This document shows, one piece after another, positions 1 to 20,937 of a DNA stretch of 20,937 nt. The translations under genes and the position numbers were made by a program. The stretch lies in IMG/VR virus record IMGVR_UViG_2713896832_000003. One strand, given 5' to 3'. Below the pieces are notes generated by a model, which saw nothing but the letters and a program-made list of their open reading frames with translations, was not told where the DNA came from and ran no database searches. How positions within the stretch are numbered: position 1 is the first letter of the stretch; every line of letters starts with the position of its first letter. Source of the stretch: a virus. Its lineage: Duplodnaviria > Heunggongvirae > Uroviricota > Caudoviricetes.

Positions 1-147
1 AATTAGGGCAGCCTTTTCGCCTGCCGGGAGTCACATTTTTCTGCATATCTGACACTTTGGTTCCCACTACTTATTTGGTGGACACCACTTTGTCTAATTT
101 GTCAGATTCTGACCAGACGGTTCAGGCTGTACGCTTACGTTAAAAAT

Positions 148-603
148 GTGATTGTTGCCGATCGCATTGATGAACGACTGGAAAAAGCGAAAGAGAGCGG
201 GGCAGACTGGGCGATCAATAACAGCCAGACACCGCTTGGCGAGATTTTCGCTGAAAAAGGCATCAAGCCGACATTAATTATCGATGCGGCTTGTCATCCT
301 TCTATCCTGAAAGAGGCCGTAACGCTGGCTTCTCCAGCGGCACGTATTGTATTGATGGGCTTCTCCAGTGAACCGTCTGAAGTGATTCAGCAAGGAATTA
401 CCGGAAAAGAACTCTCTATTTTCTCTTCACGCTTAAATGCAAATAAATTTCCGGTTGTTATCGACTGGTTAAGTAAAGGGTTAATTAAACCAGAAAAATT
501 AATTACCCATACGTTTGATTTCCAGCATGTTGCTGATGCCATTAGTTTATTTGAACAGGATCAAAAACATTGCTGCAAAGTCTTACTCACTTTTTCTGAA
601 TAA
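148..603 (+). CDS. Zn-dependent alcohol dehydrogenase family protein, C-terminal 151 codons (RspB-like); 5' part looks truncated or degenerate within this window
   Basis: Translation (VIVADRIDERLEKAKESGADWAINN ... HCCKVLLTFSE) matches the second half of the Rossmann/C-terminal region of medium-chain Zn-dehydrogenases. The frame is open from nt 7 to 147 but that stretch lacks the Gly-rich GxGxxG motif and is preceded by an in-frame TAG at 4-6; the first in-frame start is GTG 148. Confidence 0.55.
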   Translation: MIVADRIDERLEKAKESGADWAINNSQTPLGEIFAEKGIKPTLIIDAACHPSILKEAVTLASPAARIVLMGFSSEPSEVIQQGITGKELSIFSSRLNANKFPVVIDWLSKGLIKPEKLITHTFDFQHVADAISLFEQDQKHCCKVLLTFSE

Positions 604-660
604 TACCAATAACGGCGAGTAAGTAGTACGCATCTTACCTCTTTTTTAGAGATAACCATT

Positions 661-774
661 ATGACAATAGAAAAACATGAAAGAAGCACTAAGGATTTGG
701 TGAAAGCAGCAGTATCGGGATGGCTGGGCACTGCGCTTGAATTTATGGATTTCAAGAGTCATGCGTGTTAACTA
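661..774 (+). pseudogene. 5' stub (37 codons) of an MFS metabolite:H+ symporter gene, ending at the prophage boundary
   Basis: ATG 661; MTIEKHERSTKDLVKAAVSGWLGTALEFMDF carries the N-terminal G-x-x-x-E-(W/F)-x-D-F signature of ProP/KgtP-type MFS transporters, then stops at TAA 772-774, 17 nt before the integrase stop codon. Below the size cut-off of the ORF track. Confidence 0.4.
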
Positions 775-790
775 TTTGATAAATATTAAA

Positions 791-2086
791 TTAATTTTTC
801 ATTGCTTCGTTATGGGGCATGGTTGGGGCAAACTCGCTTAACTGTGTATTTAACAAAGCTACCTGTGCATTATTGTTTTCAGACATCCATTTTCCGTATA
901 CCTGAAATACCATTTGCGCATCTGCATGGCCCATCTGGTTTGCTATAAATGCCGGGTTAGCACCAGCTGTCAGCGACCAGCAGGCATAAGTATGTCTCGA
1001 CTGATATGATTTTCGATGGCGGAGTCCGGCACGTTTTATCGCTGCGTCCCACATCTGCCTTATTGAGTCAACGGTAAAATGGTCACCATAATTTTTTACT
1101 CTCGCTGACACTTCAGGTTGAAAAACAAAGGTGCATTTTTGTTTTTCTGTTCTGCCATACTCTCTGAGGTGAACATCAATGATATGCTCTTTGCTCAGTC
1201 TCGTTAATGTCATCTGACTCCGGAGAGCGTCGATTGCTGGCTTAATAAGATGAATGACCCGATTGGTTCCCGCCTGTGTTTTTGGTACCGTGAAACGGTC
1301 TTTTGCTAAATTTCTCCTGATCATCATTGTTCCATTTTTCAGATCTATGTCCTCCCATCCAAGTGCACACAGCTCACCAGGGCGAACGCCAGTATAAACA
1401 GAAACACACCATAAATTTTTTGCTTGCTGATTTCTGCACGCATCGATAAGACGGATAAATTCTTCCCGCGAAAGAGGATCCGGAATGGTTCTTGATTCCT
1501 TTAATGGCGAGATCCCCTTAAACGGATTATCTGCCAGGTAACCGTTATCAACACCAAACTGGAACACGGCGTTAAGATTTGTCATGTAATTATTTACAGT
1601 TACAGCCGATCTCCCTGGTTGTGTAACAATATAGTTACTTTTGGGGATCTGGTATCCAGTCAGTAACTCTTTACGAACCTCCAGTAATTTTTCTTTATTA
1701 ATCGATGAGGCAAGATTTTTTTCACCGATTATGCTCAGGATATTTTTGATGACGGCACGGTATGTGTTGAGTGATGTTTTGGCGACTTCAGTTTCTTTCA
1801 GTGCCAGAAATTTTTCAGCCAGTTCTTTTATGGTTAAATCTTGTCGGGCCTCACCAAATTTTTCCAGATTGCGTGAGGAGGGAAACTGTTTTGCATAGTC
1901 GAAAACACCAGTTTTTATTGCGTAACAAACAGAGGAGCGTAGTTCACCTGCAACGCGCCTGTTTTTTGCTGTGTCAGGAACCCCCAGGTTTTCCCTGACT
2001 CTTACGCCTTTATAAACAAACCAGATACGTAATTTCCCTCCATGGTTTTCCACGCCTGTCGGATATTTCATTTCAACTTCTCTCAT
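791..2086 (-). CDS. int: phage integrase, tyrosine recombinase (lambda Int family)
   Basis: 431-aa ORF with the C-terminal catalytic region of tyrosine recombinases (R...HxxR...Y; ...YQSRHTYACWSLTAGANPAFIANQMGHADAQMVFQVYGKW). Probable true start is the second ATG (2071, MKYPTGV...) behind a purine-rich GAGAGAAG. Adjacent to the disrupted host gene as expected for an att-int arrangement. Confidence 0.9.
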   Translation of the reverse strand: MREVEMKYPTGVENHGGKLRIWFVYKGVRVRENLGVPDTAKNRRVAGELRSSVCYAIKTGVFDYAKQFPSSRNLEKFGEARQDLTIKELAEKFLALKETEVAKTSLNTYRAVIKNILSIIGEKNLASSINKEKLLEVRKELLTGYQIPKSNYIVTQPGRSAVTVNNYMTNLNAVFQFGVDNGYLADNPFKGISPLKESRTIPDPLSREEFIRLIDACRNQQAKNLWCVSVYTGVRPGELCALGWEDIDLKNGTMMIRRNLAKDRFTVPKTQAGTNRVIHLIKPAIDALRSQMTLTRLSKEHIIDVHLREYGRTEKQKCTFVFQPEVSARVKNYGDHFTVDSIRQMWDAAIKRAGLRHRKSYQSRHTYACWSLTAGANPAFIANQMGHADAQMVFQVYGKWMSENNNAQVALLNTQLSEFAPTMPHNEAMKN

Positions 2087-2105
2087 TAGTTAGTGTGGCT
2101 TTTAG

Positions 2106-2357
2106 TCAAGTAAGATGACGTCTTGGTCTCGCTGATGCCTGGCGCTCAATCCAGCGATCAATTTCTTCCAGGTTGTAAAAGCATGGACTGTTATCCCATG
2201 GCATACCGTCATGAGCGACATGCTTATATTCCCTTCCTTCCATAAACGATTTTTCCCGGGCCTTTTTTAACGTACCTTTTTTTATTCCTTTCAGCGCAAT
2301 TAACTGCTCTTCGGATACCCATTTGCCGGGAGAGACAATCATGATTACTTCGCTCAT
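2106..2357 (-). CDS. excisionase-like small DNA-binding protein
   Basis: 83-aa ORF immediately upstream of and co-oriented with int (19-nt gap), the position and size class of xis genes. Assignment by context; no strong motif recalled. Confidence 0.55.
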   Translation of the reverse strand: MSEVIMIVSPGKWVSEEQLIALKGIKKGTLKKAREKSFMEGREYKHVAHDGMPWDNSPCFYNLEEIDRWIERQASARPRRHLT

Positions 2358-2429
2358 CGATTTCTTTATCTCTTACATTAGACGAGCGCCGGTTGCAGAA
2401 TACCAGTCACAACCGGCGACAGTTGAACA

Positions 2430-4901
2430 TTAAGAATCAGCCTGACTCGGGATCAGTTTTTGCCAGATAACTGAAACGTATTTTGCCTGGTAACGGGCGT
2501 CATCAAGTGCATTATGGCGCTCACCTTCGAATTGAATAGCCGTTCTGGCATCGAAGTCTATGACTTTCCCCAGCTCAACGATTGTGCGTACATCGCGATC
2601 GTTGTAGTAACGCCACGGGCAGGGGATCCCCTGCCGTTCGTATGAACGGCGCAAAATCGTGTTGTCGAAGTTGGCTCCATTCCCCCAAACCTGAACAAAA
2701 AATTCACCGGAGTTTTCGTCGATAAATTCCCGCAATTGTAACAGTGCATCATCTAACGGGATTTCATCGGTCATAATGGCAGATTGCGCTTCGCGTGATT
2801 GCTTAAGCCACCATTTAATGGTGTCCCGATCAATGACTCCGCCAGCAGTTTCCAGATCGATAGTCTTACTAAATTCCGGTCCCATATCTCCGGTTTGCGG
2901 ATCGAAAAATATTGCACCTATTGAGGTGATCGGGGCATCAGGATTTTTTCCCATGGTTTCAAGGTCGATCATTAGATGGTCACACGTCCTGCTGGTGGAT
3001 GTGATTTCGTGATGACCGTTCACCTTAATTGGGTGATCTGCCGTCTCGCCAGTTTCATTATCGCTATTGTGATGCTGATTGCCGCCAGTGTTCTCCTTGT
3101 GTGGATGTTCAGCGCCTTCCATTTCCTCCGGATCATCTTCCTGAACTTCAACCTGATACTCTTCATCGAATGTTTCTTGGTATGTTGCGTCGCCCATCAC
3201 CGCGCCACAATCAGGGCAGTTGCCGCCGCCGGTCTGACCGCAGGCGGTGCAGACTTTTTCCACTTCCTGTTGCGCTACTGGTTCAGGCTGTTTCGTTTCT
3301 GGCTCGTTTTGTAACGCATTTGGACTGTTTTGTTCCGCTTTTTGGTAGTTCCGTTCCGATTCATGCTGGTTCTGGTTCACAGAATCGCGGGTCTGGATCC
3401 CCTTAACCCATTTCGGATCATTCGGGTCACTAATCCCTTCAACAAATTCACCACGTGATGCAGCAAGCAACTTATCAGCGTCAGGCTGGCTGATATTGGC
3501 TGCCTGCATAATTTTGTTTACTTCGTCAGCGGTAACTTTTATCGGCTCTGGTTGTTCTGAATCTTCAGCGGTATCTACATTTTGCGGTAAGCCCGTGTAT
3601 GTGCCATTTTTTCGGGCAAAATATTCTTCTTTTGTGATTTCAGTGGCGCCAGCAGCCAGTGCCTTATCCAGACCAGAAAGTTTGTTTGCGCGACCGTATT
3701 TTTCTCCGTCCTTATCTGCGAAGAGGAAATAGAACGGCCCCTCACGCTCTACAGATGGTTCAGCTTCCGGCGCGGTTTCATTTTTTGGGATATCAGATAC
3801 CTCAGTTTCCACTGCATCAGTTTGTGTTTCTGATGACTGGAGAACATCAACAGTGCCCAGGTCTGTTTCTTCATTCTCAAACACGCCCTTTGTCGTCAGG
3901 TATTCGCAGATATATTTGTTCAGTGCTACGGGATCTTTGTGAATGTCGATCGGACGCTCACGGACAAGGCCAAAAATAGTTTGGCGGTCGTAGCGAAGGG
4001 CATCAGGCTGTTTGCGCATTGATGCCGAGATACGCTTCCAGTCTTCGCGGTCGTTGTCGATAACTTCTTTTTTTGCCCAGCGATGGATGCTGCCGTCAAT
4101 GTTTCCGGCATCCACATCACCAGGCCAGAGAGCGTAGGCCAGTTCGTCATCCAGTGTTTTCCATGTCTGCTTGTATTCGCGATGAATGGCAGCAATGACC
4201 GGGCTGATTTTTCCTGTTGAATTTTCAGTGTACTGTTGATTGGCTCTGGCGCGTGCGAGATCAACAACAGACGTGTATTTTCCGGTTTCCTTGCGTTCAC
4301 CTTCGCGACGTTTTTTCCAGATGCGCATCTCTGCCTGAATTTCGGGCCATTTAGCACCAGGAATACATTTATGCTTAACCCACCCAATGGCGTGCAACTT
4401 AAGCTCCGGATACATGGCGTTAACTTCTGGCATTTTCATCAACGCTTCAACGATATGTCCGTCGAATGTTGCCATGTCTTCCTGCAACAATTCCTGTGCG
4501 CTAATAACCATATCAACGGTGATGTTTTCACATGTGTCGAACTTAACCATGACAGCGTTCTGTACTTCAGGGGCCAGCTTGTCAAAAGTGACGTTCATCG
4601 GATCGGATTCAGTCTCAACCGGGACAAAAGAAGCAGACTCCTCATCCCAGCGGTTTTCCTGCATATATTCAGCATCCCATGAATCGAGGGCAGGGCGGGG
4701 TATGCCAGGTTTATCCTCGCAGACAATAAATTTATAAGCGCAGTCCTGAGCAGCCGGATAATGTTCCAGGAATTGCCAGTGAAATTTTGCTCGAGCACGG
4801 CGTTCGTCGCCAGCTTCAATGGCTGTGGCTACAGCCACAGCGCCTTCTTCCCTTGTTGCCAGTTCGTCAGGAATAGCGGCGCAAATAAAGACTTTACTCA
4901 T
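2430..4901 (-). CDS. exodeoxyribonuclease VIII-like protein: RecE-like central region with a DnaQ/DEDDh-type 3'-5' exonuclease C-terminal domain
   Basis: 823-aa ORF. The central acidic/Q-rich segment with zinc-ribbon CTACGQTGGGNCPDCG resembles the RecE middle region as I recall it. The C-terminal ~180 aa carry DEDDh-like motifs (MIDLETMG...; ...WGNGANFD...; ...HNALDDARYQAKY). Confidence 0.8.
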   Translation of the reverse strand: MSKVFICAAIPDELATREEGAVAVATAIEAGDERRARAKFHWQFLEHYPAAQDCAYKFIVCEDKPGIPRPALDSWDAEYMQENRWDEESASFVPVETESDPMNVTFDKLAPEVQNAVMVKFDTCENITVDMVISAQELLQEDMATFDGHIVEALMKMPEVNAMYPELKLHAIGWVKHKCIPGAKWPEIQAEMRIWKKRREGERKETGKYTSVVDLARARANQQYTENSTGKISPVIAAIHREYKQTWKTLDDELAYALWPGDVDAGNIDGSIHRWAKKEVIDNDREDWKRISASMRKQPDALRYDRQTIFGLVRERPIDIHKDPVALNKYICEYLTTKGVFENEETDLGTVDVLQSSETQTDAVETEVSDIPKNETAPEAEPSVEREGPFYFLFADKDGEKYGRANKLSGLDKALAAGATEITKEEYFARKNGTYTGLPQNVDTAEDSEQPEPIKVTADEVNKIMQAANISQPDADKLLAASRGEFVEGISDPNDPKWVKGIQTRDSVNQNQHESERNYQKAEQNSPNALQNEPETKQPEPVAQQEVEKVCTACGQTGGGNCPDCGAVMGDATYQETFDEEYQVEVQEDDPEEMEGAEHPHKENTGGNQHHNSDNETGETADHPIKVNGHHEITSTSRTCDHLMIDLETMGKNPDAPITSIGAIFFDPQTGDMGPEFSKTIDLETAGGVIDRDTIKWWLKQSREAQSAIMTDEIPLDDALLQLREFIDENSGEFFVQVWGNGANFDNTILRRSYERQGIPCPWRYYNDRDVRTIVELGKVIDFDARTAIQFEGERHNALDDARYQAKYVSVIWQKLIPSQADS

Positions 4902-4994
4902 TTTGTTTTAACCTCATGACAGATTTAAGGATGAACAAATCCCTGCCATTGCTGGCATATAAGAATGAAACCGGATATTTATTACGGAACTGTT

Positions 4995-5186
4995 TTAAAG
5001 ACCTGCCGGGATTTCGATATTATCCTGGTTAATAACTTTATCGACCGGGTAACAGTTACCGGGAATTTTCTGTTCGGTTGCTGCAGTCATACACTCCTGC
5101 ATTGTCCTGTGAACACTGACTGCAATATCAACTGGCACTCCGGAAACAAGAAAAACTGTCAGAACAAGCGCAAATGCTGAATTCAT
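4995..5186 (-). CDS. ydfD: YdfD-like small protein (63 aa, N-terminal hydrophobic segment)
   Basis: The ORF track gives 81 aa, but the internal Met (MNSAFALVLTVFLVSG...) start at 5186 forms an ATGA overlap with the dicB stop, implying translational coupling. Size and position match ydfD downstream of dicB in Qin (recalled). Confidence 0.5.
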   Translation of the reverse strand: MNSAFALVLTVFLVSGVPVDIAVSVHRTMQECMTAATEQKIPGNCYPVDKVINQDNIEIPAGL

Positions 5187-5371
5187 TGTGCACATCCTTT
5201 TGGCATCAGACGTAAACGAGCCAGCATTGAAACAATGCATATTTTATTTAATAGCTCCCGTTCTTGTTTTCTCTTGTTAATGGCATCTTCAGTAAATACA
5301 GGGTTACTGATAGTGACACCAATTTCAAAACAACCTTCAGACGTATTAACGTTTGGTAATAACGTTTTCAT
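5183..5371 (-). CDS. dicB: DicB cell-division inhibitor
   Basis: 62-aa ORF MKTLLPNVNTSEGCFEIGVTISNPVFTEDAINKRKQERELLNKICIVSMLARLRLMPKGCAQ, matching my recollection of Qin DicB in length and sequence. Confidence 0.75.
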   Translation of the reverse strand: MKTLLPNVNTSEGCFEIGVTISNPVFTEDAINKRKQERELLNKICIVSMLARLRLMPKGCAQ

Positions 5372-5419
5372 TATCGCGTCCTCAACAATGAATTTTGTGA
5401 TGCAGTGCCTGGTGCCTCC

Positions 5420-5460
5420 AGGTGACGTTAACCAGTTAACAATTAACGTCGGATATCCGG
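5420..5460. promoter_or_regulatory. palindrome-rich divergent control region between the leftward dicB operon and the rightward replication operon
   Basis: 8-bp inverted repeat GACGTTAA (5423-5430) / TTAACGTC (5443-5450) and the 10-bp palindrome CGGATATCCG (5450-5459), in the ~250-bp gap between divergent operons. Confidence 0.3.
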
Positions 5461-5475
5461 ATTAGTGATTTCAGG

Positions 5476-5697
5476 TTGTATCGTGAGATCAGTGATGGAA
5501 AAAGTATTACGTACATGATCGCCGGGTTAAATAAAGAATATGGCGATGTGGTGGAATCCGGACTGCTTTTTGCAGATCCTGCCGTTGTAGATCGTGAAAC
5601 TGACGAACTTATAGAAAAAGCAATTGCTTTCAAGCTTGCGTATCGACAGCAATACCAACAAAAAGCTGGATGGAATTATGAGTCTTCTTTTTGCTGA
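5476..5697 (+). CDS. hypothetical small protein (TTG start as listed; internal ATG at 5515 possible); uncertain
   Basis: 73-aa ORF with protein-like composition, whereas the overlapping minus-strand ORF 5436..5633 is Ser/Thr-rich and low-complexity. No motif recognised; overlaps the start of the replication gene. Confidence 0.25.
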   Translation: MYREISDGKSITYMIAGLNKEYGDVVESGLLFADPAVVDRETDELIEKAIAFKLAYRQQYQQKAGWNYESSFC

Positions 5698-6643
5698 ACG
5701 CCCACTGGTTATAAACACGCAGCTGGCAATGAAAATTGGCTTAAACGAAGCCATTGTTTTGCAACAACTGCACTACTGGTTGAGAGATACCAACTCCGGC
5801 ATGGAATGTGATGGTGTTCGCTGGATTTATAACACAACGGAACAATGGCTGGAACAGTTCCCATTCTGGTCAGAGTCAACGTTAAAGCGCGCGTTTGCAA
5901 GTCTGAAAACGCTGGGGCTTTTGCGTTGTGAAAAGCTCAATAAATCAAAGCGCGATATGACCAATTTCTACACGATCAACTACGGGAGCGAGCTTTTAGA
6001 TGGTGGCAAATTGAGCGAATCCATCGGTTTAAAATGCGCCGCTCCATCAGGTCAAAATGACACGATGGAAGAGGTCAAAATGAAACGCTCCATTGGTTCA
6101 AAACGACTCAATGTCATCGGGTCAAAATGGCCTGATGATCTTACAGAGAATACAACAGAGATTACTACAGAGAATAAAAAGACTTCTCGTCCGGAAGCTT
6201 CGCAACCGGACCCGCAGACGGTTGAACAGGATTTTTTAACCCGACACCCTGACGCGGTTGTGTTCAGTGCGAAAAAACGCCAGTGGGGCAGCCAGGAAGA
6301 TTTGGCGTGTGCGCAGTGGATCTGGGGGCGAATCGTGAGTCTTTACGAGCAGGCCGCCAGCGATGATGGCGAGATTTCGCGACCGAAAGAACCCAACTGG
6401 ACCGCATGGGCCAACGACGTGCGCACAATGCGGATGCTGGATGGCAGAACTCACAGACAAATTTGTGAAATGTTTGGTCGGGTGCAGCGGGATCCATTCT
6501 GGGTAAAAAATATCATGAGTCCGTCAAAGCTTCGCGAAAAATGGGATGAACTGGTTATCCGCCTGGGGCGTTCGTCTGTACAGCGTTGTGTGAATCATAT
6601 TTCTGAGCCGGATACCGAAATTCCGCCGGGCTTCAGGGGGTAA
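5624..6643 (+). CDS. phage replication initiator (lambda O-like replisome organizer)
   Basis: N-terminal winged-helix-like region (MSLLFAERPLVINTQLAMKIGLNEAIVLQQLHYWL...) typical of phage initiators, and the iteron array lies inside the gene as in lambda O. Likely true start is ATG 5678 (MSLLFAERPLV). Confidence 0.75.
   Translation: MLSSLRIDSNTNKKLDGIMSLLFAERPLVINTQLAMKIGLNEAIVLQQLHYWLRDTNSGMECDGVRWIYNTTEQWLEQFPFWSESTLKRAFASLKTLGLLRCEKLNKSKRDMTNFYTINYGSELLDGGKLSESIGLKCAAPSGQNDTMEEVKMKRSIGSKRLNVIGSKWPDDLTENTTEITTENKKTSRPEASQPDPQTVEQDFLTRHPDAVVFSAKKRQWGSQEDLACAQWIWGRIVSLYEQAASDDGEISRPKEPNWTAWANDVRTMRMLDGRTHRQICEMFGRVQRDPFWVKNIMSPSKLREKWDELVIRLGRSSVQRCVNHISEPDTEIPPGFRG
6020..6129. repeat. origin-like iteron array: five 17-bp direct repeats (consensus TCCATCrGGTCAAAATG) at exact 23-bp spacing
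   Basis: Copies start at 6020, 6043, 6066, 6089 and 6112. A 23-bp period is not a multiple of 3, so the repeat is a DNA-level signal rather than an amino-acid repeat. Followed at 6140-6180 by A/T-rich ACAGAGA(A/T)TA direct repeats. Confidence 0.65.
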
Positions 6644-6683
6644 GTGTTAATTTCTGGTCATGAGGTAATTTTCAGGAGGGCTT

Positions 6684-7106
6684 GTGGCAAAAGTTTTTAC
6701 ACAAGAAGAGCGGGAAAAAATTAAAGGGCAGGTTGTTGAACTCGTACGCCGGAGTGGGCGTGAGACGTTACGGCAACTGGAAGTCAAGACAGGTGCGACA
6801 AGATATCTGATGAGCGTTCTCGCAAGAGAGCTGGTTGCCAGCGGCGATGTATACAACTCTGGTTACGGGTTATTCCCGTCTGAACAGGCGCGTAAGGACT
6901 GGCAAAATGCCCGTAAAAAGCTCTCAAGGGCAAAGCTGAAGGAACCATCTGCGGTTGATCCGGACCTTATCTGGTCATTACCTGACGGAGAAATACGTCG
7001 TTACGACAGGCGTCATAATATGATTTGTACTGAGTGTCGTAAAAGCGAAGTTATGCAGCGCATATTGTCGTTTTATCAGGGGGATGTCCGGTATTTATTG
7101 AAGTGA
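6684..7106 (+). CDS. hypothetical phage protein, 140 aa
   Basis: GTG start 6 nt after an AGGAGG RBS (6672-6677), 40 nt downstream of the replication gene; basic, protein-like composition. Confidence 0.6.
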   Translation: MAKVFTQEEREKIKGQVVELVRRSGRETLRQLEVKTGATRYLMSVLARELVASGDVYNSGYGLFPSEQARKDWQNARKKLSRAKLKEPSAVDPDLIWSLPDGEIRRYDRRHNMICTECRKSEVMQRILSFYQGDVRYLLK

Positions 7107-7174
7107 CGAGATTAAAGTGCATTAGTTCAGATGCAAATTGACATTTTGTGGCACAGGGTAGAGCTAGCGTGGTT

Positions 7175-7198
7175 GTCCGCTTTGTGCCAAGAGCGGAC
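7175..7198. repeat. palindromic repeat, copy A (GTCCGCTTTGTGCCAAGAGCGGAC)
   Basis: Imperfect hairpin with GTCCGC(T) / (A)GCGGAC arms, between the convergent 6684 gene and the GIY-YIG gene; two mismatches to copy B. Confidence 0.5.
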
Positions 7199-7235
7199 TT
7201 TGCAAAATGGGGGTTATTTCAATCAAAACGTAACG

Positions 7236-8180
7236 TCACAACCAGCCGACGCTCTCTCGCCATTTATAATTAGTAACTTTATCATTTTCGCTTATTTTTT
7301 TAGATATAGAGCGCGGCTCTCTTCCTAGATACTCAGATATTTCTATCGGGGACAAATCAAAATCAACAAGCATGACTCTAAGTTTTTCCATTTCCTTTAA
7401 AGTCCAAGGCTTGCCATAATTTTCATAAAGAGATACCTTATGCTCCCTGATAGTTCGCTTTCTCTGAGTTTCACTTTCCCTCTGAAAAATCTCGCTTTTA
7501 AATTGTGAACGGAACTCTTTACAGAAGTTGTTATCAGTTTTTTTGTTATATAGATTGCTAAAAATAAGCTGGGATGCCGGGTCTAAATCAGGTGTGTTAA
7601 TAATGAAAACTTTGACCTTTTCCATATAGGGATATTCAATTTTACCCAATATGCTTAATTGCTTTATATTAAAAAAACCTCTCAAATCAAAAGATTTAAT
7701 GAGCTTTGATTGGATTACACTTTCAATCCTGCTTGCATTTAAATAACAGTACTTTGCCATTGGAAGGGCCCATACTACCAGTTGAGGAATATATTTTTCT
7801 AATGCAATGCTCTGCCAATCAGTATCAAAGGTTTGGCTTTTTGCTAGCATGTTTTTCGGCAAATCAGAATACATTGTGGTAGATGCCCATATCTTATAAT
7901 CATTCGCCAAGGCTTGATAGTATTTTGTGTGGTTATGAATTTTATAAGCTGACATGAAGCGATAAACGTCTTCGTCGTGACCAGCGTCGTAAATTGTTCG
8001 ATTTCCTCTAAGATAACCGTCGTAATGTTCGGTTATCCTTCTACCTACATTACAACTTACCCCAACGTAAACCACACGACTGAAAAGTCCTTTATGGACA
8101 ATAAGATAAACTCCGCTACAGCCAGATTTCCTGGCCTCTGATAGAGAACCTAAAAATCTCCATTCCATAATTAAATCCAT
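7236..8180 (-). CDS. GIY-YIG nuclease-domain protein with a C-terminal putative HTH region
   Basis: N-terminal SGVYLIVHKGLFSRVVYVGVSCNVGRRITEH fits the GIY...YIG...R...E pattern of GIY-YIG nucleases. The C-terminal ~60 aa (PWTLKEMEKLRVMLVDFDLSPIEISEYLGREPRSISKKIS) are HTH-like. AT-rich coding sequence. Confidence 0.7.
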   Translation of the reverse strand: MDLIMEWRFLGSLSEARKSGCSGVYLIVHKGLFSRVVYVGVSCNVGRRITEHYDGYLRGNRTIYDAGHDEDVYRFMSAYKIHNHTKYYQALANDYKIWASTTMYSDLPKNMLAKSQTFDTDWQSIALEKYIPQLVVWALPMAKYCYLNASRIESVIQSKLIKSFDLRGFFNIKQLSILGKIEYPYMEKVKVFIINTPDLDPASQLIFSNLYNKKTDNNFCKEFRSQFKSEIFQRESETQRKRTIREHKVSLYENYGKPWTLKEMEKLRVMLVDFDLSPIEISEYLGREPRSISKKISENDKVTNYKWRESVGWL

Positions 8181-8348
8181 AATTATTGCTACTGTTTTTG
8201 TTTATCATTATTTTCGTGAAACTTCAACAATTTTATCCAAAAGCTAAGGGCAAAGACTTATATAATTATACTTGTCATCGTTAGCGATTATATAGAGTAG
8301 TGGCGCTGACCTGCTCCCTGGTGATTCACACAGAATGCTGTTAGTAAT

Positions 8349-8372
8349 GTCCGTTCCTCGCTCTCAGCGGAC
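8349..8372. repeat. palindromic repeat, copy D (GTCCGTTCCTCGCTCTCAGCGGAC)
   Basis: Same arm sequences as copies A, B and C; about 170 nt upstream of the GIY-YIG gene start. Confidence 0.45.
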
Positions 8373-8390
8373 CTTCAGCTCAGTGATATC

Positions 8391-8414
8391 GTCCGCTCTG
8401 TGCAAAGAGCGGAC
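8391..8414. repeat. palindromic repeat, copy B (GTCCGCTCTGTGCAAAGAGCGGAC)
   Basis: 8-bp arms GTCCGCTC/GAGCGGAC around an 8-nt spacer; starts 42 nt after the start of copy D. Confidence 0.5.
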
Positions 8415-8727
8415 GTTGGTATGCAAGAGCCCTCCAAAAGTTGATGGTTGGTTTGCAGGGGGGCTTAAAGAAACTGCACTTATCAAGTTGAAGTTCTGTA
8501 TTCAGCGAAATCGTAGCACTCTGACGATAAGTAACTCCGGTACTCCGCTCTTCGATGAAGAACCAGAGTAATCCCCCCGAAAAACCAGCGCATCAAAATT
8601 GGATCTTCAGCGGTAGCTTATCGGCTATCGGAAGTACAGGTGTGGATTCGTGGTGAATTGCTTTGATAATAAACGATTAATACGGAAAAACGCATTAATC
8701 ATTTATTAGCTTTTAGTAAACCACAAT

Positions 8728-10077
8728 TTATTCCGTTTTACATATCATAGTAGTCGATTGGAGAATATAGTTTCTGGGAATGTACTCTTCAAAGTGTTCG
8801 TCCTTTTTAAATACATGAACTACATTTGGGAATAATTGATAGTCAACAGGGTGTATAGCGTTTGGATTATGGTACATGTACATGGCTGTACACCATGGTT
8901 CTTGATAGTTAGGGTCACTTACATCGGCTGAAAATGGATGTGGGGCTGCATCCTGATCAGTTTTAACACCACTGACGTACACTTTGAATCCACTCGCCTC
9001 TACACCTGCAAGAATTCCCATCCGGTTAAACTTAGGTATGGTTGCTTGAGTAGTGAGTAAAACGGCAGAAACATAATTATTTTGTTCTGAGCCAAAAAAG
9101 TTCGACTTGATACTTCTATTTTCATCTGTATGTCTTTCAATAGAAATGCCTGACTCAATATCAATCCCGTACAAATAGCTATGCAAGGCTTCGCTTGAGA
9201 AGGCCATGGACATTCTTTTTGAATAATCCTGCATTGCTATGACAAATGGTTTGTTCTTTGTATGGTTGAGTTCCCAGTAATGAACTTTCTCTGGCTCAGG
9301 GCAATGCCGGACTTTTTTTAATAAACTTCTTGCAAACTTAAAAGGCATGACATTTAGAACATGTTTTCTTAATTCATCCATCTGTTCATCGTTAATGACT
9401 TTTCTTTCAAGAGGGGCTTCTGCTTCAGCAATGCTTACAGCCTCTACAGCAATTTCCACTCCAAATTTAGATAGCAGAAAATCTGGTTGATTGTATTCTC
9501 TATTCATTTCAAAGTCGAGTTCATAAAATACAGCGTTCAAATATAATTCAAATAACCTTGAATTAAATGCATCACTTTGAAAATCCCTTATAAATATTCC
9601 ATCAGGATCTTTGAACCAGTATGCAAGTTCCTCAAGAACAATATATGCAGGGAAATGAAGAGGGTCTTCGAGGAGCATTTTTATATAAACATTCCTTTTT
9701 TTCGCTGGGACCTTACTCAAGAATAATGAAAAAGGTTTGGTTGATTCATCGCCTTGCATGAATGTACCATTTTGGTGCTGCGCCAGCATCTTTGGTATGT
9801 CATCGTTCAAATTATTAAGCAAGACATCCATTGAATCAAATGAAGCCAAGACGTTTATTGCTCTGAATTTTTTATCTAAATCCCGACCTAAGACTATTGC
9901 GTTAAAATCTTTATCAATATTGCATATGATTATTGTGGATAACAATGTTATCCCATTCCCCTCATATTTAAACCAGCGTATCTCCTCAGAAAATGTCTTA
10001 AGGTAAGGTGAGCGACCGTAAAAATAAATATCAAATTGTTCTTTGCTGATCTCACTGAAGTGTAATCCTGCGTTCAT
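8728..10077 (-). CDS. hypothetical protein, 449 aa, no recognised domain
   Basis: Long AT-rich ORF with an AAAAGGAA RBS before the ATG, upstream of and co-oriented with the GIY-YIG gene. A hairpin-plus-T-rich terminator candidate lies on the minus strand around 8672-8700. Confidence 0.7.
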   Translation of the reverse strand: MNAGLHFSEISKEQFDIYFYGRSPYLKTFSEEIRWFKYEGNGITLLSTIIICNIDKDFNAIVLGRDLDKKFRAINVLASFDSMDVLLNNLNDDIPKMLAQHQNGTFMQGDESTKPFSLFLSKVPAKKRNVYIKMLLEDPLHFPAYIVLEELAYWFKDPDGIFIRDFQSDAFNSRLFELYLNAVFYELDFEMNREYNQPDFLLSKFGVEIAVEAVSIAEAEAPLERKVINDEQMDELRKHVLNVMPFKFARSLLKKVRHCPEPEKVHYWELNHTKNKPFVIAMQDYSKRMSMAFSSEALHSYLYGIDIESGISIERHTDENRSIKSNFFGSEQNNYVSAVLLTTQATIPKFNRMGILAGVEASGFKVYVSGVKTDQDAAPHPFSADVSDPNYQEPWCTAMYMYHNPNAIHPVDYQLFPNVVHVFKKDEHFEEYIPRNYILQSTTMICKTE

Positions 10078-10361
10078 ACCAATTCCTTTTCAATGAATAA
10101 TTGGCCTTTAGGAGTGATTCCCTTTGTCTTTAATTCAGTTCTAACTAGTTCTTTAATCCAATAGCCTAAGCTCATCATGCAGTTGGATCATAAGACAACG
10201 CCCTATAGTGCTCGTGATACTATAGGGCATCTGACCACACTGTTAACTGGAGTAACGACTATGGCAGGAATACAGCATAACCAAACTCACCCCAAACTTA
10301 CATAGCGCTTTCTGGCCGTGAGCATAACAAGGTCCACTCCTCGCTCATAAGGGACAACCAT

Positions 10362-10394
10362 ACTCAAATCTCCCACATTGCAGGAGATTTGAGT
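10362..10394 (+). promoter_or_regulatory. 12-bp perfect inverted repeat whose right arm covers the RBS of the recombinase gene
   Basis: ACTCAAATCTCC (10362-10373), 9-nt loop, GGAGATTTGAGT (10383-10394), ending 1 nt before ATG 10395. Would sequester the Shine-Dalgarno sequence in the mRNA. Confidence 0.4.
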
Positions 10395-10997
10395 ATGAAC
10401 ACGTCACCGTGGAACAAAGACCGTATCATAGGCCAAAAAAGACCACTTCAGATATCTCATATCTGGGGTATCCGAATCCGACTTGAACTGGAAGGTAAAA
10501 CTCGCGATTTAGCTCTGTTCAACATGGCCCTGGATAGTAAGCTTCGAGGCTGTGATCTGGTCAAACTCAAAGTATCTGATGTTGCATATGGTGGCTCTGT
10601 TTCAAGCAGAGCAACGGTGTTGCAACAGAAAACCGGTAGCCCTGTTCAATTTGAGATAACCAAAGGGACAAGAGAAGCTGTTGCTGCATTGATACAGCTT
10701 AGCAATTTGCACAGTAAAGACTTCTTGTTTCGGTCTAGGGTCGGAACTAACCAGCACATTTCAACCCGGCAATACAACCGAATCTTTCATGGGGGGGTAG
10801 AAAAGCTTGGTCTCGAAGATTCGCTTTACAGCACACATTCCATGAGAAGAACAAAACCTTACCTGATCTACAAGAAAACCAAGAATCTCCGGGTGATCCA
10901 ACTTCTGTTGGGTCATAAGAAACTGGAAAGCACAGTCCGTTATCTGGGCATTGAAGTCGATGATGCGTTAGAGATTTCTGAATCGATTGAAGTCTAA
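10395..10997 (+). CDS. FimB/FimE-like short tyrosine recombinase (catalytic domain only, ~200 aa)
   Basis: Contains the tyrosine-recombinase catalytic residues in order (LRGCDL; QQKTGSPVQ; HSMRRT; LLLGHKKLESTVRYL) but no N-terminal core-binding domain, the FimB/FimE architecture. The ORF track starts at TTG 10389; ATG 10395 with an AGGAG RBS is more likely. Confidence 0.8.
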   Translation: MNTSPWNKDRIIGQKRPLQISHIWGIRIRLELEGKTRDLALFNMALDSKLRGCDLVKLKVSDVAYGGSVSSRATVLQQKTGSPVQFEITKGTREAVAALIQLSNLHSKDFLFRSRVGTNQHISTRQYNRIFHGGVEKLGLEDSLYSTHSMRRTKPYLIYKKTKNLRVIQLLLGHKKLESTVRYLGIEVDDALEISESIEV

Positions 10998-11003
10998 GGT
11001 TGT

Positions 11004-11025
11004 CAGGGCTGCAACAGCAGCCCTG
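11004..11025. terminator. hairpin just after the recombinase stop (CAGGGCTGC-AACA-GCAGCCCTG)
   Basis: 9-bp perfect stem 7 nt after the TAA; no clear U-tract, so terminator function is uncertain. Confidence 0.35.
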
Positions 11026-11356
11026 TGCCATAAGCGGAAGTATTTAACAACTATCAGTGTTGTTCAACAGATAAAGGGGCACTTGATTTTTTCTGTTCTC
11101 AGGAAATGATAAAAGCGCGTCGGTTCAAGCCTGCTTAACGGGAGTTTGTTAATCCTGTTGCCGTGACGTTTTGACACCATTATGATGGGGAGACACTTAA
11201 TGTATGAAGGTTCCGCCACTTATACCTGTCCAACAACTGCCTCGGATGTTTCTTTGTATGAATAAGTGGTAATGAGTAGTGAATCGCTAACAGTCACCCG
11301 AACAATCGGTGCCTGCAATTAATTCTATATTCTAAACGAGGGGGAGATTATTACAC

Positions 11357-12337
11357 ATGAAATTTAAGGACAAGAACCTTAAGGCTCTCGCGGAATGTAT
11401 CATAGGAGATAATAAGGCATTTCTGTATCGTTCAAGCAGTCACATCACTGAATTTTTCCAGGACTGCGGCATGGATGTTACTCATGACGGATCCACTCGG
11501 TGGAAATGGACGGCCCAGAGGCTTGAAGAACTTCTTTATGAGCCACAGTCAAAGCCACATACTTTGCCGGAAAGGTTTGTTCATGTGCTCAGAACTTTAA
11601 TGTTAAAAGAAGATGCAATGGATGACGATCCAGGAAGATTAAAGGCGCTTGAAGAACTGAACAAGCCTTTGATGCGGGAAGGCTATGAGGCATTCTATGG
11701 TGACGATCGCCTTTTGTATATACGCCATACCGATACCAAAACGGTTTCAGTCAGTAATAACCCTCATCGGCCCTTAACGCCTCACGAAGTAGAATGCAGA
11801 AGGTTACTGACCGCGTTTCTTGATACCTGCTCAGAAGATGAGTTAATAGAAGATATTCTCCTTCCTTTATTCCGGCAACTTGGTTTTCACCGGATAACAG
11901 CAGTGGGACATAAAGATAAAGCGCTGGAATACGGGAAAGACATCTGGATGAAGTTCACACTGCCAACTCAGCATGTTCTTTATTTCGGCATTCAGGCAAA
12001 AAAAGGTAAGTTGGATGCGTCCGGTGCCAGCAAATCTACGAATTCAAACGTGGCAGAAATCTTCAACCAGGTACTGATGATGCTTGGCCATGAAATATTT
12101 GACCCAGAAACAAATAGAAAGGTGCTGGTAGATCATGCCTTTATCGTTGCTGGCGGAGAAATTACTAAACAGGCGAGGAACTGGCTGGGCGGGAAACTTG
12201 ATGCCAGCAAAAGAAGCCAGATAATATTTATGGACCGGGAAGACATTCTTAATTTATATACTGTAAGTAATGTACCTCTGCCAACAGGTGCTCTCATCTC
12301 TGATGATGCCGTTAAGAACGATGATATTCCTTTCTAA
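11357..12337 (+). CDS. hypothetical protein with an Mrr-like (PD-(D/E)xK, D...QxK) nuclease motif in the C-terminal half
   Basis: Strong RBS GAGGGGGAG before the ATG. Motif ...EYGKDIWMKF...HVLYFGIQAKKGKL resembles the Asp...Gln-x-Lys catalytic signature of Mrr-type restriction endonuclease domains; the N-terminal ~160 aa are unassigned. Confidence 0.65.
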   Translation: MKFKDKNLKALAECIIGDNKAFLYRSSSHITEFFQDCGMDVTHDGSTRWKWTAQRLEELLYEPQSKPHTLPERFVHVLRTLMLKEDAMDDDPGRLKALEELNKPLMREGYEAFYGDDRLLYIRHTDTKTVSVSNNPHRPLTPHEVECRRLLTAFLDTCSEDELIEDILLPLFRQLGFHRITAVGHKDKALEYGKDIWMKFTLPTQHVLYFGIQAKKGKLDASGASKSTNSNVAEIFNQVLMMLGHEIFDPETNRKVLVDHAFIVAGGEITKQARNWLGGKLDASKRSQIIFMDREDILNLYTVSNVPLPTGALISDDAVKNDDIPF

Positions 12338-12561
12338 TCAGAAGTACGTCTTTTTCTGAAAGAATACGTGATAGGTAGCCACACCACACCTTTAGTGACC
12401 CCTTAATCTGGTAATATAACAGCCCGTATGAATGTCCGCGGCATCGCGGGCTGAAATTTATTAAAAATACTTATTCATCAAGCTGGAGTAGTTTGCCGAG
12501 TAACTGTAAACGCCCAACTTAACCGGACCATTCACTTTTAGATTGCTACCAGCAAACCAAC

Positions 12562-12585
12562 TTCCGTTTCTCGCTCAAAGCGGAC
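12562..12585. repeat. palindromic repeat, copy C (TTCCGTTTCTCGCTCAAAGCGGAC)
   Basis: Closest to copy D; lies ~225 nt after the Mrr-like gene at the right edge of the AT-rich island. Confidence 0.45.
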
Positions 12586-12764
12586 TAGAAGGTTAGCTTG
12601 CGTCGGACTTGGCGTATTTAAAGAAGTGCTGGTGGTAACTGGTTGTTGTGTTCCATTTCTACAAAACAAAATCACAGAAACTATACCCAATAGTTATATT
12701 GAATCAATGATGAGACAGCCTCATATTTATCAGAACTGGTGTACGTCCAATACAGGAGGTTGTC

Positions 12765-12854
12765 GTGCTGGTTCTCAAATATGCGCTAGCTATTGCGGCT
12801 GTAATGGCAATTTATTGTCTTGCTATTGTTCTTACGGATCGCCTTTCTGATTGA
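12765..12854 (+). CDS. candidate small hydrophobic peptide, 29 aa (MLVLKYALAIAAVMAIYCLAIVLTDRLSD)
   Basis: GTG start 5 nt after a perfect AGGAGG (12754-12759); single predicted transmembrane-like helix. Not in the ORF track because of size; overlaps the listed 12626..12850 Cys-rich ORF in another frame. Confidence 0.3.
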   Translation: MLVLKYALAIAAVMAIYCLAIVLTDRLSD

Positions 12855-13065
12855 TTTTATATTGGCGAGGTGACGGGAGTTAAGTAGAATTGCTGCGGGT
12901 GCTTGAGGCTATCTGCCTCAGGCATGAACACCAAAGGCAGATAGAGAAAAGCCCCAGTTAACATTACGCGTCCTGCAAGACGTTTAACATTAATCTGAGG
13001 CTCAATCTATGAACGGCAAATCTAGGTTAGCCTCTTACGTGCCGAAAGGCAAGGAGAAGCAGGCT

Positions 13066-13221
13066 ATGAAGCAGCAAAAGGCGATGTTAATCGCCCTGAT
13101 CGTCATCTGTTTAACCGTCATAATGACGGCACTGGTAACGAGGAAAGACCTCTGCGAGGTACGAATCCGAACCGGCCAGACGGAGGTCGCTGTCTTCACA
13201 GCTTACGAACCTGAGGAGTAA
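13066..13221 (+). CDS. hokD: Hok/Gef family membrane toxin HokD (RelF)
   Basis: 51-aa product MKQQKAMLIALIVICLTVIMTALVTRKDLCEVRIRTGQTEVAVFTAYEPEE matches recalled HokD; AAGGAG RBS at 13051-13056. The listed ORF 13009..13221 is an in-frame 19-codon upstream extension. Confidence 0.85.
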   Translation: MKQQKAMLIALIVICLTVIMTALVTRKDLCEVRIRTGQTEVAVFTAYEPEE

Positions 13222-13290
13222 GAGACCAGGCGGGGGAGAATCCCTCGCCACCTCTGATGTGTCAGGCATCCTCAACGCACCCGCACTTAA

Positions 13291-13320
13291 CCCGCTTCGG
13301 CGGGTTTTTGTTTTTATTTT
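13291..13320 (+). terminator. rho-independent terminator after hokD
   Basis: CCCGC-TTCG-GCGGG stem-loop followed by TTTTTGTTTTT. Confidence 0.6.
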
Positions 13321-13436
13321 CAACGCGTTTGAAGTTCTGGACGGTGCCGGAATAGAATCAAAAATACTTAAGTAGCGCGCAGGGATAAGAGGGATGGTCC
13401 CTTAAAGGGGAGAGCTAATTATCCGGAAGGATTCTG

Positions 13437-13688
13437 ATGATGAACATCGAAGAACTGCGTAAAATTTTTTGTGAAGATGGCCTCTATGCTGTGTGCGTTG
13501 AAAATGGAAATCTTGTTAGTCATTACCGCATTATGTGTTTGCGAAAGAATGGGGCTGCGTTAATTAATTTTGTGGATGGTCGAGTGACAGACGGATTTAT
13601 CTTGCGCGAAGGTGAGTTTGTCACTTCATTACAGGCACTGAAAGAGATTGGAATAAAAGCAGGCTTTTCAGCTTTTGCAGAAGAATAA
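13437..13688 (+). CDS. rem: Rem-like small protein, 83 aa
   Basis: GGAAGG RBS; 83-aa ORF directly downstream of hokD, matching the size and position of rem in Qin (recalled gene order hokD-rem-ydfU-quuQ). Sequence identity is not independently verified. Confidence 0.5.
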   Translation: MMNIEELRKIFCEDGLYAVCVENGNLVSHYRIMCLRKNGAALINFVDGRVTDGFILREGEFVTSLQALKEIGIKAGFSAFAEE

Positions 13689-13754
13689 ACTCATCTACAA
13701 TCTTGCGCGGGGCTGAACTCCCGCTGAGTAACACCGTGCCACCGGAGAAAACCG

Positions 13755-14033
13755 ATGGCACGCAACGTAAAATATTACAATTCTGATAATTCGCCCGTTC
13801 TTGCCTGCACGCACGAGCGGTATTCTCACGCATTCAAGTCTGAATGGTTCCAGCACCCTCCATGCACTGAAGAGCAGGCTGAATGGATAATTCAGTGTTA
13901 CCGCAGGCGCGGATACGAGGTTAAGAAAGCTCTTAGTCTCGACTACCGTCACTGGATAATCTCAGTCAGATTGCCTTACTCCGAACGCCCACCGCGTCCG
14001 TCCCGTACATTCCAGCAACGCATCTGGAGGTAA
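13755..14033 (+). CDS. hypothetical phage protein, 92 aa
   Basis: GGAGA RBS; its stop overlaps the RBS of the next gene, giving a tight operon with the downstream genes. Confidence 0.55.
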   Translation: MARNVKYYNSDNSPVLACTHERYSHAFKSEWFQHPPCTEEQAEWIIQCYRRRGYEVKKALSLDYRHWIISVRLPYSERPPRPSRTFQQRIWR

Positions 14034-14034
14034 C

Positions 14035-15084
14035 GTGCGGGTATTACTTCGACCTGTTCTGGTACCGGAACTCGGGCTGGTGGTCGTTAAGCCGGGCCGT
14101 GAATCCATGCCGGTATTCCACAATACCCGGGTACTGGTGGAGCCGGAACCGAAAAGCATGCGTAATCTGCCGTCCGGGGTCGTTCCTGCCGTTCGCCAGC
14201 CGCTGGTGGAAGACAAAACATTGCTGCCGTTTTTCAGTAACGCACGGGTAATTCGTGCTGCTGGTGGTGCTGGTGCATTGTCTGACTGGCTGTTGCGCCA
14301 TATTAAATCCTGCCAGTGGCCACACGGCGATTATCATCACAGCGAAACCGTCATTCACCGTTATGGTACCGGCGCAATGGTGTTGTGCTGGCACTGCGAC
14401 AACCAGCTGCGTGACCAGACATCCGAATCACTCGAGCAACTTGCTCATCAAAACCTGTCAGCATGGATGATTGACGTCATCGGTCACGCAATAAGCGGTA
14501 CGCAGGAGCGTGAATTATCTTTGGCTGAATTATCCTGGTGGGCGGTCCGCAATCAGGTGGCGGACGCGCTACCGGAAGCGGTATTACGTGGTTCGCTGGG
14601 GTTGCGTGCGGAAAAAATCCGCTCAATGTACCGTGAAAGCGACATCGTACCGGGAGAGCAGACCGCCAACAGCATACTGAAACAGCGCACAAAAAATCTT
14701 GCGCCGCTGCCTCACGCCCACCAGCAACAGAACCCACCACAGGAAAAGACGGTGGTCAGCATTGCCGTTGATCCTGAGTCTCCGGAATCTTTCATGAAAC
14801 GACCTAAACGTCGCCGCTGGGTTAACGAGAAATACACACGCTGGGTGAAGACACAGCCGTGTGCGTGTTGTGGTAAGCCAGCCGACGATCCCCATCACCT
14901 GATTGGTCATGGTCAGGGCGGAATGGGGACAAAATCTCACGATATTTTCACGCTACCGCTGTGTCGGGAGCATCACAACGAGCTTCATGCGGATCCTCTG
15001 GCGTTCGAAGAAAAGCATGGTTCTCAGGTTGATTTAATTTTTCGTTTTCTTGATCACGCCTTTGCAACTGGCGTGCTTGGGTAA
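14035..15084 (+). CDS. ydfU: YdfU-like (DUF968-type) protein with a C-terminal Cys/His HNH-like motif
   Basis: GTG start 5 nt after GGAGG; 349 aa; C-terminal ...CACCGKPADDPHHLIGHGQGGMGTKSHDIFTLPLCREHHNELH. Sits between rem and rusA/Q as in Qin-type prophages. Confidence 0.75.
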   Translation: MRVLLRPVLVPELGLVVVKPGRESMPVFHNTRVLVEPEPKSMRNLPSGVVPAVRQPLVEDKTLLPFFSNARVIRAAGGAGALSDWLLRHIKSCQWPHGDYHHSETVIHRYGTGAMVLCWHCDNQLRDQTSESLEQLAHQNLSAWMIDVIGHAISGTQERELSLAELSWWAVRNQVADALPEAVLRGSLGLRAEKIRSMYRESDIVPGEQTANSILKQRTKNLAPLPHAHQQQNPPQEKTVVSIAVDPESPESFMKRPKRRRWVNEKYTRWVKTQPCACCGKPADDPHHLIGHGQGGMGTKSHDIFTLPLCREHHNELHADPLAFEEKHGSQVDLIFRFLDHAFATGVLG

Positions 15085-15096
15085 AAGAGGTGACTG

Positions 15097-15471
15097 ATGC
15101 TCATAGATTTGGTTTTACCTTACCCGCCGACGGTGAACACTTACTGGCGACGCCGTGGCAGCACATATTTTATCTCGGAGGAGGGAAAGCGTTATCGCCG
15201 GGCTGTGGCGCTTATTGTTCGCCAGCAGCGGCTGAAATTAAGCCTGTCCGGAAGGCTGGCGATAAAGGTGATTGCAGAGCCACCGGATAAGCGTCGTCGC
15301 GACCTGGACAATATCCTGAAAGCACCGCTGGATGCGCTGACGCATGCGGGAGTGTTAATGGACGATGAGCAGTTTGATGAAATCAATATCGTTCGTGGTC
15401 AGCCAGTATCTGGTGGACGTCTGGGGGTGAAGATTTACCCCATAATGCATGAAGAGCAGGTCAAAAAATGA
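15097..15471 (+). CDS. rusA: RusA Holliday junction resolvase
   Basis: 124 aa with LPYPPTVNTYW ... RRDLDNILKAPLDALTHAGVLMDDEQF, the characteristic RusA motifs; AAGAGG RBS. Confidence 0.9.
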   Translation: MLIDLVLPYPPTVNTYWRRRGSTYFISEEGKRYRRAVALIVRQQRLKLSLSGRLAIKVIAEPPDKRRRDLDNILKAPLDALTHAGVLMDDEQFDEINIVRGQPVSGGRLGVKIYPIMHEEQVKK

Positions 15472-16289
15472 AACTGGAAGATTTACCGAAATACTACTCC
15501 CCAAAATCCCCTGGCCTGACCGATGCATCGGCCTCAACGTCAAAAGATGCGCTGAGTATCACTGATGTGATGGCCGCGCAGGGCATGACACAGAATCGGG
15601 CTGAGATGGGTTTTTCTGCGTTCCTGGGGAAAATGGGCATCAGTATGAATGACAGGGCGCGGGCAACAGAATTACTGGCAGATTATGCACTCAGTCGGTG
15701 CGATCGTGTGGCGGCGTTGAGAAAGCTTCCGGCAGAAATAAAACCGGTAGTGATGCGCATTATGGCTTCGTACGCTTTTGAGGATTATGCCCGCAGCGCA
15801 GCGAGTAAAAAGCAGTGCCCTTGTTGCTATGGGGAAAAATTTATTGAAAGCGTAGTTTTTACAAACAAGGTCCAGTATCCGGATGGTAAGCCGCCGGTAT
15901 GGGCAAAGTGTACGAAAGGTGTGTATCCGTCTTACTGGGAAGAATGGAAAAAAGTCAGGGAGGTGGTAAAAGTTGCCTGTCCGGAGTGTGGCGGAAAGGG
16001 TGAGGTTTCCACCGCCTGTAAGGATTGCCGTGGGCGTGGTGTCGCCATTCATCGTGAAGAGTCGGTAAAACGTGGTATGCCTGTTATCAGAGACTGCCAG
16101 CGTTGTGGTGGTCGTGGCTATGAAAGACTACCATCAACGGAGGCATTTAATGCTATATGCGAGGTGACAAACCAGATAACACGCGCGTCATGGGAAAAAA
16201 CAGTTAAGAAATTCTATGATGCGCTGGTGACCCGGTTTGATATTGAAGAAGCATGGGCTGAGCGGCAGTTAAAAAAGGTAACTAGGTAA
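15468..16289 (+). CDS. late-gene antitermination protein Q
   Basis: 273 aa with Cys-rich zinc-binding clusters (CPECGGKGE...CKDCRGRG...CQRCGGRG); ATGA overlap with the rusA stop; followed by a late-promoter-like sequence and terminator. Confidence 0.85.
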   Translation: MKLEDLPKYYSPKSPGLTDASASTSKDALSITDVMAAQGMTQNRAEMGFSAFLGKMGISMNDRARATELLADYALSRCDRVAALRKLPAEIKPVVMRIMASYAFEDYARSAASKKQCPCCYGEKFIESVVFTNKVQYPDGKPPVWAKCTKGVYPSYWEEWKKVREVVKVACPECGGKGEVSTACKDCRGRGVAIHREESVKRGMPVIRDCQRCGGRGYERLPSTEAFNAICEVTNQITRASWEKTVKKFYDALVTRFDIEEAWAERQLKKVTR

Positions 16290-16294
16290 CAAGG

Positions 16295-16322
16295 TTGATT
16301 TTTCCGGAATCTGTGGTAAATT
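16295..16322 (+). promoter_or_regulatory. PR'-like late promoter candidate (-35 TTGATT, 16-bp spacer, -10 TAAATT)
   Basis: Hexamers 5 nt downstream of the Q stop at lambda-like position; the Q-utilisation site would overlap. Confidence 0.4.
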
Positions 16323-16371
16323 CGTCATAACGATGGGCGTTTTATGCCTGACGTTAGAAGAGTTTCTACAA

Positions 16372-16393
16372 CCCGCCGCCGAGCGGGTTTTTT
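16372..16393 (+). terminator. tR'-like rho-independent terminator
   Basis: CCCGC-CGCCGA-GCGGG hairpin followed by TTTTTT, ~70 nt downstream of the candidate promoter. Confidence 0.55.
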
Positions 16394-16432
16394 ATTGCGG
16401 AATTAATTATGGACCGTTATTATTCTGCTCCC

Positions 16433-16508
16433 GGCCCTTTAGCTCAGTGGTGAGAGCGAGCGACTCATAATCGACAGGTCGCTGGGTCAAATCCAGCAAG
16501 GGCCACCA
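16433..16508 (+). tRNA. tRNA, anticodon CAU, Ile2 (ileX-like)
   Basis: 76 nt; 7-bp acceptor stem GGCCCTT/AAGGGCC, 4-bp D stem, anticodon loop CTCATAA, discriminator A and encoded CCA. Resembles E. coli tRNA-Ile2 as recalled, but has two mismatches in the anticodon stem and G at T-loop position 54. Confidence 0.7.
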
Positions 16509-16509
16509 A

Positions 16510-16586
16510 CCGTCACCAGTTCATCAGGAAAGAGCGTCAACCCTTTAAGTTGAGTGTGCGAGGTTCGAGTCCCCGGTGGCGGTCCA
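16510..16586 (+). tRNA. atypical tRNA-like gene, anticodon loop CCTTTAA (anticodon UUU if functional); possibly a pseudo-tRNA
   Basis: Folds as a cloverleaf with encoded CCA, but has C1-G72, C at position 8, C at position 33 and one T-stem mismatch. Confidence 0.4.
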
Positions 16587-16588
16587 GT

Positions 16589-16664
<76 letters not shown>

Positions 16665-16667
16665 TAT

Positions 16668-16742
<75 letters not shown>

Positions 16743-16748
16743 GTTAGA

Positions 16749-16794
16749 GTCTTTCAGTCTGCGATGATGGGAAATCCCGGAGTGACTGAAAGAC
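16749..16794. repeat. 11-bp perfect inverted repeat hairpin (GTCTTTCAGTC ... GACTGAAAGAC) immediately after the last tRNA
   Basis: Arms at 16749-16759 and 16784-16794 with a 24-nt loop containing GGGAAATCCC. Confidence 0.45.
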
Positions 16795-16801
16795 GTTTAA
16801 G

Positions 16802-16874
16802 TTATGAATGATCGCTTTTTTTTGCAAAATTGCTGTGCAGAAATACTAACCTTCGGGCAGGCGATCATTCATAA
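16802..16874. repeat. 14-bp perfect inverted repeat pair (TTATGAATGATCGC ... GCGATCATTCATAA) separated by 45 bp
   Basis: Arms at 16802-16815 and 16861-16874; the spacer begins with T8. Confidence 0.45.
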
Positions 16875-16948
16875 GCACTCTGCTTTTATTCCGATTAACT
16901 GTGGGTGGTTTGTTGGATAGAGTGCTTTCCTTACTGTATATATTGTTT

Positions 16949-16975
16949 CGCCCGCTTTTGCGGGCTTTTCTTTTC
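16949..16975 (+). terminator. rho-independent terminator candidate upstream of the J fragment
   Basis: GCCCGC-TTTT-GCGGGC hairpin followed by TTTTCTTTTC. Confidence 0.5.
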
Positions 16976-17034
16976 AAATCCCTTTCATTTCTCAGTGTAA
17001 AACTACGCCATCCGTTATTTGCGGAGGTGAGGCT

Positions 17035-19197
17035 ATGAAATCCATGGACAAAATTTCAACGGGCATTGCCTATGGCACCTCCGCAGGCAGTGCTGGCTAC
17101 TGGTTTTTACAGCTGCTCGATAAAGTCACGCCCTCACAGTGGGCAGCAATAGGTGTGCTGGGTATCCGCACCGGCGGGCGCGTGCTGGCGGTAAACAGCC
17201 AGACCCGGACGCTGACGCTCGACCGTGAAATCACGCTGCCATCTTCCGGCACCACGCTGATAAGCCTGGTTGACGGGCAGGGGAGTCCGGTCAGCGTGGA
17301 GGTTCAGTCCGTCACCGACGGCGTGAAGGTGAAAGTGAGCCGTGTTCCTGACGGCGTTGCTGAATACAGCGTATGGGGGCTGAAGCTGCCGACGCTGCGC
17401 CAGCGCCTGTTCCGCTGCGTGAGTATCCGTGAGAACGACGACGGCACGTATGCCATCACCGCCGTGCAGCATGTACCGGAAAAAGAGGCCATCGTGGATA
17501 ACGGGGCGCACTTTGACGGCGACCAGAGCGGCACGGTAAATGGTGTCACGCCGCCAGCGGTGCAGCACCTGACCGCAGAAGTCACCGCAGACAGCGGGGA
17601 ATACCAGGTGCTGGCCCGCTGGGACACGCCGAAGGTGGTGAAGGGCGTGAGCTTCCTGCTTCGCCTGACCGTGGCAGCGGATGACGGCCGTGAGCGGCTG
17701 GTCAGCACGGCCCGGACGACGGAAACCACTTACCGCTTCACACAACTGGCTCTGGGGAACTACAGGCTGACAGTCCGGGCAGTAAATGCGCGGGGGCAGC
17801 AGGGCGATCCGGCGTCGGTATCGTTCCGGATTGCCGCACCGGCAGCGCCGTCGCGGATTGAGCTGACGCCGGGCTATTTTCAGATAACCGCCACGCCGCA
17901 TCTTGCGGTTTATGACCCGACGGTACAGTTTGAGTTCTGGTTCTCGGAAAAACGGATTGCGGATATCAGGCAGGTTGAAACCAGCGCGCGTTATCTTGGT
18001 ACGGCACTGTACTGGATAGCCGCCAGTATCAATATCAAACCGGGCCATGATTATTATTTTTACGTTCGCAGTGTGAACACCGTTGGCAAATCGGCATTCG
18101 TGGAGGCTGTCGGTCAGCCGAGTGATGATGCATCAGGCTATCTGGATTTTTTCAAAGGCGAGATAGGGAAAACCCATCTGGCTCAGGAGCTGTGGACGCA
18201 GATTGATAACGGTCAGCTTGCGCCTGACCTGACTGAAATCAGGACGTCCATAACGGATGTCAGCAATGAAATAACACAGACCGTCAATAAGAAACTGGAA
18301 GACCAGAGTGCAGCGATCCAGCAGATACAGAAGGTTCAGGTTGATACAAATAATAACCTGAACAGCATGTGGGCAGTGAAGCTGCAGCAGATGCAGGACG
18401 GACGCCTTTATATTGCGGGTATCGGTGCCGGTATTGAGAACACCCCTGACGGCATGCAGAGTCAGGTGCTGCTGGCAGCAGACAGGATTGCGATGATTAA
18501 TCCTGCGAATGGCAACACAAAGCCGATGTTTGTTGGTCAGGGCGATCAGATATTCATGAATGAAGTGTTCCTGAAACGCCTGACGGCCCCCACCATTACC
18601 AGCGGCGGTAATCCTCCGGCATTTTCCCTGACATCAGACGGGAGACTGACGGCGAAAAATGCGGATATCAGTGGCAGTGTGAATGCGAACTCAGGAACGC
18701 TCAACAATGTCACGATTAACCAGAACTGTACGATTAAGGGCATGCTGGAGGCGACCCAGGTCAGAGGAGATTTCGTTAAAGCTGTATCAAAAGCCTTCCC
18801 GAAAAAAGTCGGTACGTGGGGTAACACGGAAACACCAAACGGTACGGTTACAGTAACCATCAGCGATGATCATAACTTTGACCGCCAGATTATTATTCCG
18901 CCCATTATTTTTAACGGTATAGCGTATGACGATCCGGGGAGCGGAAATAACCCAGGAGGCACGCGATACACGGGTTATGGTTTTGAAGTTCGCAAAAACG
19001 GCGTATTAATCGCATCCAGAGAAACTAAAGGGGCCATTCCCGGTAGTTACAGTGCAGTTATTGATATGCCGAGTGGCAGGGGAAGCGTCACTCTGGAGTT
19101 TAAGATTTTCCAGAAAGGCAATCAGGGGGCAGGCAATATCACCGACTGTACGGTGATTGTGACCAAAAAAGCGGCTTCCGGCATCAGTATTCGTTGA
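17035..19197 (+). CDS. host-specificity (tail tip) protein J, C-terminal ~720 codons only
   Basis: Extensive match to the recalled distal part of lambda J (...[36 protein letters not shown]...; ...[26 protein letters not shown]...). ATG 17035 has a GGAGGTGA RBS; the upstream in-frame sequence is not J-like and runs through a terminator hairpin. Full-length J is ~1130 aa. Confidence 0.85.
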
Positions 19198-19267
19198 AAT
19201 ATTTATAACCCCAATAAAGGGCGTCAGGAATGACGCCTTTTTTATTGCAGAAAAGCGAGAGGTAATT

Positions 19268-19663
19268 ATGCGTAAAGTTTGTGCAGCAATTTTGTCCGCA
19301 GCCATTTGTCTGGCCGTATCCGGTGCGCCTGCATGGGCGTCTGAACATCAGTCCACGCTGAGCGCGGGGTATCTTCATGCCCGGACCAACGTTCCCGGCA
19401 GTGATGATCTGAACGGGATTAACGTGAAATATCGTTATGAGTTTACGGATACGCTGGGGCTGGTGACGTCATTCAGCTATGCAGGAGACAAGAATCGCCA
19501 GCTGACCCGTTACAGCGATACCCGCTGGCATGAAGATTCCGTGCGTAACCGCTGGTTCAGCGTGATGGCGGGGCCGTCTGTGCGCGTGAATGAATGGTTC
19601 AGCGCGTATGCGATGGTACTGGTGGAAGAACTATCGAGCAAGCACGTGCGAACTTGCGGGTAA
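19268..19663 (+). pseudogene. lom: lom (Ail/Lom outer-membrane protein), 3'-truncated at about codon 118
   Basis: N-terminal 118 residues match recalled lambda Lom (signal peptide ...AAICLAVSGAPAWASEHQSTLSAGYLHA...NEWFSAYAM), then diverge into 13 unrelated codons and a stop. Lom is ~206 aa. Confidence 0.75.
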
Positions 19664-20937
19664 TGTATGAGCAAAAAGCTGGCCTTGCTAATACTGACCT
19701 AAACACCCTTACCGGTGAATATTCTGGTTTCTATCAACAACCAACGAGCGCTTACGCAACAGAAGAGTTAAATTACCCAATCGGTCTGGCGGGCGCTTTA
19801 ATAGTGCTCCAAACGAGAGCCAACACTGCTTCTTCCTGCGTTCAGGTGTACCACCCTTATAATAATCCGGGAATTACTTATAGACGAATATATGAAGGAG
19901 GTAGCGGTACCTGGTCTGAATGGAAGAGAGATGTATCAACAGAAAGGGTTGAAGAGGGAAAAGAAACAACTTACGTATATTCTACGTATTCTTCAGGCGC
20001 ACCACGCTTACAGGTTTCCAAATCTGGTTTGTGGGGTTGTCATAATGGCACTGGCTGGTTGCCATTAGCTGTTGGGCAAGGAGGTACAGGTGCGACAACA
20101 GTAGAAGATGCGCGAAACAACTTAAGTCTTGGCGAAAGTAGCGCAGTTAAATTTAAAAACCTTACTTTAACCGAAGCGCTCGACACGACATTAGGACTGC
20201 TTACAAAAACAGGACGAGACTGGAACACGCAGCATACTGATAACATTAATAAATTTATACCAATTGCAGGCAGTACAAACGGCCCGGCAGGCTCTATGGT
20301 TCTTGGCGGCATTCATGTTCAATTTAGTAAAAATTATGCTGTGCAGTTCGGAGGCCGCAATTCCGGTTTTTGGGGAAGAACAATTGAAAATGGAACGACA
20401 CAGGAATGGAAGAAATTACTAACAGTAGACGATCTCAATTCATCTACCGATCTTGCTGTCAGGTCATTAACCACATCTAACCCGGTAAAATCTGGCGGAG
20501 GGCGAATTGATGTCCTTGGAAGCACGTCAGACTATAGCAAAATGGATTGCTTTGTACGTGGGTTTGATAGCACCGGTAATTCTCTCGTGTGGGCGTTGGG
20601 TTCATCAGTCGGCGTAAGTAAGATGCTATCGCTAAAAAATTTCTTTAGCGGAGCTGAGATACTGTTAAATGGTAATGACGGCGCGGTTCAACTCAAAACA
20701 GGTGCTGTTAACGGGGCTACAGCGCAGACGCTCACTATCAACAAGAATGAGGTTAACTCAACCGTTGATTTAACCCTTACAAAGCAATCAGGGACTGGTA
20801 ATCGTTTTGTTTTACAGAACTCAGGTAATGCAGAACTACCGTTTTCTGTCAGGGTGTGGGGTTCCAGTACTCGACAAAACGTTTTTGAGGTTGGAACGTC
20901 TGCTGCGTATCTGTTTTATGCGCAAAAAACGTCAGCA
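19594..20937 (+). CDS. tail-fibre-like protein, partial (runs off the window end)
   Basis: Open frame (≡1 mod 3) from ATG 19594 (alternative ATG 19663) to the window end; not in the ORF track because no stop is reached. Gly/Ser/Thr-rich with repeated ...GG(R/A)T(I/V)E(Q/D)AR(A/N)NL... motifs typical of side tail fibres; overlaps the lom remnant in another frame. Confidence 0.55.
   Translation, partial: MVQRVCDGTGGRTIEQARANLRVMYEQKAGLANTDLNTLTGEYSGFYQQPTSAYATEELNYPIGLAGALIVLQTRANTASSCVQVYHPYNNPGITYRRIYEGGSGTWSEWKRDVSTERVEEGKETTYVYSTYSSGAPRLQVSKSGLWGCHNGTGWLPLAVGQGGTGATTVEDARNNLSLGESSAVKFKNLTLTEALDTTLGLLTKTGRDWNTQHTDNINKFIPIAGSTNGPAGSMVLGGIHVQFSKNYAVQFGGRNSGFWGRTIENGTTQEWKKLLTVDDLNSSTDLAVRSLTTSNPVKSGGGRIDVLGSTSDYSKMDCFVRGFDSTGNSLVWALGSSVGVSKMLSLKNFFSGAEILLNGNDGAVQLKTGAVNGATAQTLTINKNEVNSTVDLTLTKQSGTGNRFVLQNSGNAELPFSVRVWGSSTRQNVFEVGTSAAYLFYAQKTSA

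Follow-up and report, generated by a model that had tools for sequence, protein, structure and literature searches.

Sequence comparison suggests, with a probability that we put at about 85%, that positions 5997-6180 of the 20,937-nucleotide stretch of viral DNA analyzed here (the window) form the replication origin of a lambdoid prophage of the Qin / CP-933O / mEp460 type and that this origin is located inside the linker-coding middle part of the initiator gene of the prophage. In our literature search, no paper describing the origin of this phage family was found; an earlier in silico mention is possible. Searches with the motif strings and with YdaU/YdaV/oriJ did not return anything relevant. 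The coordinates of the features are summarized in Table 1.

Table 1. Features of the putative origin, of the surrounding initiator gene and of its neighborhood (positions in the window)
Feature	Position	Strand	Basis and remarks
Deletion junction	5451..5455		blastn of the window against phage mEp460_ev081
Initiator gene, 321 aa (RefSeq WP_000054501.1, 'hypothetical protein')	5678..6643	+	Open reading frame and annotation; PHROG 391; BLASTP; AlphaFold2
Coding part, N-terminal winged-helix domain (~aa 1-108), presumed iteron-binding	5678..6001	+	pLDDT 70-87; helices and a beta hairpin
'Unit 0', degenerate, in phase (TAGATGGTGGCAAATTG)	5997..6013	+	23 bp upstream of the first clear iteron; 23-bp register; weak in the window
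Iteron array, five units	6020..6137	+	Repeat search and dyad scoring; same array in phage mEp460_ev081
Three tandem 12-mers, ACAGAGA(A/T)TA(C/A)N	6143..6178	+	TRF and repeat search; A/T-rich, top strand purine-rich
Coding part, C-terminal domain (aa 183-295), helical; homology to the C-domain of lambda O	6224..6562	+	tblastn, BLASTP, AlphaFold2
Candidate inverted iteron-like site (reverse complement TCGGGTTAAAAAATCCTG)	6227..6244	-	Weak; beyond the A/T-rich stretch; inverted-repeat pairs with iterons 5 and 1
Coding part, C-terminal tail (VQRCVNHISEPDTEIPPGFRG)	6578..6640	+	Match to the ~20-29 residues at the end of E. coli DnaT
DUF977 gene, at the lambda ren position	6684..7106	+	Pfam PF06163, E 1.3e-28; PHROG 142 'Ren-like exclusion protein'

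The initial annotation of this region had described five 17-bp repeats at an exact 23-bp period. We found that five repeats are indeed present on the plus strand with starting positions at 6020 (TCCATCGGTTTAAAATG), 6043 (TCCATCAGGTCAAAATG), 6066 (TGGAAGAGGTCAAAATG), 6089 (TCCATTGGTTCAAAACG), and 6113 (GTCATCGGGTCAAAATG), but since the fifth 17-mer starts at 6113 instead of 6112, the last spacing is 24 bp. A separate repeat search agreed with the resulting series of 23, 23, 23, and 24 bp. The left side of the third 17-mer is weak and this copy carries four mismatches to the consensus. When the window was searched with the 17-mer consensus allowing up to three mismatches, we obtained five matches, four of which were located inside the array. 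In 100 shuffled versions of the window, the mean was 0.17 matches and the count never reached five. A lone weaker match outside the array was observed at position 8920.

It is more accurate to treat the units as 23-bp dyads (6022-6044, 6045-6067, 6068-6090, 6091-6113, and 6115-6137) with CAAAATG or CAAAACG at their centers, and the 17-mer represents the left part of such a dyad. Out of 11 arm positions, 5, 8, 5, 7, and 8 were self-complementary in the five consecutive units. For random 23-mers, a mean of 2.8 self-complementary positions was calculated and the probability of reaching at least 8 was 0.002; units 1 and 3 must be considered poor dyads. At the position of the degenerate 'unit 0', seven relatives (L004, L013-L018) carry GATGAGGTCAAAGTG, which is better preserved than the window copy. 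The peptides encoded by the repeats (SIGLK, PSGQND, EVKMK, SIGSK, VIGSK) make use of all three reading frames. Thus, a codon repeat is excluded, as had already been argued from the 23-bp period.

Immediately downstream of the array, three 12-bp units (ACAGAGAATACA, ACAGAGATTACT, ACAGAGAATAAA) follow each other in tandem, which bears out the A/T-rich stretch with ACAGAGA(A/T)TA repeats reported initially. The A+T content of the region 6130-6182 amounts to 66%, compared with 51% for the whole gene, and 70% of its top-strand bases are purines; the stretch is short and only modestly A/T-rich. By their position, which matches that of the A/T-rich tract of lambda, the 12-mers are inferred to be a candidate DNA-unwinding and helicase-entry element. 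They were present in all 34 viral loci that share the N-terminal domain of the window initiator and in none of the 45 loci in which another N-terminal domain is joined to the same C-terminal domain. A reading-frame test of the 12-mers was dropped, since they are nearly always in frame 0 and conservation of DNA and of peptide is inseparable by frame; codon-position and synonymous-codon tests were used in its place. Among eight enterobacterial homologues, the third codon positions of the 12-mers were conserved to 98% and the second positions to 85%. Moreover, the T-E-x-T units of the linker, which occur in 19 of the 22 scanned genes (GC content 36-60%), used ACA-GAG in 38 of 38 cases, compared with frequencies of 26% for ACA and 41% for GAG elsewhere in the same genes; the codon statistics are phylogenetically non-independent. 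Because the 12-mers are always in frame 0, a conserved peptide (TExT) may contribute to their preservation. Being kept beside variable iterons across phyla, they may represent a sequence-specific element for origin opening, which would be unusual.

The array occupies nucleotides 343-460 and the 12-mers nucleotides 466-501 of the initiator gene, and both are located within the part encoding the linker (amino acids 109-175), which AlphaFold2 predicts to be disordered (pLDDT < 50). In principle, slippage or duplication might have left the repeats behind in a linker that tolerates them, or the repeats might encode a repeated peptide; in either case they would be functionless as DNA. Such an explanation is in line with two E. 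coli copies (P0016, P0020) that tolerate an in-frame collapse of 93 nt between iterons 1 and 5, and with the predicted disorder of the segment. The distribution of the copies over three reading frames argues against it, and so does the conservation pattern. Among the eight enterobacterial homologues, the iteron part was 78-82% identical and lacked codon periodicity (p 0.29), whereas identity was only 69-73% in the part encoding the folded N-terminal domain, where variation at third positions was clear (permutation p 0.0005). Similarly, only 1 of the 65 nucleotide differences between the window gene and its counterpart in phage mEp460_ev081 falls into gene nucleotides 337-500. To judge from these patterns, selection on the cassette is acting at the DNA level.

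Absence of the iterons from homologous initiator genes, which had been named as an argument against an origin, was not what we found. Arrays with a period of 21-23 bp are present at the same gene place in homologues from Enterobacterales, Edwardsiella, a Pseudomonas phage, a Hydrogenimonas MAG, Bacillaceae, and Deferribacterales, and this is also the case for Staphylococcus phage phiIPLA88 and Bacillus phage TP21-L. The array score ranged between 0.55 and 0.95 in 25 of the 40 sequences scanned (window included), and a value of 0.55 was reached by only 3% of the 1-kb flank blocks. The iteron core CAAAWTG is constant among these relatives, its flanks vary by lineage, and the same 12-mers come next. 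Arrays that share this core occupy an equivalent site in different phyla. On these comparative grounds, we regard a functionless by-product as highly improbable. A scan of viral contigs with the alignment of the C-terminal domain returned only near-identical loci (at least 94%) and provides counts but no diversity. Elsewhere in the window, a period-21 signal was seen at about position 3266 in the exonuclease gene; it was rejected as a repeat family, as it reflects a low-complexity coding stretch rich in Q, E, and N.

The placement of the array inside an initiator gene, as stated in the initial annotation, is well supported by the properties of the encoded protein. It matched PHROG 391 ('replication initiation O-like') with an E-value of 4.5e-95, and in BLASTP, its C-terminal domain was 35% identical to lambda O over 148 residues (147-294; E 4e-28). 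The tblastn matches were the O genes of lambda and of Stx phages. No Pfam family was assigned to the protein at E <= 0.01. The N-terminal part of lambda O remained without a significant BLASTP alignment, and judged by this comparison, the N-terminal domain of the window initiator is not of the lambda O type. The best fold matches of the predicted N-terminal domain were the N-terminal domains in plasmid Rep/iteron complexes (5kbj_H, 4pql_A), but these matches are weak (E 0.017-0.05, TM 0.55 on target, ~18% identity) and generic winged-helix regulators scored nearly equally well. The N-terminal domain was always found together with the cassette of iterons and 12-mers.

We compared this organization with the ori layout of Stx phages and lambda (PMC7466680). 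As in ori-lambda, the putative origin lies in the middle part of the initiator gene and involves 4-6 dyad iterons with a spacing of ~20-24 bp and central A-tracts (ATCCCTCAAAACGAGGGA in lambda). In lambda, the first iteron begins at nucleotide 349 of O and the iterons are spaced 20, 24, and 23 bp apart, so that the array of the window, starting at gene nucleotide 343, has almost the same place; the arrangement of ori-lambda within O, which had been suggested before, was thus recovered. In both systems, A/T-rich DNA whose top strand is rich in purines is located downstream of the iterons, and a gene at the ren position follows the replication module. The A/T tract of lambda is probably more extreme than the 66% A+T of region 6130-6182. 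Unlike lambda, the window encodes an N-terminal domain that is unrelated by sequence, its iteron sequence is different, and specific ACAGAGAWTAC 12-mers are present where lambda has a generic A/T tract. Furthermore, the window lacks a P gene and its initiator ends with a DnaT-type tail, whereas lambda O ends with ...DWIYGVDL.

This layout also bears on two other interpretations. The array might be a cluster of initiator binding sites serving regulation (autoregulatory roadblock, handcuffing/incompatibility), with the true origin located elsewhere. Iteron-binding initiators such as those of iteron plasmids commonly autoregulate, and the single weaker 17-mer match at 8920 would be in line with this scenario. 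We nevertheless consider it unlikely: iterons with an adjoining A/T-rich repeat reproduce the ori-lambda layout at the same gene place, the iteron/12-mer cluster is unique in the 45.9-kb genome of mEp460_ev081, and the 12-mers, which are the most conserved part, would not have an obvious role in a pure operator model. Still less probable is that the array is another cis site located in the gene by chance, for example a pac site for packaging or a centromere for partition. Such sites can be short intragenic repeat arrays, but there are no adjacent partition genes, the terminase genes of the intact phage are ~30 kb away, and the array co-varies with the DNA-binding domain of the initiator across phages whose packaging and other modules are unrelated. 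DnaA boxes were not detected in or near the putative origin and their counts across the window were at chance level. A search of positions 5400-7300 for structured RNA did not give any Rfam match at E <= 1.

Initiator genes with embedded origins are found beyond the lambdoid phages. The initiators of the RepA_N type (5kbj, 4pql) provided the best, though weak, structural matches to the predicted N-terminal domain, and no Pfam match was obtained that would place the initiator in RepA_N by sequence. RepA_N replicons likewise carry iterons inside the rep gene. For replisome organizers of Gram-positive phages (SPP1 G38P with oriL inside gene 38; 80alpha ORF20), an origin embedded in the organizer gene has been described (PMC5499656). 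Homology of the window initiator to SPP1 G38P was rejected, since there was no BLASTP similarity and the SPP1 repeats differ (11 bp). In contrast, phiIPLA88 gp17 and TP21-L gp32 share an N-terminal domain like that of the window (46% and 39% identity, respectively) together with the same cassette of iterons and 12-mers. The Gram-positive members join this cassette to a DnaD-type C-terminal domain (PF07261 DnaB_2, seen in phiIPLA88 gp17), and phiIPLA88 encodes its own loader and a DnaB-like helicase adjacent to the cassette, both of which are absent from the window. The neighbors of TP21-L gp32 are annotated without names.

The initial annotation had failed to recognize a P-like helicase loader or a DnaC homologue downstream of the initiator, which made replication competence uncertain. 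Our tblastn searches agreed with this: homologues of lambda P, DnaC, and DnaB were not found anywhere in the window. The protein encoded at 6684-7106, which had been proposed for comparison with loader families, is by its family assignment not a helicase loader but a DUF977 or Ren-like exclusion protein; in relatives, its gene comes after the loader gene where one exists. The 45.9-kb genome of mEp460_ev081, which carries a full set of structural genes, also lacks P, DnaC, and DnaB, and among 32 related viral loci, 21 were loaderless, while 11 carried a DnaC homologue 7 nt past the stop codon. The concern about the missing loader is softened because mEp460_ev081 and these 21 contigs are equally loaderless. 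In a recent study (Genome Res 2025, PMC12315714), O-only replication modules are recognized in phage LLS and in 34 of 314 lambdoid phages of Enterobacterales, which is about a tenth of these phages, and their replication is described as not understood. The same study names mEp460_4F5 as closest relative of the repressor and Cro proteins of LLS. The window and mEp460_ev081 share the LLS-type layout reported there, a single O-homologue gene without a helicase or loader gene. This likeness is one of gene layout, and the passages of PMC12315714 consulted do not describe an origin for the O-only modules.

The C-terminal tail of the initiator may offer a hint to helicase recruitment. In phmmer, it matched three PDB chains (2ru8_A, 6aep_A, 9zbt_D), and hhalign aligned it with DnaT with a probability of 88% and an E-value of 3.3e-6, covering the last 29 residues only. 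The NCBIfam DnaT model scored 17 bits compared with a cut-off of 201. Since the similarity is confined to the last ~29 residues, the initiator is not a DnaT homologue overall. The extreme C-terminus is common to DnaT, YdaU of the Rac prophage (VNTVSLPDSAIPPGFRG), and the window initiator (VNHISEPDTEIPPGFRG). In dnaT-dnaC, in ydaU-ydaV, and in 40 of 76 viral loci, the gene of the tail-bearing protein is directly followed by a DnaC-type gene; unlike dnaT-dnaC and ydaU-ydaV, the window lacks such a gene. We also considered that the tail might replace the loader, in which case the two should exclude each other; this idea was rejected, as these 40 of the 76 tail-bearing viral loci do have an adjacent DnaC homologue. 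The DnaT-type tail accompanies either DnaC-type loaders or none, and initiators with other tails precede lambda P homologues. The DnaT-like tail may explain how such phages replicate without their own helicase loader. The preprimosome paper gives no role for the last ~20 residues of DnaT, and our literature search did not turn up a connection of DnaT with lambdoid modules.

The window itself represents a decayed lambda-like E. coli prophage that is probably inert. At the deletion junction, ~2.28 kb of the mEp460_ev081 sequence are missing, namely the repressor gene and a cro-like gene, along with the promoters of both, as well as the 5' portion of the cII-like/YdaT gene. RefSeq lists 5455-5697 as a pseudogene lacking its N-terminus. 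Upstream of the initiator in the window copy, no promoter signal above chance was detected. The origin DNA and the reading frame of the initiator are intact, and the late genes are truncated. A lambda-type origin is activated by rightward transcription from pR. Since this copy has lost pR together with the immunity region and its late genes are cut short, the putative origin probably stays silent unless there is another route to initiator expression.

Taken together, these data are consistent with the following scenario for an intact phage. The O-like initiator, as predicted, comprises a winged-helix N-terminal domain, a disordered linker, a lambda O-like C-terminal domain, and a DnaT-like tail. 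Dimers of the N-terminal domain would bind to the 23-bp dyad iterons, and the spacing of about two helical turns together with the central A-tracts would place the iterons on roughly one face of the helix, so that a wrapped complex similar to the O-some may be formed. Stress would then open the adjacent ACAGAGAWTAC 12-mers, as suggested by where they lie, by their A/T richness and strand asymmetry, and by their conservation at the DNA level. In the least certain step, the C-terminal domain and the DnaT-type tail would recruit the host DnaB via a DnaC-type loader; in the loaderless version, the host's own DnaC might take the place of lambda P.

A more far-reaching proposal, which we regard as speculative and rather doubtful at present, is that iterons, 12-mers, and winged-helix domain form one ancient portable origin-initiator unit common to phages of Proteobacteria, Bacillota, Campylobacterota, and Deferribacterota. 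The 12-mers would be read by the initiator itself as opening or helicase-entry element, and the ...IPxGFRG tail would be a portable recruiter of DnaC-type loaders or of the host DnaB-DnaC. If this were true, the portable tail would explain how O-only lambdoid phages replicate, and the dnaT-dnaC operon of E. coli would descend from a prophage initiator-loader pair of this sort. A concrete handle, testable by mutation, is offered by the DnaT-type tail together with its occurrence alongside DnaC-type loaders or no loader instead of P. The basic picture of lambda-type initiation is unchanged by these findings. In thousands of enterobacterial genomes, the initiator gene carries the annotation 'hypothetical protein'; it lacks a Pfam family, and its putative identity as an origin-bearing initiator would give a function to a very common prophage gene.

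When we inspected the repeat region, we found that the 17-mer is present in five same-strand copies starting at window positions 6020, 6043, 6066, 6089, and 6113. The initial annotation had described five iterons of exact 23-bp periodicity. The copy number was confirmed, but since the fifth copy begins one base later than was written there, the spacings are 23, 23, 23, and 24 bp, and a separate repeat search agreed with these values. With the 17-mer consensus (up to three mismatches), five matches were obtained in the window, four of them within the array, and shuffled controls yielded a mean of 0.17 matches, with none of 100 shuffles reaching five. The left side of the third copy matches weakly. 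A 23-bp dyad centered on CAAAATG describes the units better, and dyad scores of 5, 8, 5, 7, and 8 (of 11 arm positions) were determined in order; random 23-mers scored 2.8 on average and reached 8 with P = 0.002. Since the copies occupy all three reading frames, the earlier argument that the array is not a codon repeat is correct. The A/T-rich stretch with ACAGAGA-type repeats that had been reported 3' of the iterons was also recovered; it holds three 12-bp units (12-mers), its A+T content is 66% versus 51% for the initiator gene, and its top strand is 70% purine.

Positions of the features discussed (window nucleotides unless residues of the initiator are indicated)
Feature	Position	Sequence	Remark
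Deletion junction	5451-5455
Truncated cII-like/YdaT remnant	5455-5697
Initiator gene	5678-6643 (+)		321 aa
Degenerate iteron unit	5997-6013		in phase
Dyad unit	6045-6067	CATCAGGTCAAAATGACACGATG	8/11 arm positions self-complementary
Dyad unit	6115-6137	CATCGGGTCAAAATGGCCTGATG	8/11 arm positions self-complementary
GATC (Dam) site	6137-6140	GATGATCTTACAGAGA	exactly between last iteron and first 12-mer
Three 12-bp units	6143-6178	ACAGAGAATACA, ACAGAGATTACT, ACAGAGAATAAA
Inverted iteron-like sequence	6227-6244	TCGGGTTAAAAAATCCTG (reverse complement)	far side of A/T-rich stretch
DnaT-like tail	6578-6640	VQRCVNHISEPDTEIPPGFRG	last 20-29 residues
Insert	7203-8390		~1.2 kb
ORF in insert	7236-8180 (-)		314 aa
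ORF, PHROG 8571	8728-10077 (-)		449 aa, E 5e-120
Folded N-domain	residues ~10-105		helices and beta hairpin (AlphaFold2)
Low-confidence segment	residues 109-175		pLDDT < 50, no secondary structure (AlphaFold2)
Helical C-domain	residues 183-295		AlphaFold2

Two further sites flank the 12-mers. The GATGATCC/T junction, at which the GATC site is located, is common to most enterobacterial relatives (9 of the 11 displayed; the compared sequences L016 and L018 are without it), and a Dam or MT-A70 methylase gene lies just downstream in several related phages. The inverted iteron-like sequence recalls the palindrome right of ori-lambda.

The initial annotation had considered that homologous initiator genes might be devoid of iterons, but arrays with periods of 21-23 bp were found in those of relatives. 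In phage mEp460_ev081 the gene is 96% identical and the array identical, and the iterons of a Klebsiella phage are of the same type and stand in the 23-bp register. Pantoea phage AH07 (N-domain 53% identical) carries another palindromic iteron of the GAGGGCAAATTGCCCTC type at exact 23-bp spacing. A search with the winged-helix N-domain, restricted to one genome per species, yielded 43 loci, and the periodicity scan covered 40 sequences (34 of these loci, four earlier phage loci, one Escherichia albertii copy, and the window). For 25 of the 40, the best in-gene periodic signal was a 21-23-bp array starting just 3' of the N-domain coding part, and only 3% of 1-kb flank blocks reached an equal periodicity score. 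Arrays of Enterobacterales, Edwardsiella, a Pseudomonas phage, and a Hydrogenimonas MAG have a period of 23 bp, those of Bacillaceae one of 22 bp, and those of Deferribacterales one of 21 bp; the center CAAAWTG is constant and the arms differ by lineage.

Directly 3' of the array, (T)ACAGAGAnTAC occurs one to five times in almost all genes with this N-domain, and the same layout (array plus 12-mers) was found for Staphylococcus phage phiIPLA88 gp17 and Bacillus phage TP21-L gp32. Among 80 viral contigs sharing the C-domain of the window initiator, 12-mers were present in 34/34 with this N-domain versus 0/45 with another one, and therefore they are linked to the DNA-binding domain, not to the C-domain. 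When another N-domain is combined with the same C-domain, another array is found (GTCAAAATCTGACNC, 15-bp spacing). Two such sequences, L003 (array at 4127-4249) and L007 (3138-3260), combine an HTH_36-type N-domain with this C-domain and carry the array mid-gene; its 15-bp spacing fits codons, the encoded peptide has SDxSK-type repeats, and no ACAGAGA 12-mers were detected in either initiator.

Conservation was quantified in eight enterobacterial homologues. Over the N-domain coding part they share 69-73% identity with the window and exhibit the usual third-position variation (codon-position conservation 0.95, 0.97, 0.75; period-3 permutation p 0.0005). Over the iteron part, identity is 78-82% and codon periodicity is lacking (0.90, 0.92, 0.89; p 0.29). 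In the 12-mers, third positions are 98% and second positions 85% conserved; the amino acid varies (N, I, S) and synonymous sites are fixed. The T-E-x-T units of the linker are encoded by ACA-GAG in 38 of 38 cases, stemming from the 19 of 22 scanned genes that have such a unit (GC 36-60%); elsewhere in the same genes the shares of ACA and GAG are 26% and 41% (Fisher p 3e-20 and 2e-12, with counts that are not phylogenetically independent). Between the window and mEp460_ev081, 65 of 966 gene positions differ, only one of them within gene nt 337-500. In some E. coli copies, iterons 1 to 5 are reduced to a single one by an in-frame deletion of 93 nt; the reading frame thus does not depend on the linker peptide, and recombination occurs between the repeats. 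The E. coli proteins P0016 and P0020 are natural 290-aa variants of this kind, in which 31 aa (aligned to window 6023-6115) are missing and a single iteron is left. The deletion is as long as the interval between iterons 1 and 5; repeat-mediated collapse is the probable cause, and such single-iteron copies are presumably origin-dead.

The initiator is named 'hypothetical protein' in RefSeq and matched no Pfam family, but it aligned end-to-end with PHROG 391 'replication initiation O-like' (E 4.5e-95), and its residues 147-294 resemble the C-terminal half of lambda O (35% identity, E 4e-28). About 4,300 homologues were found; among the best 120, all source-given names were 'hypothetical protein' except for one N-terminally extended form ('toxin YdaT family protein'). 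The AlphaFold2 model consists of three parts (see table), and the iterons (aa 115-153) and 12-mers (aa 156-167) fall wholly inside the low-confidence segment. The best structural matches of the N-domain were the N-terminal domains of the plasmid Rep/iteron complexes 5kbj and 4pql, but the scores were weak and generic winged-helix regulators scored close behind.

Taken together, the strong comparative evidence, which is the main support, favors the earlier suggestion that this region is an origin embedded in the initiator gene, arranged like ori-lambda within O. Like lambda-type origins, it lies midway in the initiator gene, has dyad iterons that are spaced by about two turns and contain a central A-tract, and is followed downstream by an A/T-rich tract whose top strand is rich in purines; the C-domain is homologous as well. 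In contrast to lambda, the DNA-binding domain falls outside the lambda O family and P is lacking. The N-domain and the origin cassette also occur in replisome-organiser genes of Gram-positive phages; the studied organiser SPP1 G38P has different repeats and no sequence similarity between it and the window initiator was found.

The initial annotation had recognised no P-like loader or DnaC homologue downstream, and our homology search detected no lambda P, DnaC, or DnaB homologue in the window. The next gene, which had been considered as a possible loader, instead matches DUF977 (PHROGs label 'Ren-like exclusion protein') and occupies the position of lambda ren. Since no loader or helicase homologue was found in the 45.9-kb mEp460_ev081 genome, which has a full structural gene set and in which the iteron cluster is unique, and since DUF977 follows immediately in 21 of the 32 viral contigs that have this N-domain and extend far enough downstream, loader absence is not a window-specific defect. 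In the remaining 11, a DnaC-like gene (about 50% identity to E. coli DnaC) begins 7 nt past the initiator stop.

With its last 20-29 residues, the initiator aligns to the extreme C-terminus of E. coli DnaT, the rest of which gave no match. The tail (...SEPDTEIPPGFRG) recurs as VNTVSLPDSAIPPGFRG in YdaU of the E. coli K-12 Rac prophage (L139, 1620-2477), a DUF1376 protein that is unrelated to the initiator and is followed by the DnaC-like YdaV. It is also present on initiators with other C-domains (such as that of Pantoea AH07, with Phg_2220_C, and those of several enterobacterial loci) and with other N-domains. When this N-domain is combined with another ending (...HWNSPEAWENTL, ...DWNSADGWEDVL; compare ...DWIYGVDL of lambda O), a lambda-P homologue came next in all three cases found. 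Across relatives, tail type thus follows loader type: the DnaT type occurs where the loader is of the DnaC type or absent, and the lambda-type ending occurs together with P. In the host, dnaT lies next to dnaC, in the order also seen for the tail-bearing gene and the DnaC-type gene, and dnaC is regarded as a domesticated phage gene (PMC5109545). The tail, whose counterpart in DnaT is assigned no function in the literature we found, may recruit either a DnaC-type loader or the DnaB-DnaC complex of the host.

The window represents E. coli chromosome adjoining rspB with a decayed Qin-like lambdoid prophage, which carries integrase, excisionase, an 823-aa exonuclease, ydfD and dicB, the truncated cII-like/YdaT gene, the initiator, and then DUF977. 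Compared with mEp460_ev081, it lacks 2.28 kb that include the repressor and a cro-like gene with the promoters of both, as well as the 5' portion of cII-like/YdaT, and the prophage is without an immunity region; dicB and ydfD are retained. The matching genome has truncated late genes. The insert, absent from the otherwise collinear mEp460_ev081, may be a mobile insertion; its ORF gave only a faint N-terminal match to the group I intron endonuclease model TIGR01453 (E 0.027, 14.5 bits). The DNA of the 449-aa ORF is 99.6% identical to mEp460_ev081, far above the ~91% of the neighboring early region, which suggests recent exchange. Lambda origins require rightward transcription from pR (PMC7466680). 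No convincing promoter was found upstream of the initiator; origin DNA and initiator reading frame are intact, and the element is probably silent in place.

Our literature search retrieved no description of this origin, its 12-mers, or the tail, although an earlier in silico mention in older replication-module reviews is possible. According to a 2025 study (PMC12315714), 34 of 314 enterobacterial lambdoid phages carry only an O homologue, and their replication mode is not understood. What makes the present data of interest is that the 12-mers are conserved in different phyla and that tail type is tied to loader type, a tie through which the question of how O-only lambdoid phages replicate becomes testable.

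Follow-up and report, generated by a model that had tools for sequence, protein, structure and literature searches.

The question raised by this locus is whether several nuclease-like genes found side by side in a prophage make up one new defence system or are separate pieces of cargo. The window analysed here (20,937 nucleotides, the whole stretch of a Caudoviricetes virus record) contains an island flanked by replication genes (O-like and DUF977) on one side and by hok/sok on the other, within a defective Qin-like prophage. The same prophage encodes an 823-aa RecE-type exonuclease. The GC content is 40.3% in window positions 7199-12561 and 48.2% in the remainder, in agreement with the initial annotation, which had described the island as more AT-rich than its flanks; the four ORFs that it had placed between the replication genes and the hok block were also all found there. 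They comprise three single-gene cassettes and a small recombinase gene (Table 1).

It had further been suggested that the island is a variable prophage slot in which defence genes are found, and comparison with related prophages and phages bore this out. Unrelated cargo was present within the same conserved flanks (loci L004-L008, L158 and L159; K-12 Qin), including AbiH with a 463-aa protein, an FRG-domain protein, two hypothetical proteins, a 252-aa protein and a 'chaperonin'. The content given for K-12 Qin at this position (intK, flxA, ydfV and relBE) was correct. Among the 5426 complete E. coli genomes, the gene set of the window was confined to 181. These results support the view that the island is a cargo (moron) slot of lambdoid prophages, located between DUF977 and hok, that holds defence genes.

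Table 1. Features of the island, with positions in the window
Feature	Position	Strand	Remarks
Site A, GTCCGCT TT GTGCCA AG AGCGGAC	7175..7198	+	left boundary of the island
Cassette 1 gene, 314-aa GIY-YIG nuclease with C-terminal SANT/Myb-like HTH	7236..8180	-	
Site B, GTCCGTT CC TCGCTC TC AGCGGAC	8349..8372	+	right end of cassette 1
Site A', centre GTGCAA	8391..8414	+	forms a B-A junction with site B
AlpA/HTH regulator pseudogene fragment	8586..8666	+	within cassette 2; RefSeq annotation of identical record
Cassette 2 gene, PD-T7-1, 449 aa	8728..10077	-	PADLOC match
Site B', GTCCACTCC TCGCTC ATAAGGGAC	10332..10355	+	boundary of PD-T7-1 cassette and int unit
Perfect 15-bp inverted repeat	10359..10397 (10359-10373 / 10383-10397)	+	spans int Shine-Dalgarno sequence and start codon
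int, 200-aa tyrosine recombinase, catalytic domain only	10395..10997	+	Pfam PF00589
Site A'', AGCAGCCCT GTGCCA TAAGCGGAA	11016..11039	+	cassette 3 starts with the right half
Cassette 3 gene, 326 aa, N-terminal helical domain and C-terminal PD-(D/E)xK domain (Mrr-like E..D..QxK)	11357..12337	+	
Site B'', TTCCGTT TC TCGCTC AA AGCGGAC	12562..12585	+	right boundary of the island

The 449-aa protein, previously described as having no recognisable domain, matched PADLOC model PDLC04073 (PD-T7-1) with E=7.3e-157, residues 8-447 aligning with model positions 2-448 of 452. A weak PD-(D/E)xK signal was present at about aa 171-220, and a promoter-like site was located at 10246-10219(-). PD-T7-1 was reported in 2022 as a single-gene anti-phage defence (Vassallo et al., Nat Microbiol; PMC9519451). 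The ECOR46 gene (449 aa; RCQ85672.1), cloned alone under its own promoter with 302 bp of upstream sequence, protects (PMC9519451), and protection by the NILS69 copy was obtained in a second laboratory (PMC12409345). From the HMM match and a length equal to that of the ECOR46 ORF, we identify the 449-aa ORF as PD-T7-1; the large 'unknown partner' of the supposed undescribed defence locus is thus a published system. The match covers the model end to end and, as in the published case (PMC9519451), the gene is single, prophage-borne and equipped with its own upstream region. The gene itself is no different; the window copy shares its slot with two other cassettes instead of being the sole cargo. 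In the cultured phage mEp460_ev081, A-PD-T7-1-B is the only cargo of the same slot, with a 99% identical PD-T7-1, and this cassette matches the window in its 1917-bp spacing and in the B left half GTCCACTCC.

These observations bear on the proposal that the four genes form one undescribed multi-component system of nucleases and a partner. Such a system would account for the presence of three nuclease folds together in a prophage cargo slot and for a gene set that is ~100% identical in the 181 complete genomes. However, those genomes look clonal, with IS insertions as their only differences, and PD-T7-1 protects by itself and occupies the mEp460 slot alone. The other genes are found separately elsewhere, and the four differ in orientation, have their own intergenic regions and are separated by recombination sites. 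A single system is therefore an extremely improbable explanation; each gene corresponds to a separate cassette.

The boundaries of the cassettes coincide with 24-bp sites. Six sites with the pattern GTCCGCT-N10-AGCGGAC were identified in the island, five of them canonical plus A'', whereas a scan of the rest of the 21 kb gave no convincing further site. The sites share inverted arms of 7-9 bp and fall into two classes according to the central hexamer, GTGCCA in class A and TCGCTC in class B. At site A, the left half is part of the phage backbone and the GIY-YIG cassette supplies the right half; GTCCGCTTT is common to six lambdoid loci at this site, while the right half varies with the cargo. 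The left half of site B, GTCCGTTCC, comes after the GIY cassette in three contexts. Sites B and A' constitute a 66-bp junction (B-18 nt-A) that recurs in 790 E. coli genomes. The left half of B' belongs to the PD-T7-1 cassette and its right arm, which is degenerate, to the int unit. The left arm of A'' is also degenerate and contributes to a hairpin 3' of the int stop codon. At the far end, the right half of B'' is phage backbone, homology to which picks up again at ~12556 by megablast. Every megablast breakpoint of the island fell on a site edge, and every alternative cargo in the slot had A at its left and B at its right.

The same arrangement extends well beyond the window. A scan with the B pattern matched more than 120 loci in Enterobacterales, in addition to Idiomarina and a Pseudomonas plasmid, with the consensus GTCCGCT-N10-AGCGGAC and centre counts of 180 for TCGCTC and 123 for GTGCCA. 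Neighbouring sites were co-oriented (195:10), with long transitions from A to B (88) and short ones from B to A (58). BLAST endpoints lay within 20 bp of a site in 23.5% of cases compared to 1.3% at random. Throughout Enterobacterales, sites in this A/B arrangement divide general accessory genes into cassettes, and they appear to be the places where phages, plasmids and genomic islands swap such genes. As the cargo consists mostly of LysR regulators, transporters and resistance genes, the A/B arrangement is uninformative on defence as such.

Among the informative site pairs, which are not all independent, 45 had half-sites that travelled with the flank next to them, versus 3 that did not. This places the exchange in the central hexamer. 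The sites could alternatively be conserved hairpin terminators or 'boundary sequences' between modules, with RecA or RecE-like homologous recombination swapping the cassettes through these short identities and int a passenger. Both site classes are able to form hairpins with 7-9-bp stems, 24 bp is close to the minimum length for homologous recombination, and the notion of conserved linkers separating lambdoid modules is of long standing; the RecE-type exonuclease of the prophage and the absence of int near most arrays also fit this explanation. However, crossovers that fall in the hexamer rather than being spread across the arms do not, nor do two discrete and strongly conserved centres, which a hairpin does not need. 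In class B it is the loop sequence that is conserved, not the pairing, and none of the site hairpins is followed by a U-tract. Moreover, conservation of the sites reaches from Erwinia to Proteus and Idiomarina but does not extend to their surroundings, and int always has a B centre on one side and an A centre on the other. We consider boundary sequences rather unlikely and favour site-specific exchange at the A/B sites.

The recombinase gene lies inside the B'-A'' junction. Its product scored 63.9 bits with PF00589 (cut-off 27.1; E=2.1e-17), and all catalytic residues are intact (R53, K81, H150, R153, H176 and Y185 in the numbering of the 202-aa ORF). The family comprises at least 8000 clusters of ~200 aa, with 77-97% identity across Gammaproteobacteria. 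In Escherichia, Erwinia and Proteus the gene is always preceded by a TCGCTC centre and followed by a GTGCCA centre, and the inverted repeat at the int start is kept in all three. Marine gammaproteobacteria retain the downstream A-type centre, and alphaproteobacterial homologues are flanked by diverged but related arms (GTCCGGT/AGCGGTC). The initial annotation had called this protein FimB/FimE-like. The match was only remote, with 27.4 bits against a cut-off of 222 for NF007371 and 19.2 against 221 for NF007370 (E-values of 2e-6 and 7.5e-4), and the protein belongs to its own very large and highly conserved family. Like FimB and FimE, it consists of the catalytic domain without an arm-binding or core-binding domain. 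In contrast to their inverted pair around a promoter, the A/B sites are co-oriented, and no inverted site pair brackets a promoter. A close relationship to the FimB/FimE invertases was rejected on these grounds.

The small size of int also bears on whether the island is a decayed P4/CP4-like element with a truncated integrase, an AlpA regulator and att-site debris. An int without an N-terminal domain, the AlpA pseudogene fragment, and the occurrence of the GIY cassette and int in CP4-like islands would all agree with such an origin. Yet a length of ~200 aa and the full set of catalytic residues are shared by more than 8000 clusters, which led us to reject a truncated or decayed integrase. In mEp460, too, the AlpA fragment lies within the PD-T7-1 cassette, which is equally long there, and the A/B sites are regularly arranged across genera. 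Decay of a P4/CP4-like element is thus very improbable.

The reading that we favour, with a probability of about 60%, is that the island is an array of independent cassettes exchanged at the A/B sites, that int is the most likely catalyst, and that cassettes 1 and 3 encode stand-alone nucleases. The analysis establishes the cassette boundaries, the arrangement of the sites, the breakpoint positions and the identity of PD-T7-1, and from this we infer that the exchange is site specific, with int as its probable recombinase. A crossover inside the hexamer would leave each cassette with the right half of A and the left half of B. Because the two site classes have different centres, A×A and B×B recombination could exchange or add a cassette that is bounded by A and B; the partner would be another replicon or a circular cassette, in a scheme resembling recombinase-mediated cassette exchange. 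The window would represent the three-cassette state of the slot, and mEp460 a state with PD-T7-1 alone. When 120 loci of 8 kb were selected by the B pattern, 7-8 of them contained int; as ~112 have no copy nearby, the enzyme would need to work in trans on most arrays. The catalyst may instead be a recombinase of the host, of a phage or of an island.

More tentatively, and at somewhat below even odds, the A/B sites and the 200-aa recombinase would together constitute a previously undescribed site-specific gene-cassette exchange system with two heterospecific core sites. No description of it was found in the open-access literature, and it may already have a name. If this proposal is true, the system would be widespread in Gammaproteobacteria, with diverged relatives in Alphaproteobacteria, and would move cassettes for defence, resistance and metabolism among lambdoid phages, plasmids, ICEs and genomic islands. 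The island would then be a snapshot of three nuclease cassettes being stacked in a phage.

The two remaining cassettes encode the proteins in which a GIY-YIG domain and an Mrr-like motif had been noted, and the characteristic residues were present in both. In the 314-aa protein, the GIY-YIG motifs and conserved residues (GVY25, YVG38-40, R48, H52, E153 and N171) do not vary among 26 homologues and the fold agrees with this assignment, although the PF01541 score of 15.8 bits (E=0.017) was below the gathering threshold of 22.6; a precomputed PF01541 match exists for a few homologues. Cassette 1 (window 7173-8384) recurs, alone or beside int, in CP4-like islands adjoining type I RM and DarTG, and its product is a candidate stand-alone nuclease. 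In the 326-aa protein, the Mrr-like residues E160/D161, D195, Q213 and K215 show no variation even where identity falls to 23%, and the predicted secondary structure is compatible with an alpha-beta-beta-beta-alpha-beta core. Of the 20 distant homologues searched, just 4 matched Mrr_cat, with E=0.0025 at best, a PDB sequence search gave no match, and Foldseek with a pLDDT-66 model returned AspBHI, EndoMS, FokI and EcoO109I, all with E>0.09. This protein is a candidate stand-alone restriction-type nuclease. Its gene stands alone across phyla, as seen in Vibrio, Ruficoccus and Klebsiella, and in these three genera there are no recognisable A/B sites around it, indicating that such genes also move by other routes.

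Judging from fold and gene neighbourhood, cassettes 1 and 3 most likely encode stand-alone nucleases directed against invading DNA. One or both could instead be selfish or housekeeping enzymes, i.e. a homing endonuclease, a competition factor of a plasmid or mobile element, or a repair enzyme. The combination of a GIY-YIG domain and a C-terminal HTH is an I-TevI-like layout, accompanied by a weak TIGR01453 match, and the ~72% identity of the 326-aa protein across phyla is unusually high for a defence gene, these being typically fast evolving. Non-defence genes also predominate in A/B cassettes, and neither protein had a PADLOC match or reached the threshold of a Pfam or NCBIfam family. On the other hand, both have frequent defence neighbours (type I RM with DarTG, TIR, KAP NTPase, VapBC and SMC-like ATPases), AbiH and PD-T7-1 occupy the same slot in relatives, and PD-T4-3 is a precedent for single-gene GIY-YIG defence. 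We judge a selfish or housekeeping role unlikely, if well short of implausible, and retain the stand-alone defence nucleases.

Among known nucleases, cassette 1 resembles PD-T4-3 and R.Eco29kI in its GIY-YIG fold and catalytic residues. Cassette 3 resembles the modification-dependent Mrr/type IV enzymes in combining the E..D..QxK motif with an extra N-terminal domain, AspBHI being among its top, non-significant, fold matches. Unlike in the restriction systems compared, no methyltransferase gene adjoins either cassette.

The arrays share several properties with integrons, namely short, promoter-independent gene cassettes, structured separators of ~66 bp with two inverted-repeat pairs, an associated tyrosine recombinase and the possibility of defence genes as cassettes. 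They differ in that the A/B sequence is not the attC R''/R' consensus, each junction contains two double-stranded core-type sites with breakpoints at both, and cassette genes lie in either orientation without bias (95 same, 84 opposite). The 200-aa int lacks the IntI-specific insertion and lies inside a junction, not beside an attI/Pc platform; it scored 17 bits with the NCBIfam integron-integrase models (cut-offs 265-435). The integrase score, the site consensus, the breakpoints at both centres and the unbiased gene orientation led us to reject an integron. A further comparison is with the pdif (XerC/XerD) modules of Acinetobacter plasmids. There, as in the A/B arrays, discrete accessory modules lie between short recombinase core-type sites (arm-6 bp-arm); the sites alternate along the molecule, and unrelated replicons share them. 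The A/B arms and centres are nevertheless of another, non-dif-like sequence, the classes are told apart by centre rather than by orientation, and the arrays contain a dedicated small recombinase gene.

Rousset, in 2022, reportedly described defence hotspots of P2, P4 and other prophages in which alternative defence genes occupy a fixed position. Prophage hotspots of this kind are documented (Vassallo 2022, PMC9519451; PMC13586616), and how the swaps occur was explicitly left open (PMC13586616). The present case differs in being a lambdoid slot between a DUF977/Ren-like gene and hok, and in having boundaries set to the base by conserved sites. While the PD-T7-1 part of the island is already known, the A/B cassette anatomy is the less expected result, and such base-exact boundaries suggest how the cargo of the slot is swapped.

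Many E. coli genomes contain, next to rspB, a defective lambdoid prophage identical to the window; in K-12 this position is occupied by Qin. The left end carries, in order, integrase, excisionase, an 823-aa RecE-type exonuclease, ydfD, dicB and a ydaT-like pseudogene, followed by an O-like replication gene, the DUF977/Ren-like gene and the AT-rich cargo segment (the island). To the right of the island are sok/hokD, rem, the gene for a DUF968 protein, rusA, an antiterminator gene, three tRNAs, and truncated holin and tail genes. K-12 Qin aligned to the window only at 137-1950, 4135-5455 and 13052-15084; thus, the whole 5455-13052 stretch differs from K-12. The dicA/dicC immunity region is missing, with only the ydaT-like pseudogene preceding the O-like gene (window 5183-5700), and the identical RefSeq record lists the holin, tail-tip, Lom and tail-fibre genes as truncated. 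GC content is 0.59-0.64 at 17000-18000, within the truncated tail-tip gene, compared to a window mean of 0.46. A scan of the whole window against Rfam (E<=1) returned sok and the three tRNAs only, with no match at the sites described below. The hok/sok type I toxin-antitoxin locus is intact (sok, 111.7 bits) and adjoins the right side of the slot, i.e. the position between the DUF977/Ren-like gene and hok, serving as its conserved right anchor in all related phages.

The initial annotation described four ORFs in an island more AT-rich than its flanks. The four ORFs were present as described, and the GC content of the island was 0.403 compared to 0.482 for the remaining window. The AT-rich units are those of the 314-aa GIY-YIG protein (cassette 1, 0.363) and the 449-aa PD-T7-1 protein (cassette 2, 0.384), while the units of a 200-aa tyrosine recombinase (Int, 0.448) and a putative nuclease of 326 aa (cassette 3, 0.429) are nearer to the flanks. 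Repeat analysis of the window identified a 24-nt motif, GTCCGCT-N10-AGCGGAC, in two classes with either GTGCCA (A) or TCGCTC (B) at the centre. From left to right the order is backbone, A, GIY-YIG, B, 18 nt, A', an AlpA remnant with PD-T7-1, B', int, A'', the 326-aa gene, B'' and backbone. No convincing copy of the site was found in the window outside these island sites. Three short ORFs overlap or adjoin A or B sites; none of them has a family hit, and they are unlikely to be real genes. A function of the sites as terminators was rejected, as none qualified in a terminator scan and no T-run follows.

Features of the cargo island and the adjoining prophage genes
Feature	Position	Remarks
O-like replication protein	5678-6643	after ydaT-like pseudogene
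DUF977/Ren-like protein	6684-7106	followed by island
65-aa ORF	7131-7328	
GIY-YIG segment	7173-8384	
Site A	7175-7198	centre GTGCCA
78-aa ORF	8335-8571	
Site B	8349-8372	centre TCGCTC
Site A'	8391-8414	centre GTGCAA
Site B'	10332-10355	centre TCGCTC; right arm degenerate
Inverted repeat	10359-10397	15 bp, 9-nt loop
int	10395-10997 (+)	200 aa
Site A''	11016-11039	centre GTGCCA; left arm degenerate
326-aa putative nuclease gene	11357-12337	
Site B''	12562-12585	centre TCGCTC
74-aa ORF	12626-12850	
hok/sok	12897-13221	hokD, 13066-13221
tRNA genes	16433-16739	Ile, Thr, Gly in RefSeq; directly downstream of antiterminator gene
Holin, tail-tip, Lom, tail-fibre genes	17035-20937	truncated

Of 5426 complete E. 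coli genomes, 181 have the full island at ~100% identity, with IS insertions as the sole differences, a pattern that looks clonal. IS1, IS2 and IS3 were inserted in the island of several otherwise identical strains, one of them between PD-T7-1 and int. A 'spread' megablast analysis established that the island is modular: some genomes match its two edges only and carry other cargo between them, and every homology breakpoint of the island falls on a site edge. The GIY-YIG segment occurs alone or directly beside int in CP4-like islands, near type I RM and DarTG, and the int segment (from 10332) is present in about 2000 genomes with differing neighbours, e.g. Nissle 1917. In Vibrio, Ruficoccus and Klebsiella, the 326-aa gene stands alone in variable islands, and no A or B sites were found around it there. 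A reading of the island as a decayed P4 island is contradicted by the data. Prophages and phages with the same flanks instead carry AbiH with a 463-aa protein, an FRG-domain protein, two hypothetical proteins, a 252-aa protein or a 'chaperonin', bearing out the suggestion that the island is swappable cargo. In every case the alternative cargo is flanked by an A site (left) and a B site (right). From these sequence comparisons we conclude that the slot is a hotspot and that the island is a real swappable cargo locus consisting of three cassettes rather than one system.

The same A...B brackets are found in Nissle 1917, where a 5-kb TonB-dependent receptor/ABC iron-uptake operon lies between A and B sites (locus L003, 10759-16502), beside an int-ETEC_3214 unit; hence A/B cassettes carry fitness genes too, here in an island of a probiotic strain. 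In K-12 Qin, a pair of sites encloses flxA (locus L002, 5982-6996), namely an A site that falls within the ORF annotated as ydfV and a B-like site; the orientation of this pair to the backbone is opposite to that in the window.

The 449-aa protein had no Pfam or NCBIfam hit, but its match to the PADLOC model PD-T7-1 was full-length (E=7.3e-157), with a weaker match to PD-T7-5 (3e-40) and one to phrog_8571. PD-T7-1 was found by functional selection in ECOR46 as one 449-codon ORF, on a clone that included 302 bp of upstream and 45 bp of downstream DNA; the protein defends against T7 and, to a greater degree, T-even phages, and HHpred gave a weak PD-(D/E)xK signal at aa 171-220 and nothing more (PMC9519451). 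A second group reported that PD-T7-1 protects against a Teseptimavirus and shrinks T7 plaques (PMC12409345). The largest gene of the island is therefore an already known defence system, which removes the basis for calling the locus undescribed. The proposal that several nucleases and an unknown large partner form one system likewise fails, because the genes are independent units found separately and PD-T7-1 protects alone. In the cultured phage mEp460_ev081, PD-T7-1 (447 of 449 residues identical) is the sole gene between DUF977/LygF and hok. A Fim-like invertible promoter for PD-T7-1 was ruled out, as the sites are co-oriented and the same cassette arrangement occurs in mEp460 without int.

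The 314-aa GIY-YIG protein belongs to a small, mainly gammaproteobacterial family (72 clusters) in which Y25, Y38, G40, R48, H52, E153 and N171 are invariant, and it gave no significant PADLOC hit. The 326-aa protein has 3877 homologues, nearly all 326 aa long and ~72% identical even in Verrucomicrobia and cyanobacteria, and 971 relatives in a 50%-clustered library. Residues E160/D161, D195, Q213 and K215 are invariant, and Mrr_cat matched weakly in 4 of 20 distant members. Restriction-enzyme fold hits with an AlphaFold model (pLDDT 66) were all sub-threshold, and the fold search is suggestive, given the low pLDDT (36-55) of the nuclease core. PDB sequence searches with the 326-aa and GIY-YIG profiles gave no meaningful hits. 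Identity and length of the 326-aa protein are maintained from Enterobacterales to Verrucomicrobia, cyanobacteria and Omnitrophica, and ~100 bp upstream of the gene are also conserved between E. coli and Klebsiella. The neighbours and the slot suggest a defence role for cassettes 1 and 3. However, conservation as extreme as that of the 326-aa protein is not typical of immunity genes, and a homing-type nuclease also fits cassette 1, given its GIY-YIG plus HTH layout.

Junction alignments, which gave the central result of the analysis, were used to position the crossover. At site A, six lambdoid loci that differ in cargo share the left half GTCCGCTTT, whereas the right half (AAGAGCGGAC plus downstream sequence) accompanies the GIY-YIG cassette unchanged in three contexts. 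At site B, the left half GTCCGTTCC goes with the GIY-YIG cassette and the right half with the right-hand neighbour. The window and mEp460 share the B left half beside PD-T7-1 (GTCCACTCC), and the mEp460 right half is that of the backbone. Across all loci, among site pairs with one shared flank only, 45 were identical in the half-site next to that flank and differed in the other half and 3 showed the reverse, although the pairs are not all independent. Since half-sites follow the adjacent flank, the crossover maps between positions 9 and 16, the central hexamer, as would be expected of a site-specific recombinase using 9-bp arms and a 6-bp overlap. The main rival explanation, that the sites are short conserved hairpins used by RecA or RecE for exchange, appears unlikely to us, as a crossover confined to the hexamer is not expected from homologous recombination over 24 bp of identity.

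An exact B-pattern scan of one genome per species yielded at least 120 loci, when by our own estimate less than one was expected by chance. These loci are on chromosomes and plasmids alike, in Erwinia, Pantoea, Klebsiella, Citrobacter, Enterobacter, Serratia, Proteus and others, as well as Idiomarina and a Pseudomonas plasmid. The B-pattern loci listed span 0.92 Mb and contain 187 B and 138 A sites, with TCGCTC (180) and GTGCCA (123) centres; neighbouring sites are co-oriented 195 to 10. Transitions among these loci were predominantly A to B long (88) and B to A short (58, start-to-start spacing of 38-42), with 17 long B to A, 21 B to B and 11 A to A. The A-to-B intervals are 0.1-7 kb (median 1.7 kb), and no conservation was detected beyond the 66-bp B-linker-A junction. 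Among all loci, 23.5% of BLAST endpoints lay within 20 bp of a site compared to 1.3% for random positions.

The cargo consists of general accessory genes (of 150 ORFs, LysR 15, MFS 8 and LysE 8, then GNAT, AraC, ars and APH(6)) with no bias in orientation (95 to 84). We therefore rejected the possibility that cassettes are mainly defence genes, AbiTii and Gabija being the only ones of that kind among the 150 ORFs; the arrangement concerns cassette mobility rather than defence specifically. A restriction of cargo to A-to-B intervals was also rejected, as the 17 long B-to-A intervals hold VapC, MFS, GNAT and other ordinary genes.

The notable feature of the island is this conserved two-class site arrangement with an embedded small recombinase. 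The catalytic domain of Int is of the Phage_integrase type, and its six catalytic residues are all present. Int was earlier described as a FimB/FimE-like short recombinase; its match to FimB/E models is remote. No similarity to K-12 intK/ydfW was detected by tblastn. At least 8000 clusters of ~200 aa make up the family, with 77-97% identity across Gammaproteobacteria. The int copies of Escherichia, Erwinia and Proteus (87% identity) always have a TCGCTC(A) centre on the upstream side and a GTGCCA centre on the downstream side; the outer half-sites change with the neighbours and the inner arms are int-specific. Marine gammaproteobacterial copies (84% identity) keep the downstream centre (GTACCA or GTGCCA), but they have diverged upstream, where no TCGCTC centre can be clearly made out. 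Homologues of 50-59% identity on alphaproteobacterial plasmids have related but diverged flanking arms. Close Int copies were present at 7-8 of the 120 B-selected loci listed, and site-bearing taxa, Idiomarina included, also have Int. We infer that Int probably acts on the A and B sites. The inverted repeat at the start of int covers its Shine-Dalgarno sequence and start codon, is perfect in the window and near-perfect in the other Enterobacterales copies, Erwinia and Proteus included, and may provide translational or autoregulatory control. A hairpin 3' of the int stop codon is present in all copies compared. In the marine contigs (L143-L146), Int lies between arsenic-resistance and copper-resistance modules, beside a Toprim primase, which suggests that the cassette system also moves metal-resistance cassettes.

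As A and B have the arms in common but not the overlap, recombination would pair A with A and B with B, and an A/B-flanked cassette could be swapped with another replicon through two crossovers. Alternatively, a circle containing cargo and one B-linker-A junction would be excised via A×A or B×B and inserted elsewhere; insertion of such circles into a slot with PD-T7-1 alone, as in mEp460, would produce the stacked array of the window.

These results bear on how accessory and defence genes move between unrelated elements without transposons or long homology; a 2026 study stated the route of defence exchange between unrelated elements as an open question (PMC13586616). The island supplies base-level cassette boundaries, two classes of conserved sites whose crossovers map to a 6-bp centre, and a candidate recombinase open to expression and mutation, making the question directly testable. 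If the model is true, the site pattern could delimit accessory-gene cassettes across Enterobacterales, yield a catalogue of candidate defence genes, the two candidate nucleases of the island among them, and lead to a natural tool for two-site cassette exchange. Should the model be wrong, what is left is the known PD-T7-1 and two uncharacterised nucleases in a prophage hotspot, of modest interest. Searches of mostly open-access literature for the site strings, the protein accessions and integron-like cassette systems returned no relevant or matching description. Two known elements contain short resemblances to the site centres. The A centre is similar to the 7-bp GTGCCAA spacer in the sfx sites of the R64 shufflon, recombined by Rci, and the B centre, as its reverse complement, to TGAGCGAGG in ERIC; we take both to be probable coincidences.

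What the first reader, a model, noticed from the sequence alone, without database searches (positions are those of the whole stretch)
7175..12585. Four copies of a ~24-bp palindrome with GTCCGC/GCGGAC arms bracket the island and the GIY-YIG gene
Copies A (7175), D (8349), B (8391) and C (12562) share hairpin arms GTCCG(C/T)T ... AGCGGAC around an 8-10 nt centre. A lies just downstream of the GIY-YIG gene, D and B in tandem upstream of it, and C at the right edge of the island. They lack convincing U-tracts, so they are unlikely to be simple terminators. Candidate roles are operator sites for an island-encoded regulator, recombination sites for the adjacent FimB-like recombinase, or remnants of cassette boundaries.
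Basis: seen in the sequence. Interest (0 to 1): 0.65.

Follow-up and report, generated by a model that had tools for sequence, protein, structure and literature searches.

The report
Recombination sites bounding prophage gene cassettes
The palindromes are the shared end-sites of small swappable gene cassettes, many carrying anti-phage defence genes, that are exchanged between unrelated prophages and genomic islands, probably by a tiny tyrosine recombinase encoded inside the array itself.

Summary
The four palindromes are real and non-random. There are six, not four. They have two site types with a 9-6-9 layout: conserved inverted arms around an asymmetric 6-bp centre, GTGCCA in t1 and GAGCGA in t2. 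They cut the island into three cassettes, each t1(+)…t2(−).

The same grammar holds in 120 viral contigs. Sequence conservation stops within 3 nt of the site on the cargo side. The sites flank two classic hotspots: P2 Z/fun and the lambdoid site between DUF977 and hokD. They also flank cassettes in CP4-like islands. Identical cargo sits in unrelated backbones, and the switch point maps inside the 6-bp centre.

The "FimB-like" 200-aa integrase always sits in a junction, between a t2-like and a variant t1 site. This was seen in 12 of 13 contexts from E. coli to Idiomarina.

Best reading: core sites of a site-specific cassette-exchange system, resembling integrons or engineered cassette exchange. 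They are not terminators or operators. Inverted repeats at P2 fun were reported in 2004, so the window is a new member of a known kind. The recombinase link and site architecture may be new. No recombination was observed directly.

The parts
7175..7198 (+). Site A, type t1: GTCCGCTTT-GTGCCA-AGAGCGGAC. Left end of the array and junction with the prophage backbone (DUF977 side).
   Evidence: The same backbone flank followed by different cargo occurs in many loci.
7199..8348 (-). Cassette 1. One gene, 7236-8180 on the - strand, 314 aa. RefSeq calls it 'GIY-YIG nuclease family protein' in some genomes.
   Evidence: The same cassette is present in 289 E. coli genomes. In three different contexts the identity ends inside the sites.
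8349..8372 (-). Site D, type t2. On the - strand it reads GTCCGCTGA-GAGCGA-GGAACGGAC.
8373..8390 (.). 18-nt junction spacer CTTCAGCTCAGTGATATC between D and B. Conserved core yTTCAGCTCAG.
   Evidence: (15 composite junctions 40-42 nt start-to-start).
8391..8414 (+). Site B, type t1: GTCCGCTCT-GTGCAA-AGAGCGGAC, with one change in the centre.
   Evidence: Stable hairpin as single-stranded DNA.
8415..10331 (-). Cassette 2. Gene 8728-10077 on the - strand, 449 aa, is the PD-T7-1 anti-phage defence protein. Also holds an AlpA-family gene remnant.
   Evidence: PADLOC PD-T7-1, E = 7e-157. RefSeq annotation.
10332..10355 (-). Site E, a degenerate t2. The centre GAGCGA is intact; the arms have 3 mismatches. 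It lies about 40 nt upstream of the integrase start codon. Homology between integrase units in different genomes starts inside this site.
   Evidence: (matches start at window 10333-10341).
10359..10397 (+). 15-bp perfect inverted repeat, CATACTCAAATCTCC N9 GGAGATTTGAGTATG. It overlaps the integrase start codon and is conserved with the gene.
10395..10997 (+). Small tyrosine recombinase of 200 aa, catalytic domain only. R51, K79, H148-x-x-R151, H174 and Y183 are invariant. It occupies the junction position between E and F.
   Evidence: Pfam PF00589. Below the cut-offs for Xer, FimB/E-type invertase and integron integrase. Homologues of 77-95% identity across Gammaproteobacteria. Alignment.
11004..11025 (+). 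Hairpin CAGGGCTGC-AACA-GCAGCCCTG just after the integrase stop codon. Its 3' arm supplies the outer arm of site F.
   Evidence: Present in 12 of 13 integrase contexts with differing loops.
11016..11039 (+). Site F, a variant t1: AGCAGCCCT-GTGCCA-TAAGCGGAA. The outer arm is specific to the integrase unit. The centre and inner arm are canonical. Variable cargo starts right after it.
11040..12561 (+). Cassette 3. Gene 11357-12337 on the + strand, 326 aa, no family match.
12562..12585 (-). Site C, type t2. On the - strand it reads GTCCGCTTT-GAGCGA-GAAACGGAA. Right end of the array and junction with the backbone (sok/hokD side).
   Evidence: The backbone flank TAGAAGGTTAGCTTGC... is shared by 28 loci with different cargo.

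Best explanation
The palindromes are double-stranded core sites for site-specific recombination, and they define mobile gene cassettes.

Each site has two 9-bp inverted arms (GTCCGCTnT / nnAGCGGAC) around an asymmetric 6-bp centre. There are two versions that should not recombine with each other: t1 (GTGCCA) and t2 (GAGCGA). A cassette is the DNA between a t1(+) and a t2(-). Neighbouring cassettes are joined by a t2-18 nt-t1 junction.

Recombination between equal sites (t1 with t1, t2 with t2) on two molecules would swap a cassette. Within one array it would excise a circle carrying one junction, which could then enter another array.

In the window this gives: backbone, A, cassette 1, D/B, cassette 2 (PD-T7-1), E, integrase, F, cassette 3, C, backbone.

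The most likely enzyme is the 200-aa tyrosine recombinase that sits in the E-F junction, acting in cis and, in cells that carry it, in trans on arrays that lack it.

Shown here: the sites, their grammar, the sharp cargo boundaries, the same cargo in unrelated backbones with the switch point inside the centre, and the fixed position of the recombinase gene between sites.

Inferred: that exchange is enzymatic, that this recombinase does it, and the circular intermediate.
For: - Non-random sites.
- Grammar in 120 IMG/VR loci: 64 of 96 neighbouring pairs are t1(+)...t2(-) at 0.5-4.2 kb; 15 are composite junctions at 40-42 nt.
- Conservation drops to zero from +4 nt on the cargo side.
- 59 distinct cassettes of 1-4 genes. 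They include DRT/Abi-P2, DarTG, PD-T7-1 and ThsA-like proteins, and no recurrent transposase.
- Two unrelated dominant backbones: P2 G|FI (30 loci) and lambdoid DUF977|hokD (28 loci). P2 itself has the sites around fun(Z).
- A 984-bp cargo is 99.9% identical over its whole length in a P2 context and in lambdoid contexts. The outer arms follow the backbone and the inner arms follow the cargo.
- Cassette 1 of the window occurs in three contexts. Identity runs from the t1 centre to the t2 centre only.
- Position 8 is invariant within a backbone (21/21 and 17/17), while positions 16-17 vary with cargo.
- The centre is kept where the arms decay, as in E, F, C and the P2 t2 site. The t2 hairpins are weak. 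So it is sequence, not structure, that is conserved.
- The integrase is flanked by a t2-like site upstream and a variant t1 site 18-28 nt after its stop codon in 12 of 13 contexts, in Escherichia, Proteus, Cycloclasticus and Idiomarina. A 57%-identical homologue in Rhizobium is also followed by a t1-like site.
- The catalytic residues are invariant.
- No empty site among 5426 E. coli genomes, which fits swapping rather than insertion and loss.
Against: - No recombination event, circle or inversion was observed; everything is comparative.
- The recombinase is absent from most arrays: 1 of 120 viral loci, and 902 of 5426 E. coli genomes against at least 2241 genomes with sites. Trans action, or another enzyme, must therefore be assumed.
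- One integrase context had no canonical t1/t2 sites within 7 kb, though the variant site after the integrase stop codon was present (L250).
- The protein lacks an N-terminal core-binding domain, and no sequence relative has a solved structure.
- Short-homology recombination would also put junctions inside the sites.
- The first element of each locus was found with a pattern that fixes 18 bases, so site conservation is partly ascertainment.
Confidence: 0.68

Rival explanations
1. The sites are short conserved 'linker' sequences. Cassette exchange occurs by homologous or short-homology recombination (phage Red/RecET-type or RecA) with no dedicated enzyme. The small integrase is just another passenger gene.
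For: - Most arrays lack the integrase.
- Hotspots are never empty, which also fits double crossovers.
- The prophage in this window encodes a large exonuclease, so a recombination module may be present in such backbones.
- The 2026 NAR analysis of P2/P4 treats recombination as the driver, without naming sites.
Against: - About 24 bp interrupted by variable positions is at or below the usual homology minimum (general knowledge, not tested here).
- All informative junctions fall between position 8/9 and position 16. This holds for roughly 8 events, rather than being spread over the arms.
- Two site types with a strict orientation grammar, a conserved asymmetric centre and palindromic arms are not needed for homology-driven exchange.
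- The integrase occupies the junction interval, not a cargo interval, in 12 of 13 contexts.
Confidence: 0.2
2. The palindromes are RNA or DNA hairpins with a regulatory role, such as insulators, terminators or mRNA-stabilising stem-loops at cassette ends. Recombination at them would be incidental.
For: - t1 copies fold stably: -8.3 kcal/mol for A, and z = -3.9 for the D-B pair.
- They lie between transcription units.
- Some backbone flanks contain TGGCACAGRG, which is complementary to the t1 loop. This hints at alternative pairing.
Against: - No U-tract; none is called terminator-like.
- t2 hairpins are weak, -1.5 to -5 kcal/mol and z near 0.
- The arms are conserved as sequence, with no covariation, and the pair 8-17 is often broken.
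- The loop is the best-kept part even in decayed copies.
- No Rfam match at E <= 1.
- The sites occur in two unrelated transcriptional settings, the P2 late region and the lambdoid early-right region.
Confidence: 0.07
3. They are REP-like elements spread by a hairpin-specific HUH (RAYT-type) transposase or another unseen enzyme.
For: The same 24-mer (GTCCGCTTTGTGCCAATAGCGGAC followed by AT) is a high-copy intergenic repeat in Pseudolabrys, Xanthobacteraceae and Bradyrhizobium genomes. There are up to 16 copies in 8 kb, often in tandem with a 21-nt spacer.
Against: - In E. coli the copy number is median 1 and at most 5 per genome.
- No transposase recurs in the cargo.
- The enterobacterial sites show a two-type, cassette-flanking grammar, not REP-like scattering.
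- A tyrosine recombinase, not a Y1 transposase, is the linked gene, including in a Rhizobium locus.
Confidence: 0.05

Closest known systems
Inverted repeats flanking fun(Z) in P2-like coliphages (Nilsson, Karlsson and Haggard-Ljungquist 2004, Mol Biol Evol 21:1)
   Same: [quoted passage not shown] P2 itself carries a t1 site and a degenerate t2 site around fun(Z). The window's sites are the same family.
   Different: I could not read the 2004 paper. I therefore cannot say whether it defined two site types, the 9-6-9 layout, the composite junction, the lambdoid hotspot or a recombinase. Recent hotspot papers do not mention the repeats, and one calls the exchange mechanism with unrelated elements unresolved.
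Integrons (IntI, attI, attC cassettes)
   Same: Arrays of promoter-independent mobile cassettes separated by recombination sites. A tyrosine recombinase gene sits next to specialised sites (E and F) that differ from the inter-cassette sites. Many arrays lack the integrase, like CALINs. Cargo is rich in defence genes.
   Different: - The recombinase has 200 aa and scores 17 bits against integron-integrase models with cut-offs of 265 and 435 bits.
- The sites are 24-bp 9-6-9 duplex-type cores of two kinds, not 57-141-bp folded attC sites.
- Cassettes hold 1-4 genes in either orientation.
- The integrase lies inside a junction and moves with the cassettes.
pdif modules of Acinetobacter plasmids (XerC/XerD sites)
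   Same: Gene modules are each bounded by recombination sites in opposite orientation with a 6-bp centre. The modules are found in many unrelated replicons.
   Different: pdif sites are 11-6-11 dif-like sequences used by host XerCD, with a single site between modules. Here the arms are unrelated to dif, there are two site types with a two-site junction, and a dedicated small recombinase is linked. The description of pdif is from general knowledge, not tested here.
Engineered recombinase-mediated cassette exchange (heterospecific lox/FRT pairs)
   Same: A cassette flanked by two sites with the same arms but different, incompatible centres, in inverted orientation. This favours swapping over excision, which fits hotspots that are never empty.
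   Different: That is an engineering design, not a natural system. Incompatibility of the t1 and t2 centres is inferred from two differences in 6 bp, not tested.
PeSLs of T4-type phages (promoter-early stem-loops that shuffle modules)
   Same: Short conserved stem-loop sequences bracket variable genes in phage hyperplastic regions.
   Different: PeSLs are terminator-plus-promoter units thought to act through homologous recombination. Here there is no terminator signature, the sites have a recombinase-type core, and a recombinase gene is linked. The description of PeSLs is from memory.

Membership tests
IR-flanked Z/fun-type cassettes of P2-like phages (Nilsson 2004) | The same inverted repeats flank the fun(Z) locus of P2 | tested here: met
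   P2 (AF063097) has GTCCACTCTGTGCCAAAAGCGGAC at 15335 and TTCCGCTTCTCGCTCAAAGGAAAC at 17432, bracketing fun(Z). No further copies lie in 15-33.6 kb.
IR-flanked Z/fun-type cassettes of P2-like phages (Nilsson 2004) | The same cargo occurs in phage and non-P2 bacterial loci, with junctions at the repeats | tested here: met
   A 984-bp cargo is 99.9% identical in P2 and lambdoid contexts. Cassette 1 occurs in a lambdoid prophage and in two islands.
IR-flanked Z/fun-type cassettes of P2-like phages (Nilsson 2004) | Repeat definition and mechanism as given in the original paper | not testable with these tools
   The paper is not held. It is known here only through the sentence in PMC8987985.
Integron | IntI-type integrase that reaches the curated family score | tested here: not met
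   NCBIfam integron integrase models score 17.5 and 17.2 bits against cut-offs of 435 and 265. The protein has 200 aa.
Integron | attC sites: long imperfect palindromes with R''/L''/L'/R' boxes and a GTTRRRY core | tested here: not met
   The sites are 24-bp 9-6-9 cores. The junction is two such sites plus an 18-nt spacer. The motif RTT after the site resembles GTT only loosely.
Integron | Cassettes in one orientation, read from a platform promoter | tested here: not met
   Cargo orientation is 38 + and 21 - among 59 cassettes.
FimB/FimE-type DNA invertase switch | The recombinase reaches the curated invertase family score | tested here: not met
   PRK09871 scores 27.4 bits against a cut-off of 222. 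PRK09870 scores 19.2 bits against 221.
FimB/FimE-type DNA invertase switch | An invertible segment between identical inverted sites, found in both orientations | tested here: inconclusive
   t1 and t2 are inverted but differ at 2 of 6 centre positions. No locus was seen with the same cassette in both orientations. This was not searched systematically.
Xer/dif (pdif-type) modules | Sites with dif-like XerC and XerD arms around a 6-bp centre | tested here: not met
   By inspection the arms GTCCGCTnT / nnAGCGGAC are unrelated to the dif arms. XerC and XerD models score far below cut-off for the linked recombinase.
Intrinsic (Rho-independent) terminator | A GC-rich stem-loop followed by a U-tract | tested here: not met
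   None of the six sites is among the 8 terminator-like hits in 7000-12900. Flanks were read.
REP / RAYT repeats | High-copy, genome-wide intergenic palindromes | tested here: not met
   In E. coli: median 1 and at most 5 places per genome. The feature is met only in some Alphaproteobacteria, where any link to a RAYT was not tested.
Tyrosine recombinase superfamily (for the 200-aa protein) | Catalytic R-K-H-x-x-R-H/W-Y set and a Pfam PF00589 match | tested here: met
   PF00589, E = 2e-17. R51, K79, H148, R151, H174 and Y183 are invariant in 15 sequences, including a 57%-identical homologue.

The most novel reading that the evidence does not exclude
A widespread cassette system that has so far gone unrecognised as a system, resembling an integron or natural cassette exchange. 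Its proposed components:
- A highly conserved 200-aa tyrosine recombinase, 77-95% identical from Escherichia to Idiomarina.
- Two heterospecific 9-6-9 sites.
- A two-site junction that plays the role of attC.

On this reading the system shuttles defence and accessory genes among P2-like phages, lambdoid prophages, CP4-like islands and ICE-like elements. It would have REP-like, high-copy relatives in soil Alphaproteobacteria. It would supply the missing mechanism for defence-gene exchange between P2 and unrelated elements.
Probability: 0.4. Interest if true: 0.85.

Novelty: new member of a known kind. Interest (0 to 1): 0.72.

Why it matters
Phage and prophage 'hotspots' hold much of the known and unknown anti-phage arsenal. 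How their contents are swapped between unrelated elements is still described as unresolved: the 2026 NAR paper weighs transposons, homologous recombination and illegitimate recombination without settling on one.

Here the same pair of short sites marks the exact ends of cassettes in three settings: the classic P2 Z/fun hotspot, a lambdoid hotspot, and chromosomal islands. A conserved small recombinase sits between such sites.

If the enzyme-site link holds, three things follow:
- Cassette ends could be predicted from sequence, which is a direct way to mine new defence genes between t1 and t2.
- It would explain why these hotspots are never empty.
- It would give a compact natural two-site exchange tool.

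It also ties a 2004 observation on P2 to present-day defence-island biology.

Tried and rejected
- **Rfam:** search of 6500-13500 and of three alphaproteobacterial loci found nothing at the sites. The only strong hit in the window was sok at 12897-13071.
- **Literature, motif strings:** one irrelevant hit.
- **Literature, integron-like or cassette-exchange systems in phage defence:** nothing relevant.
- **Key papers:** Nilsson 2004, Odegrip 2006 and Svab 2013 are not held.
- **Empty site:** sought with a fused left-plus-right flank query. None was found; the smallest insert was a 272-bp remnant cassette in strain A20.
- **Sigma-54 promoter reading** of TGGCAC-N-GC in the left flank: rejected, because the spacing is off by one (by eye).
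- **boxA/nut reading** of CGCTCTT: rejected, because those positions are variable.
- **First verdict on the integrase:** I initially treated it as irrelevant cargo because it was in 1 of 120 viral loci. I revised this after finding it in an ATCC 25922 island array and then in many contexts.
- **PDB sequence search** for the integrase: no hit.
- **Structure prediction:** not run.

Full report
**Setting.** The window is a defective Qin-like lambdoid prophage of E. coli next to rspAB. In order it carries: integrase, excisionase, a 3'-5' exonuclease, ydfD, dicB, a replication gene with internal iterons, a DUF977 gene, the island, sok/hokD, rem, DUF968, rusA, an antiterminator, three tRNAs, and a holin fused to a tail-tip gene. 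The island (7.1-12.6 kb) is AT-richer than its flanks.

**Observation.** The pattern with up to two mismatches gives 9 strand-hits against 0.17 expected, and no shuffle reached 9. None is terminator-like.

There are two more copies. E (10332-10355) is degenerate. F (11016-11039) is a variant with a replaced left arm.

Reading all copies in one orientation shows a single family with two centres. t1 has GTGCCA: A, B and F, on the + strand. t2 has GAGCGA: D, E and C, on the - strand.

On the 5' side of each site the sequence falls into a few conserved groups. On the 3' side it is different in almost every locus, starting right after GCGGAC plus RTT.

A looser scan gave a strict grammar. 64 of 96 neighbouring pairs are t1(+)...t2(-) at 0.5-4.2 kb. 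15 are t2(-)-18 nt-t1(+) junctions like D/B.

The 59 distinct cassettes hold one to four genes in either orientation. Their products include many known defence proteins, among them a UG17 reverse transcriptase, DarT/DarG, PD-T7-1, PDC-S06/S33/S35 and ThsA-like proteins. There are also ordinary accessory genes. No recurrent transposase or recombinase appears. In the window, cassette 2 encodes PD-T7-1 (E = 7e-157).

**Where the arrays sit.** Two backbones dominate:
- the lambdoid site between DUF977 and sok/hokD, as in the window (28 loci);
- the P2 site between tail-fibre assembly gene G and tail-sheath gene FI, the classic Z/fun hotspot (30 loci).

P2 itself has a t1 site and a decayed t2 site around fun(Z). 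Neither is annotated, and there are no further copies in the remaining 18 kb, including the tin/old region.

Arrays also occur in CP4-like islands next to the GTPase and Ag43 genes. In K-12 Qin they occur around flxA.

In E. coli the sites are low-copy: 2241 of 5426 genomes, median 1 and at most 5 places, all intergenic. No empty site was found.

**Exchange point.** A 984-bp cargo is 99.9% identical, end to end, in a P2 context (L066) and in five lambdoid contexts. In both flanking sites the arm next to the cargo is shared and the outer arm follows the backbone.

Cassette 1 of the window occurs in 289 genomes. In three different contexts the shared block runs from the t1 centre (TGTGCCAAGAGCGGAC...) to the t2 centre (...GTCCGTTCCTCGCTC). 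Everything outside differs.

Within one backbone, position 8 never varies (21/21 C in P2, 17/17 T in the lambdoid site), while positions 16-17 change with the cargo.

So the switch lies in the central 6-7 bp. The sites are best written as 9-6-9, the layout of tyrosine-recombinase core sites (the comparison is from general knowledge).

The centre is kept even where the arms have decayed (E, F, C and the P2 t2 site). The t2 hairpins are weak. This argues for sequence recognition, not a structural hairpin.

**The recombinase.** I first set it aside because it was in 1 of 120 viral loci. A composite junction in ATCC 25922 then turned out to lie in an island array with a 95.5%-identical copy.

The gene is in 902 of 5426 E. 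coli genomes, at many loci. Homology between copies begins inside site E.

Four of five further sampled E. coli contexts had t1/t2-type sites around it, though one of these had only a single degenerate t2. One of the four is a P2 Z/fun hotspot.

Homologues are 77-95% identical across Gammaproteobacteria.

In Proteus, Cycloclasticus and Idiomarina contexts, as in the window, the stop codon is followed by a short hairpin and then GTGCCA-nnAGCGGAC, after which variable DNA begins. In E. coli and Proteus a t2-like site lies about 40 nt upstream of the start. This holds in 12 of 13 contexts.

The gene therefore occupies the interval that is otherwise the 18-nt spacer.

In Idiomarina the unit is integrase, variant t1 site, 6.9-kb cargo, then a perfect t2. 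A Rhizobium homologue (57% identity) is also followed by a t1-like site with the local centre variant.

The catalytic residues are invariant. The protein is below the curated cut-offs for Xer, FimB/E-type invertases and integron integrases. It has no solved relative by sequence.

**Interpretation.** The simplest model is site-specific exchange between equal sites. Two heterospecific sites flanking each cassette favour swapping. Recombination between two t1 sites, or two t2 sites, in one array would release a circle carrying one junction.

The recombinase link is contextual, not demonstrated, and most arrays lack the gene.

Short-homology recombination remains a serious rival. Terminator, operator and REP/RAYT readings fit poorly.

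**Prior knowledge.** A 2022 review cites Nilsson et al. [quoted passage not shown] The phenomenon at the P2 locus is therefore known. I could not read the original.

Recent hotspot papers do not mention the repeats, and one leaves the mechanism of exchange with unrelated elements open.

The window is thus a new member of a known kind. The two-site architecture, the junction and the recombinase link may be new.

**Unexplained.** The same 24-mer is a high-copy intergenic repeat in some soil Alphaproteobacteria, often in direct tandem with a 21-nt spacer.

Noticed in passing
L126-L245, e.g. L160 (16 copies in 8 kb), L133, L142, L203: The same palindrome (GTCCGCTTTGTGCCAATAGCGGAC followed by AT; centres TGTGCCA, TGGGCCA, TGGGTCA, TGCGCCA) is a high-copy intergenic repeat in Pseudolabrys, Xanthobacteraceae, Bradyrhizobium and other Alphaproteobacteria. 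It is often in direct tandem with a conserved 21-nt spacer. There is no Rfam match. The t2 centre was seen only in Enterobacterales.
   Followed up: partly
L233 (Rhizobium subbaraonis), reverse-strand coordinates 5058-5657, about 5680 and 7333: A 57%-identical homologue of the small recombinase is followed by a t1-like site (…TCGCGCCAAAACCCGAC GTAG). A second t1-like site lies 1.65 kb further on, with the same right half.
   Followed up: partly
window 8295-8348 (- strand); also cassettes in L011, L051, L071, L002, L022: A conserved leader of about 45 nt (RTTGCTAACAGCGTTCTGTGTGAATCA...GGAGCAGGTCA) lies just inside the t2 site of a minority of otherwise unrelated cassettes (5-8 of 81). Role unknown; it could be a promoter, a ribosome-binding leader or an accessory site.
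   Followed up: partly
window 10359-10397: A perfect 15-bp inverted repeat overlaps the start codon of the small recombinase gene. It is conserved with the gene in E. coli, and in diverged form in Proteus. It may control translation or be a binding site.
   Followed up: no
L264 (E. coli K-12 MG1655, 1645981 and 1646972): In K-12 Qin a t1-like and a t2-like site bracket flxA. The t1-like site lies inside the annotated ydfV reading frame. The cassette is in the opposite orientation relative to the backbone compared with the window.
   Followed up: partly
window 6008-6137: Five copies of a 23-bp repeat (iterons) lie inside the 339-aa replication gene, like the origin inside lambda O.
   Followed up: no
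window 12897-13071: Strong Rfam match to the sok antitoxin RNA (111.7 bits) upstream of hokD. The right backbone flank of the array is therefore a hok/sok module.
   Followed up: no
window 17035-19197: One reading frame joins a P21-type holin N-terminus to tail-tip protein J domains. RefSeq annotates two pseudogenes here. This marks a large deletion of the late region of the prophage.
   Followed up: no
window about 7135-7174; P2 (AF063097) 15300-15334: The backbone flank upstream of the first t1 site contains TGGCACAGRG. This is complementary to the t1 loop (CTYTGTGCCA), with G-T-compatible differences between the lambdoid and P2 versions. It may be a decayed inverted t1 copy or an alternative pairing partner.
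   Followed up: no
L123 (E. coli MS20654) 3291-4090: A QueH (epoxyqueuosine reductase) gene occupies the same lambdoid hotspot. It has only a partial t1 site and no t2 site, and its right boundary lies deeper in the backbone. This looks like an insertion or replacement not made through the sites.
   Followed up: no

What the first reader, a model, noticed from the sequence alone, without database searches (positions are those of the whole stretch)
7236..10077. Co-oriented gene pair: 449-aa unknown protein followed by a GIY-YIG + HTH protein
The two minus-strand genes sit in tandem. The downstream one combines an N-terminal GIY-YIG catalytic core (GVYLI...VYVGVS...RRITEH) with a C-terminal HTH-like segment, an arrangement that differs from classical homing endonucleases. 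I could place no motif on the upstream 449-aa protein. The ~550-bp spacer between them holds two copies of the GCGGAC-arm palindrome, suggesting regulated expression of the nuclease gene. This could be a two-component effector/sensor module or a mobile GIY-YIG endonuclease cassette.
Basis: partly seen in the sequence, partly recalled or inferred. Interest (0 to 1): 0.75.

Follow-up and report, generated by a model that had tools for sequence, protein, structure and literature searches.

The report
Two independent nuclease cassettes, shared recombination sites
The two genes are not a sensor/effector pair but two separately mobile single-gene cassettes in an E. coli prophage (a known anti-phage nuclease and an untested GIY-YIG nuclease), and the palindromes between them look like the junction sites of a cassette-swapping system I could not find described.

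Summary
In detail: both ORFs, the 547-bp spacer and two GCGGAC-arm palindromes are at the stated coordinates. The interpretation mostly fails.

- **449-aa protein.** It is PD-T7-1, a published single-gene E. coli anti-phage system with a PD-(D/E)xK nuclease core.
- **314-aa protein.** It is a divergent GIY-YIG nuclease with a C-terminal Myb/SANT-like HTH. This is the same domain order as I-TevI.
- **Linkage.** Each gene occurs without the other in E. coli, and no other species examined has the pair. The GIY-YIG gene is even an attC-flanked integron cassette in Vibrio.
- **Palindromes.** They are not operators. They form two classes of 9-6-9 sites, A (spacer GTGCCA) and B (TCGCTC), alternating A B A B A B across window 7175-12585.
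- **Breakpoints.** Sequence mosaicism between prophages, islands and plasmids breaks inside these sites.
- **Recombinase.** A 200-aa tyrosine recombinase gene sits inside one B/A junction, from E. coli and Proteus; Idiomarina and marine ICE copies keep only the A' side.

Best reading: an array of site-bounded cassettes in a lambdoid prophage hotspot, probably exchanged by site-specific recombination. That mechanism is inferred, and the recombinase is absent near most sites.

The parts
7175..7198 (+). A-type site (GTCCGCTTT GTGCCA AGAGCGGAC). Left boundary of the variable hotspot and of the GIY-YIG cassette.
   Evidence: Homology with other lambdoid prophages ends at window ~7197-7203, and the GIY-YIG cassette shared with other islands starts at 7175.
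7236..8180 (-). 314-aa GIY-YIG nuclease with a C-terminal Myb/SANT-like HTH. Stand-alone cargo gene and candidate single-gene defence nuclease.
8349..8372 (+). B-type site (GTCCGTTCC TCGCTC TCAGCGGAC). Right end of the GIY-YIG cassette.
   Evidence: In L013 the same left arm and spacer are followed by a different right arm and a different flank.
8373..8390 (+). 18-nt linker (CTTCAGCTCAGTGATATC) of the B-linker-A junction between cassettes.
   Evidence: The 66-bp junction is present in 635 of 5426 E. coli genomes, median one copy. B-to-A start spacing is 40-42 nt in 13 of 14 junctions, although the linker sequence differs between genera.
8391..8414 (+). A-type site (GTCCGCTCT GTGCAA AGAGCGGAC). 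Left end of the PD-T7-1 cassette.
   Evidence: (I22).
8586..8666 (+). Relic of the C-terminus of an AlpA-family gene, carried inside the PD-T7-1 cassette.
   Evidence: RefSeq pseudogene annotation and translation. An intact alpA lies at the same relative position beside the Serratia PD-T7-1 homologue.
8728..10077 (-). PD-T7-1, a 449-aa single-gene anti-phage protein with a PD-(D/E)xK nuclease core.
10219..10246 (-). Promoter-like site (TTAACA-16-TATAGT) upstream of PD-T7-1, inside its cassette.
   Evidence: Consensus scan only, 10 of 12 matches. It lies within the ~300 bp of native upstream DNA that sufficed for defence in PMC9519451. Function is inferred.
10332..10355 (+). B-type site with a degenerate right arm (GTCCACTCC TCGCTC ATAAGGGAC). 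Right end of the PD-T7-1 cassette and left edge of the recombinase module.
   Evidence: Homology of the recombinase module in 902 E. coli genomes starts at window 10333-10341.
10359..10397 (+). Perfect 15-bp inverted repeat whose hairpin covers the Shine-Dalgarno sequence and the ATG of the recombinase gene.
   Evidence: I10. RNA fold -26.3 kcal/mol, z = -6.96. Kept in Proteus through changes on both arms.
10395..10997 (+). 200-aa minimal tyrosine recombinase, consisting almost entirely of the catalytic domain. It sits in a B/A junction.
   Evidence: Pfam PF00589, E 2e-17. NCBIfam Xer/invertase-like. Family 77-95% identical across Gammaproteobacteria. RefSeq start codon.
11016..11039 (+). A-type site with a degenerate left arm (AGCAGCCCT GTGCCA TAAGCGGAA), overlapping a 9-bp stem-loop after the recombinase stop codon. 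Right edge of the recombinase module.
   Evidence: Homology in other genomes ends at window ~11038-11041.
11357..12337 (+). 326-aa ORF with no match in any library. Cargo of the third cassette.
12562..12585 (+). B-type site (TTCCGTTTC TCGCTC AAAGCGGAC). Right boundary of the variable hotspot.
   Evidence: The hokD-side homology with thousands of E. coli prophages begins at window ~12557-12590.

Best explanation
Window 7175-12585 is the variable cargo hotspot of a Qin-like lambdoid prophage of E. coli, lying between the DUF977 replication-region gene and hokD. It holds three independent cassettes and one small recombinase gene. They are laid out as A | GIY-YIG | B-linker-A | alpA relic + PD-T7-1 | B' | int | A' | 326-aa ORF | B.

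The two genes of the finding are separate single-gene units that merely abut.
- PD-T7-1 is an experimentally validated anti-phage protein. It works alone, and its core is a PD-(D/E)xK nuclease.
- The 314-aa protein is an intact GIY-YIG endonuclease tethered to a Myb/SANT-like DNA-binding domain. It is most likely another stand-alone anti-phage DNA nuclease (inferred from context only).

The GCGGAC-arm palindromes are not operators for the nuclease gene. They are two classes of 24-bp 9-6-9 sites, A with spacer GTGCCA and B with spacer TCGCTC, and they delimit the cassettes.

I propose that cassettes are moved or swapped by site-specific recombination with strand exchange in the 6-bp spacers. 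Because A and B have different spacers, each would recombine only with its own class, so an A...B-flanked cargo can be exchanged between any two docking sites. The 200-aa tyrosine recombinase encoded inside a B/A junction is the candidate enzyme, acting in cis or in trans.

Shown here: gene identities, folds, independence of the two genes, the site grammar, and breakpoints at the sites.
Inferred: the defence role of the GIY-YIG protein, site-specific rather than homologous exchange, and the identity of the recombinase.
For: PD-T7-1:
- PADLOC HMM over the full length, E 7e-157.
- The published system is one 1350-nt gene, cloned with about 300 bp upstream and 45 bp downstream.
- E177, D199, E212 and K255 are invariant in 32 homologues.

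GIY-YIG protein:
- Y25, Y38, G40, R48, H52, E153 and N171 are invariant over 26 homologues down to 38% identity.
- The model has pLDDT 92.5.

Independence of the two genes:
- The GIY-YIG cassette is in 289 E. coli genomes, the PD-T7-1 cassette in 201, and both adjacent in 180.
- The GIY-YIG gene stands alone beside type I RM and DarTG, a NACHT protein, AbiH, and BrxR plus an Mks-like system. In V. parahaemolyticus it lies between attC repeats.
- PD-T7-1 stands alone beside a type II RM system, and in a Serratia island.

Sites:
- The window has 6 sites against 0.1 expected. All are co-oriented and alternate A B A B A B.
- In 72 viral contigs the sites never lie on both strands. The patterns seen are A, A B, A B A B and so on.
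- B-to-A spacing is 40-42 nt in 13 of 14 junctions although the linker sequence differs between genera.
- Arm positions are conserved in sequence, not in complementarity.

Breakpoints:
- The same cargo with different flanks diverges inside the sites, and the outer half-site is sometimes barely related (L017, L037).
- A 3.7-kb betT-DUF2254 cassette is 99.76% identical between an IncFIB plasmid and a Rac-like prophage, and it ends at A sites.

Recombinase:
- Its gene is followed within about 20 nt by an A' site in E. coli, Proteus, Idiomarina, marine ICEs and plasmids.
- It is preceded by a B' site in Enterobacterales and Proteus. Idiomarina and the marine ICE loci showed no B' upstream.
- It occurs in lambdoid and P2 hotspots, CP4-type islands and about 300 plasmids.
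Against: - No experiment here or in the papers I found shows that the small recombinase acts on these sites.
- The recombinase gene is missing from all 18 species-representative loci that carry an exact A site.
- It is present in only 4 of 72 viral contigs with such a site, and all 4 show this window's arrangement. It would therefore have to act in trans, or rarely.
- Informative polymorphisms within the 24-bp sites are few, so mapping crossovers to the spacer rests on about six junctions.
- The site scans were seeded with my own consensus, so the profiles lean towards it.
- The defence role of the GIY-YIG protein rests on neighbourhood only. PADLOC gives just weak motif-level hits and Pfam is below its threshold (15.8 against 22.6 bits).
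- Cargo of the same site system on plasmids and in some prophages is metabolic (betT, SDRs), so cassette membership alone does not imply defence.
Confidence: 0.7

Rival explanations
1. The 449-aa and 314-aa proteins form one two-component sensor/effector defence system, expressed together and regulated through the spacer palindromes.
For: The genes are co-oriented and adjacent, and the arrangement is 100% identical in 180 complete E. coli genomes.
Against: PD-T7-1 defends when cloned alone. About 109 E. coli genomes have the GIY-YIG cassette without the adjacent PD-T7-1, and about 21 have the reverse. None of 7 GIY-YIG contexts in other genera, and none of 3 independent PD-T7-1 contexts, has the partner. 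The spacer holds a pseudogene relic on the other strand and tolerates IS1, IS2 and IS3 insertions. The palindromes recur at unrelated cassette boundaries.
Confidence: 0.04
2. The GIY-YIG protein is a free-standing homing-type endonuclease. It would spread its own gene by cutting cognate empty sites and would provide no host benefit.
For: It has the same domain order as I-TevI (N-terminal GIY-YIG, linker, C-terminal HTH) and all I-TevI catalytic positions are kept (I-TevI residues from my own knowledge). It also occurs as a single-gene insertion between housekeeping genes in Kosakonia.
Against: There is no tblastn match in 50,697 phage genomes, where free-standing GIY-YIG homing genes are typically found. 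Its flanks are those of two general cassette systems, A/B sites in Enterobacterales and attC in Vibrio, which also carry many unrelated genes. So its mobility needs no nuclease activity of its own. Its neighbours are repeatedly defence genes.
Confidence: 0.1
3. The A/B palindromes are conserved stem-loops or linker sequences with no dedicated recombinase. Cassettes are shuffled by homologous or microhomology-mediated recombination at these short shared sequences (RecA, or phage RecET/Red). This is the classical linker idea of modular phage evolution. The small integrase would then be just another passenger.
For: Most loci with sites lack the small recombinase. The host prophages encode RecE-like exonucleases. 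The sites fold as DNA hairpins, z about -4. The 66-bp junction would be long enough for inefficient homologous exchange.
Against: Junctions exist where only one half-site plus spacer (about 15 bp) is shared, and the other half is nearly unrelated (L017 GACTGTTTT TGGCCA, L037 GGCTGCTAT). Exchange occurs between replicons with no flanking homology, such as a plasmid and a prophage. There are two spacer classes in strict alternation and a single orientation. B-to-A spacing is conserved although the linker sequence has diverged. Inner arm positions are not complementary, 22-45%. The recombinase gene lies precisely between a B' and an A' half-site in Enterobacterales and Proteus, and the A' side is kept in distant genera.
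Confidence: 0.25
4. The palindromes are operators or terminators that regulate the flanking genes.
For: They are palindromic, intergenic, and lie upstream of the GIY-YIG gene and downstream of both genes.
Against: No T-run follows them, and the terminator scan does not report them. The same sites flank unrelated cargo on either strand. No HTH regulator gene travels with them. The 168 bp between the B site and the GIY-YIG start codon, not the palindromes, is what stays attached to the gene in other contexts.
Confidence: 0.05

Closest known systems
PD-T7-1 (Vassallo et al. 2022, Nat Microbiol, PMC9519451)
   Same: The 449-aa protein matches the PADLOC PD-T7-1 model end to end (E 7e-157) and has the published length of 1350 nt. 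The weak PD-(D/E)xK signal at residues ~171-219 noted in that paper's HHpred table is borne out by the structure model here.
   Different: Nothing essential differs; this is an allele of the known system. What is new here is its genomic packaging as an A...B-bounded cassette that drags along an alpA relic.
I-TevI-type GIY-YIG homing endonucleases, and the GIY-YIG single-gene defence system PD-T4-3
   Same: N-terminal GIY-YIG catalytic domain, linker and C-terminal HTH. The Tyr, Tyr, Arg, His, Glu and Asn positions are conserved.
   Different: About 90 residues are inserted between the Arg/His helix and the catalytic Glu helix. The DNA-binding domain is Myb/SANT-like rather than the I-TevI HTH. 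The gene is not in an intron or a phage genome. It does not match the PD-T4-3 model in PADLOC, and it scores below Pfam's GIY-YIG threshold.
Integrons (IntI, attI/attC gene cassettes)
   Same: Arrays of mostly single-gene cassettes separated by composite imperfect-palindrome sites. A tyrosine recombinase gene lies at the array. Arrays also occur without the recombinase, like CALINs. Cargo is rich in defence genes. The same GIY-YIG gene is a true attC cassette in Vibrio.
   Different: The recombinase has 200 aa, with almost no N-terminal domain and no IntI-specific insertion. The sites are short 9-6-9 duplex-type palindromes of two spacer classes, not attC hairpins. Cassettes lie in either orientation and carry their own upstream regions. 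The recombinase gene sits inside a junction rather than beside an attI and Pc promoter.
pdif modules of Acinetobacter plasmids, and the XerC-like/dif-like system of Tn6022 (PMC11014353)
   Same: Discrete cargo modules bounded by short arm-6-arm recombination sites, found in unrelated replicons.
   Different: The sites have no sequence resemblance to dif (comparison from my own knowledge of dif). They are co-oriented rather than inverted. A dedicated minimal recombinase, not host XerC/XerD, is the candidate enzyme.
[quoted passage not shown] 2022, PMC9122126; PMC13586616)
   Same: The same biology: fixed positions in mobile elements that hold rapidly exchanged defence genes. One locus here is the P2 hotspot between the tail-fibre-assembly and tail-sheath genes, and it is spanned by an A and a B site (L018).
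   Different: Those papers define hotspots by their flanking core genes. The 2026 paper states that the mechanism of exchange with other element types is unresolved. The sites and the small recombinase are not mentioned in the passages I searched.
FimB/FimE-type minimal tyrosine recombinases
   Same: About 200 aa, essentially the catalytic domain only. NCBIfam tyrosine-type DNA invertase models are hit at E 2e-6.
   Different: All sites here are in direct orientation, which predicts excision, integration or exchange rather than inversion. Sequence similarity is low.

Membership tests
PD-T7-1 defence family | Full-length match to the family profile | tested here: met
   PADLOC PDLC04073, E 7.3e-157, residues 8-447 on profile positions 2-448 of 452.
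PD-T7-1 defence family | Single gene sufficient for anti-phage activity | not testable with these tools
   Taken from PMC9519451 Table S2 for the ECOR46 allele and from PMC12409345 for NILS69. This allele was not tested.
PD-(D/E)xK nuclease superfamily (PD-T7-1 core) | Restriction-endonuclease-like fold with conserved acidic and Lys residues | tested here: met
GIY-YIG nuclease superfamily | GIY and YIG motifs, then Arg, then the catalytic Glu and Asn | tested here: met
   GVY (Y25), YVG (Y38, G40), R48, H52, E153 and N171 are all invariant in 26 homologues. Equivalence to I-TevI Y6, Y17, R27, H31, E75 and N90 is by motif spacing, from my own knowledge.
GIY-YIG nuclease superfamily | Curated profile score | tested here: not met
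   Pfam PF01541 scores 15.8 bits against a cutoff of 22.6 and covers only residues 22-62. Three distant homologues do carry a precomputed PF01541 hit.
GIY-YIG nuclease superfamily | GIY-YIG fold | tested here: inconclusive
GIY-YIG homing endonucleases (I-TevI-like) | Gene located in an intron, or free-standing in phage genomes, with homing into a cognate empty site | tested here: not met
   No tblastn hit in 50,697 phage genomes. The contexts are islands, ICEs, prophage hotspots and an integron. Cleavage specificity cannot be tested here.
Tyrosine recombinases | Catalytic domain with R, K, HxxR, H/W and Y | tested here: met
   PF00589, E 2e-17, residues 37-186. Read directly from the sequence: KLRGCD, QQKTG, HSMRRT, LLGH, TVRYLG.
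Integrons | IntI-type integrase | tested here: not met
   NCBIfam integron-integrase models score 17 bits against cutoffs of 265 and 435. The protein has 200 aa.
Integrons | attC sites bounding cassettes | tested here: not met
   The E. coli sites are 24-bp 9-6-9 palindromes with poorly complementary inner arms. True attC (VPR) repeats flank the homologue only in Vibrio.
pdif / Xer-dependent modules | XerC- and XerD-type 11-6-11 sites in alternating orientation | tested here: not met
   All sites are co-oriented. The lack of sequence similarity to dif was judged by eye from my own knowledge, not with a tool.
REP/BIME-type genomic repeats | High copy number, dispersed in intergenic regions of the core genome | tested here: not met
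   The junction occurs 1-3 times per genome, in only 635 of 5426 genomes. Species representatives had one exact A site per 8-kb stretch, and one genome (Erwinia sp. P6884) had two stretches.

The most novel reading that the evidence does not exclude
The GCGGAC-arm palindromes are the recombination sites of an undescribed, integron-like but mechanistically distinct cassette-exchange system of Gammaproteobacteria. Two heterospecific 9-6-9 site classes, A and B, flank each cargo. A minimal 200-aa tyrosine recombinase encoded inside a B/A junction swaps A...B cassettes between docking sites. Those docking sites lie in lambdoid and P2 prophage hotspots, CP4-type islands, ICEs and plasmids. This would amount to a natural form of recombinase-mediated cassette exchange, and it would explain how single-gene defence systems hop between unrelated mobile elements.
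Probability: 0.4. Interest if true: 0.85.

Novelty: new variant of a known kind. Interest (0 to 1): 0.62.

Why it matters
Taken as stated, the finding is modest. One gene is an already published defence system. The other is an uncharacterised but ordinary-looking GIY-YIG nuclease, which would be a cheap and well-motivated candidate for a phage-defence assay.

The part worth following is the palindromes. How defence genes move between prophage or satellite hotspots and unrelated elements such as plasmids is an open question. It is stated as unresolved in a 2026 analysis of P2 and P4 hotspots (PMC13586616).

Conserved, oriented, two-class sites sit exactly at the mosaic breakpoints, and a very highly conserved minimal tyrosine recombinase is embedded in one junction. 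Together they give a concrete hypothesis that can be tested at the bench. They also give a simple sequence signature, A...B, for harvesting unknown single-gene cargo. In a small sample, 20 distinct cargos were recovered, and only a minority of those screened matched a known family.

Tried and rejected
- **Profile libraries.** Pfam and NCBIfam gave nothing for the 449-aa protein and only sub-threshold GIY-YIG hits for the 314-aa protein. PADLOC solved the first.
- **Fold searches.** Foldseek of the GIY-YIG model against the PDB gave no significant match. The afdb50 library was not available.
- **REP/BIME-like repeats.** Rejected on copy number.
- **Intrinsic terminators.** Rejected: no T-run follows the palindromes and the scan does not report them.
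- **attC sites.** Rejected for E. coli. True attC repeats were found only around the Vibrio homologue.
- **dif/Xer sites.** Rejected by eye from my own knowledge of dif, not tested with a tool.
- **Recombinase next to every site array.** This expectation failed: 0 of 18 species loci and 4 of 72 viral contigs carry it. That lowers confidence in it as the enzyme.
- **Literature.** Searches for the site sequence, for tyrosine recombinases in defence hotspots, for Tn7 cargo recombinases and for integron-like anti-phage systems found no description of these sites or this recombinase. A search for a tested GIY-YIG + HTH defence protein found only PD-T4-3 and unrelated END nucleases. Absence from this library does not prove novelty.
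- **Cargo sample.** PADLOC recognised only 2 of 10 sampled cargo proteins from other A...B cassettes. Pfam added AbiV and RES.


Full report
**1. Observation**

The window is E. coli chromosome. Region 7100-10400 is 100% identical to many complete genomes, for example strains 042 and WCHEC035148. It lies in a Qin-like lambdoid prophage next to rspAB. The gene order is integrase, excisionase, RecE-like exonuclease, ydfD, dicB, replication genes, DUF977, then the region of interest, then hokD/sok, rem, rusA and the antiterminator.

The spacer is 547 bp. The pattern GTCCGC-N12-GCGGAC, allowing one mismatch, occurs three times in the window against 0.01 expected. Two copies lie in the spacer (8349-8372 and 8391-8414) and one lies just downstream of the 314-aa gene (7175-7198).

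**2. The 449-aa protein is PD-T7-1**

PADLOC's PD-T7-1 model matches it end to end (E 7e-157). In Vassallo et al. 2022 (PMC9519451), PD-T7-1 is a single 1350-nt gene from ECOR46. It was cloned with about 300 bp upstream and 45 bp downstream, and that clone was sufficient for defence. It protected more strongly against T-even phages than against T7. A later study saw activity against a Teseptimavirus.

**3. The 314-aa protein**

It belongs to a tight family of about 310 aa, found in Enterobacterales, Aeromonas, Vibrio, Photobacterium, Pseudoalteromonas, Thalassotalea and one Undibacterium. Across 26 members, down to 38% identity, these residues are invariant: Y25 (GVY), Y38 and G40 (YVG), R48, H52, E153 and N171. 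This is the full GIY-YIG catalytic set, with I-TevI-like spacing (the I-TevI residues are from my own knowledge). About 90 residues are inserted before the Glu helix.

Evidence on the fold is mixed:
- Pfam and NCBIfam see only the first motifs, below their thresholds.
- The model is confident (pLDDT 92.5).
- Foldseek against the PDB is not significant.

It is therefore a divergent but intact GIY-YIG nuclease carrying a Myb-like HTH. It has no relative in 50,697 phage genomes.

**4. The two genes are not a pair**

In 5426 complete E. coli genomes:

| Segment | Window coordinates | Genomes |
|---|---|---|
| GIY-YIG cassette | 7199-8348 | 289 |
| PD-T7-1 cassette | 8415-10331 | 201 |
| Both adjacent | 7100-10400 (at least 80% covered) | 180 |

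The GIY-YIG gene is found alone in these settings:
- next to a type I RM system and DarTG in a CP4-type island;
- next to a NACHT protein;
- between housekeeping genes in Kosakonia;
- in a Brenneria ICE;
- next to AbiH in Aeromonas;
- next to BrxR and an Mks-like system in Thalassotalea;
- in V. parahaemolyticus, as a cassette between attC (VPR) repeats of the chromosomal integron.

PD-T7-1 is found alone in these settings:
- next to a type II RM system in another prophage;
- in a Serratia P4-integrase island, where an intact alpA lies just downstream;
- overlapping a reverse-transcriptase gene in Pseudomonas.

The Serratia arrangement explains the alpA relic inside the spacer (window 8586-8666). 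In some strains the spacer also tolerates IS1, IS2 and IS3 insertions.

**5. What the palindromes are**

Scanning for sites with both arms close to GTCCGCTCT gave only two kinds of well-formed site:
- A: GTCCGCTCT GTGCCA RGAGCGGAC
- B: (G/T)TCCGYTCC TCGCTC WMAGCGGAC

The window holds six sites, all on one strand, strictly alternating. Shuffled sequence gives 0.1 per window.

| Site | Window coordinates |
|---|---|
| A | 7175 |
| B | 8349 |
| A | 8391 |
| B' | 10332 |
| A' | 11016 |
| B | 12562 |

Between cassettes, B and A form a 66-bp junction. It is present in 635 of 5426 E. coli genomes, usually once. The B-to-A start spacing is 40-42 nt in 13 of 14 junctions from several genera, although the linker sequence differs between them. 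Outer arm positions are conserved as sequence. Inner arm positions are complementary in only 22-45% of sites. This fits protein-binding sites better than hairpins.

**6. Breakpoints fall in the sites**

- Homology with other lambdoid prophages stops at window ~7197-7203 on the left. It resumes at ~12557-12590 on the right. At this position other Qin-like and Rac-like prophages hold other cargo: two unknown genes, or betT-DUF2254-LysR-GGCT-MFS.
- The GIY-YIG cassette in strain SCU-104 shares window 7175-8384 at 99.3% identity. Its left flank and its B right arm are different.
- A 366-aa cargo shares the A right arm and everything beyond it in three loci. Their left halves differ, and one is barely site-like (GACTGTTTT TGGCCA).
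- The PD-T7-1 cassette in strain RM10740 is bounded by GGCTGCTAT|GTGCCA|AGAGCGGAC and GTCCGCTCC|TCGCTC|ATAACAGAT.
- A 3.7-kb betT-DUF2254 cassette is 99.76% identical between an IncFIB plasmid and a Rac-like prophage, and it ends at A sites.
- In a P2-like prophage, an A site and a B site span the known hotspot between the tail-fibre-assembly and tail-sheath genes.
- Exact A sites occur in 18 species-representative stretches, 17 from Enterobacterales and one from a MAG labelled Alphaproteobacteria. There is one site per stretch, but further degenerate sites form arrays around some of them.
- Exact A sites also occur in 72 IMG/VR contigs. There the sites never lie on both strands and follow the patterns A, A B, A B A B and so on.
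- Forty-three A...B intervals in those contigs measure 0.7-2.9 kb and fall into 20 distinct cargos. These include AbiV, a RES-domain protein, a PDC-S31 candidate and a protease resembling known defence effectors. Most are unknown.

**7. The small recombinase**

ORF 10395-10997 encodes a 200-aa tyrosine recombinase that is almost entirely catalytic domain. Pfam PF00589 matches residues 37-186, and the R, K, HxxR, H and Y residues are readable in the sequence.

Its distribution:
- The family is 77-95% identical from E. coli to Proteus, Providencia, Pantoea, Idiomarina and Cycloclasticus.
- It is present in 902 of 5426 E. coli genomes and on about 300 plasmids.
- In E. coli the conserved module runs exactly from the B' site to the A' site, window 10333-11040.

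In every genus examined, the stop codon is followed by a stem-loop. This overlaps ...CCCT GTGCCA RAAGCGGAC, and similarity ends right after it. In Enterobacterales and Proteus, the start codon is preceded by GTCCRCTCC TCGCTC plus a degenerate arm. Idiomarina and the marine ICE loci lack this upstream site. The gene therefore occupies the linker position of a B/A junction.

It is found in lambdoid and P2 hotspots, CP4-type islands, ICE cargo regions and plasmids. Its neighbours include RT, dynamin-like, TIR, SIR2-HerA and RM genes, but also metabolic genes. A perfect 15-bp hairpin covers its ribosome-binding site and start codon (-26.3 kcal/mol, z = -6.96).

**8. Mechanism and rivals**

The best-supported reading is that A and B are core sites for a tyrosine recombinase, with strand exchange in the 6-bp spacer. 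Because the two spacers differ, A would pair only with A and B only with B. An A...B-flanked cargo could then be swapped between docking sites. Alternatively, a cassette could be excised and reinserted through like sites.

Four observations favour this over plain homologous recombination:
- junctions that share only a half-site;
- exchange between replicons without flanking homology;
- the single orientation, the strict alternation and the conserved spacing;
- the embedding of the recombinase gene in a junction.

The main weakness is that most site arrays have no recombinase gene nearby. Nothing here shows catalysis. I put about 0.5 on site-specific exchange by this enzyme. I put about 0.25 on homology-driven exchange at conserved linkers. 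The remainder goes to another enzyme or a mixture of mechanisms.

For the GIY-YIG protein, I put about 0.5 on a stand-alone anti-phage DNA endonuclease and about 0.1 on a selfish homing-type nuclease. The rest is for other roles.

**9. Comparison with known systems, and novelty**

PD-T7-1 is known. The GIY-YIG protein is a new, untested member of a known superfamily.

The site system resembles integrons and pdif modules in logic, but it fails their defining tests:
- the recombinase is not an IntI-type integrase;
- the sites are not attC or dif-like;
- the sites are co-oriented;
- the cassettes carry their own upstream regions.

I found no description of these sites or this recombinase in the held literature. 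A 2026 paper on P2 and P4 hotspots explicitly leaves the exchange mechanism open. I cannot exclude a description in papers outside that library.

**10. Verdict**

The finding as written is a chance adjacency of two single-gene nuclease cassettes, one of them already characterised.

Noticed in passing
window 10359-10397: A perfect 15-bp inverted repeat forms a strong hairpin (-26.3 kcal/mol, z = -6.96). It buries the Shine-Dalgarno sequence and the ATG of the small recombinase gene. Proteus copies keep the pairing through changes on both arms, which suggests translational control of the recombinase.
   Followed up: partly
window 8586-8666 (+); L053 and L055 7405-7569: The spacer carries the last 26 codons of an AlpA-family gene. 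In Serratia marcescens an intact 54-aa alpA lies at the same position and orientation next to the PD-T7-1 homologue in a P4-integrase island. The cassette probably came from such an island.
   Followed up: partly
L056 4748-7410 (Pseudomonas fluorescens HK44): A 418-aa reverse transcriptase gene (RVT_1) overlaps by 4 nt the start of a PD-T7-1 homologue (51% identity). In that lineage the nuclease may be the effector of an RT-based two-gene system.
   Followed up: no
L049 1202-4901 and L052 9075-12774: A betT-DUF2254 cassette is 99.76% identical over 3.7 kb between the IncFIB plasmid pPGRT46 and a Rac-like prophage. It begins and ends at A-type sites, so the site system also moves non-defence cargo.
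   Followed up: yes
L011 8001-8930; L012 1644-2573 (Vibrio parahaemolyticus): The GIY-YIG homologue (61% identity) sits between typical Vibrio attC repeats in an array of small co-oriented genes. It is therefore a chromosomal-integron cassette.
   Followed up: partly
window 11357-12337: A 326-aa ORF forms the third cassette of the array. It has no match in Pfam, NCBIfam, PADLOC or PHROGs, and it is conserved as a hypothetical protein in Enterobacteriaceae.
   Followed up: no
window 12897-13221: The hokD/sok toxin-antitoxin locus (Rfam sok, 111.7 bits) lies about 300 bp to the right of the last B site. It is the conserved right flank of the hotspot in thousands of E. coli prophages.
   Followed up: no
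window 16433-16742: A tRNA cluster lies in the prophage late region. ARAGORN calls four genes (CAT, TTT, TGT and TCC anticodons), but Rfam and RefSeq report only three. The putative tRNA-Lys at 16510-16586 is the extra one.
   Followed up: no
window 2430-4901: The 823-aa prophage exonuclease combines a RecE-like middle region with a C-terminal Rv2179c-like 3'-5' exoribonuclease domain (E 3e-66).
   Followed up: no
window 8181-8727 in other strains (hits H1-H4): IS1, IS2 or IS3 elements are inserted within the matched region, some in the spacer between the two genes. The spacer therefore tolerates disruption.
   Followed up: no

What the first reader, a model, noticed from the sequence alone, without database searches (positions are those of the whole stretch)
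10078..10997. FimB/FimE-like short recombinase with an RBS-sequestering hairpin and long leader: possible DNA-inversion switch
The ~200-aa recombinase has the full catalytic residue set but no core-binding domain, the architecture of fim-switch-type invertases that flip promoter segments. It is preceded by a ~310-bp leader containing a 9-bp palindrome (CCCTATAGT ... ACTATAGGG, ~10200-10226), and a perfect 12-bp hairpin covers its own Shine-Dalgarno sequence. An invertible or excisable segment controlled by this enzyme, perhaps using the palindromic repeats, could make expression of the neighbouring nuclease genes phase-variable.
Basis: partly seen in the sequence, partly recalled or inferred. 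Interest (0 to 1): 0.6.

Follow-up and report, generated by a model that had tools for sequence, protein, structure and literature searches.

The report
Recombinase inside a gene-cassette junction
A small recombinase gene in a defective E. coli prophage sits between two short palindromic DNA sites that also bound the neighbouring anti-phage gene cassettes, so it most likely cuts and pastes such cassettes between phages, genomic islands and plasmids rather than flipping a promoter.

Summary
The ORF (10395-10997, 200 aa), its complete catalytic set, the missing core-binding domain and the hairpin over its ribosome-binding site are real. The hairpin is 15 bp, not 12. The "310-bp leader" is not a leader: 10078-10355, including the palindrome, belongs to the neighbouring PD-T7-1 defence cassette, which occurs without the recombinase in other phages.

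The enzyme is not FimB/FimE-like by score, and nothing around it inverts: 181 complete E. coli genomes carry the region collinear.

Region 7175-12585 is an array of three cargo cassettes. They are bounded by 24-bp sites with 8-bp inverted arms (GTCCGCTC/GAGCGGAC) and an 8-bp spacer of two kinds, H and B. The recombinase gene lies inside one junction (B-gene-H'). The other junction is a 66-bp gene-less version. The same sites bound cassettes in P2-like phages (including P2 fun(Z)), lambdoid prophages, genomic islands and plasmids, and are co-oriented with the recombinase. Comparison with phage mEp460 shows reciprocal hybrid B sites sharing only the 8-bp core.

Best reading (about 0.6): a dedicated cassette excision, integration and exchange system. 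No recombination was observed directly. The window's allele carries W134G at a nearly invariant residue and may be weakened. The flanking repeats at P2 fun were reported in 2004; I found no report linking this recombinase to them.

The parts
7175..7198 (+). H site (left end of the array): GTCCGCTT TGTGCCAA GAGCGGAC, 8-bp inverted arms around an 8-bp spacer
   Evidence: The same site with the same left flank precedes other cargo in mEp460 (L001) and strain CP53 (L097).
7236..8180 (-). Cassette 1 cargo: 314-aa protein, weak GIY-YIG match
   Evidence: Pfam GIY-YIG E 0.017, below cut-off. RefSeq names near-identical copies 'GIY-YIG nuclease family protein'. The block 7175-8384 recurs at 99.3% identity in a genomic island (L089).
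8349..8414 (+). Recombinase-less junction: B site (8349-8372), 18-nt linker (8373-8390), H site (8391-8414)
   Evidence: 25 distinct B-linker-H junctions in other loci, 17 with an 18-nt linker. Similar sequence in 742 of 5426 E. coli genomes.
8728..10077 (-). Cassette 2 cargo: PD-T7-1 anti-phage gene (449 aa)
   Evidence: PADLOC PD-T7-1 E 7.3e-157. The cassette 8391-10355 is in mEp460 and in the Z/fun hotspot of P2-like phages.
10200..10246 (-). Promoter-like site (-35 at 10246-10241, -10 at 10224-10219) and 10-bp palindrome (10200-10209 / 10219-10228) of the PD-T7-1 cassette; not part of the recombinase module
10332..10355 (+). B site next to the recombinase: GTCCACTC CTCGCTCA TAAGGGAC (degenerate inner arm)
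   Evidence: Its left half matches the mEp460 B site, and its right half is constant upstream of recombinase genes in other loci. A B site lies 63 nt before the start codon in independent viral contigs.
10359..10397 (+). Perfect 15-bp hairpin that sequesters the SD and the ATG
10395..10997 (+). Tyrosine recombinase, 200 aa, catalytic domain only; W134G substitution at 10794-10796 within a G7 run (10791-10797)
11004..11039 (+). Stem-loop 11004-11012 / 11017-11025 overlapping the H' site 11016-11039 (AGCAGCCC TGTGCCAT AAGCGGAA, degenerate inner arm); right edge of the conserved recombinase module
   Evidence: Homology of the recombinase module in other E. coli contexts ends at 11038-11041. An H site lies about 20 nt after the stop codon in other loci.
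11357..12337 (+). Cassette 3 cargo: 326-aa protein with no family match
12562..12585 (+). B site (right end of the array): TTCCGTTT CTCGCTCA AAGCGGAC
   Evidence: Its right half plus flank equals the right half plus flank of the mEp460 B site.

Best explanation
The ORF encodes a single-domain tyrosine recombinase that sits inside a junction element.

Layout of the junction: B site (10332-10355), hairpin, gene, H' site (11016-11039). B and H are two variants of one 24-bp core-type site. Each has 8-bp inverted arms, GTCCGCTC and GAGCGGAC, around an 8-bp spacer. B and H lie in opposite orientation: the B spacer is CTCGCTCA, and the H spacer read on the other strand is CTGGCACA, which differs at 2 of 8 positions.

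Layout of the array: cargo cassettes lie between an H site on the left and a B site on the right. Neighbouring cassettes are joined either by this roughly 0.7-kb recombinase-bearing junction or by a 66-bp gene-less junction (B, 18 nt, H).

Inferred mechanism: the enzyme binds the arms and exchanges strands in the spacer between like sites (B with B, H with H). This would excise cassette circles that carry a junction, insert them at any like site, and swap cassettes between replicons that share an H...B pair. The spacer difference between B and inverted H would disfavour inversion.

Inferred role of the hairpin: the 15-bp SD/ATG hairpin keeps translation of the recombinase very low, for example in read-through transcripts from the upstream cassette. 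This resembles the way several insertion sequences restrain their transposases.

What is shown: the anatomy, its conservation and the recombinant joints. What is inferred: binding, cleavage positions and the control of expression.
For: (1) Modular anatomy. Relative to phage mEp460_ev081, the window has two extra blocks, 7203-8390 and 10356-12585, each flanked by a directly repeated site (H/H and B/B).

(2) Reciprocal hybrid sites. The mEp460 B site is GTCCACTC-CTCGCTCA-AAGCGGAC. That equals the left half of window B 10332 plus the right half of window B 12562. The two window sites share only the 8-bp core; their arms differ at 4 of 8 and 3 of 8 positions. This is the pattern expected for conservative insertion of a circle at B, and 8 bp is too little identity for ordinary homologous recombination.

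(3) The same cassettes recur in unrelated backbones, with edges at the sites:
- PD-T7-1 in a lambdoid prophage and in the P2-like Z/fun locus;
- the GIY-YIG-like cassette in a genomic island;
- BetT+DUF2254 in a lambdoid prophage and next to the recombinase on plasmid pPGRT46;
- P2 fun(Z) itself lies between an H and a B site.

(4) Physical linkage. In enterobacterial and IMG/VR loci a B site lies 63 nt before the start codon and an H site about 20 nt after the stop codon. The array pattern H-cargo-B-recombinase-H-cargo-B recurs.

(5) Enrichment and polarity.
- In 1.49 Mb of loci: H+ 57, B+ 55, H- 8, B- 7, against 4, 2, 4 and 1 in reversed-sequence controls.
- In an independent 0.80 Mb of viral contigs: 54, 33, 3 and 3, against 0.

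(6) Distant homologues (60-65% identity).
- The gene is flanked by inverted copies of a GTCCGCT-type sequence: at least 13 of 16 matches in 32 of 73 loci, against 5 of 73 with shuffled downstream flanks.
- The upstream motif is present in 27 of 94 contexts, against 8 of 94 in the control.

(7) The enzyme looks functional as a family. About 200 aa is the norm, the catalytic hexad is invariant, and there are 526 clusters at 50% identity with E <= 1e-30. It is present in 848 of 5426 E. coli genomes and 441 plasmids.

(8) The hairpin is a family trait. An uninterrupted stem of at least 7 bp that includes the SD occurs in 52% of 73 distinct leaders, against 11% with shuffled upstream arms. There are 35 different 5' arm sequences among the stems of at least 6 bp.

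(9) Site architecture (8-8-8, asymmetric spacer) is that of classical tyrosine-recombinase core sites (established knowledge of lox, FRT and dif).
Against: No recombination product, circle or population heterogeneity was observed. All 181 genomes with this array are identical and collinear.

The window's allele has W134G at a residue conserved in at least 90% of homologues, so this copy may be weak or dead.

Breakpoint mapping across many pairs is noisy. It cannot generally separate exchange in the spacer from exchange anywhere in the conserved 24 bp.

The inner arms of the recombinase-proximal sites are degenerate. No convincing promoter for the gene was found.

Arrays begin with a lone H and end with a lone B, which a single like-site crossover cannot create.

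Many variants of the same lambdoid hotspot (DUF977-hokD) carry cargo with no H or B sites at all, so this system is only one route of variation there.

In distant clades the motif is enriched but found in only about 30% of contexts.
Confidence: 0.6

Rival explanations
1. Selfish junction element. The unit B-recombinase-H' is a small tyrosine-recombinase insertion element with terminal inverted repeats (GTCCGCT...AGCGGAC), and the 66-bp junctions are its miniature, gene-less derivatives. It spreads into intergenic spots of accessory regions for its own sake. Cassette shuffling is then a by-product of recombination, site-specific or not, between dispersed copies, much as with IS26 arrays.
For: The gene is bracketed by inverted sites in many clades. 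Gene-less 66-bp versions are frequent. So are remnants that keep only the 5' or 3' end of the gene next to a site. Two full copies bracket a metal-resistance cassette beside a Tn3-family transposase in L050.
Against: No target-site duplications or element-free 'empty' intergenic sites were identified. The lone H and lone B at array ends look like halves of a junction rather than insertions. This reading overlaps heavily with the best explanation, because the same enzyme acts on the same sites.
Confidence: 0.2
2. Passive sites. H and B are only conserved stem-loops (mRNA-end or terminator-like elements) that serve as microhomology for phage or host homologous recombination. The recombinase is an unrelated passenger, or a decayed one in this window.
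For: H folds into a stable hairpin as single-stranded DNA (RNA not folded). Many H/B-bounded cassettes sit in phages with no recombinase (P2, vB_YpM_46, mEp460). Broad breakpoint mapping is compatible with exchange anywhere in the conserved 24 bp. W134G is present in this copy.
Against: The sites lack T-runs and were not called as terminators, and B often does not fold. The recombinase is flanked by the sites at fixed distances in independent collections and is co-oriented with them. In the window/mEp460 joint only 8 bp are shared. Absence of the gene in cis parallels integron cassette arrays that lack an integrase, and 16% of E. coli genomes could supply the enzyme in trans.
Confidence: 0.12
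3. FimB/FimE-type invertase. The enzyme flips a promoter-bearing segment and makes the neighbouring genes phase-variable.
For: Same size and single-domain architecture as FimB/FimE. Each cassette is flanked by sites in opposite orientation (H against B).
Against: FimB/FimE models score about a tenth of their cut-offs. No orientation variants were found in 181 genomes. PD-T7-1 has the same orientation relative to H and B in three backbones. The spacers of B and inverted H differ at 2 of 8 positions.
Confidence: 0.04
4. Multimer-resolution (Xer- or Cre-like) recombinase of plasmids and islands, or a truncated prophage integrase fragment.
For: The weak best sequence matches are to XerD, XerA and XerH catalytic domains. 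The gene is found on 441 plasmids.
Against: Most E. coli copies are chromosomal (848 chromosomal and 22 plasmid places in E. coli genomes), lying within arrays that hold several sites of two kinds. The roughly 200-aa length is conserved over 526 clusters with an invariant catalytic set and conserved termini, so this is not a fragment. The prophage has its own 431-aa integrase at 791-2086.
Confidence: 0.04

Closest known systems
Integrons (IntI, attI, attC cassette arrays)
   Same: A dedicated tyrosine recombinase is next to an array of promiscuous gene cassettes, each ending in a short imperfect-palindrome site. Arrays without the enzyme also exist. The cargo is rich in anti-phage genes.
   Different: The enzyme is half the size, has no core-binding domain and does not match integron-integrase models (17 bits against cut-offs of 435 and 265). 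The sites are 24-bp double-strand-type 8-8-8 cores in pairs, not 57-141-nt folded attC hairpins. Cassettes are larger (0.6-7.5 kb, median 1.9 kb), often hold several genes, face either way and carry their own promoters. The gene sits inside a junction, not at the head of the array.
pdif modules of Acinetobacter plasmids (XerC/XerD sites bounding resistance modules)
   Same: Modules are bounded by short core-type sites in alternating orientation and recur in different replicons.
   Different: pdif modules rely on the host XerCD and on single 28-bp dif-like sites. Here there is a dedicated recombinase, unrelated site sequences and two sites per junction.
Inverted repeats flanking fun(Z) in P2-like phages (Nilsson, Karlsson and Haggard-Ljungquist 2004, Mol Biol Evol 21:1)
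   Same: Very probably the same H and B sites. I find them around P2 fun(Z). [quoted passage not shown]
   Different: I could not read the 2004 paper. Nothing I could read names a recombinase, the two-site junctions, the arrays in lambdoid prophages and plasmids, or the spread of the family beyond enterobacteria. A 2026 survey of P2/P4 hotspots still calls the mechanism unknown (PMC13586616).
FimB/FimE fimbrial phase-switch recombinases
   Same: About 200 aa, catalytic domain only, act (or would act) on short inverted repeats.
   Different: Different family by score. No invertible promoter segment and no orientation variants.
IS26 translocatable units; Cre/lox recombinase-mediated cassette exchange with heterospecific sites
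   Same: Works like these in outline: a unit made of one junction plus adjacent cargo inserts conservatively next to an existing copy, and two non-cross-reacting sites around a cargo allow clean replacement.
   Different: IS26 uses a DDE transposase, and cassette exchange with lox variants is an engineered method. The analogy is functional only.

Membership tests
Tyrosine recombinase superfamily (Pfam PF00589) | Match to the family model above the curated cut-off | tested here: met
   63.9 bits against a cut-off of 27.1, E 2.1e-17, residues 37-186
Tyrosine recombinase superfamily (Pfam PF00589) | Catalytic R-K-H-R-H/W plus Tyr nucleophile | tested here: met
   R51, K79, H148, R151, H174 and Y183 are invariant in 36 sequences. 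The region aligns to the XerD catalytic domain.
FimB/FimE tyrosine-type DNA invertases | Score at or above the NCBIfam cut-offs (PRK09871, PRK09870) | tested here: not met
   27.5 and 19.2 bits against 222 and 221
FimB/FimE tyrosine-type DNA invertases | Short invertible promoter segment between inverted repeats, found in both orientations in populations | tested here: not met
   181 of 181 complete genomes are collinear across 6700-13100. No inverted pair brackets a promoter next to the gene. Read-level heterogeneity is not testable here.
Integron integrases and integrons | IntI model match (with the IntI-specific insertion) | tested here: not met
   17.6 and 17.2 bits against cut-offs of 435 and 265. 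The protein is 200 aa.
Integron integrases and integrons | attC sites: 57-141-nt imperfect palindromes recombined as folded single strands | tested here: inconclusive
   The junctions are 63-66 bp with two 24-bp palindromes. Single-stranded DNA folding gives two separate small hairpins, and B often does not fold. Single- versus double-strand use cannot be decided in silico.
Xer recombinases (XerC/D/A/H/S) | Score at or above the NCBIfam cut-offs, and an N-terminal core-binding domain | tested here: not met
   Best score is 54.6 bits against 220 (XerA). Only the catalytic domain aligns, and about 35 residues precede it.
PD-T7-1 anti-phage system (neighbouring 449-aa gene) | Full-length match to the PADLOC PD-T7-1 model | tested here: met
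   E 7.3e-157, residues 8-447 on model positions 2-448 of 452. Defence activity was not tested here.
H/B cassette system (as defined in this report) | Recombinase gene flanked by a B site upstream and an H site downstream; cargo flanked by H (left) and B (right), all co-oriented | tested here: met
   Window sites at 7175, 8349, 8391, 10332, 11016 and 12562. The same pattern occurs in independent loci.
H/B cassette system (as defined in this report) | The recombinase binds and recombines H and B sites | not testable with these tools
   Needs biochemical or genetic assays.

The most novel reading that the evidence does not exclude
A single-domain tyrosine recombinase family, together with paired 24-bp sites, forms a previously unrecognised cassette-mobilising system. 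It resembles an integron in outcome but differs in enzyme, sites and cassette type. It would be the missing mechanism by which defence genes (P2 fun(Z), PD-T7-1, PARIS, SIR2-HerA, Septu and others) and other accessory genes hop between P2-like and lambdoid prophage hotspots, genomic islands and plasmids across Proteobacteria.
Probability: 0.45. Interest if true: 0.9.

Novelty: new variant of a known kind. Interest (0 to 1): 0.72.

Why it matters
Surveys of phage and satellite defence hotspots document very fast swapping of anti-phage systems. [quoted passage not shown] 2022).

If this recombinase acts on the H and B sites, it supplies a concrete, testable mechanism for part of that traffic. 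It would also explain a 20-year-old observation about P2 fun(Z).

Three practical uses would follow:
- A simple sequence signature (H...B) for delimiting cassettes and finding new defence genes.
- A compact 200-aa recombinase with two non-cross-reacting 24-bp sites, which would be attractive for cassette exchange in engineering.
- A conserved SD-sequestering hairpin that offers an entry point to how such an enzyme is kept silent.

Tried and rejected
- MAFFT plus RNAalifold on 73 leaders gave no consensus structure, because the stems were misaligned. I replaced it with per-sequence folding and a stem search against shuffled controls; the first version of that script had a motif-overlap bug.
- AlphaFold2 on a shallow alignment (24 sequences, at least 77% identical) gave a poor model (pLDDT 63, pTM 0.47). 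I did not use it and ran no fold search.
- phmmer against the PDB found nothing; a profile search was needed.
- Pairwise first-mismatch mapping of breakpoints was too noisy to fix the exchange point.
- The exact 7- to 8-mer arm motif is enriched but far from universal near distant homologues.
- I looked for H and B sites in six other variants of the DUF977-hokD hotspot. Four had none, so the hotspot itself is not defined by these sites.
- Literature searches for an existing description of this recombinase or cassette system found none. Nilsson 2004, Christie and Calendar 2016 and Odegrip 2006 are not held.
- Rejected: terminator function for H and B (no T-runs); Xer/dif use (my recollection is that the sites do not resemble dif; not compared with a tool); known RNA families in the region (Rfam finds only sok and tRNAs).
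Full report
**1. What the window is.**
The window is a defective lambdoid prophage of E. coli. Its features, in order:
- integrase at 791-2086 (minus strand);
- a long exonuclease-like gene at 2430-4901 (minus strand);
- replication genes at 5624-6643, and a DUF977 gene at 6684-7106;
- the region of interest at 7.1-12.6 kb;
- hok/sok at 12897-13071;
- DUF968, RusA-like and Q-like genes at 14.0-16.3 kb;
- four tRNA genes;
- an ORF that fuses a holin-like N-terminus to a tail-tip protein.

The 6.4-kb stretch 6700-13100 occurs in 181 complete E. coli genomes (listed full-length hits 100% identical; the recombinase ORF at least 99% in 181 records).

**2. The observation.**
The ORF at 10395-10997 encodes a 200-aa protein. 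It matches the tyrosine recombinase catalytic domain (PF00589, E 2.1e-17). R51, K79, H148, R151, H174 and Y183 are all present and invariant across homologues.

A profile of the family aligns only to the C-terminal catalytic domains of XerD, XerA and XerH. About 35 residues remain upstream, so there is no core-binding domain.

The hairpin is a perfect 15-bp inverted repeat, 10359-10373 / 10383-10397. It buries both the GGAG and the ATG. The RNA fold has z = -4.6.

By itself it is not beyond chance.

The '310-bp leader' is a misreading. The block 8391-10355 includes 278 bp of that gap and the palindrome. It is found as one unit at 99.6% identity in phage mEp460_ev081 and at 98.9% in P2-like Yersinia phages, none of which has the recombinase. 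The palindrome overlaps the best promoter-like match of the region, which points at the divergent 449-aa gene. That gene is the anti-phage system PD-T7-1 (PADLOC E 7e-157).

**3. What the region really is.**
A repeat search showed two families of 24-bp sequences at 7175, 8349, 8391, 10332 and 12562. A sixth, degenerate copy lies at 11016.

All share 8-bp inverted arms (consensus GTCCGCTC ... GAGCGGAC) around an 8-bp spacer. The spacer is TGTGCCAA-like in what I call H sites and CTCGCTCA in what I call B sites. Read on the other strand, the H spacer is CTGGCACA. So H is an inverted B with two spacer changes.

The order in the window is:
- H at 7175
- cassette 1 (314 aa, weak GIY-YIG match)
- B at 8349, an 18-nt linker, H at 8391
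- cassette 2 (PD-T7-1)
- B at 10332, the hairpin, the recombinase, a stem-loop, H' at 11016
- cassette 3 (326 aa, no match)
- B at 12562

The recombinase gene therefore occupies a junction between two cassettes, in the place where the other junction has only an 18-nt linker.

**4. Evidence that these sites are recombination joints.**
Phage mEp460_ev081 has the same backbone but only cassette 2. Its H site joins the backbone to cassette 2. Its B site is GTCCACTC-CTCGCTCA-AAGCGGAC. That is the left half of window B 10332 joined to the right half of window B 12562.

The two window sites share only the 8-bp core, and their arms differ at 4 and 3 of 8 positions. This is the reciprocal pattern left by conservative insertion of a circle (recombinase, H', cassette 3, B) at a B site. 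The identity is too short for ordinary homologous recombination.

The same logic holds for the other cassettes:
- Cassette 1 (7175-8384) recurs in a genomic island. There the left arm of its H site and the right arm of its B site are changed along with the flanks.
- A BetT+DUF2254 cassette lies behind the same backbone H site in strain CP53, and next to the recombinase on plasmid pPGRT46.
- The PD-T7-1 cassette sits between genes G and FI of P2-like phages.
- In phage P2 itself, fun(Z) lies between an H site (15335-15358) and a B site (17432-17455).

A broad pairwise analysis places the switch between flank-linked positions 8 and 16/17 in most H pairs. It is too noisy to prove exchange in the spacer.

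**5. Evidence that links the enzyme to the sites.**
- In E. coli the conserved recombinase module runs from within the B site (10333-10341) to within H' (11038-11041). The cargo on either side varies.
- In enterobacterial genomes, plasmids and an independent set of IMG/VR contigs, a B site lies 63 nt before the start codon and an H site about 20 nt after the stop codon. The pattern H-cargo-B-recombinase-H-cargo-B recurs.
- Site counts are far above reversed-sequence controls and are co-oriented with the gene. The first set gives 57 H+, 55 B+, 8 H- and 7 B- against 4, 2, 4 and 1. The second set gives 54, 33, 3 and 3 against none.
- I found 25 different gene-less junctions, mostly with an 18-nt linker of loosely conserved sequence. 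Similar sequence is present in 742 of 5426 E. coli genomes.
- Remnants that keep only the first 19 nt or the last 40 codons of the gene next to a site are common. This suggests that gene-less junctions arise by internal deletion.
- In homologues of 60-65% identity from Pseudomonas, Burkholderiales, methylotrophs and others, the gene is often bracketed by inverted copies of a GTCCGCT-type sequence. At least 13 of 16 positions match in 32 of 73 loci, against 5 of 73 with shuffled downstream flanks.
- The exact arm motif is enriched but present in only about 30% of contexts.

**6. The family and its cargo.**
The protein family is large and unusually conserved:
- at least 77% identity among the 120 best hits, which span Enterobacterales, Alteromonadales and others;
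- at least 60% identity across Gamma- and Betaproteobacteria;
- 526 clusters at 50% identity with E <= 1e-30, mostly 200-250 aa.

It is present in 848 of 5426 complete E. coli genomes and in 441 plasmids. In IMG/VR it lies inside the Z/fun hotspot of P2-like prophages and in the DUF977-DUF968 hotspot of lambdoid ones.

I scanned 81 cargo proteins from H...B intervals (58 intervals detected, median 1.9 kb, range 0.6-7.5 kb, plus five cargo proteins added by hand, including the window's 326-aa protein and P2 Fun(Z)).
- Defence-related: PD-T7-1, SIR2-HerA, PARIS, Septu, HEC-08, NsnB, Lit-type peptidase, AbiGi, HEPN and HNH proteins.
- Other accessory functions: BCCT and MFS transporters, a TonB receptor with an ABC importer, dehydrogenases and regulators.

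**7. The hairpin.**
In 73 distinct leaders, an uninterrupted stem of at least 7 bp that includes the SD is found in 52%, against 11% when the upstream arm is shuffled. Stems of at least 9 bp are found in 25% against 2%. There are 35 different 5' arm sequences among the stems of at least 6 bp. MFE folds pair at least 3 of 4 SD bases in most leaders.

The stem is therefore kept by selection while its sequence changes. I infer that it holds translation very low, perhaps specifically in read-through transcripts, as in several insertion sequences. I found no convincing promoter between the B site and the ORF. What opens the stem is unknown.

**8.
The enzyme shares size and architecture with FimB/FimE but not family membership. 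It scores 27.5 and 19.2 bits against cut-offs of 222 and 221. No inversion is seen: the region is collinear in all 181 genomes that carry it. PD-T7-1 has the same orientation relative to H and B in three backbones.

**9. Caveats.**
- Nothing here shows catalysis.
- The window's own allele carries a T-to-G change that turns the nearly invariant W134 into G and creates a G7 run. Eight close homologues have TGG. This copy may be impaired, which would fit the frozen state of the array in 181 genomes.
- The system does not explain all variation at this hotspot. Four of six other cargo variants between DUF977 and hokD have no H or B sites.
- How a first H...B pair reaches a new backbone is unexplained, as is why the inner arms next to the gene are degenerate.

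**10. Prior knowledge.**
A review summarises Nilsson et al. [quoted passage not shown] These are very probably the H and B sites.

I could not read that paper. Nothing I could read assigns a recombinase or describes the junctions and arrays.

Rousset et al. 2022 speculated about cos-proximal recombination. [quoted passage not shown]

I therefore rate this a new variant of a known kind (recombinase-driven cassette systems). Confidence in the mechanism is moderate, and interest is high if it is confirmed.

Noticed in passing
window 10791-10797 (codon 134 at 10794-10796): The recombinase allele has GGG (Gly) where eight close homologues have TGG (Trp). W134 is conserved in at least 90% of the family. 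The change creates a run of seven G. This copy may be weakened or inactive, and 181 E. coli records carry the ORF at 99% identity or more (listed hits 100%).
   Followed up: partly
window 17035-19197: The ORF starts like a lambdoid holin ([24 protein letters not shown]...; identified from memory, no tool run) and continues as the C-terminal part of a tail-tip (J-like) protein, right after the tRNA genes. The prophage seems to have lost its lysis, head and most tail genes through one large deletion.
   Followed up: no
window 12897-13071 and 16433-16742: A hok/sok toxin-antitoxin locus (Rfam sok, 111.7 bits) lies just right of the array. Four phage tRNA genes (Met, Lys, Thr, Gly) lie downstream of the Q-like gene.
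   Followed up: no
NC_001895 (phage P2) 15335-15358 and 17432-17455; locus L101: The classical P2 moron fun(Z) is bounded by an H site on the left and a B site on the right. That makes it a cassette of the same kind as those in the window.
   Followed up: yes
L003 (Yersinia phage vB_YpM_22) about 5000-5075: A B-type core (the CGCTCA spacer and the recombinase-type right arm), the SD hairpin and the first 19 nt of the recombinase ORF are fused directly to the P2 backbone upstream of gene FI. This is a remnant showing that a recombinase-bearing junction once sat in this phage's Z/fun hotspot.
   Followed up: partly
L097 (E. coli CP53 prophage) and L098 (plasmid pPGRT46): The same BetT (BCCT transporter) plus DUF2254 pair (DUF2254 protein accession identical) lies behind an H site in a lambdoid prophage and on an IncFIB plasmid (MOB-suite typing), where the recombinase lies about 2 kb downstream beyond another ORF. 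Cargo is therefore not limited to defence genes.
   Followed up: partly
L050 (Stutzerimonas chloritidismutans) 6037-14306: Two copies of the recombinase bracket a HupE/UreJ plus metal-sensing repressor cassette, next to a Tn3-family transposase. Several other loci (L009, L019, L076) also hold two copies.
   Followed up: partly
window 6684-7106 to 12897 (DUF977 to hokD): This interval is a variable hotspot in lambdoid prophages of E. coli. Other cargo there includes SIR2, Kiwa KwaB-like, QueH, SMEK plus a methyltransferase, DUF4209 and an alpha/beta hydrolase. Four of six variants examined lack H and B sites.
   Followed up: partly
window 11357-12337: The 326-aa cargo protein of cassette 3 has no match in Pfam, NCBIfam or PADLOC. 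Given its position in a defence-rich cassette array, it is a candidate new anti-phage gene.
   Followed up: no

What the first reader, a model, noticed from the sequence alone, without database searches (positions are those of the whole stretch)
11357..12337. Single-gene candidate with an Mrr-like nuclease motif and an unassigned N-terminal domain
The C-terminal half contains ...EYGKDIWMKF... followed by ...FGIQAKKGKL..., resembling the Asp...Gln-x-Lys catalytic signature of Mrr-type (type IV restriction-like) PD-(D/E)xK domains. The N-terminal ~160 residues could be a sensing domain. A strong RBS and isolated position suggest it is expressed as its own unit.
Basis: inference. Interest (0 to 1): 0.6.

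Follow-up and report, generated by a model that had tools for sequence, protein, structure and literature searches.

The report
Mobile nuclease with SSB-mimicking tail

Summary

113 of 120 close homologues end in [IVL]PF. The tail tracks the host clade's own SSB tip: FDDDIPF in beta/gamma-proteobacteria, LDDEIPF in alpha-proteobacteria, DEPPF in Mycobacterium and Rhodococcus.

The gene is a true singleton (no conserved neighbour in 80 loci), under strong purifying selection (dN/dS about 0.1). It occurs in 503 species across many phyla, on 47 plasmids and in no phage genome. It sits in defence/toxin-antitoxin islands, here a prophage cargo hotspot.

Best reading: a single-gene defence or exclusion nuclease coupled to the SSB interaction network. 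No published description was found.

The parts
11005..11356 (+). 5' flank that travels with the gene (promoter/leader region). The proximal ~130 bp (about 11227-11356) is conserved in all six enterobacterial copies compared. Shine-Dalgarno GAGGGGGAG lies at 11338-11346.
   Evidence: blastn block boundaries against Pantoea, Leclercia and plasmid copies; alignment A3; one sigma-70-like site at 11158-11186, a consensus match only.
11357..12337 (+). CDS of the 326-aa nuclease (stop codon included).
   Evidence: dN/dS 0.08-0.15.
11357..11758 (+). N-terminal domain, residues 1-134: five helices plus a beta-hairpin, confidently modelled, with no detectable relative. Candidate sensor or targeting domain.
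   Evidence: AF2 pLDDT about 85-94 in both models; no hit in Pfam, NCBIfam, PADLOC or PHROGs, nor in a PDB profile search; dN/dS 0.07-0.17.
11759..11779 (+). Interdomain linker, residues 135-141, with the conserved NPHRP motif (P136, H137, R138, P139 invariant among close homologues).
   Evidence: alignment A1; low pLDDT here.
11780..12271 (+). PD-(D/E)xK nuclease domain, residues 142-305. Putative active site: E160/D161 (11834-11839), D195 (11939-11941), Q213 (11993-11995), K215 (11999-12001). Further invariant residues: E191, G193, H206, D249, D259, H260.
12272..12316 (+). Variable, Pro-rich, disordered linker, residues 306-320.
   Evidence: low conservation in A1/A2; pLDDT below 50 from residue 315; highest dN of the gene.
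12317..12334 (+). SSB C-terminal-tip mimic, residues 321-326 (NDDIPF-COOH).
   Evidence: tail statistics; co-variation with host SSB tips; chance expectation about 5e-6 per protein.
12338..12504 (+). 3' flank that travels with the gene. It contains a GC-rich hairpin at 12420-12453 followed by an A/T-rich stretch (terminator-like).
   Evidence: block boundary; fold dG -18.7 kcal/mol, z -2.5.

Best explanation
The gene encodes a self-contained, horizontally mobile DNA endonuclease with three modules. (i) An orphan N-terminal domain (residues 1-134). (ii) A restriction-type PD-(D/E)xK catalytic domain with an intact D195...Q213-x-K215 site. (iii) A flexible linker ending in a copy of the host SSB C-terminal tip. 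I propose it is a single-gene defence or exclusion nuclease plugged into the SSB interaction network. The tip docks into the same pockets on genome-maintenance proteins that SSB's own tail uses (for example ExoI, RecQ, PriA, RecG, RecO, the chi subunit). That either brings the nuclease to replication or recombination intermediates of incoming DNA, or brings host exonucleases and helicases to the DNA it cuts. The N-domain would supply target or signal recognition and keep the enzyme harmless to the host.

Shown: the gene is real and under strong constraint; the fold; invariance of the catalytic residues; the presence, conservation and host-matched variation of the tail; singleton status; location in defence/toxin-antitoxin islands and on plasmids.

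Inferred: nuclease activity, binding of the tail to SSB partners, a defence role, and the role of the N-domain.
For: Fold and active site.

Tail: 113 of 120 close homologues end in [IVL]PF, 44 of them exactly DDDIPF. 72 of 80 labelled genomic copies keep a PF-type tail. The tail persists in 40-50%-identical full-length relatives, although the linker before it is unconserved and disordered.

The tip equals the SSB tip: E. coli SSB-Ct is DDDIPF and its C7 is FDDDIPF (PMC5872125; PMC13490951).

Host-matched co-variation in three clades: beta/gamma-proteobacteria have F at -7 in 15 of 26 copies against 1 of 28 in alpha (p=1e-5). Alpha copies have L at -7 in 13 of 28 against 0 of 26 (p=4e-5), matching the alpha SSB-C7 LDDEIPF. 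Mycobacterium and Rhodococcus copies end DEPPF or GPPF, and mycobacterial SSBs end DDEPPF/DEEPPF (PDB SEQRES).

Chance expectation for the motif is about 5e-6 per protein.

Singleton.

Defence-type context: a prophage cargo hotspot that holds AbiH or relBE in other strains; DISARM-like, KAP NTPase, PIN/MazE, ParE, HipA and AAA ATPase neighbours.

Strong purifying selection on both domains with saturated dS.

Precedent that mobile elements copy the SSB tip to reach host factors such as SbcB, and that SSB is a hub of phage sensing.
Against: There are no experimental data for any member. The window copy has the weaker tip NDDIPF (5 of 7 identical to E. coli SSB-C7). The co-variation counts are not corrected for phylogeny, and the actinobacterial sample is only four plasmids, one of which (Corynebacterium) ends NELPF. 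No PADLOC model hits the protein, and defence is inferred from neighbourhood only. AF2 does not place the tail anywhere (pLDDT about 35), so no partner is indicated. The loop just before D195 (residues 183-193, including invariant E191 and G193) is poorly modelled. Conservation of 60-70% or more across phyla is atypical for fast-evolving defence genes.
Confidence: 0.4

Rival explanations
1. Decoy or guard sensor. The SSB-tip copy is bait. Invader proteins that must grab the host SSB tail (phage single-strand annealing proteins such as Red-beta or RecT, or phage and plasmid replication or recombination factors) bind the nuclease's tail instead. That binding releases or assembles the nuclease, giving abortive infection or degradation of the invader's DNA.
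For: [quoted passage not shown] So invader proteins are under constraint to recognise exactly the motif this nuclease displays, which would also explain why the tail tracks the host tip. Several defence systems are triggered through the SSB/ssDNA axis. The gene is a singleton with no immunity partner, so it needs an internal off-state.
Against: Nothing indicates that tail binding gates catalysis. Host SSB partners would bind the bait constitutively, so discriminating self from invader is unexplained.
Confidence: 0.2
2. Pseudo-ligand autoinhibition. The orphan N-domain is itself an SSB-tip receptor, and the protein's own tail occupies it, either in cis or head-to-tail in an oligomer. Arrays of SSB tails on SSB-coated ssDNA displace the tail and recruit or activate the nuclease at ssDNA-rich intermediates.
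For: The N-domain and the tail co-occur. Relatives that share only the nuclease domain behind other N-termini (P0235, P0240, P0257, P0258, and P0268 with AlbA_2) all lack the tail. The N-domain is as strongly constrained as the catalytic domain and is rich in invariant Arg and aromatic residues.
Against: AF2 does not dock the tail on the N-domain (tail pLDDT about 35). The N-domain resembles no known SSB-tip-binding fold. The co-occurrence rests on a handful of distant sequences.
Confidence: 0.12
3. Ordinary type IV (modification-dependent) or otherwise conventional stand-alone restriction endonuclease. The N-domain reads a DNA modification or structure, and the tail is incidental to targeting (solubility, stability, or a protease tag).
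For: The closest structural neighbours are modification-dependent or type IIS/ISP enzymes (AspBHI, MspJI, FokI, LlaBIII). The motif is D...QxK as in Mrr. There is no methyltransferase partner. An LPF C-terminus is a ClpXP tag in some Streptococcus mutans strains (PMC5143411).
Against: A merely incidental tail would not be retained in about 94% of copies across phyla while the adjacent linker drifts, nor change in step with the host SSB tip. GFP-DDDLPF was not degraded by E. coli ClpXP. The N-domain has no similarity to Mrr_N, SRA or other known readers.
Confidence: 0.13
4. Not a defence gene. It would be a mobile-element maintenance, competition or recombination factor, for example a nuclease that processes replication or recombination intermediates for plasmids and islands, or an addiction-type toxin.
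For: It is found on 47 plasmids, 25 of them conjugative, often beside toxin-antitoxin and replication or partition genes. It is absent from about 50,700 phage genomes. Its very high conservation is more typical of housekeeping-like interactions than of arms-race genes.
Against: It has no fixed position relative to plasmid backbone functions and no conserved partner. Most copies are chromosomal and lie in variable islands with defence genes.
Confidence: 0.1

Closest known systems
Mrr / Mrr_cat (PF04471) type IV restriction endonucleases
   Same: Two-module layout with an N-terminal non-catalytic domain and a C-terminal PD-(D/E)xK domain. Catalytic motif D...Q-A-K on consecutive strands (Mrr D203...Q219-A-K221; here D195...Q213-A-K215). 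Stand-alone gene with no methyltransferase.
   Different: No Pfam Mrr_cat hit for this protein, and relatives stay below threshold. hhalign against the E. coli Mrr clade gives probability 0.35%. The N-domain is not Mrr_N. Mrr has no SSB-tip tail. Extra invariant residues here: E191, H206, D249, D259, H260.
MspJI/AspBHI modification-dependent restriction enzymes, FokI, and the nuclease domain of Type ISP LlaBIII
   Different: Sequence identity is only 9-13%. Their N-terminal readers or motor domains are absent here. None carries an SSB tip.
Bacterial SSB C-terminal tip (SSB-Ct, DDDIPF / C7 FDDDIPF)
   Same: Same sequence, same position at the extreme C-terminus, preceded by a disordered variable linker, and the same clade-specific variants (FDDDIPF, LDDEIPF, DEPPF).
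   Different: The carrier is a nuclease with no OB fold and no SSB homology. Binding to SSB partners is untested.
Phage and plasmid SSB-like proteins that copy the host tip (e.g. Bas52_0087, the DRT10 trigger)
   Same: A mobile-element protein ending in FDDDIPF, proposed to engage host factors such as SbcB/ExoI.
   Different: Those are SSB-like OB-fold proteins of invaders. This is a nuclease carried in defence-type islands and absent from phage genomes.
Single-protein PD-(D/E)xK defence effectors (Shedu SduA, HamA of Hachiman, Cap4, the Avs4 nuclease domain)
   Different: No sequence-level relationship (PADLOC has no hit), a different N-domain, and no SSB tip reported for them.

Membership tests
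PD-(D/E)xK nuclease superfamily | Alpha-beta-beta-beta-alpha-beta restriction-endonuclease-like core fold | tested here: met
PD-(D/E)xK nuclease superfamily | Acidic residue at the start of strand 2 and (D/E/Q)xK in strand 3, conserved in the family | tested here: met
   D195, Q213 and K215 are invariant in A2 (25-90% identity). The strands are 195-201 and 207-215.
PD-(D/E)xK nuclease superfamily | Metal-dependent phosphodiester cleavage | not testable with these tools
   Needs biochemistry.
Mrr_cat (Pfam PF04471) | Score at or above the Pfam gathering threshold (21 bits) | tested here: not met
   The window protein has no hit even at E<=10. 6 of 33 relatives hit below threshold, best 19.0 bits. 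P0140 gives 18.4 bits, collinear over profile positions 4-112 of 115.
Mrr_cat (Pfam PF04471) | Profile-profile similarity to bona fide Mrr | tested here: not met
   hhalign of A2 against an E. coli-clade Mrr profile (A4): probability 0.35%. The Mrr profile was shallow (71-100% identity), so the test has limited sensitivity.
Type IV (modification-dependent) restriction enzymes | Recognisable modification-reader domain (Mrr_N winged helix, SRA, etc.) | tested here: not met
   The N-domain has no hit in Pfam, NCBIfam, PHROGs or the PDB profile search.
Type IV (modification-dependent) restriction enzymes | Solitary nuclease without a cognate methyltransferase | tested here: met
   No conserved neighbour in 80 loci.
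Type IV (modification-dependent) restriction enzymes | Cleavage only of modified DNA | not testable with these tools
   Needs biochemistry or genetics.
SSB C-terminal tip motif (SSB-Ct) | Acidic residues followed by hydrophobic-Pro-Phe at the extreme C-terminus | tested here: met
   NDDIPF-COOH in the window. 113 of 120 close homologues end in [IVL]PF, 44 in DDDIPF. Reference motif from PMC5872125 and PMC13490951.
SSB C-terminal tip motif (SSB-Ct) | Presented on a flexible, poorly conserved linker | tested here: met
   Residues 306-320 are variable, and pLDDT is below 50 for 315-326.
SSB C-terminal tip motif (SSB-Ct) | Sequence matched to the host's own SSB tip | tested here: met
   Three clade-specific variants agree with the host SSB tips. 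Not phylogenetically corrected.
SSB C-terminal tip motif (SSB-Ct) | Binds the SSB-Ct pockets of SSB-interacting proteins | not testable with these tools
SSB protein family | OB-fold ssDNA-binding core | tested here: not met
   No SSB or OB Pfam hit, and the model shows no OB fold.
Catalogued anti-phage defence systems (PADLOC-DB v2) | Match to any defence-protein model | tested here: not met
   No hit at E<=10.

The most novel reading that the evidence does not exclude
The protein is an immune decoy. It displays a faithful, host-matched copy of the SSB tail as bait. It fires its nuclease when phage or plasmid replication or recombination proteins that must hijack the host SSB tail (Red-beta/RecT-type annealases and others) bind the bait instead. 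This would be a bacterial integrated-decoy sensor built on mimicry of an essential host hub peptide.
Probability: 0.2. Interest if true: 0.9.

Novelty: new variant of a known kind. Interest (0 to 1): 0.72.

Why it matters
Stand-alone PD-(D/E)xK nucleases are common. I found no report of a nuclease, or any defence-island protein, carrying a host-matched SSB C-terminal tip, and this family is absent from Pfam, NCBIfam, PADLOC and PHROGs.

If the tail is functional, this is a new way of coupling an effector nuclease to the replication and repair hub of the cell, or of baiting invader proteins that depend on that hub. It would add a non-SSB protein to the roughly 17-member SSB interactome.

The family is widespread (503 species, many phyla, plasmids), ultra-conserved and only 326 aa, so it is experimentally tractable. 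Point mutants (D195A, Q213A, K215A, F326A), tail deletions and tail swaps give clean tests.

It is also relevant to recombineering and to antibiotic programmes that target SSB-Ct interactions, because cells carrying this gene express a competing SSB-Ct ligand.

Tried and rejected
1. **Integrase as partner: rejected.** The upstream 202-aa tyrosine recombinase occurs elsewhere with the 449-aa 'ETEC_3214 family' gene but without the nuclease (H97, H99). The nuclease's transferable DNA block starts just after the integrase stop codon.

2. **Multi-gene system with the recurring 300-450-aa neighbours: rejected.** They are not homologous between loci. The best neighbour cluster occurs in 5 of 80 loci.

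3. **Phage moron: rejected.** There is no tblastn match in 50,697 phage records and no PHROG.

4. **Structured RNA or flanking repeats defining a cassette: none found.** Rfam finds only sok and tRNAs elsewhere, and repeats are short chance-level pairs.

5. **Sequence-level link to Mrr: not obtained.** The Pfam match is sub-threshold only. hhalign against the Mrr clade is negative. The intermediate-sequence search with a distant C-domain returned 3 uninformative hits. A PDB profile search gave no hits.

6. **First AF2 model too shallow.** With only relatives of 70% identity or more, the nuclease half was unusable (pLDDT 33-55). Adding relatives at 25-50% identity fixed it.

7. **N-domain fold assignment: not achieved.** Fold searches take the whole model and are dominated by the nuclease domain. 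The afdb50 library was unavailable, and the viral library gave nothing for the N-domain.

8. **Taxon names for the LPF/PPF metagenomic representatives: none on record**.

9. **Tail as a ClpXP degron: considered, judged unlikely in E. coli**.

10. **Literature: nothing found.** No paper mentions the protein accessions or an SSB tip on a nuclease or defence protein.

Full report
**Observation.** The window has an ATG-initiated ORF at 11357..12337 on the + strand (326 aa), with no competing ORF of similar size on either strand. The two quoted peptides are residues 191-200 (EYGKDIWMKF) and 210-219 (FGIQAKKGKL). A purine-rich Shine-Dalgarno (GAGGGGGAG, 11338-11346) precedes the start, and the nearest upstream gene ends 359 bp away. 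RefSeq annotates the same CDS as 'hypothetical protein' in 191 of 5426 complete E. coli genomes, 188 of them at 99% identity or more.

**Is it a real, constrained gene?** A word-indexed search found 3877 homologues at E<=1e-3. The best 120 are almost all 325-329 aa and at least 70% identical, yet they come from enterobacteria, Vibrio, Halomonadaceae, Verrucomicrobia, cyanobacteria and Omnitrophica. A scan of one genome per species found a relative in 503 species. The best 80 are at least 62% identical and span alpha-, beta-, gamma- and delta-proteobacteria, Cyanobacteria, Acidobacteria, Planctomycetes, Verrucomicrobia, Bacteroidales, Synergistota and Hydrogenedentota. Pairwise dN/dS against enterobacterial copies is 0.08-0.15 (N-domain 0.07-0.17, nuclease domain 0.06-0.12). 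For more distant pairs dS is saturated while the proteins stay about 70% identical. The conservation therefore reflects long-term purifying selection on both domains, not only recent transfer.

**Family assignment by sequence.** The protein has no hit at E<=10 in Pfam, NCBIfam or PADLOC, none in PHROGs, and none in a profile search of all PDB sequences. An exhaustive HMMER search of 1.84 billion representatives found 971 relatives. These include full-length proteins at 39-51% identity and proteins that share only the C-terminal domain (query residues about 145-308) behind unrelated N-termini. One of those has an AlbA_2/Schlafen domain, and another has an added Trans_reg_C domain. In an alignment spanning 25-90% identity (A2), the invariant residues are E160, D161, P170, E191, G193, D195, P203, H206, Q213, K215, D249, D259, H260 and A273. 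Six of the 33 members give sub-threshold Pfam Mrr_cat matches. The best is 19.0 bits against a cut-off of 21, and P0140 matches collinearly over profile positions 4-112 of 115. A profile-profile comparison with an alignment of bona fide E. coli-clade Mrr proteins was negative, at probability 0.35%. That Mrr profile was shallow, so this test has limited power.

**The N-terminal domain.** Residues 1-134 form five helices and a beta-hairpin with high confidence in both models, and they are as constrained as the nuclease domain. Nothing in any sequence library matches them. The fold searches, which take the whole model, returned no hit attributable to this domain. A conserved NPHRP motif lies in the interdomain linker. 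Calling it a sensor or targeting domain is inference only. The helix-helix-helix-hairpin order at residues 48-124 is compatible with a winged-helix-like unit, but I could not test this.

After a variable, Pro-rich, disordered linker (residues 306-320), the protein ends in NDDIPF. In the family the last residues are nearly fixed. 113 of 120 close homologues end in [IVL]PF, and 4 more end in near-variants. 44 end exactly in DDDIPF, and many in FDDDIPF. Full-length relatives at 40-50% identity keep the tail: DEIPF, EDIPF, EDVPF, DDIPF, GDIPF and DDDVPF. DDDIPF is the conserved C-terminal hexapeptide of E. coli SSB (PMC5872125), and FDDDIPF is its 'C7' (PMC13490951). This is the peptide through which SSB recruits at least 17 genome-maintenance proteins, according to the abstracts listed. 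From amino-acid frequencies, a [DE][DE][IVL]PF C-terminus is expected in about 5e-6 of proteins. All of these are copies of this gene except one, an adjacent mobile-element SSB. For comparison, only three proteins of the Streptococcus mutans core genome end in LPF, and two of them are SSBs (PMC5143411).

**The tail follows the host's SSB.** Three independent comparisons agree.

- **Beta/gamma- against alpha-proteobacteria.** E. coli SSB-C7 is FDDDIPF. Rhodobacter and many other alpha-proteobacteria have LDDEIPF, found in 5795 of 18,841 assemblies. In the nuclease, F at position -7 occurs in 15 of 26 beta/gamma copies against 1 of 28 alpha copies (Fisher p=1e-5). L at -7 occurs in 0 of 26 against 13 of 28 (p=4e-5). 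E at -4 occurs in 6 of 26 against 17 of 28 (p=0.007). Exact FDDDIPF occurs only in beta/gamma copies (10) and exact LDDEIPF only in alpha copies (2).
- **Actinobacteria.** Plasmid copies that are about 62% identical overall end in NDEPPF (Rhodococcus rhodochrous), TDEPPF (Mycobacterium lentiflavum), DGPPF (R. opacus) and NNELPF (Corynebacterium). PDB SEQRES records show that M. tuberculosis, M. smegmatis and M. leprae SSBs end in DDEPPF, DDEPPF and DEEPPF.
- **Relatives without the N-domain.** Relatives that keep only the nuclease domain behind a different N-terminus lack the tail.

The counts are not corrected for shared ancestry. However, in each clade the change goes in the direction of that clade's own SSB tip, while the body of the protein stays more than 60% identical. 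I take this as good evidence, though not proof, that the tail is a functional SSB-tip mimic whose partner is a host-adapted SSB-tip-binding surface.

**Genomic context.** In the window the gene lies in a defective lambdoid prophage at the rspB-ydfJ (Qin) site, between the DUF977 replication-region gene and hokD/sok, rem, DUF968, rusA and the Q antiterminator. The DUF977-to-hokD interval is a cargo hotspot. Other E. coli strains carry AbiH genes or relBE-flxA-ydfV there. The cargo has 34-44% GC against 50-55% in the flanks. The DNA block shared with Pantoea, Leclercia and plasmid copies runs from about 11005/11024 to 12504. It comprises the gene, about 330 bp upstream (the proximal 130 bp conserved in all six enterobacterial copies compared) and about 170 bp downstream with a stable hairpin. 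The short tyrosine recombinase just upstream is not part of the unit. It occurs elsewhere with the 449-aa neighbour and without the nuclease.

Across 80 labelled loci no neighbour family is shared by more than 5, and neighbours in the window, Ruficoccus and Vibrio are unrelated. The neighbourhoods are typical variable, defence or toxin-antitoxin islands:

- RHS toxin, AAA_13 and DUF2130 in Ruficoccus.
- HipA, AAA_21 and NA37 in Vibrio.
- PLD+SNF2 and DUF1156 (DISARM-like) in a cyanobacterium.
- KAP NTPase, MazE/PIN and an AAA_15/23 ATPase in Klebsiella.
- ParE, NTP_transf_2 and an Rce1-like gene in a Synergistota (Aminobacteriaceae) MAG.
- AAA ATPase, helicase and HNH on a Mycobacterium plasmid.
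- vapBC, ccdAB and prlF-yhaV, or the ArdA/methylase leading region next to an IS110, on IncF plasmids.

The gene is on 47 plasmids, 25 of them conjugative, and in none of 50,697 phage genomes.

**Mechanism.** What is shown:

- a constrained, self-contained gene
- a restriction-type nuclease fold with an intact, invariant active-site motif
- an orphan N-domain
- a host-matched SSB tip on a flexible linker
- no partner gene
- residence in defence-type islands and on plasmids

From this I infer a single-gene defence or exclusion nuclease coupled to the SSB interaction network. My preferred version (confidence 0.4) is that the tip docks on host SSB-interacting proteins. This would localise the nuclease to replication or recombination intermediates of incoming DNA, or recruit host exonucleases and helicases to the DNA it cuts. 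The N-domain would provide target or signal recognition.

Two variants use the same parts differently. In the decoy model (0.2), the tip is bait for invader proteins that must bind the host SSB tail. Lambda Red-beta binds SSB-C7 directly, and annealase portability depends on matching it. SSB and ssDNA are a recurrent trigger axis for defence systems, and a phage SSB-like trigger itself carries FDDDIPF. In the pseudo-ligand model (0.12), the N-domain is an SSB-tip receptor that the protein's own tail blocks until arrays of SSB tails displace it. The co-occurrence of N-domain and tail fits this.

More conservative rivals are an ordinary type IV-like restriction enzyme whose tail is incidental (0.13), and a mobile-element maintenance or recombination factor (0.1). 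A ClpXP-degron role for the tail is unlikely in E. coli, where GFP-DDDLPF was stable.

**Comparison with what is known.** The catalytic domain works like Mrr, MspJI or FokI-type nucleases, but it fails the sequence tests for Pfam Mrr_cat membership. It is not in PADLOC. The tail is the SSB-Ct motif, but the protein is not an SSB. Mobile-element proteins that copy the SSB tip are known among SSB-like proteins. I found no report of the motif on a nuclease or a defence-island protein, and no paper mentions the accessions of this family. The literature tool does not cover subscription-only papers, so a prior description cannot be excluded.

**Verdict.** The finding is more interesting than stated because of the host-matched SSB-tip mimic, the cross-phylum conservation and the absence of the family from curated libraries. 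I rate the novelty as a new variant of a known kind: a stand-alone PD-(D/E)xK nuclease with a new N-domain and a new mode of coupling. Interest is 0.72. The main weakness is that nuclease activity, tail binding and a defence phenotype are all untested.

Noticed in passing
window 8728-10077 (-) and 7236-8180 (-): Two low-GC (34-41%) ORFs of 449 aa and 314 aa lie in the same prophage cargo hotspot. The 449-aa protein is called 'ETEC_3214 family protein' in RefSeq elsewhere and matches phrog_8571 (unknown function, E=5e-120). Neither has a Pfam domain. They may be further uncharacterised cargo, possibly defence genes.
   Followed up: partly
window 10389-10997 (+): A 202-aa tyrosine recombinase consisting of little more than the catalytic domain (Pfam Phage_integrase, E=2e-17). 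It occurs elsewhere in E. coli with the 449-aa gene but without the nuclease, so it belongs to that neighbour and not to the finding.
   Followed up: yes
window 7000-13000 (DUF977 to hokD interval): This interval of Qin-type prophages is a variable cargo hotspot. Other E. coli strains carry AbiH-family abortive-infection genes or relBE-flxA-ydfV at the same place.
   Followed up: partly
window 12897-13071 (+) and 13009-13221 (+): A complete hok/sok module: sok antitoxin RNA (Rfam RF01794, 111.7 bits) overlapping the hokD toxin ORF, immediately downstream of the nuclease unit.
   Followed up: no
window 12626-12850 (+): An unannotated 74-aa GTG ORF with a Cys-rich C-terminal half (...CRAGSQICASYCGCNGNLLSCYCSYGSPF) lies between the nuclease unit and sok. 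It may be spurious.
   Followed up: no
window 16433-16739 (+): Three tRNA genes (RefSeq annotates Ile, Thr and Gly in the identical prophage) lie downstream of the Q antiterminator, followed by degraded holin, tail and Lom pseudogenes. The prophage is defective.
   Followed up: no
L067 (Phyllobacterium leguminum) 9299-9889 (+) and 8865-9029 (-): About 2.3 kb from the nuclease gene there is a short mobile-element-type SSB ending in DDSDIPF, and an inverted remnant ORF ending in FDDSDIPF. These were the only other SSB-tip-like C-termini among 3371 ORF ends in all held loci.
   Followed up: partly
L096 (Klebsiella pneumoniae chromosome) 6202-9747 and L009 (E. coli IncF plasmid) 6218-9764: The same block, vapB-vapC, then the nuclease, then a convergent 523-aa AAA_15/AAA_23 ATPase, is shared between a Klebsiella chromosome and an E. 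coli conjugative plasmid. This suggests the nuclease also moves as part of a larger island.
   Followed up: no
P0235, P0240, P0257, P0258, P0268, P0181 (distant relatives): The nuclease domain is also found behind other N-terminal domains (one AlbA_2/Schlafen, one unassigned ~150-aa type) or with a C-terminal Trans_reg_C domain. These versions lack the SSB-tip tail, so the N-domain and tail appear to be linked characters.
   Followed up: partly
P0004 (Yersinia enterocolitica homologue), C-terminus: This copy ends in NDDISF. From my memory, unverified here, the Pro-to-Ser change at the penultimate position is the same substitution as the classic ssb-113 allele that weakens SSB-partner binding. 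A few other copies have ISF, ITF or YPF.
   Followed up: no
window protein residues 135-141 (window 11759-11779): An NPHRP motif in the interdomain linker is invariant among close homologues and retained as xxxR[PA] in distant ones. Its role is unknown.
   Followed up: no

Follow-up and report, generated by a model that had tools for sequence, protein, structure and literature searches.

A conserved 29-codon reading frame upstream of hok/sok in Escherichia and Shigella prophages probably encodes a small membrane peptide

Type I toxins of enterobacteria are very small proteins with one hydrophobic helix that reside on mobile or variable DNA, and their representatives range in size from IbsC (19 aa) through ShoB (26 aa), DinQ (27 aa), TisB and ZorO (29 aa each) to Ldr (35 aa) and Hok (about 50 aa). 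A similar size class and architecture are represented by small inner-membrane proteins that serve as subunits or modulators (KdpF and PmrR, 29 aa each; MgtS, 31 aa; CydX, 37 aa; AcrZ, 49 aa), and known small membrane proteins act through helix-helix packing. Phage morons, such as lambda bor and lom, are autonomous cassettes, each with a promoter and a gene, that have inserted between other phage genes, and mok is a short reading frame located inside the hok mRNA and needed for hok translation. The 29-codon open reading frame (ORF) described here, which lies beside a hok/sok module, resembles each of these systems in some respects and departs from each of them in others. As with the type I toxins, its product is very small, has one hydrophobic helix and is encoded on variable DNA; unlike them, it comes without a detectable antitoxin RNA gene and without a long structured 5' UTR that would hide the ribosome-binding site, and the peptide has no sequence similarity to those families. 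It falls into the size class and architecture of KdpF, PmrR, MgtS, CydX and AcrZ, with a ribosome-binding site that is strong and accessible, albeit with no sequence similarity to these proteins. Helix packing is expected to leave one face conserved and the other variable, and such a pattern is weakly apparent for the peptide. Genes of the KdpF type are, however, located in the operon of their partner or co-regulated with it, whereas the ORF stands alone in a prophage cassette, and no partner could be identified for it. With the morons the cassette has in common that it is self-contained, has a putative promoter of its own, is present or absent independently of its neighbours among related lambdoid phages and lies at a mosaic boundary, although it is much smaller than classical morons and has no terminator of its own. 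Finally, the ORF shares with mok the physical association of a short reading frame with hok; in contrast to mok, it precedes the hok promoter, has no sequence relationship to mok and also occurs where hok is missing.

The stretch of DNA analysed as a whole (hereafter, the window; 20,937 nt) is matched at 100% by many E. coli chromosomes (e.g., NZ_CP031653) and represents a defective Qin-type lambdoid prophage adjoining rspB. Its gene order runs from an integrase, an excisionase, an exonuclease, ydfD, dicB, a replication-region gene and a DUF977 gene, through a four-gene cargo island, the ORF interval, hokD, rem, a DUF968 gene, rusA and Q, to a group of tRNAs followed by truncated lysis and tail genes (coordinates of the features under study are collected in Table 1). 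In the tRNA region (16433-16742), ARAGORN places four tRNAs, Met-CAT, Lys-TTT (16510-16586), Thr-TGT and Gly-TCC, and Rfam and PGAP report three, with Lys-TTT missing and with the CAT tRNA named Ile by PGAP. The cargo island encodes two minus-strand products of 314 and 449 aa, together with a tyrosine integrase (PF00589) that is short, at 202 aa, and a protein of 326 aa; its four genes are without known families, the integrase domain being the only Pfam match among their products, and the 326-aa protein, the sole one scanned with PADLOC, gave no match. In other genomes, the same spot is occupied by a YobI NTPase, DUF4145, QueH or a hydrolase, and altogether 41 unrelated upstream contexts (these and the island of the window included) are found among 121 loci, so that the site looks like a prophage cargo or defence hotspot. 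On the 3' side of the 326-aa gene, a hairpin is seen in the sequence (CAGCCCG...CGGGCTG, then AAATTTATT, at 12420-12452), on which the promoter/terminator scanner gave no report; it is probably the terminator of that cargo gene and would insulate the small ORF from upstream transcription.

Table 1. Positions of the ORF, its putative signals and neighbouring features in the window
Feature	Position	Strand	Details
Cargo island	7236-12337		Between the DUF977 gene and the 29-codon ORF
Conserved non-coding block	12563-12698	+	Accompanies the ORF in most prophages
74-aa Cys/Gly/Ser-rich ORF	12626-12850	+	GTG start; rejected as a gene
Putative sigma-70 promoter	12699-12727	+	TTGAAT 12699-12704, 17-nt spacer, CATATT 12722-12727; predicted start near 12734
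Shine-Dalgarno sequence	12754-12759	+	AGGAGG; 5-nt spacer TTGTC before GTG 12765
29-codon ORF	12765-12854	+	GTG start 12765-12767; TGA stop 12852-12854; product MLVLKYALAIAAVMAIYCLAIVLTDRLSD
hok promoter	12862-12890	+	TTGGCG at 12862, 17 nt, TAGAAT ending at 12890; 7 nt after the ORF stop
hok mRNA leader and sok region	12897-13071		Rfam RF01794, 111.7 bits
mok frame	start at 13009		
hokD CDS	13066-13221	+	Usual downstream neighbour of the ORF
hok terminator	13289-13306		

An initial annotation, made from the sequence of the window, had drawn attention to a GTG codon at 12765 that follows AGGAGG by 5 nt and opens a 29-aa hydrophobic frame, overlapping a 74-aa ORF in another frame; the sequence and the ORF listing confirm these assignments. 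The distance to hokD, given there as about 200 bp, amounts to 211 nt between the ORF stop and the hokD ATG. The predicted helix with a short polar tail is likewise borne out by the hydropathy of the peptide, with a GRAVY value of 1.60 (range given, 1.6-1.95), a Kyte-Doolittle mean of 2.38 over residues 6-24 (range given, 2.4-2.8) and a tail containing D, R, S and D. With fewer than 60 aa and a predicted transmembrane helix, the peptide is a small hydrophobic peptide of the kind found among type I toxins; non-toxic small membrane proteins, however, are matched just as well by its size and composition. The arrangement AGGAGG-N5-RTG is observed twice in the window versus 0.25 expected (3 of 100 shuffles reach two), and AGGAGG alone shows no enrichment there; because this within-window signal is weak, the case for a gene rests on the comparison with relatives.

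This comparison encompassed 135 loci, among which 30 different alleles are seen at the DNA level and 21 at the peptide level, with substitutions counted by parsimony on a neighbour-joining tree. Conservation of the peptide frame in related sequences was found throughout: the 29-codon frame has no indels and no premature stops in any of the 135 loci, and a single allele is without the stop codon. Substitutions scored in this frame comprise 37 synonymous, 29 non-synonymous and no stop-affecting changes, which is an excess of synonymous changes over the expected fraction of 0.31 (P = 2.6e-5), as compared to 11, 55 and 0 in the 74-aa frame (P = 0.998) and 15, 40 and 11 in the third frame (P = 0.94), all P values being approximate owing to the relatedness of the sequences and to recombination among them. 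Some of the loci had been retrieved by means of a pattern that lies within the ORF, which was controlled by leaving out the retrieval codons; when the start codon and the seven retrieval codons are omitted, 31 synonymous vs. 27 non-synonymous changes are left in the 29-aa frame (P = 0.001). Changes at codon positions 1, 2 and 3 of this frame are distributed as 18:10:38, the replacements are all conservative (A/V/T, I/V, M/T, D/E/N, R/H, L/F, S/T), and omega is roughly 0.36, for a family whose total divergence is small. Two divergent alleles that were found by DNA homology keep the frame. The allele of E. coli 746 shows 9 synonymous vs. 4-5 conservative changes. The allele of pINV, the Shigella/EIEC invasion plasmid, differs at ~18 of 87 nt (~20%) and starts with ATG instead of GTG, with length and stop unchanged, between flanks that carry four indels and upstream of a decayed hok leader. 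In an alignment of 76 distinct homologue rows, indels flank the ORF at 12625-12741 on one side and at 12860 and 12875 on the other (the smaller ones at 12681-12688, 12730-12741, 12860 and 12875). Every class has a GTG or ATG start, preceded at a distance of 5 nt by AGGAGG or a similar motif, the Shine-Dalgarno sequence of the divergent classes reading AGGAGG, AGGAGA, GGGAGG or AGGGGG, though the surrounding leader differs. The locus thereby displays the properties looked for in small-protein genes, namely frame-specific purifying selection with a preserved length, and a start codon and ribosome-binding site conserved in relatives. We conclude from these comparative counts that the 29-aa frame is under purifying selection as a protein.

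The peptide positions that are invariant across alleles (L2, L4, K5, L8, A9, I10, A12, V13, I16, Y17, C18, L19, L23 and D29) lie mainly on one helical face, and the conservation moment peaks at 100 degrees. This helical-face signal is weak, with P values for helical periodicity of about 0.04 in a binary test and 0.19 in a weighted test. The concentration of invariant residues on one face suggests that the helix packs against another helix, contributed either by the peptide itself or by a larger membrane protein.

The sequence common to all classes extends from about 12699 to 12869 (~170 bp) and begins with TTGAAT-17 nt-CATATT, which we interpret as a putative weak sigma-70 promoter. It matches the consensus at 8 of 12 positions, which explains why the scanner was silent on it. 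The CATATT box sits inside CATATTTATCAG, a segment that is nearly invariant across every class; the spacer keeps its 17-nt length with a divergent sequence, and the -35 element is altered to TCTCAT, and thus lost, in 11 loci. Some 25 variable nucleotides separate CATATTTATCAG from the Shine-Dalgarno sequence. A possible LexA box in the leader was rejected by eye, its spacing being wrong. On the upstream side, BLAST alignments start at 12560-12571, beyond which the cargo differs. The non-coding block that follows contains indels that break every long ORF inside it, and it is replaced by unrelated sequence in the class comprising E. coli B and phage HannyBb, and largely so on pINV. On the downstream side, hok is present in 98 of the 112 loci with enough sequence, DUF1971/nin genes without hok follow in 12, and the other 2 are pINV copies; hok without the ORF is found in ST131 and O157. 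Because both flanks vary and hok also occurs without the ORF, the ORF, its Shine-Dalgarno sequence and the putative promoter together constitute a separable mini-cassette of ~170 bp at the right edge of the cargo hotspot. The hok promoter, on the other side of this edge, is part of the neighbouring module and not of the peptide gene. In the hokD loci of O157 and ST131 that are without the ORF, the hok module still has the final 7-10 codons of the ORF at its left end (O157:H7 segment 2440-2560 and ST131 segment 2480-2530); the O157 remnant (last ~10 codons) is decayed and carries a 4-nt indel, and in ST131 queH ends just before the remnant.

With respect to distribution, a 341-bp segment of the window (12560-12900) has matches in 3062 of 5426 complete E. 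coli genomes, and at least 80% of it is present in 1689 of them (~31%). The cassette also occurs in the sequenced phages Tritos, Evi, mEp460_ev081 and HannyBb, and a pattern scan of IMG/VR yielded 120 loci. A scan of one genome per species with a degenerate-codon motif, which misses alleles changed within AVMAIYCL (e.g., the pINV allele), recovered E. ruysiae, S. flexneri and one E. coli-like contig, the other 39 matches appearing to be due to chance. This 2.6-kb contig (CAUGKJ010000222.1), from a metagenome-assembled genome labelled 'uncultured Haemophilus sp.', carries an E. coli-type small ORF, and its upstream 80 nt are identical to those of ten E. coli-derived loci; its assignment to Haemophilus is probably a binning artefact. 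Protein searches with 40-aa and 34-aa translations from the window returned Escherichia relatives only (including E. albertii), at ≥78% and ≥85% identity, respectively, with no remote homologues; the second limit applies to every match in a library of 1.84 billion proteins. As judged from these collections, the ORF is found only in Escherichia and Shigella, and the family is very young and narrow, as a recently arisen ORF with marginal function would also be. The pINV copy (about 79% identical, 143 plasmid records) is located ~300 nt upstream of icsP, and in pWR100 (segment 2930-3350) an intact 29-aa ORF with an ATG start is followed by a decayed hok promoter and leader with several indels, and then by icsP. 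The pINV region upstream of icsP is a relic of this prophage segment. The table of transcription starts from dRNA-seq of Shigella M90T pWR100 contains no start within 90726-91318 on the ORF strand, and therefore none for the pINV copy under the conditions sampled, which is weak negative evidence on expression in a region that we take to be H-NS-silenced.

The initial annotation had described the peptide as unannotated, which is correct for the RefSeq record identical to the window at 100% and incorrect in general, as homologues are annotated elsewhere: by PGAP in NZ_OW968111 (WP_000960667.1), as 'conserved hypothetical protein' or 'membrane protein' in the GenBank records of REL606, BL21 and others, and under the Prokka name CP037924_00134 on pWR100. 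In phage HannyBb (segment 2454-2743), two hypothetical CDSs are placed on the minus strand over the region and the plus-strand 29-aa ORF is not called, which is probably a mis-annotation. Searches with the 29-aa peptide gave no match in Pfam, NCBIfam and PHROG (E ≤ 10), PADLOC (E ≤ 1) or PDB sequences, and profile searches with the 74-aa ORF yielded nothing of use. In the collection of papers searched in full text, there was no match for the peptide sequence or for hok-upstream small ORFs (a preprint on small proteins of CFT073 came without matchable sequences, and the Pro-SMP paper had no bearing on the peptide). K-12, the strain of most small-protein surveys, is without the ORF, and relBE abuts hokD there; the gene has been left without a family, name or study probably because K-12 replaced the ORF with relBE. 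The K-12 protein YnfS (29 aa, also in Qin) was considered as a homologue and proved unrelated.

Several alternative readings of this interval bear on whether the 29-codon frame is a gene. It had been anticipated that only one of the two overlapping frames is real, and the relatives decide for the shorter one, which is uninterrupted and selected. There is practically no chance that the 74-aa Cys/Gly/Ser-rich ORF is a gene, in spite of its being the longest in the interval and having one marginal PHROG match (phrog_24899, E = 0.087): it has no Shine-Dalgarno sequence, the E. coli B/HannyBb and pINV classes, with their unrelated upstream sequence, do not have its N-terminal half, and it is ruled out, as far as comparative evidence goes, by its substitution counts together with two deletions in the 76 distinct rows, one of 1 nt at 12667 that throws 16 rows out of frame and one of 14 nt (12625-12638) that takes away the start in 7. 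The region might, instead, be non-coding and conserved as DNA or RNA, for instance because it assists the hok promoter from upstream or belongs to a hok transcript with an extended 5' end, with a merely fortuitous frame. Consistent with this, the ORF ends at a short distance from the hok -35 element, its last ~7 codons are retained in the hok modules of ST131 and O157, hok is the prevalent downstream neighbour, no start was mapped for the pINV copy, and with ~68 substitutions (expected stop-creating fraction of about 1%) the absence of stops would not by itself be significant. Such a reading would leave unexplained, however, that the synonymous excess is specific to the 29-aa frame and that second codon positions are the least changed, that the start in pINV switches from GTG to ATG rather than being lost, that the ORF is free of indels between two flanks that are not, and that intact copies persist where hok is absent or decayed; neither was any conserved RNA structure found, and we consider this account quite unlikely. 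A cis-acting leader peptide or upstream ORF, whose translation would regulate transcription of hok or the nin region with the peptide itself being functionless, would fit a short ORF that has a strong ribosome-binding site and directly precedes the hok unit, no terminator being predicted in between. It appears highly improbable in view of selection that acts on the amino-acid sequence beyond the act of translation, of a location upstream of hok's own promoter combined with occurrence in the absence of hok, and of a downstream sequence with no alternative terminator/antiterminator structure and no excess structure as would be expected of a leader or attenuator.

A separate question is raised by the classification of the peptide as a candidate type I toxin in the initial annotation, according to which the product would depolarise the inner membrane and be restrained by a small RNA, either cis-antisense or encoded nearby. 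The peptide does resemble IbsC, ShoB, TisB and ZorO in size and in its combination of one hydrophobic helix with a short polar tail, the ORF adjoins another type I system, and an antisense transcript across the ORF would be produced from a minus-strand site at 12883-12854 (TTAACT, 18 nt, TAAAAT), which overlaps the hok -35 region divergently. The recommended search for an antisense promoter and RNA, made in silico, has, however, returned nothing beyond this one -10-like box, which was rejected as a promoter: it is absent from copies without hok and polymorphic, reading TAAAAT (ATTTTA on the plus strand) in the clade of the window, or about 35% of loci, and TGAAAT (ATTTCA, without the key A2) in most others, owing to a T->C change in ~65%. 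Because both flanks of the cassette are interchangeable, an antitoxin would have to lie inside the core of ~170 bp, where no signal for one was detected; no minus-strand terminator was found, and an Rfam search of the region at E ≤ 10 gave no family besides sok, the RNA partner of hok. Nor is there any sign of a stable, structured 5' region, as the predicted leader and mRNA fold no better than shuffled sequences (z of +0.28 and -0.8), and folding of the alignment yields a covariation term of only -0.95, with a single compensatory pair among 34. Given a transcription start farther upstream, a stem between AUCAG (12729-12733) and CUGGU (codons 2-3) could enclose the Shine-Dalgarno sequence and the start codon; this stem (12729-12773, AUCAG(N)AC with GU(G)CUGGU) would exist only in transcripts starting upstream of 12729, and it is kept in all seven divergent sequences with no covariation, being uninformative because it is invariant on both sides. 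An inverted repeat with anti-Shine-Dalgarno potential (12548-12565/12755-12772) was set aside, its left arm lying outside the conserved block. Among toxin families, profiles of Hok/Gef (PF01848), Ldr, TisB, ShoB, Ibs, DinQ and ZorO do not match the peptide, and the idea of a truncated Hok duplicate was dropped for want of similarity, BLASTP against the Hok of the window giving no alignment at E ≤ 100. Overall, the type I classification is not supported and we regard it as unlikely, toxicity of the peptide being possible but unsupported.

We thus favour the interpretation that ORF 12765-12854 is probably a genuine small protein-coding gene of Escherichia/Shigella lambdoid (Qin-type) prophages and phages, whose product would most likely be an uncharacterised single-pass member of the known class of small membrane proteins. 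The cassette assorts independently of both flanks, in a phage-moron-like manner, at the right border of the cargo hotspot, a hypervariable stretch that has the DUF977 gene on one side and the nin/hok region on the other. Its transcription may start near 12734 or come by read-through from the upstream early operon, and the strong, largely unstructured AGGAGG-N5-GTG site would then direct translation of the 29-residue peptide. Residues from about 2 to 24 are predicted to insert into the inner membrane as one transmembrane helix, the K5 end probably facing inwards and the acidic DRLSD tail outwards, and the pattern of invariant residues suggests that the peptide would act via packing of its helix against a second copy or against a larger membrane protein; membrane damage on overexpression would be plausible. 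The gene is not dependent on hok, since intact copies exist without it. At the same time, its transcript would probably read into the hok/sok unit, because no terminator is convincingly predicted between the ORF and the hok promoter.

As it stands, this result is a well-supported annotation correction and not a new mechanism. Should the peptide be made, a prophage-borne membrane peptide would abut a classic hok/sok killer locus, and its gene would serve as a boundary marker of a hotspot for cargo (probably defence genes), which may help in annotating such hotspots and in defining their limits. If it were toxic or linked to Hok, prophage loci with hokD would need reinterpretation. A more far-reaching proposal, which we find unlikely, is that of a new Escherichia/Shigella membrane-active family functionally coupled to Hok, represented either by a second toxic or pore-modulating peptide that is co-transcribed with hok and indirectly shares Sok control, or by an antitoxin-less toxin-like or exclusion peptide, expressed by the prophage at the border of its defence-cargo hotspot; were it true, the intact pINV copy upstream of icsP would be a functional relic and not junk.

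Two base-pairing possibilities were noted around the hok module. A pairing of 12717-12730 with the mok ribosome-binding region (12989-13002) was rejected, its strong part (AGCCTC) not being conserved in the B and pINV classes. The complementarity between the 5' and 3' ends of hok (tac/fbi) seems to continue beyond the predicted hok +1 on its upstream side: visual inspection suggests that TGC (12894-12896) can pair with GCA (13281-13283), and GACGGGAGTTAAGT (12872-12885) with 13285-13298. This extended pairing would be relevant solely to 5'-extended transcripts, such as those produced by read-through from the small ORF.

Follow-up and report, generated by a model that had tools for sequence, protein, structure and literature searches.

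The toxin-antitoxin locus hokW-sokW (with mokW) is carried by the Stx2 prophage Sp5 (VT2-Sakai) of Escherichia coli O157:H7. HokW is toxic, and the sokW RNA, which is transcribed from its own promoter and was detected by northern blot, neutralises it; a mutation of the sokW -10 region abolishes this protection (Takada et al. 2021, PMC8621323). Upon treatment with mitomycin C, sokW disappears and HokW is made in a RecA-dependent manner, and hokW-sokW raises the release of Sp5 phage about 2-fold after this treatment (PMC8621323). A related locus, hok/mok/sok (parB), resides on plasmid R1 and has its role in post-segregational killing. For the R1 hok mRNA, a metastable, a closed full-length and an open truncated conformation have been described (PMC9841398), and the nomenclature of the complementary boxes used here (ucb and related terms) follows this model.

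In E. coli K-12, hok-type genes are found in different surroundings. In the hokC/mokC/sokC (gef) locus, an IS186 element has inserted some 20 bp past the end of the CDS, so that the fbi element is lost. The hokD gene (relF) lies in the Qin prophage, in the gene order dicA, dicC, ydfX, ydfW, flxA, ydfV, relB, relE, hokD, rem, ydfU, Q, and is thus the third gene of relBEF, as stated in a prediction made from the DNA sequence alone (hereafter, the original prediction).

Here, we present a computational analysis of a hokD locus in a stretch of 20,937 nt from the tailed-phage record IMGVR_UViG_2713896832_000003; this whole 20.9-kb stretch is referred to as the window. The original prediction held that hokD occurs here as an orphan toxin gene without relBE and has to use its own upstream region, so that it may behave as a free-standing hok/sok-like type I system. 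According to our results, the segment 12862-13316 is likely to be a complete, self-contained and functional hok/mok/sok type I toxin-antitoxin module of the hokD/hokW lineage. Elements of this kind are already known, very common and ordinary in E. coli prophages.

Genomic context of the locus

In E. coli strain UK_Dog_Liverpool (NZ_CP031653), a segment of the chromosome matches the window with 100% identity, and the host element is a Qin-like defective lambdoid prophage. Its genes follow the order exonuclease, ydfD, dicB ... DUF977, an insert not found in K-12, hokD, rem, a 92-aa ORF, DUF968, rusA, Q, three tRNA genes, and fragmented lysis and tail genes. The hokD module lies in the nin region, with DUF968, rusA and Q downstream of it, and on its 5′ side are a 326-aa ORF without Pfam match, a truncated integrase and other genes. 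The late genes of the prophage are broken up, with no intact lysis or morphogenesis genes. The hok module is present as a single copy in its genome and must therefore supply its own Sok.

The three tRNA genes (16433-16739, plus strand) downstream of the Q antiterminator gene are annotated in RefSeq as Ile, Thr and Gly; tRNA genes in this position are typical of lambdoid and Stx-type prophages. On the other side of the module, an ORF of 449 aa (8728-10077, minus strand) matches the anti-phage defence protein PD-T7-1 of PADLOC over its full length (E 7e-157), with a weaker match to PD-T7-5. Its neighbours at 7236-8180 (minus strand), 10389-10997 (plus strand) and 11357-12337 (plus strand) are a truncated phage integrase and two ORFs without Pfam match. 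The PD-T7-1 gene sits in the segment that replaces the K-12 block dicC...flxA-ydfV-relBE, and this segment has the appearance of a defence island that entered the early region of the prophage by insertion.

A further, unannotated ORF of 29 aa (12765-12854, plus strand; MLVLKYALAIAAVMAIYCLAIVLTDRLSD) would encode a hydrophobic sequence, starts with GTG preceded by a GGAGG Shine-Dalgarno sequence 7 nt upstream, and ends 8 nt before the -35 hexamer of the hok promoter. It is kept upstream of 23 related hokD-type loci with about the same length and the same stop position, and versions that are only 46-50% identical still keep the pattern A.A...YCL..L.DRL. No family was found for it in Pfam, NCBIfam and PHROG scans, and the substitutions between close variants show no bias to third codon positions. 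This putative coding sequence could specify a second small membrane protein or toxin.

Reading frames of hokD and mok and absence of relBE

The following protein-coding features were located in the module:

13066-13221, plus strand: hokD CDS, 51-aa membrane toxin (tblastn, Pfam)
13051-13056, plus strand: hok Shine-Dalgarno sequence AAGGAG (from the sequence)
13009-13221, plus strand: mok-equivalent ORF of 70 codons, in frame and co-terminal with hok
12997-13000, plus strand: mok Shine-Dalgarno sequence GAGG, 8 nt before the ATG at 13009
13204-13207, plus strand: TACG motif at the Tyr47 codon, of the type edited A-to-I by TadA (Tyr to Cys)

The hokD gene is present as predicted. Its product is identical to K-12 HokD in 50 of 51 positions (98%; V20M; tblastn E 4e-30) and matches the Pfam family HOK_GEF (PF01848) with an E-value of 4e-23 and 81 bits against a cutoff of 22; the V20M variant is presumably toxic as well. 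The claimed absence of relBE also holds. Searches with K-12 RelB and RelE by tblastn, which covered the whole 20.9-kb window in its six reading frames (word size 2, E up to 100), returned noise with best E-values of 0.11 and 1.1, respectively, blastn with a word size of 7 found no relBE in the window, and no relB and relE ORFs are located directly upstream of hokD.

The in-frame extension of 19 codons starting at ATG 13009, which gives the total of 70 codons that had been assigned to the length class of Mok, was recovered with the stop at 13221. Of 78 near-identical loci, 68 retain this extension, and the ORF matches PHROG 251, “MokW-like host killing”, with an E-value of 1e-32. In phages, the ORF is annotated as MokW-like or as “gef homolog orf74”. 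The GAGG of the mok Shine-Dalgarno sequence is invariant in the family alignment and is sequestered in both the full-length and the truncated predicted folds. Among the relatives compared (loci L071-L150), the other ten of the 78 have lost 2 nt behind the ATG of mok, so that mok and hok are in different frames. Because the frame of mok varies among relatives, the Mok product itself is probably unimportant, and it would be translation through the region that matters. The mok gene of R1, which has 70 codons as well, is presumably out of frame with its hok gene.

The Tyr47 region TACGAA is invariant in 34 of 34 aligned family members. Editing of this type by TadA has been reported for hokC, hokD and hokE (PMC5630033).

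The hok mRNA and its predicted folds

The elements assigned to the sense transcript are:

12862-12890, plus strand: sigma-70-like hok mRNA promoter from the promoter scan (-35 TTGGCG at 12862-12867, 17-nt spacer, -10 TAGAAT at 12885-12890)
12897-13316, plus strand: predicted full-length hok (mok/hok) mRNA of about 420 nt
12897-12908, plus strand: tac (translational activator) element GGGUGCUUGAGG at the mRNA 5′ end, an exact match unique in the window
12915-12925, plus strand: partner of tac in the nascent metastable hairpin, pairing with 12899-12909
12909-12944, plus strand: conserved 5′ stem-loop CTATCTGCC...GGCAGATAG with exact arms at 12909-12917 and 12936-12944
12949-12955, plus strand: ucb (upstream complementary box, anti-SD) AAGCCCC, the partner of the mok Shine-Dalgarno sequence in the full-length fold and of tac in the 3′-truncated one
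13029-13034, plus strand: dcb (downstream complementary box) AGCCUC, pairing with the mok Shine-Dalgarno sequence in the target hairpin of the truncated form
13270-13282, plus strand: fbi (fold-back inhibition) element CCUCAA-C-GCACCC, complementary to tac
13289-13316, plus strand: intrinsic terminator, with a stem-loop at 13289-13306 followed by a T-run ending at about 13316

The -10 hexamer of the hok promoter is kept in relatives as TAGAAT or TATAAT. Transcription of the mRNA would start at about G12897, with the promoter ending 7 nt before, and the Rfam model as well as the family-conserved tac element begin at this same position. The span 12855-13320 delimited in the original prediction comes close to the limits of the module, which are set by the -35 hexamer at 12862 and the end of the T-run at about 13316, and module boundaries of 12877-13315 recur in thousands of genomes.

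The Rfam family RF01794 has a full-length match (1-157) to positions 12897-13071 of the hok-sense strand, where it scores 111.7 bits and the gathering score is 59 (E 5e-25). Its consensus begins with GGGUGCUUGA, which is the 5′ end of the hok mRNA (tac). Since the match lies on the hok-sense strand and the consensus starts with tac, the model recognises the hok leader, and Sok is the complement. The family is named “sok antitoxin”, yet the true Sok strand scores only 18.6 bits, and strand calls from RF01794 should not be taken as the orientation of Sok. Beyond RF01794, an E-value scan of Rfam over 12300-13450 on both strands gave sub-threshold noise.

Three forms of the transcript were folded. 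In the first 34 nt, an 11-bp hairpin sequesters tac (-19.6 kcal/mol, z -5.2). The full-length RNA has a minimum free energy (MFE) of -171.3 kcal/mol (z -7.1) and paired 5′ and 3′ ends: tac and fbi form a duplex of 12 bp with one bulge (-21.5 kcal/mol), which is present in both the MFE and the centroid structures, and ucb helps to hold the mok GAGG in a long hairpin. When the last 48 nt or so are removed, tac is predicted to pair with ucb around the 9-bp hairpin, and the mok Shine-Dalgarno sequence and AUG move to the weaker hairpin with dcb. This target hairpin (12997-13034) has -14.7 kcal/mol and a z-score of -3.8, and the dcb region GCCTCTTAC is invariant in the family alignment. As far as thermodynamic prediction goes, the nascent, full-length and 3′-truncated folds are the three R1 conformations (metastable, closed, open).

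The hairpin with a 9-bp stem at 12909-12944, which the original prediction had singled out, is real: its arms are exact, and the 64-nt 5′ segment containing it reaches -30.3 kcal/mol (z -4.4), with none of 200 shuffles as good. It is not an isolated feature: it corresponds to the stem-loop that hok mRNAs conserve near their 5′ end, inside the stem formed by tac. The stretch 13029-13044 was also tried as ucb and rejected, forced pairing with tac in the truncated RNA being 8.9 kcal/mol worse than the MFE. By the R1 model (PMC9841398) this box is dcb and the real ucb is at 12949-12955, so the forced pairing is irrelevant.

The predicted Sok antisense RNA

Two features were assigned to the opposite strand:

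13024-13052, minus strand: predicted Sok promoter inside mok (-35 TTGCCT at 13052-13047, 17-nt spacer, -10 TAACCT at 13029-13024)
12941-13017, minus strand: predicted Sok RNA of about 77 nt, with approximate ends set by analogy with the annotated sokC of K-12

The Sok promoter was not called by a generic scan for the sigma-70 consensus, because its -10 hexamer TAACCT matches the consensus in only 3 of 6 positions. The assignment was kept owing to the identity of this stretch to the promoter region of Sp5 sokW; 13024-13065 are wholly identical between the two loci. The hexamer TAACCT at 13024-13029 corresponds to the one changed by the promoter-less sokW primer YO-421 of PMC8621323. In the predicted Sok RNA (-29.5 kcal/mol, z -4.6), a 5′ tail that is single-stranded and complementary to the start region of mok is followed by a long hairpin and then by a 3′ tail rich in U; the annotated 59-nt SokC of K-12 has the same layout. 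Both the Sok RNA and the hok mRNA are probably transcribed.

Conservation of the fold within the family

For a comparison across genera, 66 Hok-encoding loci were taken from species-representative genomes, and 33 full modules from Escherichia, Kluyvera, Photorhabdus, Pantoea and other genera were aligned with the window, giving 34 loci. When the full-length fold of the window was projected onto this alignment, 84% of the cells were standard pairs, compared with 39-46% when the partners were slid by 1-3 columns. Changes on both sides were found at 45 pairs versus 18-24 in the slid controls, and none of 500 shuffles reached the observed values. This control is partly circular, the tested fold being the window's own MFE structure, but the double changes are still real substitutions.

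The tac/fbi helix (helix 1) is 92% paired, and 4 of its pairs show compensatory changes. Where Escherichia and Kluyvera have GGGUGC/GCACCC, Photorhabdus and Pantoea have GGGCGC/GCGCCC (U-A to C-G), and GAGG/CCUC is replaced by GAGA/UCUC or GAAG/CUUC in relatives. In the 5′ stem-loop (helix 2), 93.5% of the cells are paired, and 4 of 10 pairs are changed on both sides. MAFFT places the Photorhabdus fbi off by one column because a bulged C is absent there, and it fails on the hypervariable mok-start hairpin, where helix 5 is only 51% paired; due to these misalignments, the figures for single helices at fbi and at the mok start understate conservation. An alignment of the upstream region with hok/sok family elements had been proposed as a check on the original prediction, and it speaks for a hok leader both by the RF01794 match of 111.7 bits and by the compensatory changes in the 34 loci. 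The sequence elements and predicted structures for R1-type control are all present, intact and conserved.

Comparison with described systems

The window is 93.5% identical in DNA sequence to hokW-sokW over 12877-13292. Both loci encode a Hok of 51 aa and an in-frame Mok of 70 codons, the latter annotated in Sp5 as “gef homolog” or MokW, and both are carried by lambdoid prophages. The hok promoter -10, tac, the 5′ hairpin, ucb, the predicted Sok hairpin, dcb, the predicted Sok promoter and fbi are the same. Differences concern mok codons 2-5, which correspond to the Sok 5′ tail (AACGGCAAATCT versus CTGAACACATGT), and the C-terminus of Hok (FTAYEPEE in the window, FVDYESEK in HokW). The sequences also diverge downstream of fbi, where the window has a canonical terminator like that of K-12 hokD, and the prophage in the window is defective whereas Sp5 is inducible.

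With K-12 relB-relE-hokD the module shares the hokD CDS (50 of 51 aa), its Shine-Dalgarno sequence, the 3′ UTR, fbi and the terminator, and the downstream genes rem, DUF968 (ydfU) and Q are common to both. In contrast, the K-12 locus lacks everything upstream of 13052, namely the hok promoter, tac, the 5′ hairpin, ucb, the mok start, the Sok RNA and the Sok -10 hexamer, and has relBE instead. K-12 hokC/mokC/sokC resembles the module in its leader architecture, an identical tac, a mok that is in frame and co-terminal with hok, and the annotated SokC in the corresponding position; it differs in a Sok hairpin that is 18 nt shorter and in a Hok identity of about 80%. The R1 locus comprises the same elements and shares the folding pathway through three conformations (PMC9841398; predicted folds in our case), but the Hok identity is about 44%, a figure given for HokW, and R1 is a plasmid.

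Distribution of the leader and direction of change

Of 5426 complete E. coli genomes, 4191 (77%) contain the 189-nt leader (12877-13065), with 9064 copies in total and up to 10 per genome, most of them 90-99% identical. In roughly 350 genomes the leader identity is at least 99%. In RefSeq (PGAP), only the 51-aa “hokD” CDS is labelled, and nothing is annotated under the leader. The relE-hokD junction of the K-12 type occurs in 1165 of the 5426 genomes (21%). Similarly, among the best 80 IMG/VR (pro)phage loci with a HokD at least 98% identical, 77 have the leader and 2 have relE.

The DNA of K-12 is homologous to the window upstream of the hokD ATG at 13052-13065 only (14 nt), which places the relE-hokD breakpoint at 13051/13052, inside the Sok -35 hexamer. 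K-12 hokD keeps fbi and the terminator, with no tac anywhere nearby, and its fbi is vestigial. Since the homology starts at 13052 and fbi is left without its tac partner, K-12 is the truncated form. On this comparison, the leader-bearing module without relBE is the common and original state, which the other members of the hok family share, and relBEF of K-12 is a derived truncation. The description of the locus in the window as an “orphan” therefore has the relation the wrong way round, given that the leader without relBE prevails in the genome counts and K-12 has the truncated version.

A relE 3′ end joined to hok was also seen outside E. coli, in Enterobacteriaceae bacterium G50 (L025) and Kluyvera sp. 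CHPC 1.2972 (L035), and in two further E. coli loci (L056 and L066); the Hok proteins of these four loci are only 70-82% identical to that of the window. In view of the junctions outside E. coli, the fusion of relBE and hok is either old or mobile with its prophage.

A variable stretch at the start of mok

Among 78 near-identical loci, the most variable transcribed stretch is 12997-13023, which extends from the mok Shine-Dalgarno sequence to codon 5 and covers the predicted 5′ end of Sok. Its minor-allele fraction is 0.13-0.21, while tac, the Sok -35 hexamer and the hok Shine-Dalgarno sequence do not exceed 0.01. In mok codons 2-5, at least eight discrete alleles exist among hokD-type modules that are otherwise 95-99% identical, and with every one of them a hairpin whose stem contains the mok AUG can still form. 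The allele of the window, ATGAACGGCAAATCT, is common to 9 of the 78 loci. Co-resident copies in one genome differ in their allele (L005 versus L018; L008, L010 and L019). These 12-15 nt make up the recognition tail at the 5′ end of the predicted Sok as well as the target-hairpin loop. We tentatively propose, as a possibility rather than as the expected outcome, that they might be a hypervariable specificity cassette that lets several prophage-borne modules coexist without cross-neutralising each other. If this were true, each prophage would keep a private addiction or exclusion module.

Proposed mechanism and alternative explanations

From homology with hok/sok of R1 and hokW-sokW of Sp5, we infer the following course of events. 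A constitutive promoter would give rise to the mRNA of about 420 nt, with the 5′ tac locked in a metastable hairpin as long as the transcript is nascent. In the complete transcript, tac would pair with the 3′ fbi and ucb would hold the mok Shine-Dalgarno sequence, so that the RNA would be neither translated nor bound by Sok. Slow 3′ trimming would then remove fbi, upon which tac would switch to ucb and the mok Shine-Dalgarno sequence and AUG would enter the weaker dcb hairpin. This hairpin would be the target of Sok, a short and unstable antisense RNA made from the promoter inside mok, which would block translation of mok and hence the coupled translation of hok, and trigger cleavage of the duplex. 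Once Sok synthesis stops, the pool of processed mRNA would be translated, and Hok would depolarise the inner membrane.

At the sequence level, the RF01794 match, the mok ORF, tac/fbi and the predicted Sok region support the reading that hokD uses its own upstream region and forms a free-standing locus of the hok/sok type. That it is also more than a silent relic, as the original prediction suggested, we infer. Several points count against a functional module: the Sok -10 with its three consensus matches, the silent chromosomal hok loci, the partly circular structure control and the defective prophage. The main rival to this reading takes up some of them and assumes a module that is structurally intact but physiologically silent, with weak transcription at most, Sok always in excess and no phenotype, and conserved mainly by hitch-hiking and recent spread of prophages. 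Precedents exist in hokA of E. coli C, hokB of K-12 and hokC of ECOR24, intact chromosomal loci for which neither post-segregational killing nor activation by rifampicin was reported (Pedersen & Gerdes 1999, as summarised in bioRxiv 10.1101/2025.08.07.668861). The decay of the prophage fits this assumption, and recent spread could explain much of the conservation among copies that are mostly 90-99% identical. It does not sit well with compensatory changes that keep the fold across genera, or with regulatory boxes that are far less variable than adjoining leader positions. Moreover, hokW-sokW, whose sequence is nearly identical, has been shown to be active and to be regulated (PMC8621323), and the HokD peptide is toxic when expressed (bioRxiv 10.1101/2025.08.07.668861). 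We consider a silent module unlikely. The idea that hokD is what was left of a relBE-hokD (relBEF) operon after deletion of relBE, with unrelated filler upstream and with hairpin and ORF extension arising by chance, draws on the gene order of K-12, where hokD comes third after relB and relE. We give it practically no credence: it is refuted by the RF01794 match, by the K-12 alignment, by the upstream 170 nt being homologous to hok leaders family-wide, by the leader occurring in 77% of the genomes against 21% for the relE junction, and by the fbi without tac, which marks K-12 as truncated.

A different question is what a functional module would be good for. Its role may be related to phages and not to addiction, either in abortive infection or exclusion together with the adjoining defence island, or in assisting lysis when the prophage is induced, as has been shown for hokW. 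The increased release of Sp5 in the presence of hokW-sokW (PMC8621323) is in line with the latter, and the former finds a parallel in R1 hok/sok, which reduces plating of T4 (cited in PMC8621323). In this defective prophage with its fragmented late genes, however, the release function of hokW cannot apply directly and is moot without intact lysis and morphogenesis genes, and a survey saw no enrichment of hok near defence systems (bioRxiv 10.1101/2025.08.07.668861). A phage-related role appears rather unlikely.

The current understanding of type I toxin-antitoxin systems is unchallenged by these results. They do imply that in most E. coli the hokD-type gene is a full hok/mok/sok module, with K-12 as the exception. 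The name hokD invites the picture of relBEF, and awareness of the leader avoids that hokD loci are misread as orphan toxins or relics. This also bears on the use of K-12 hokD as a reference for studies of regulation.
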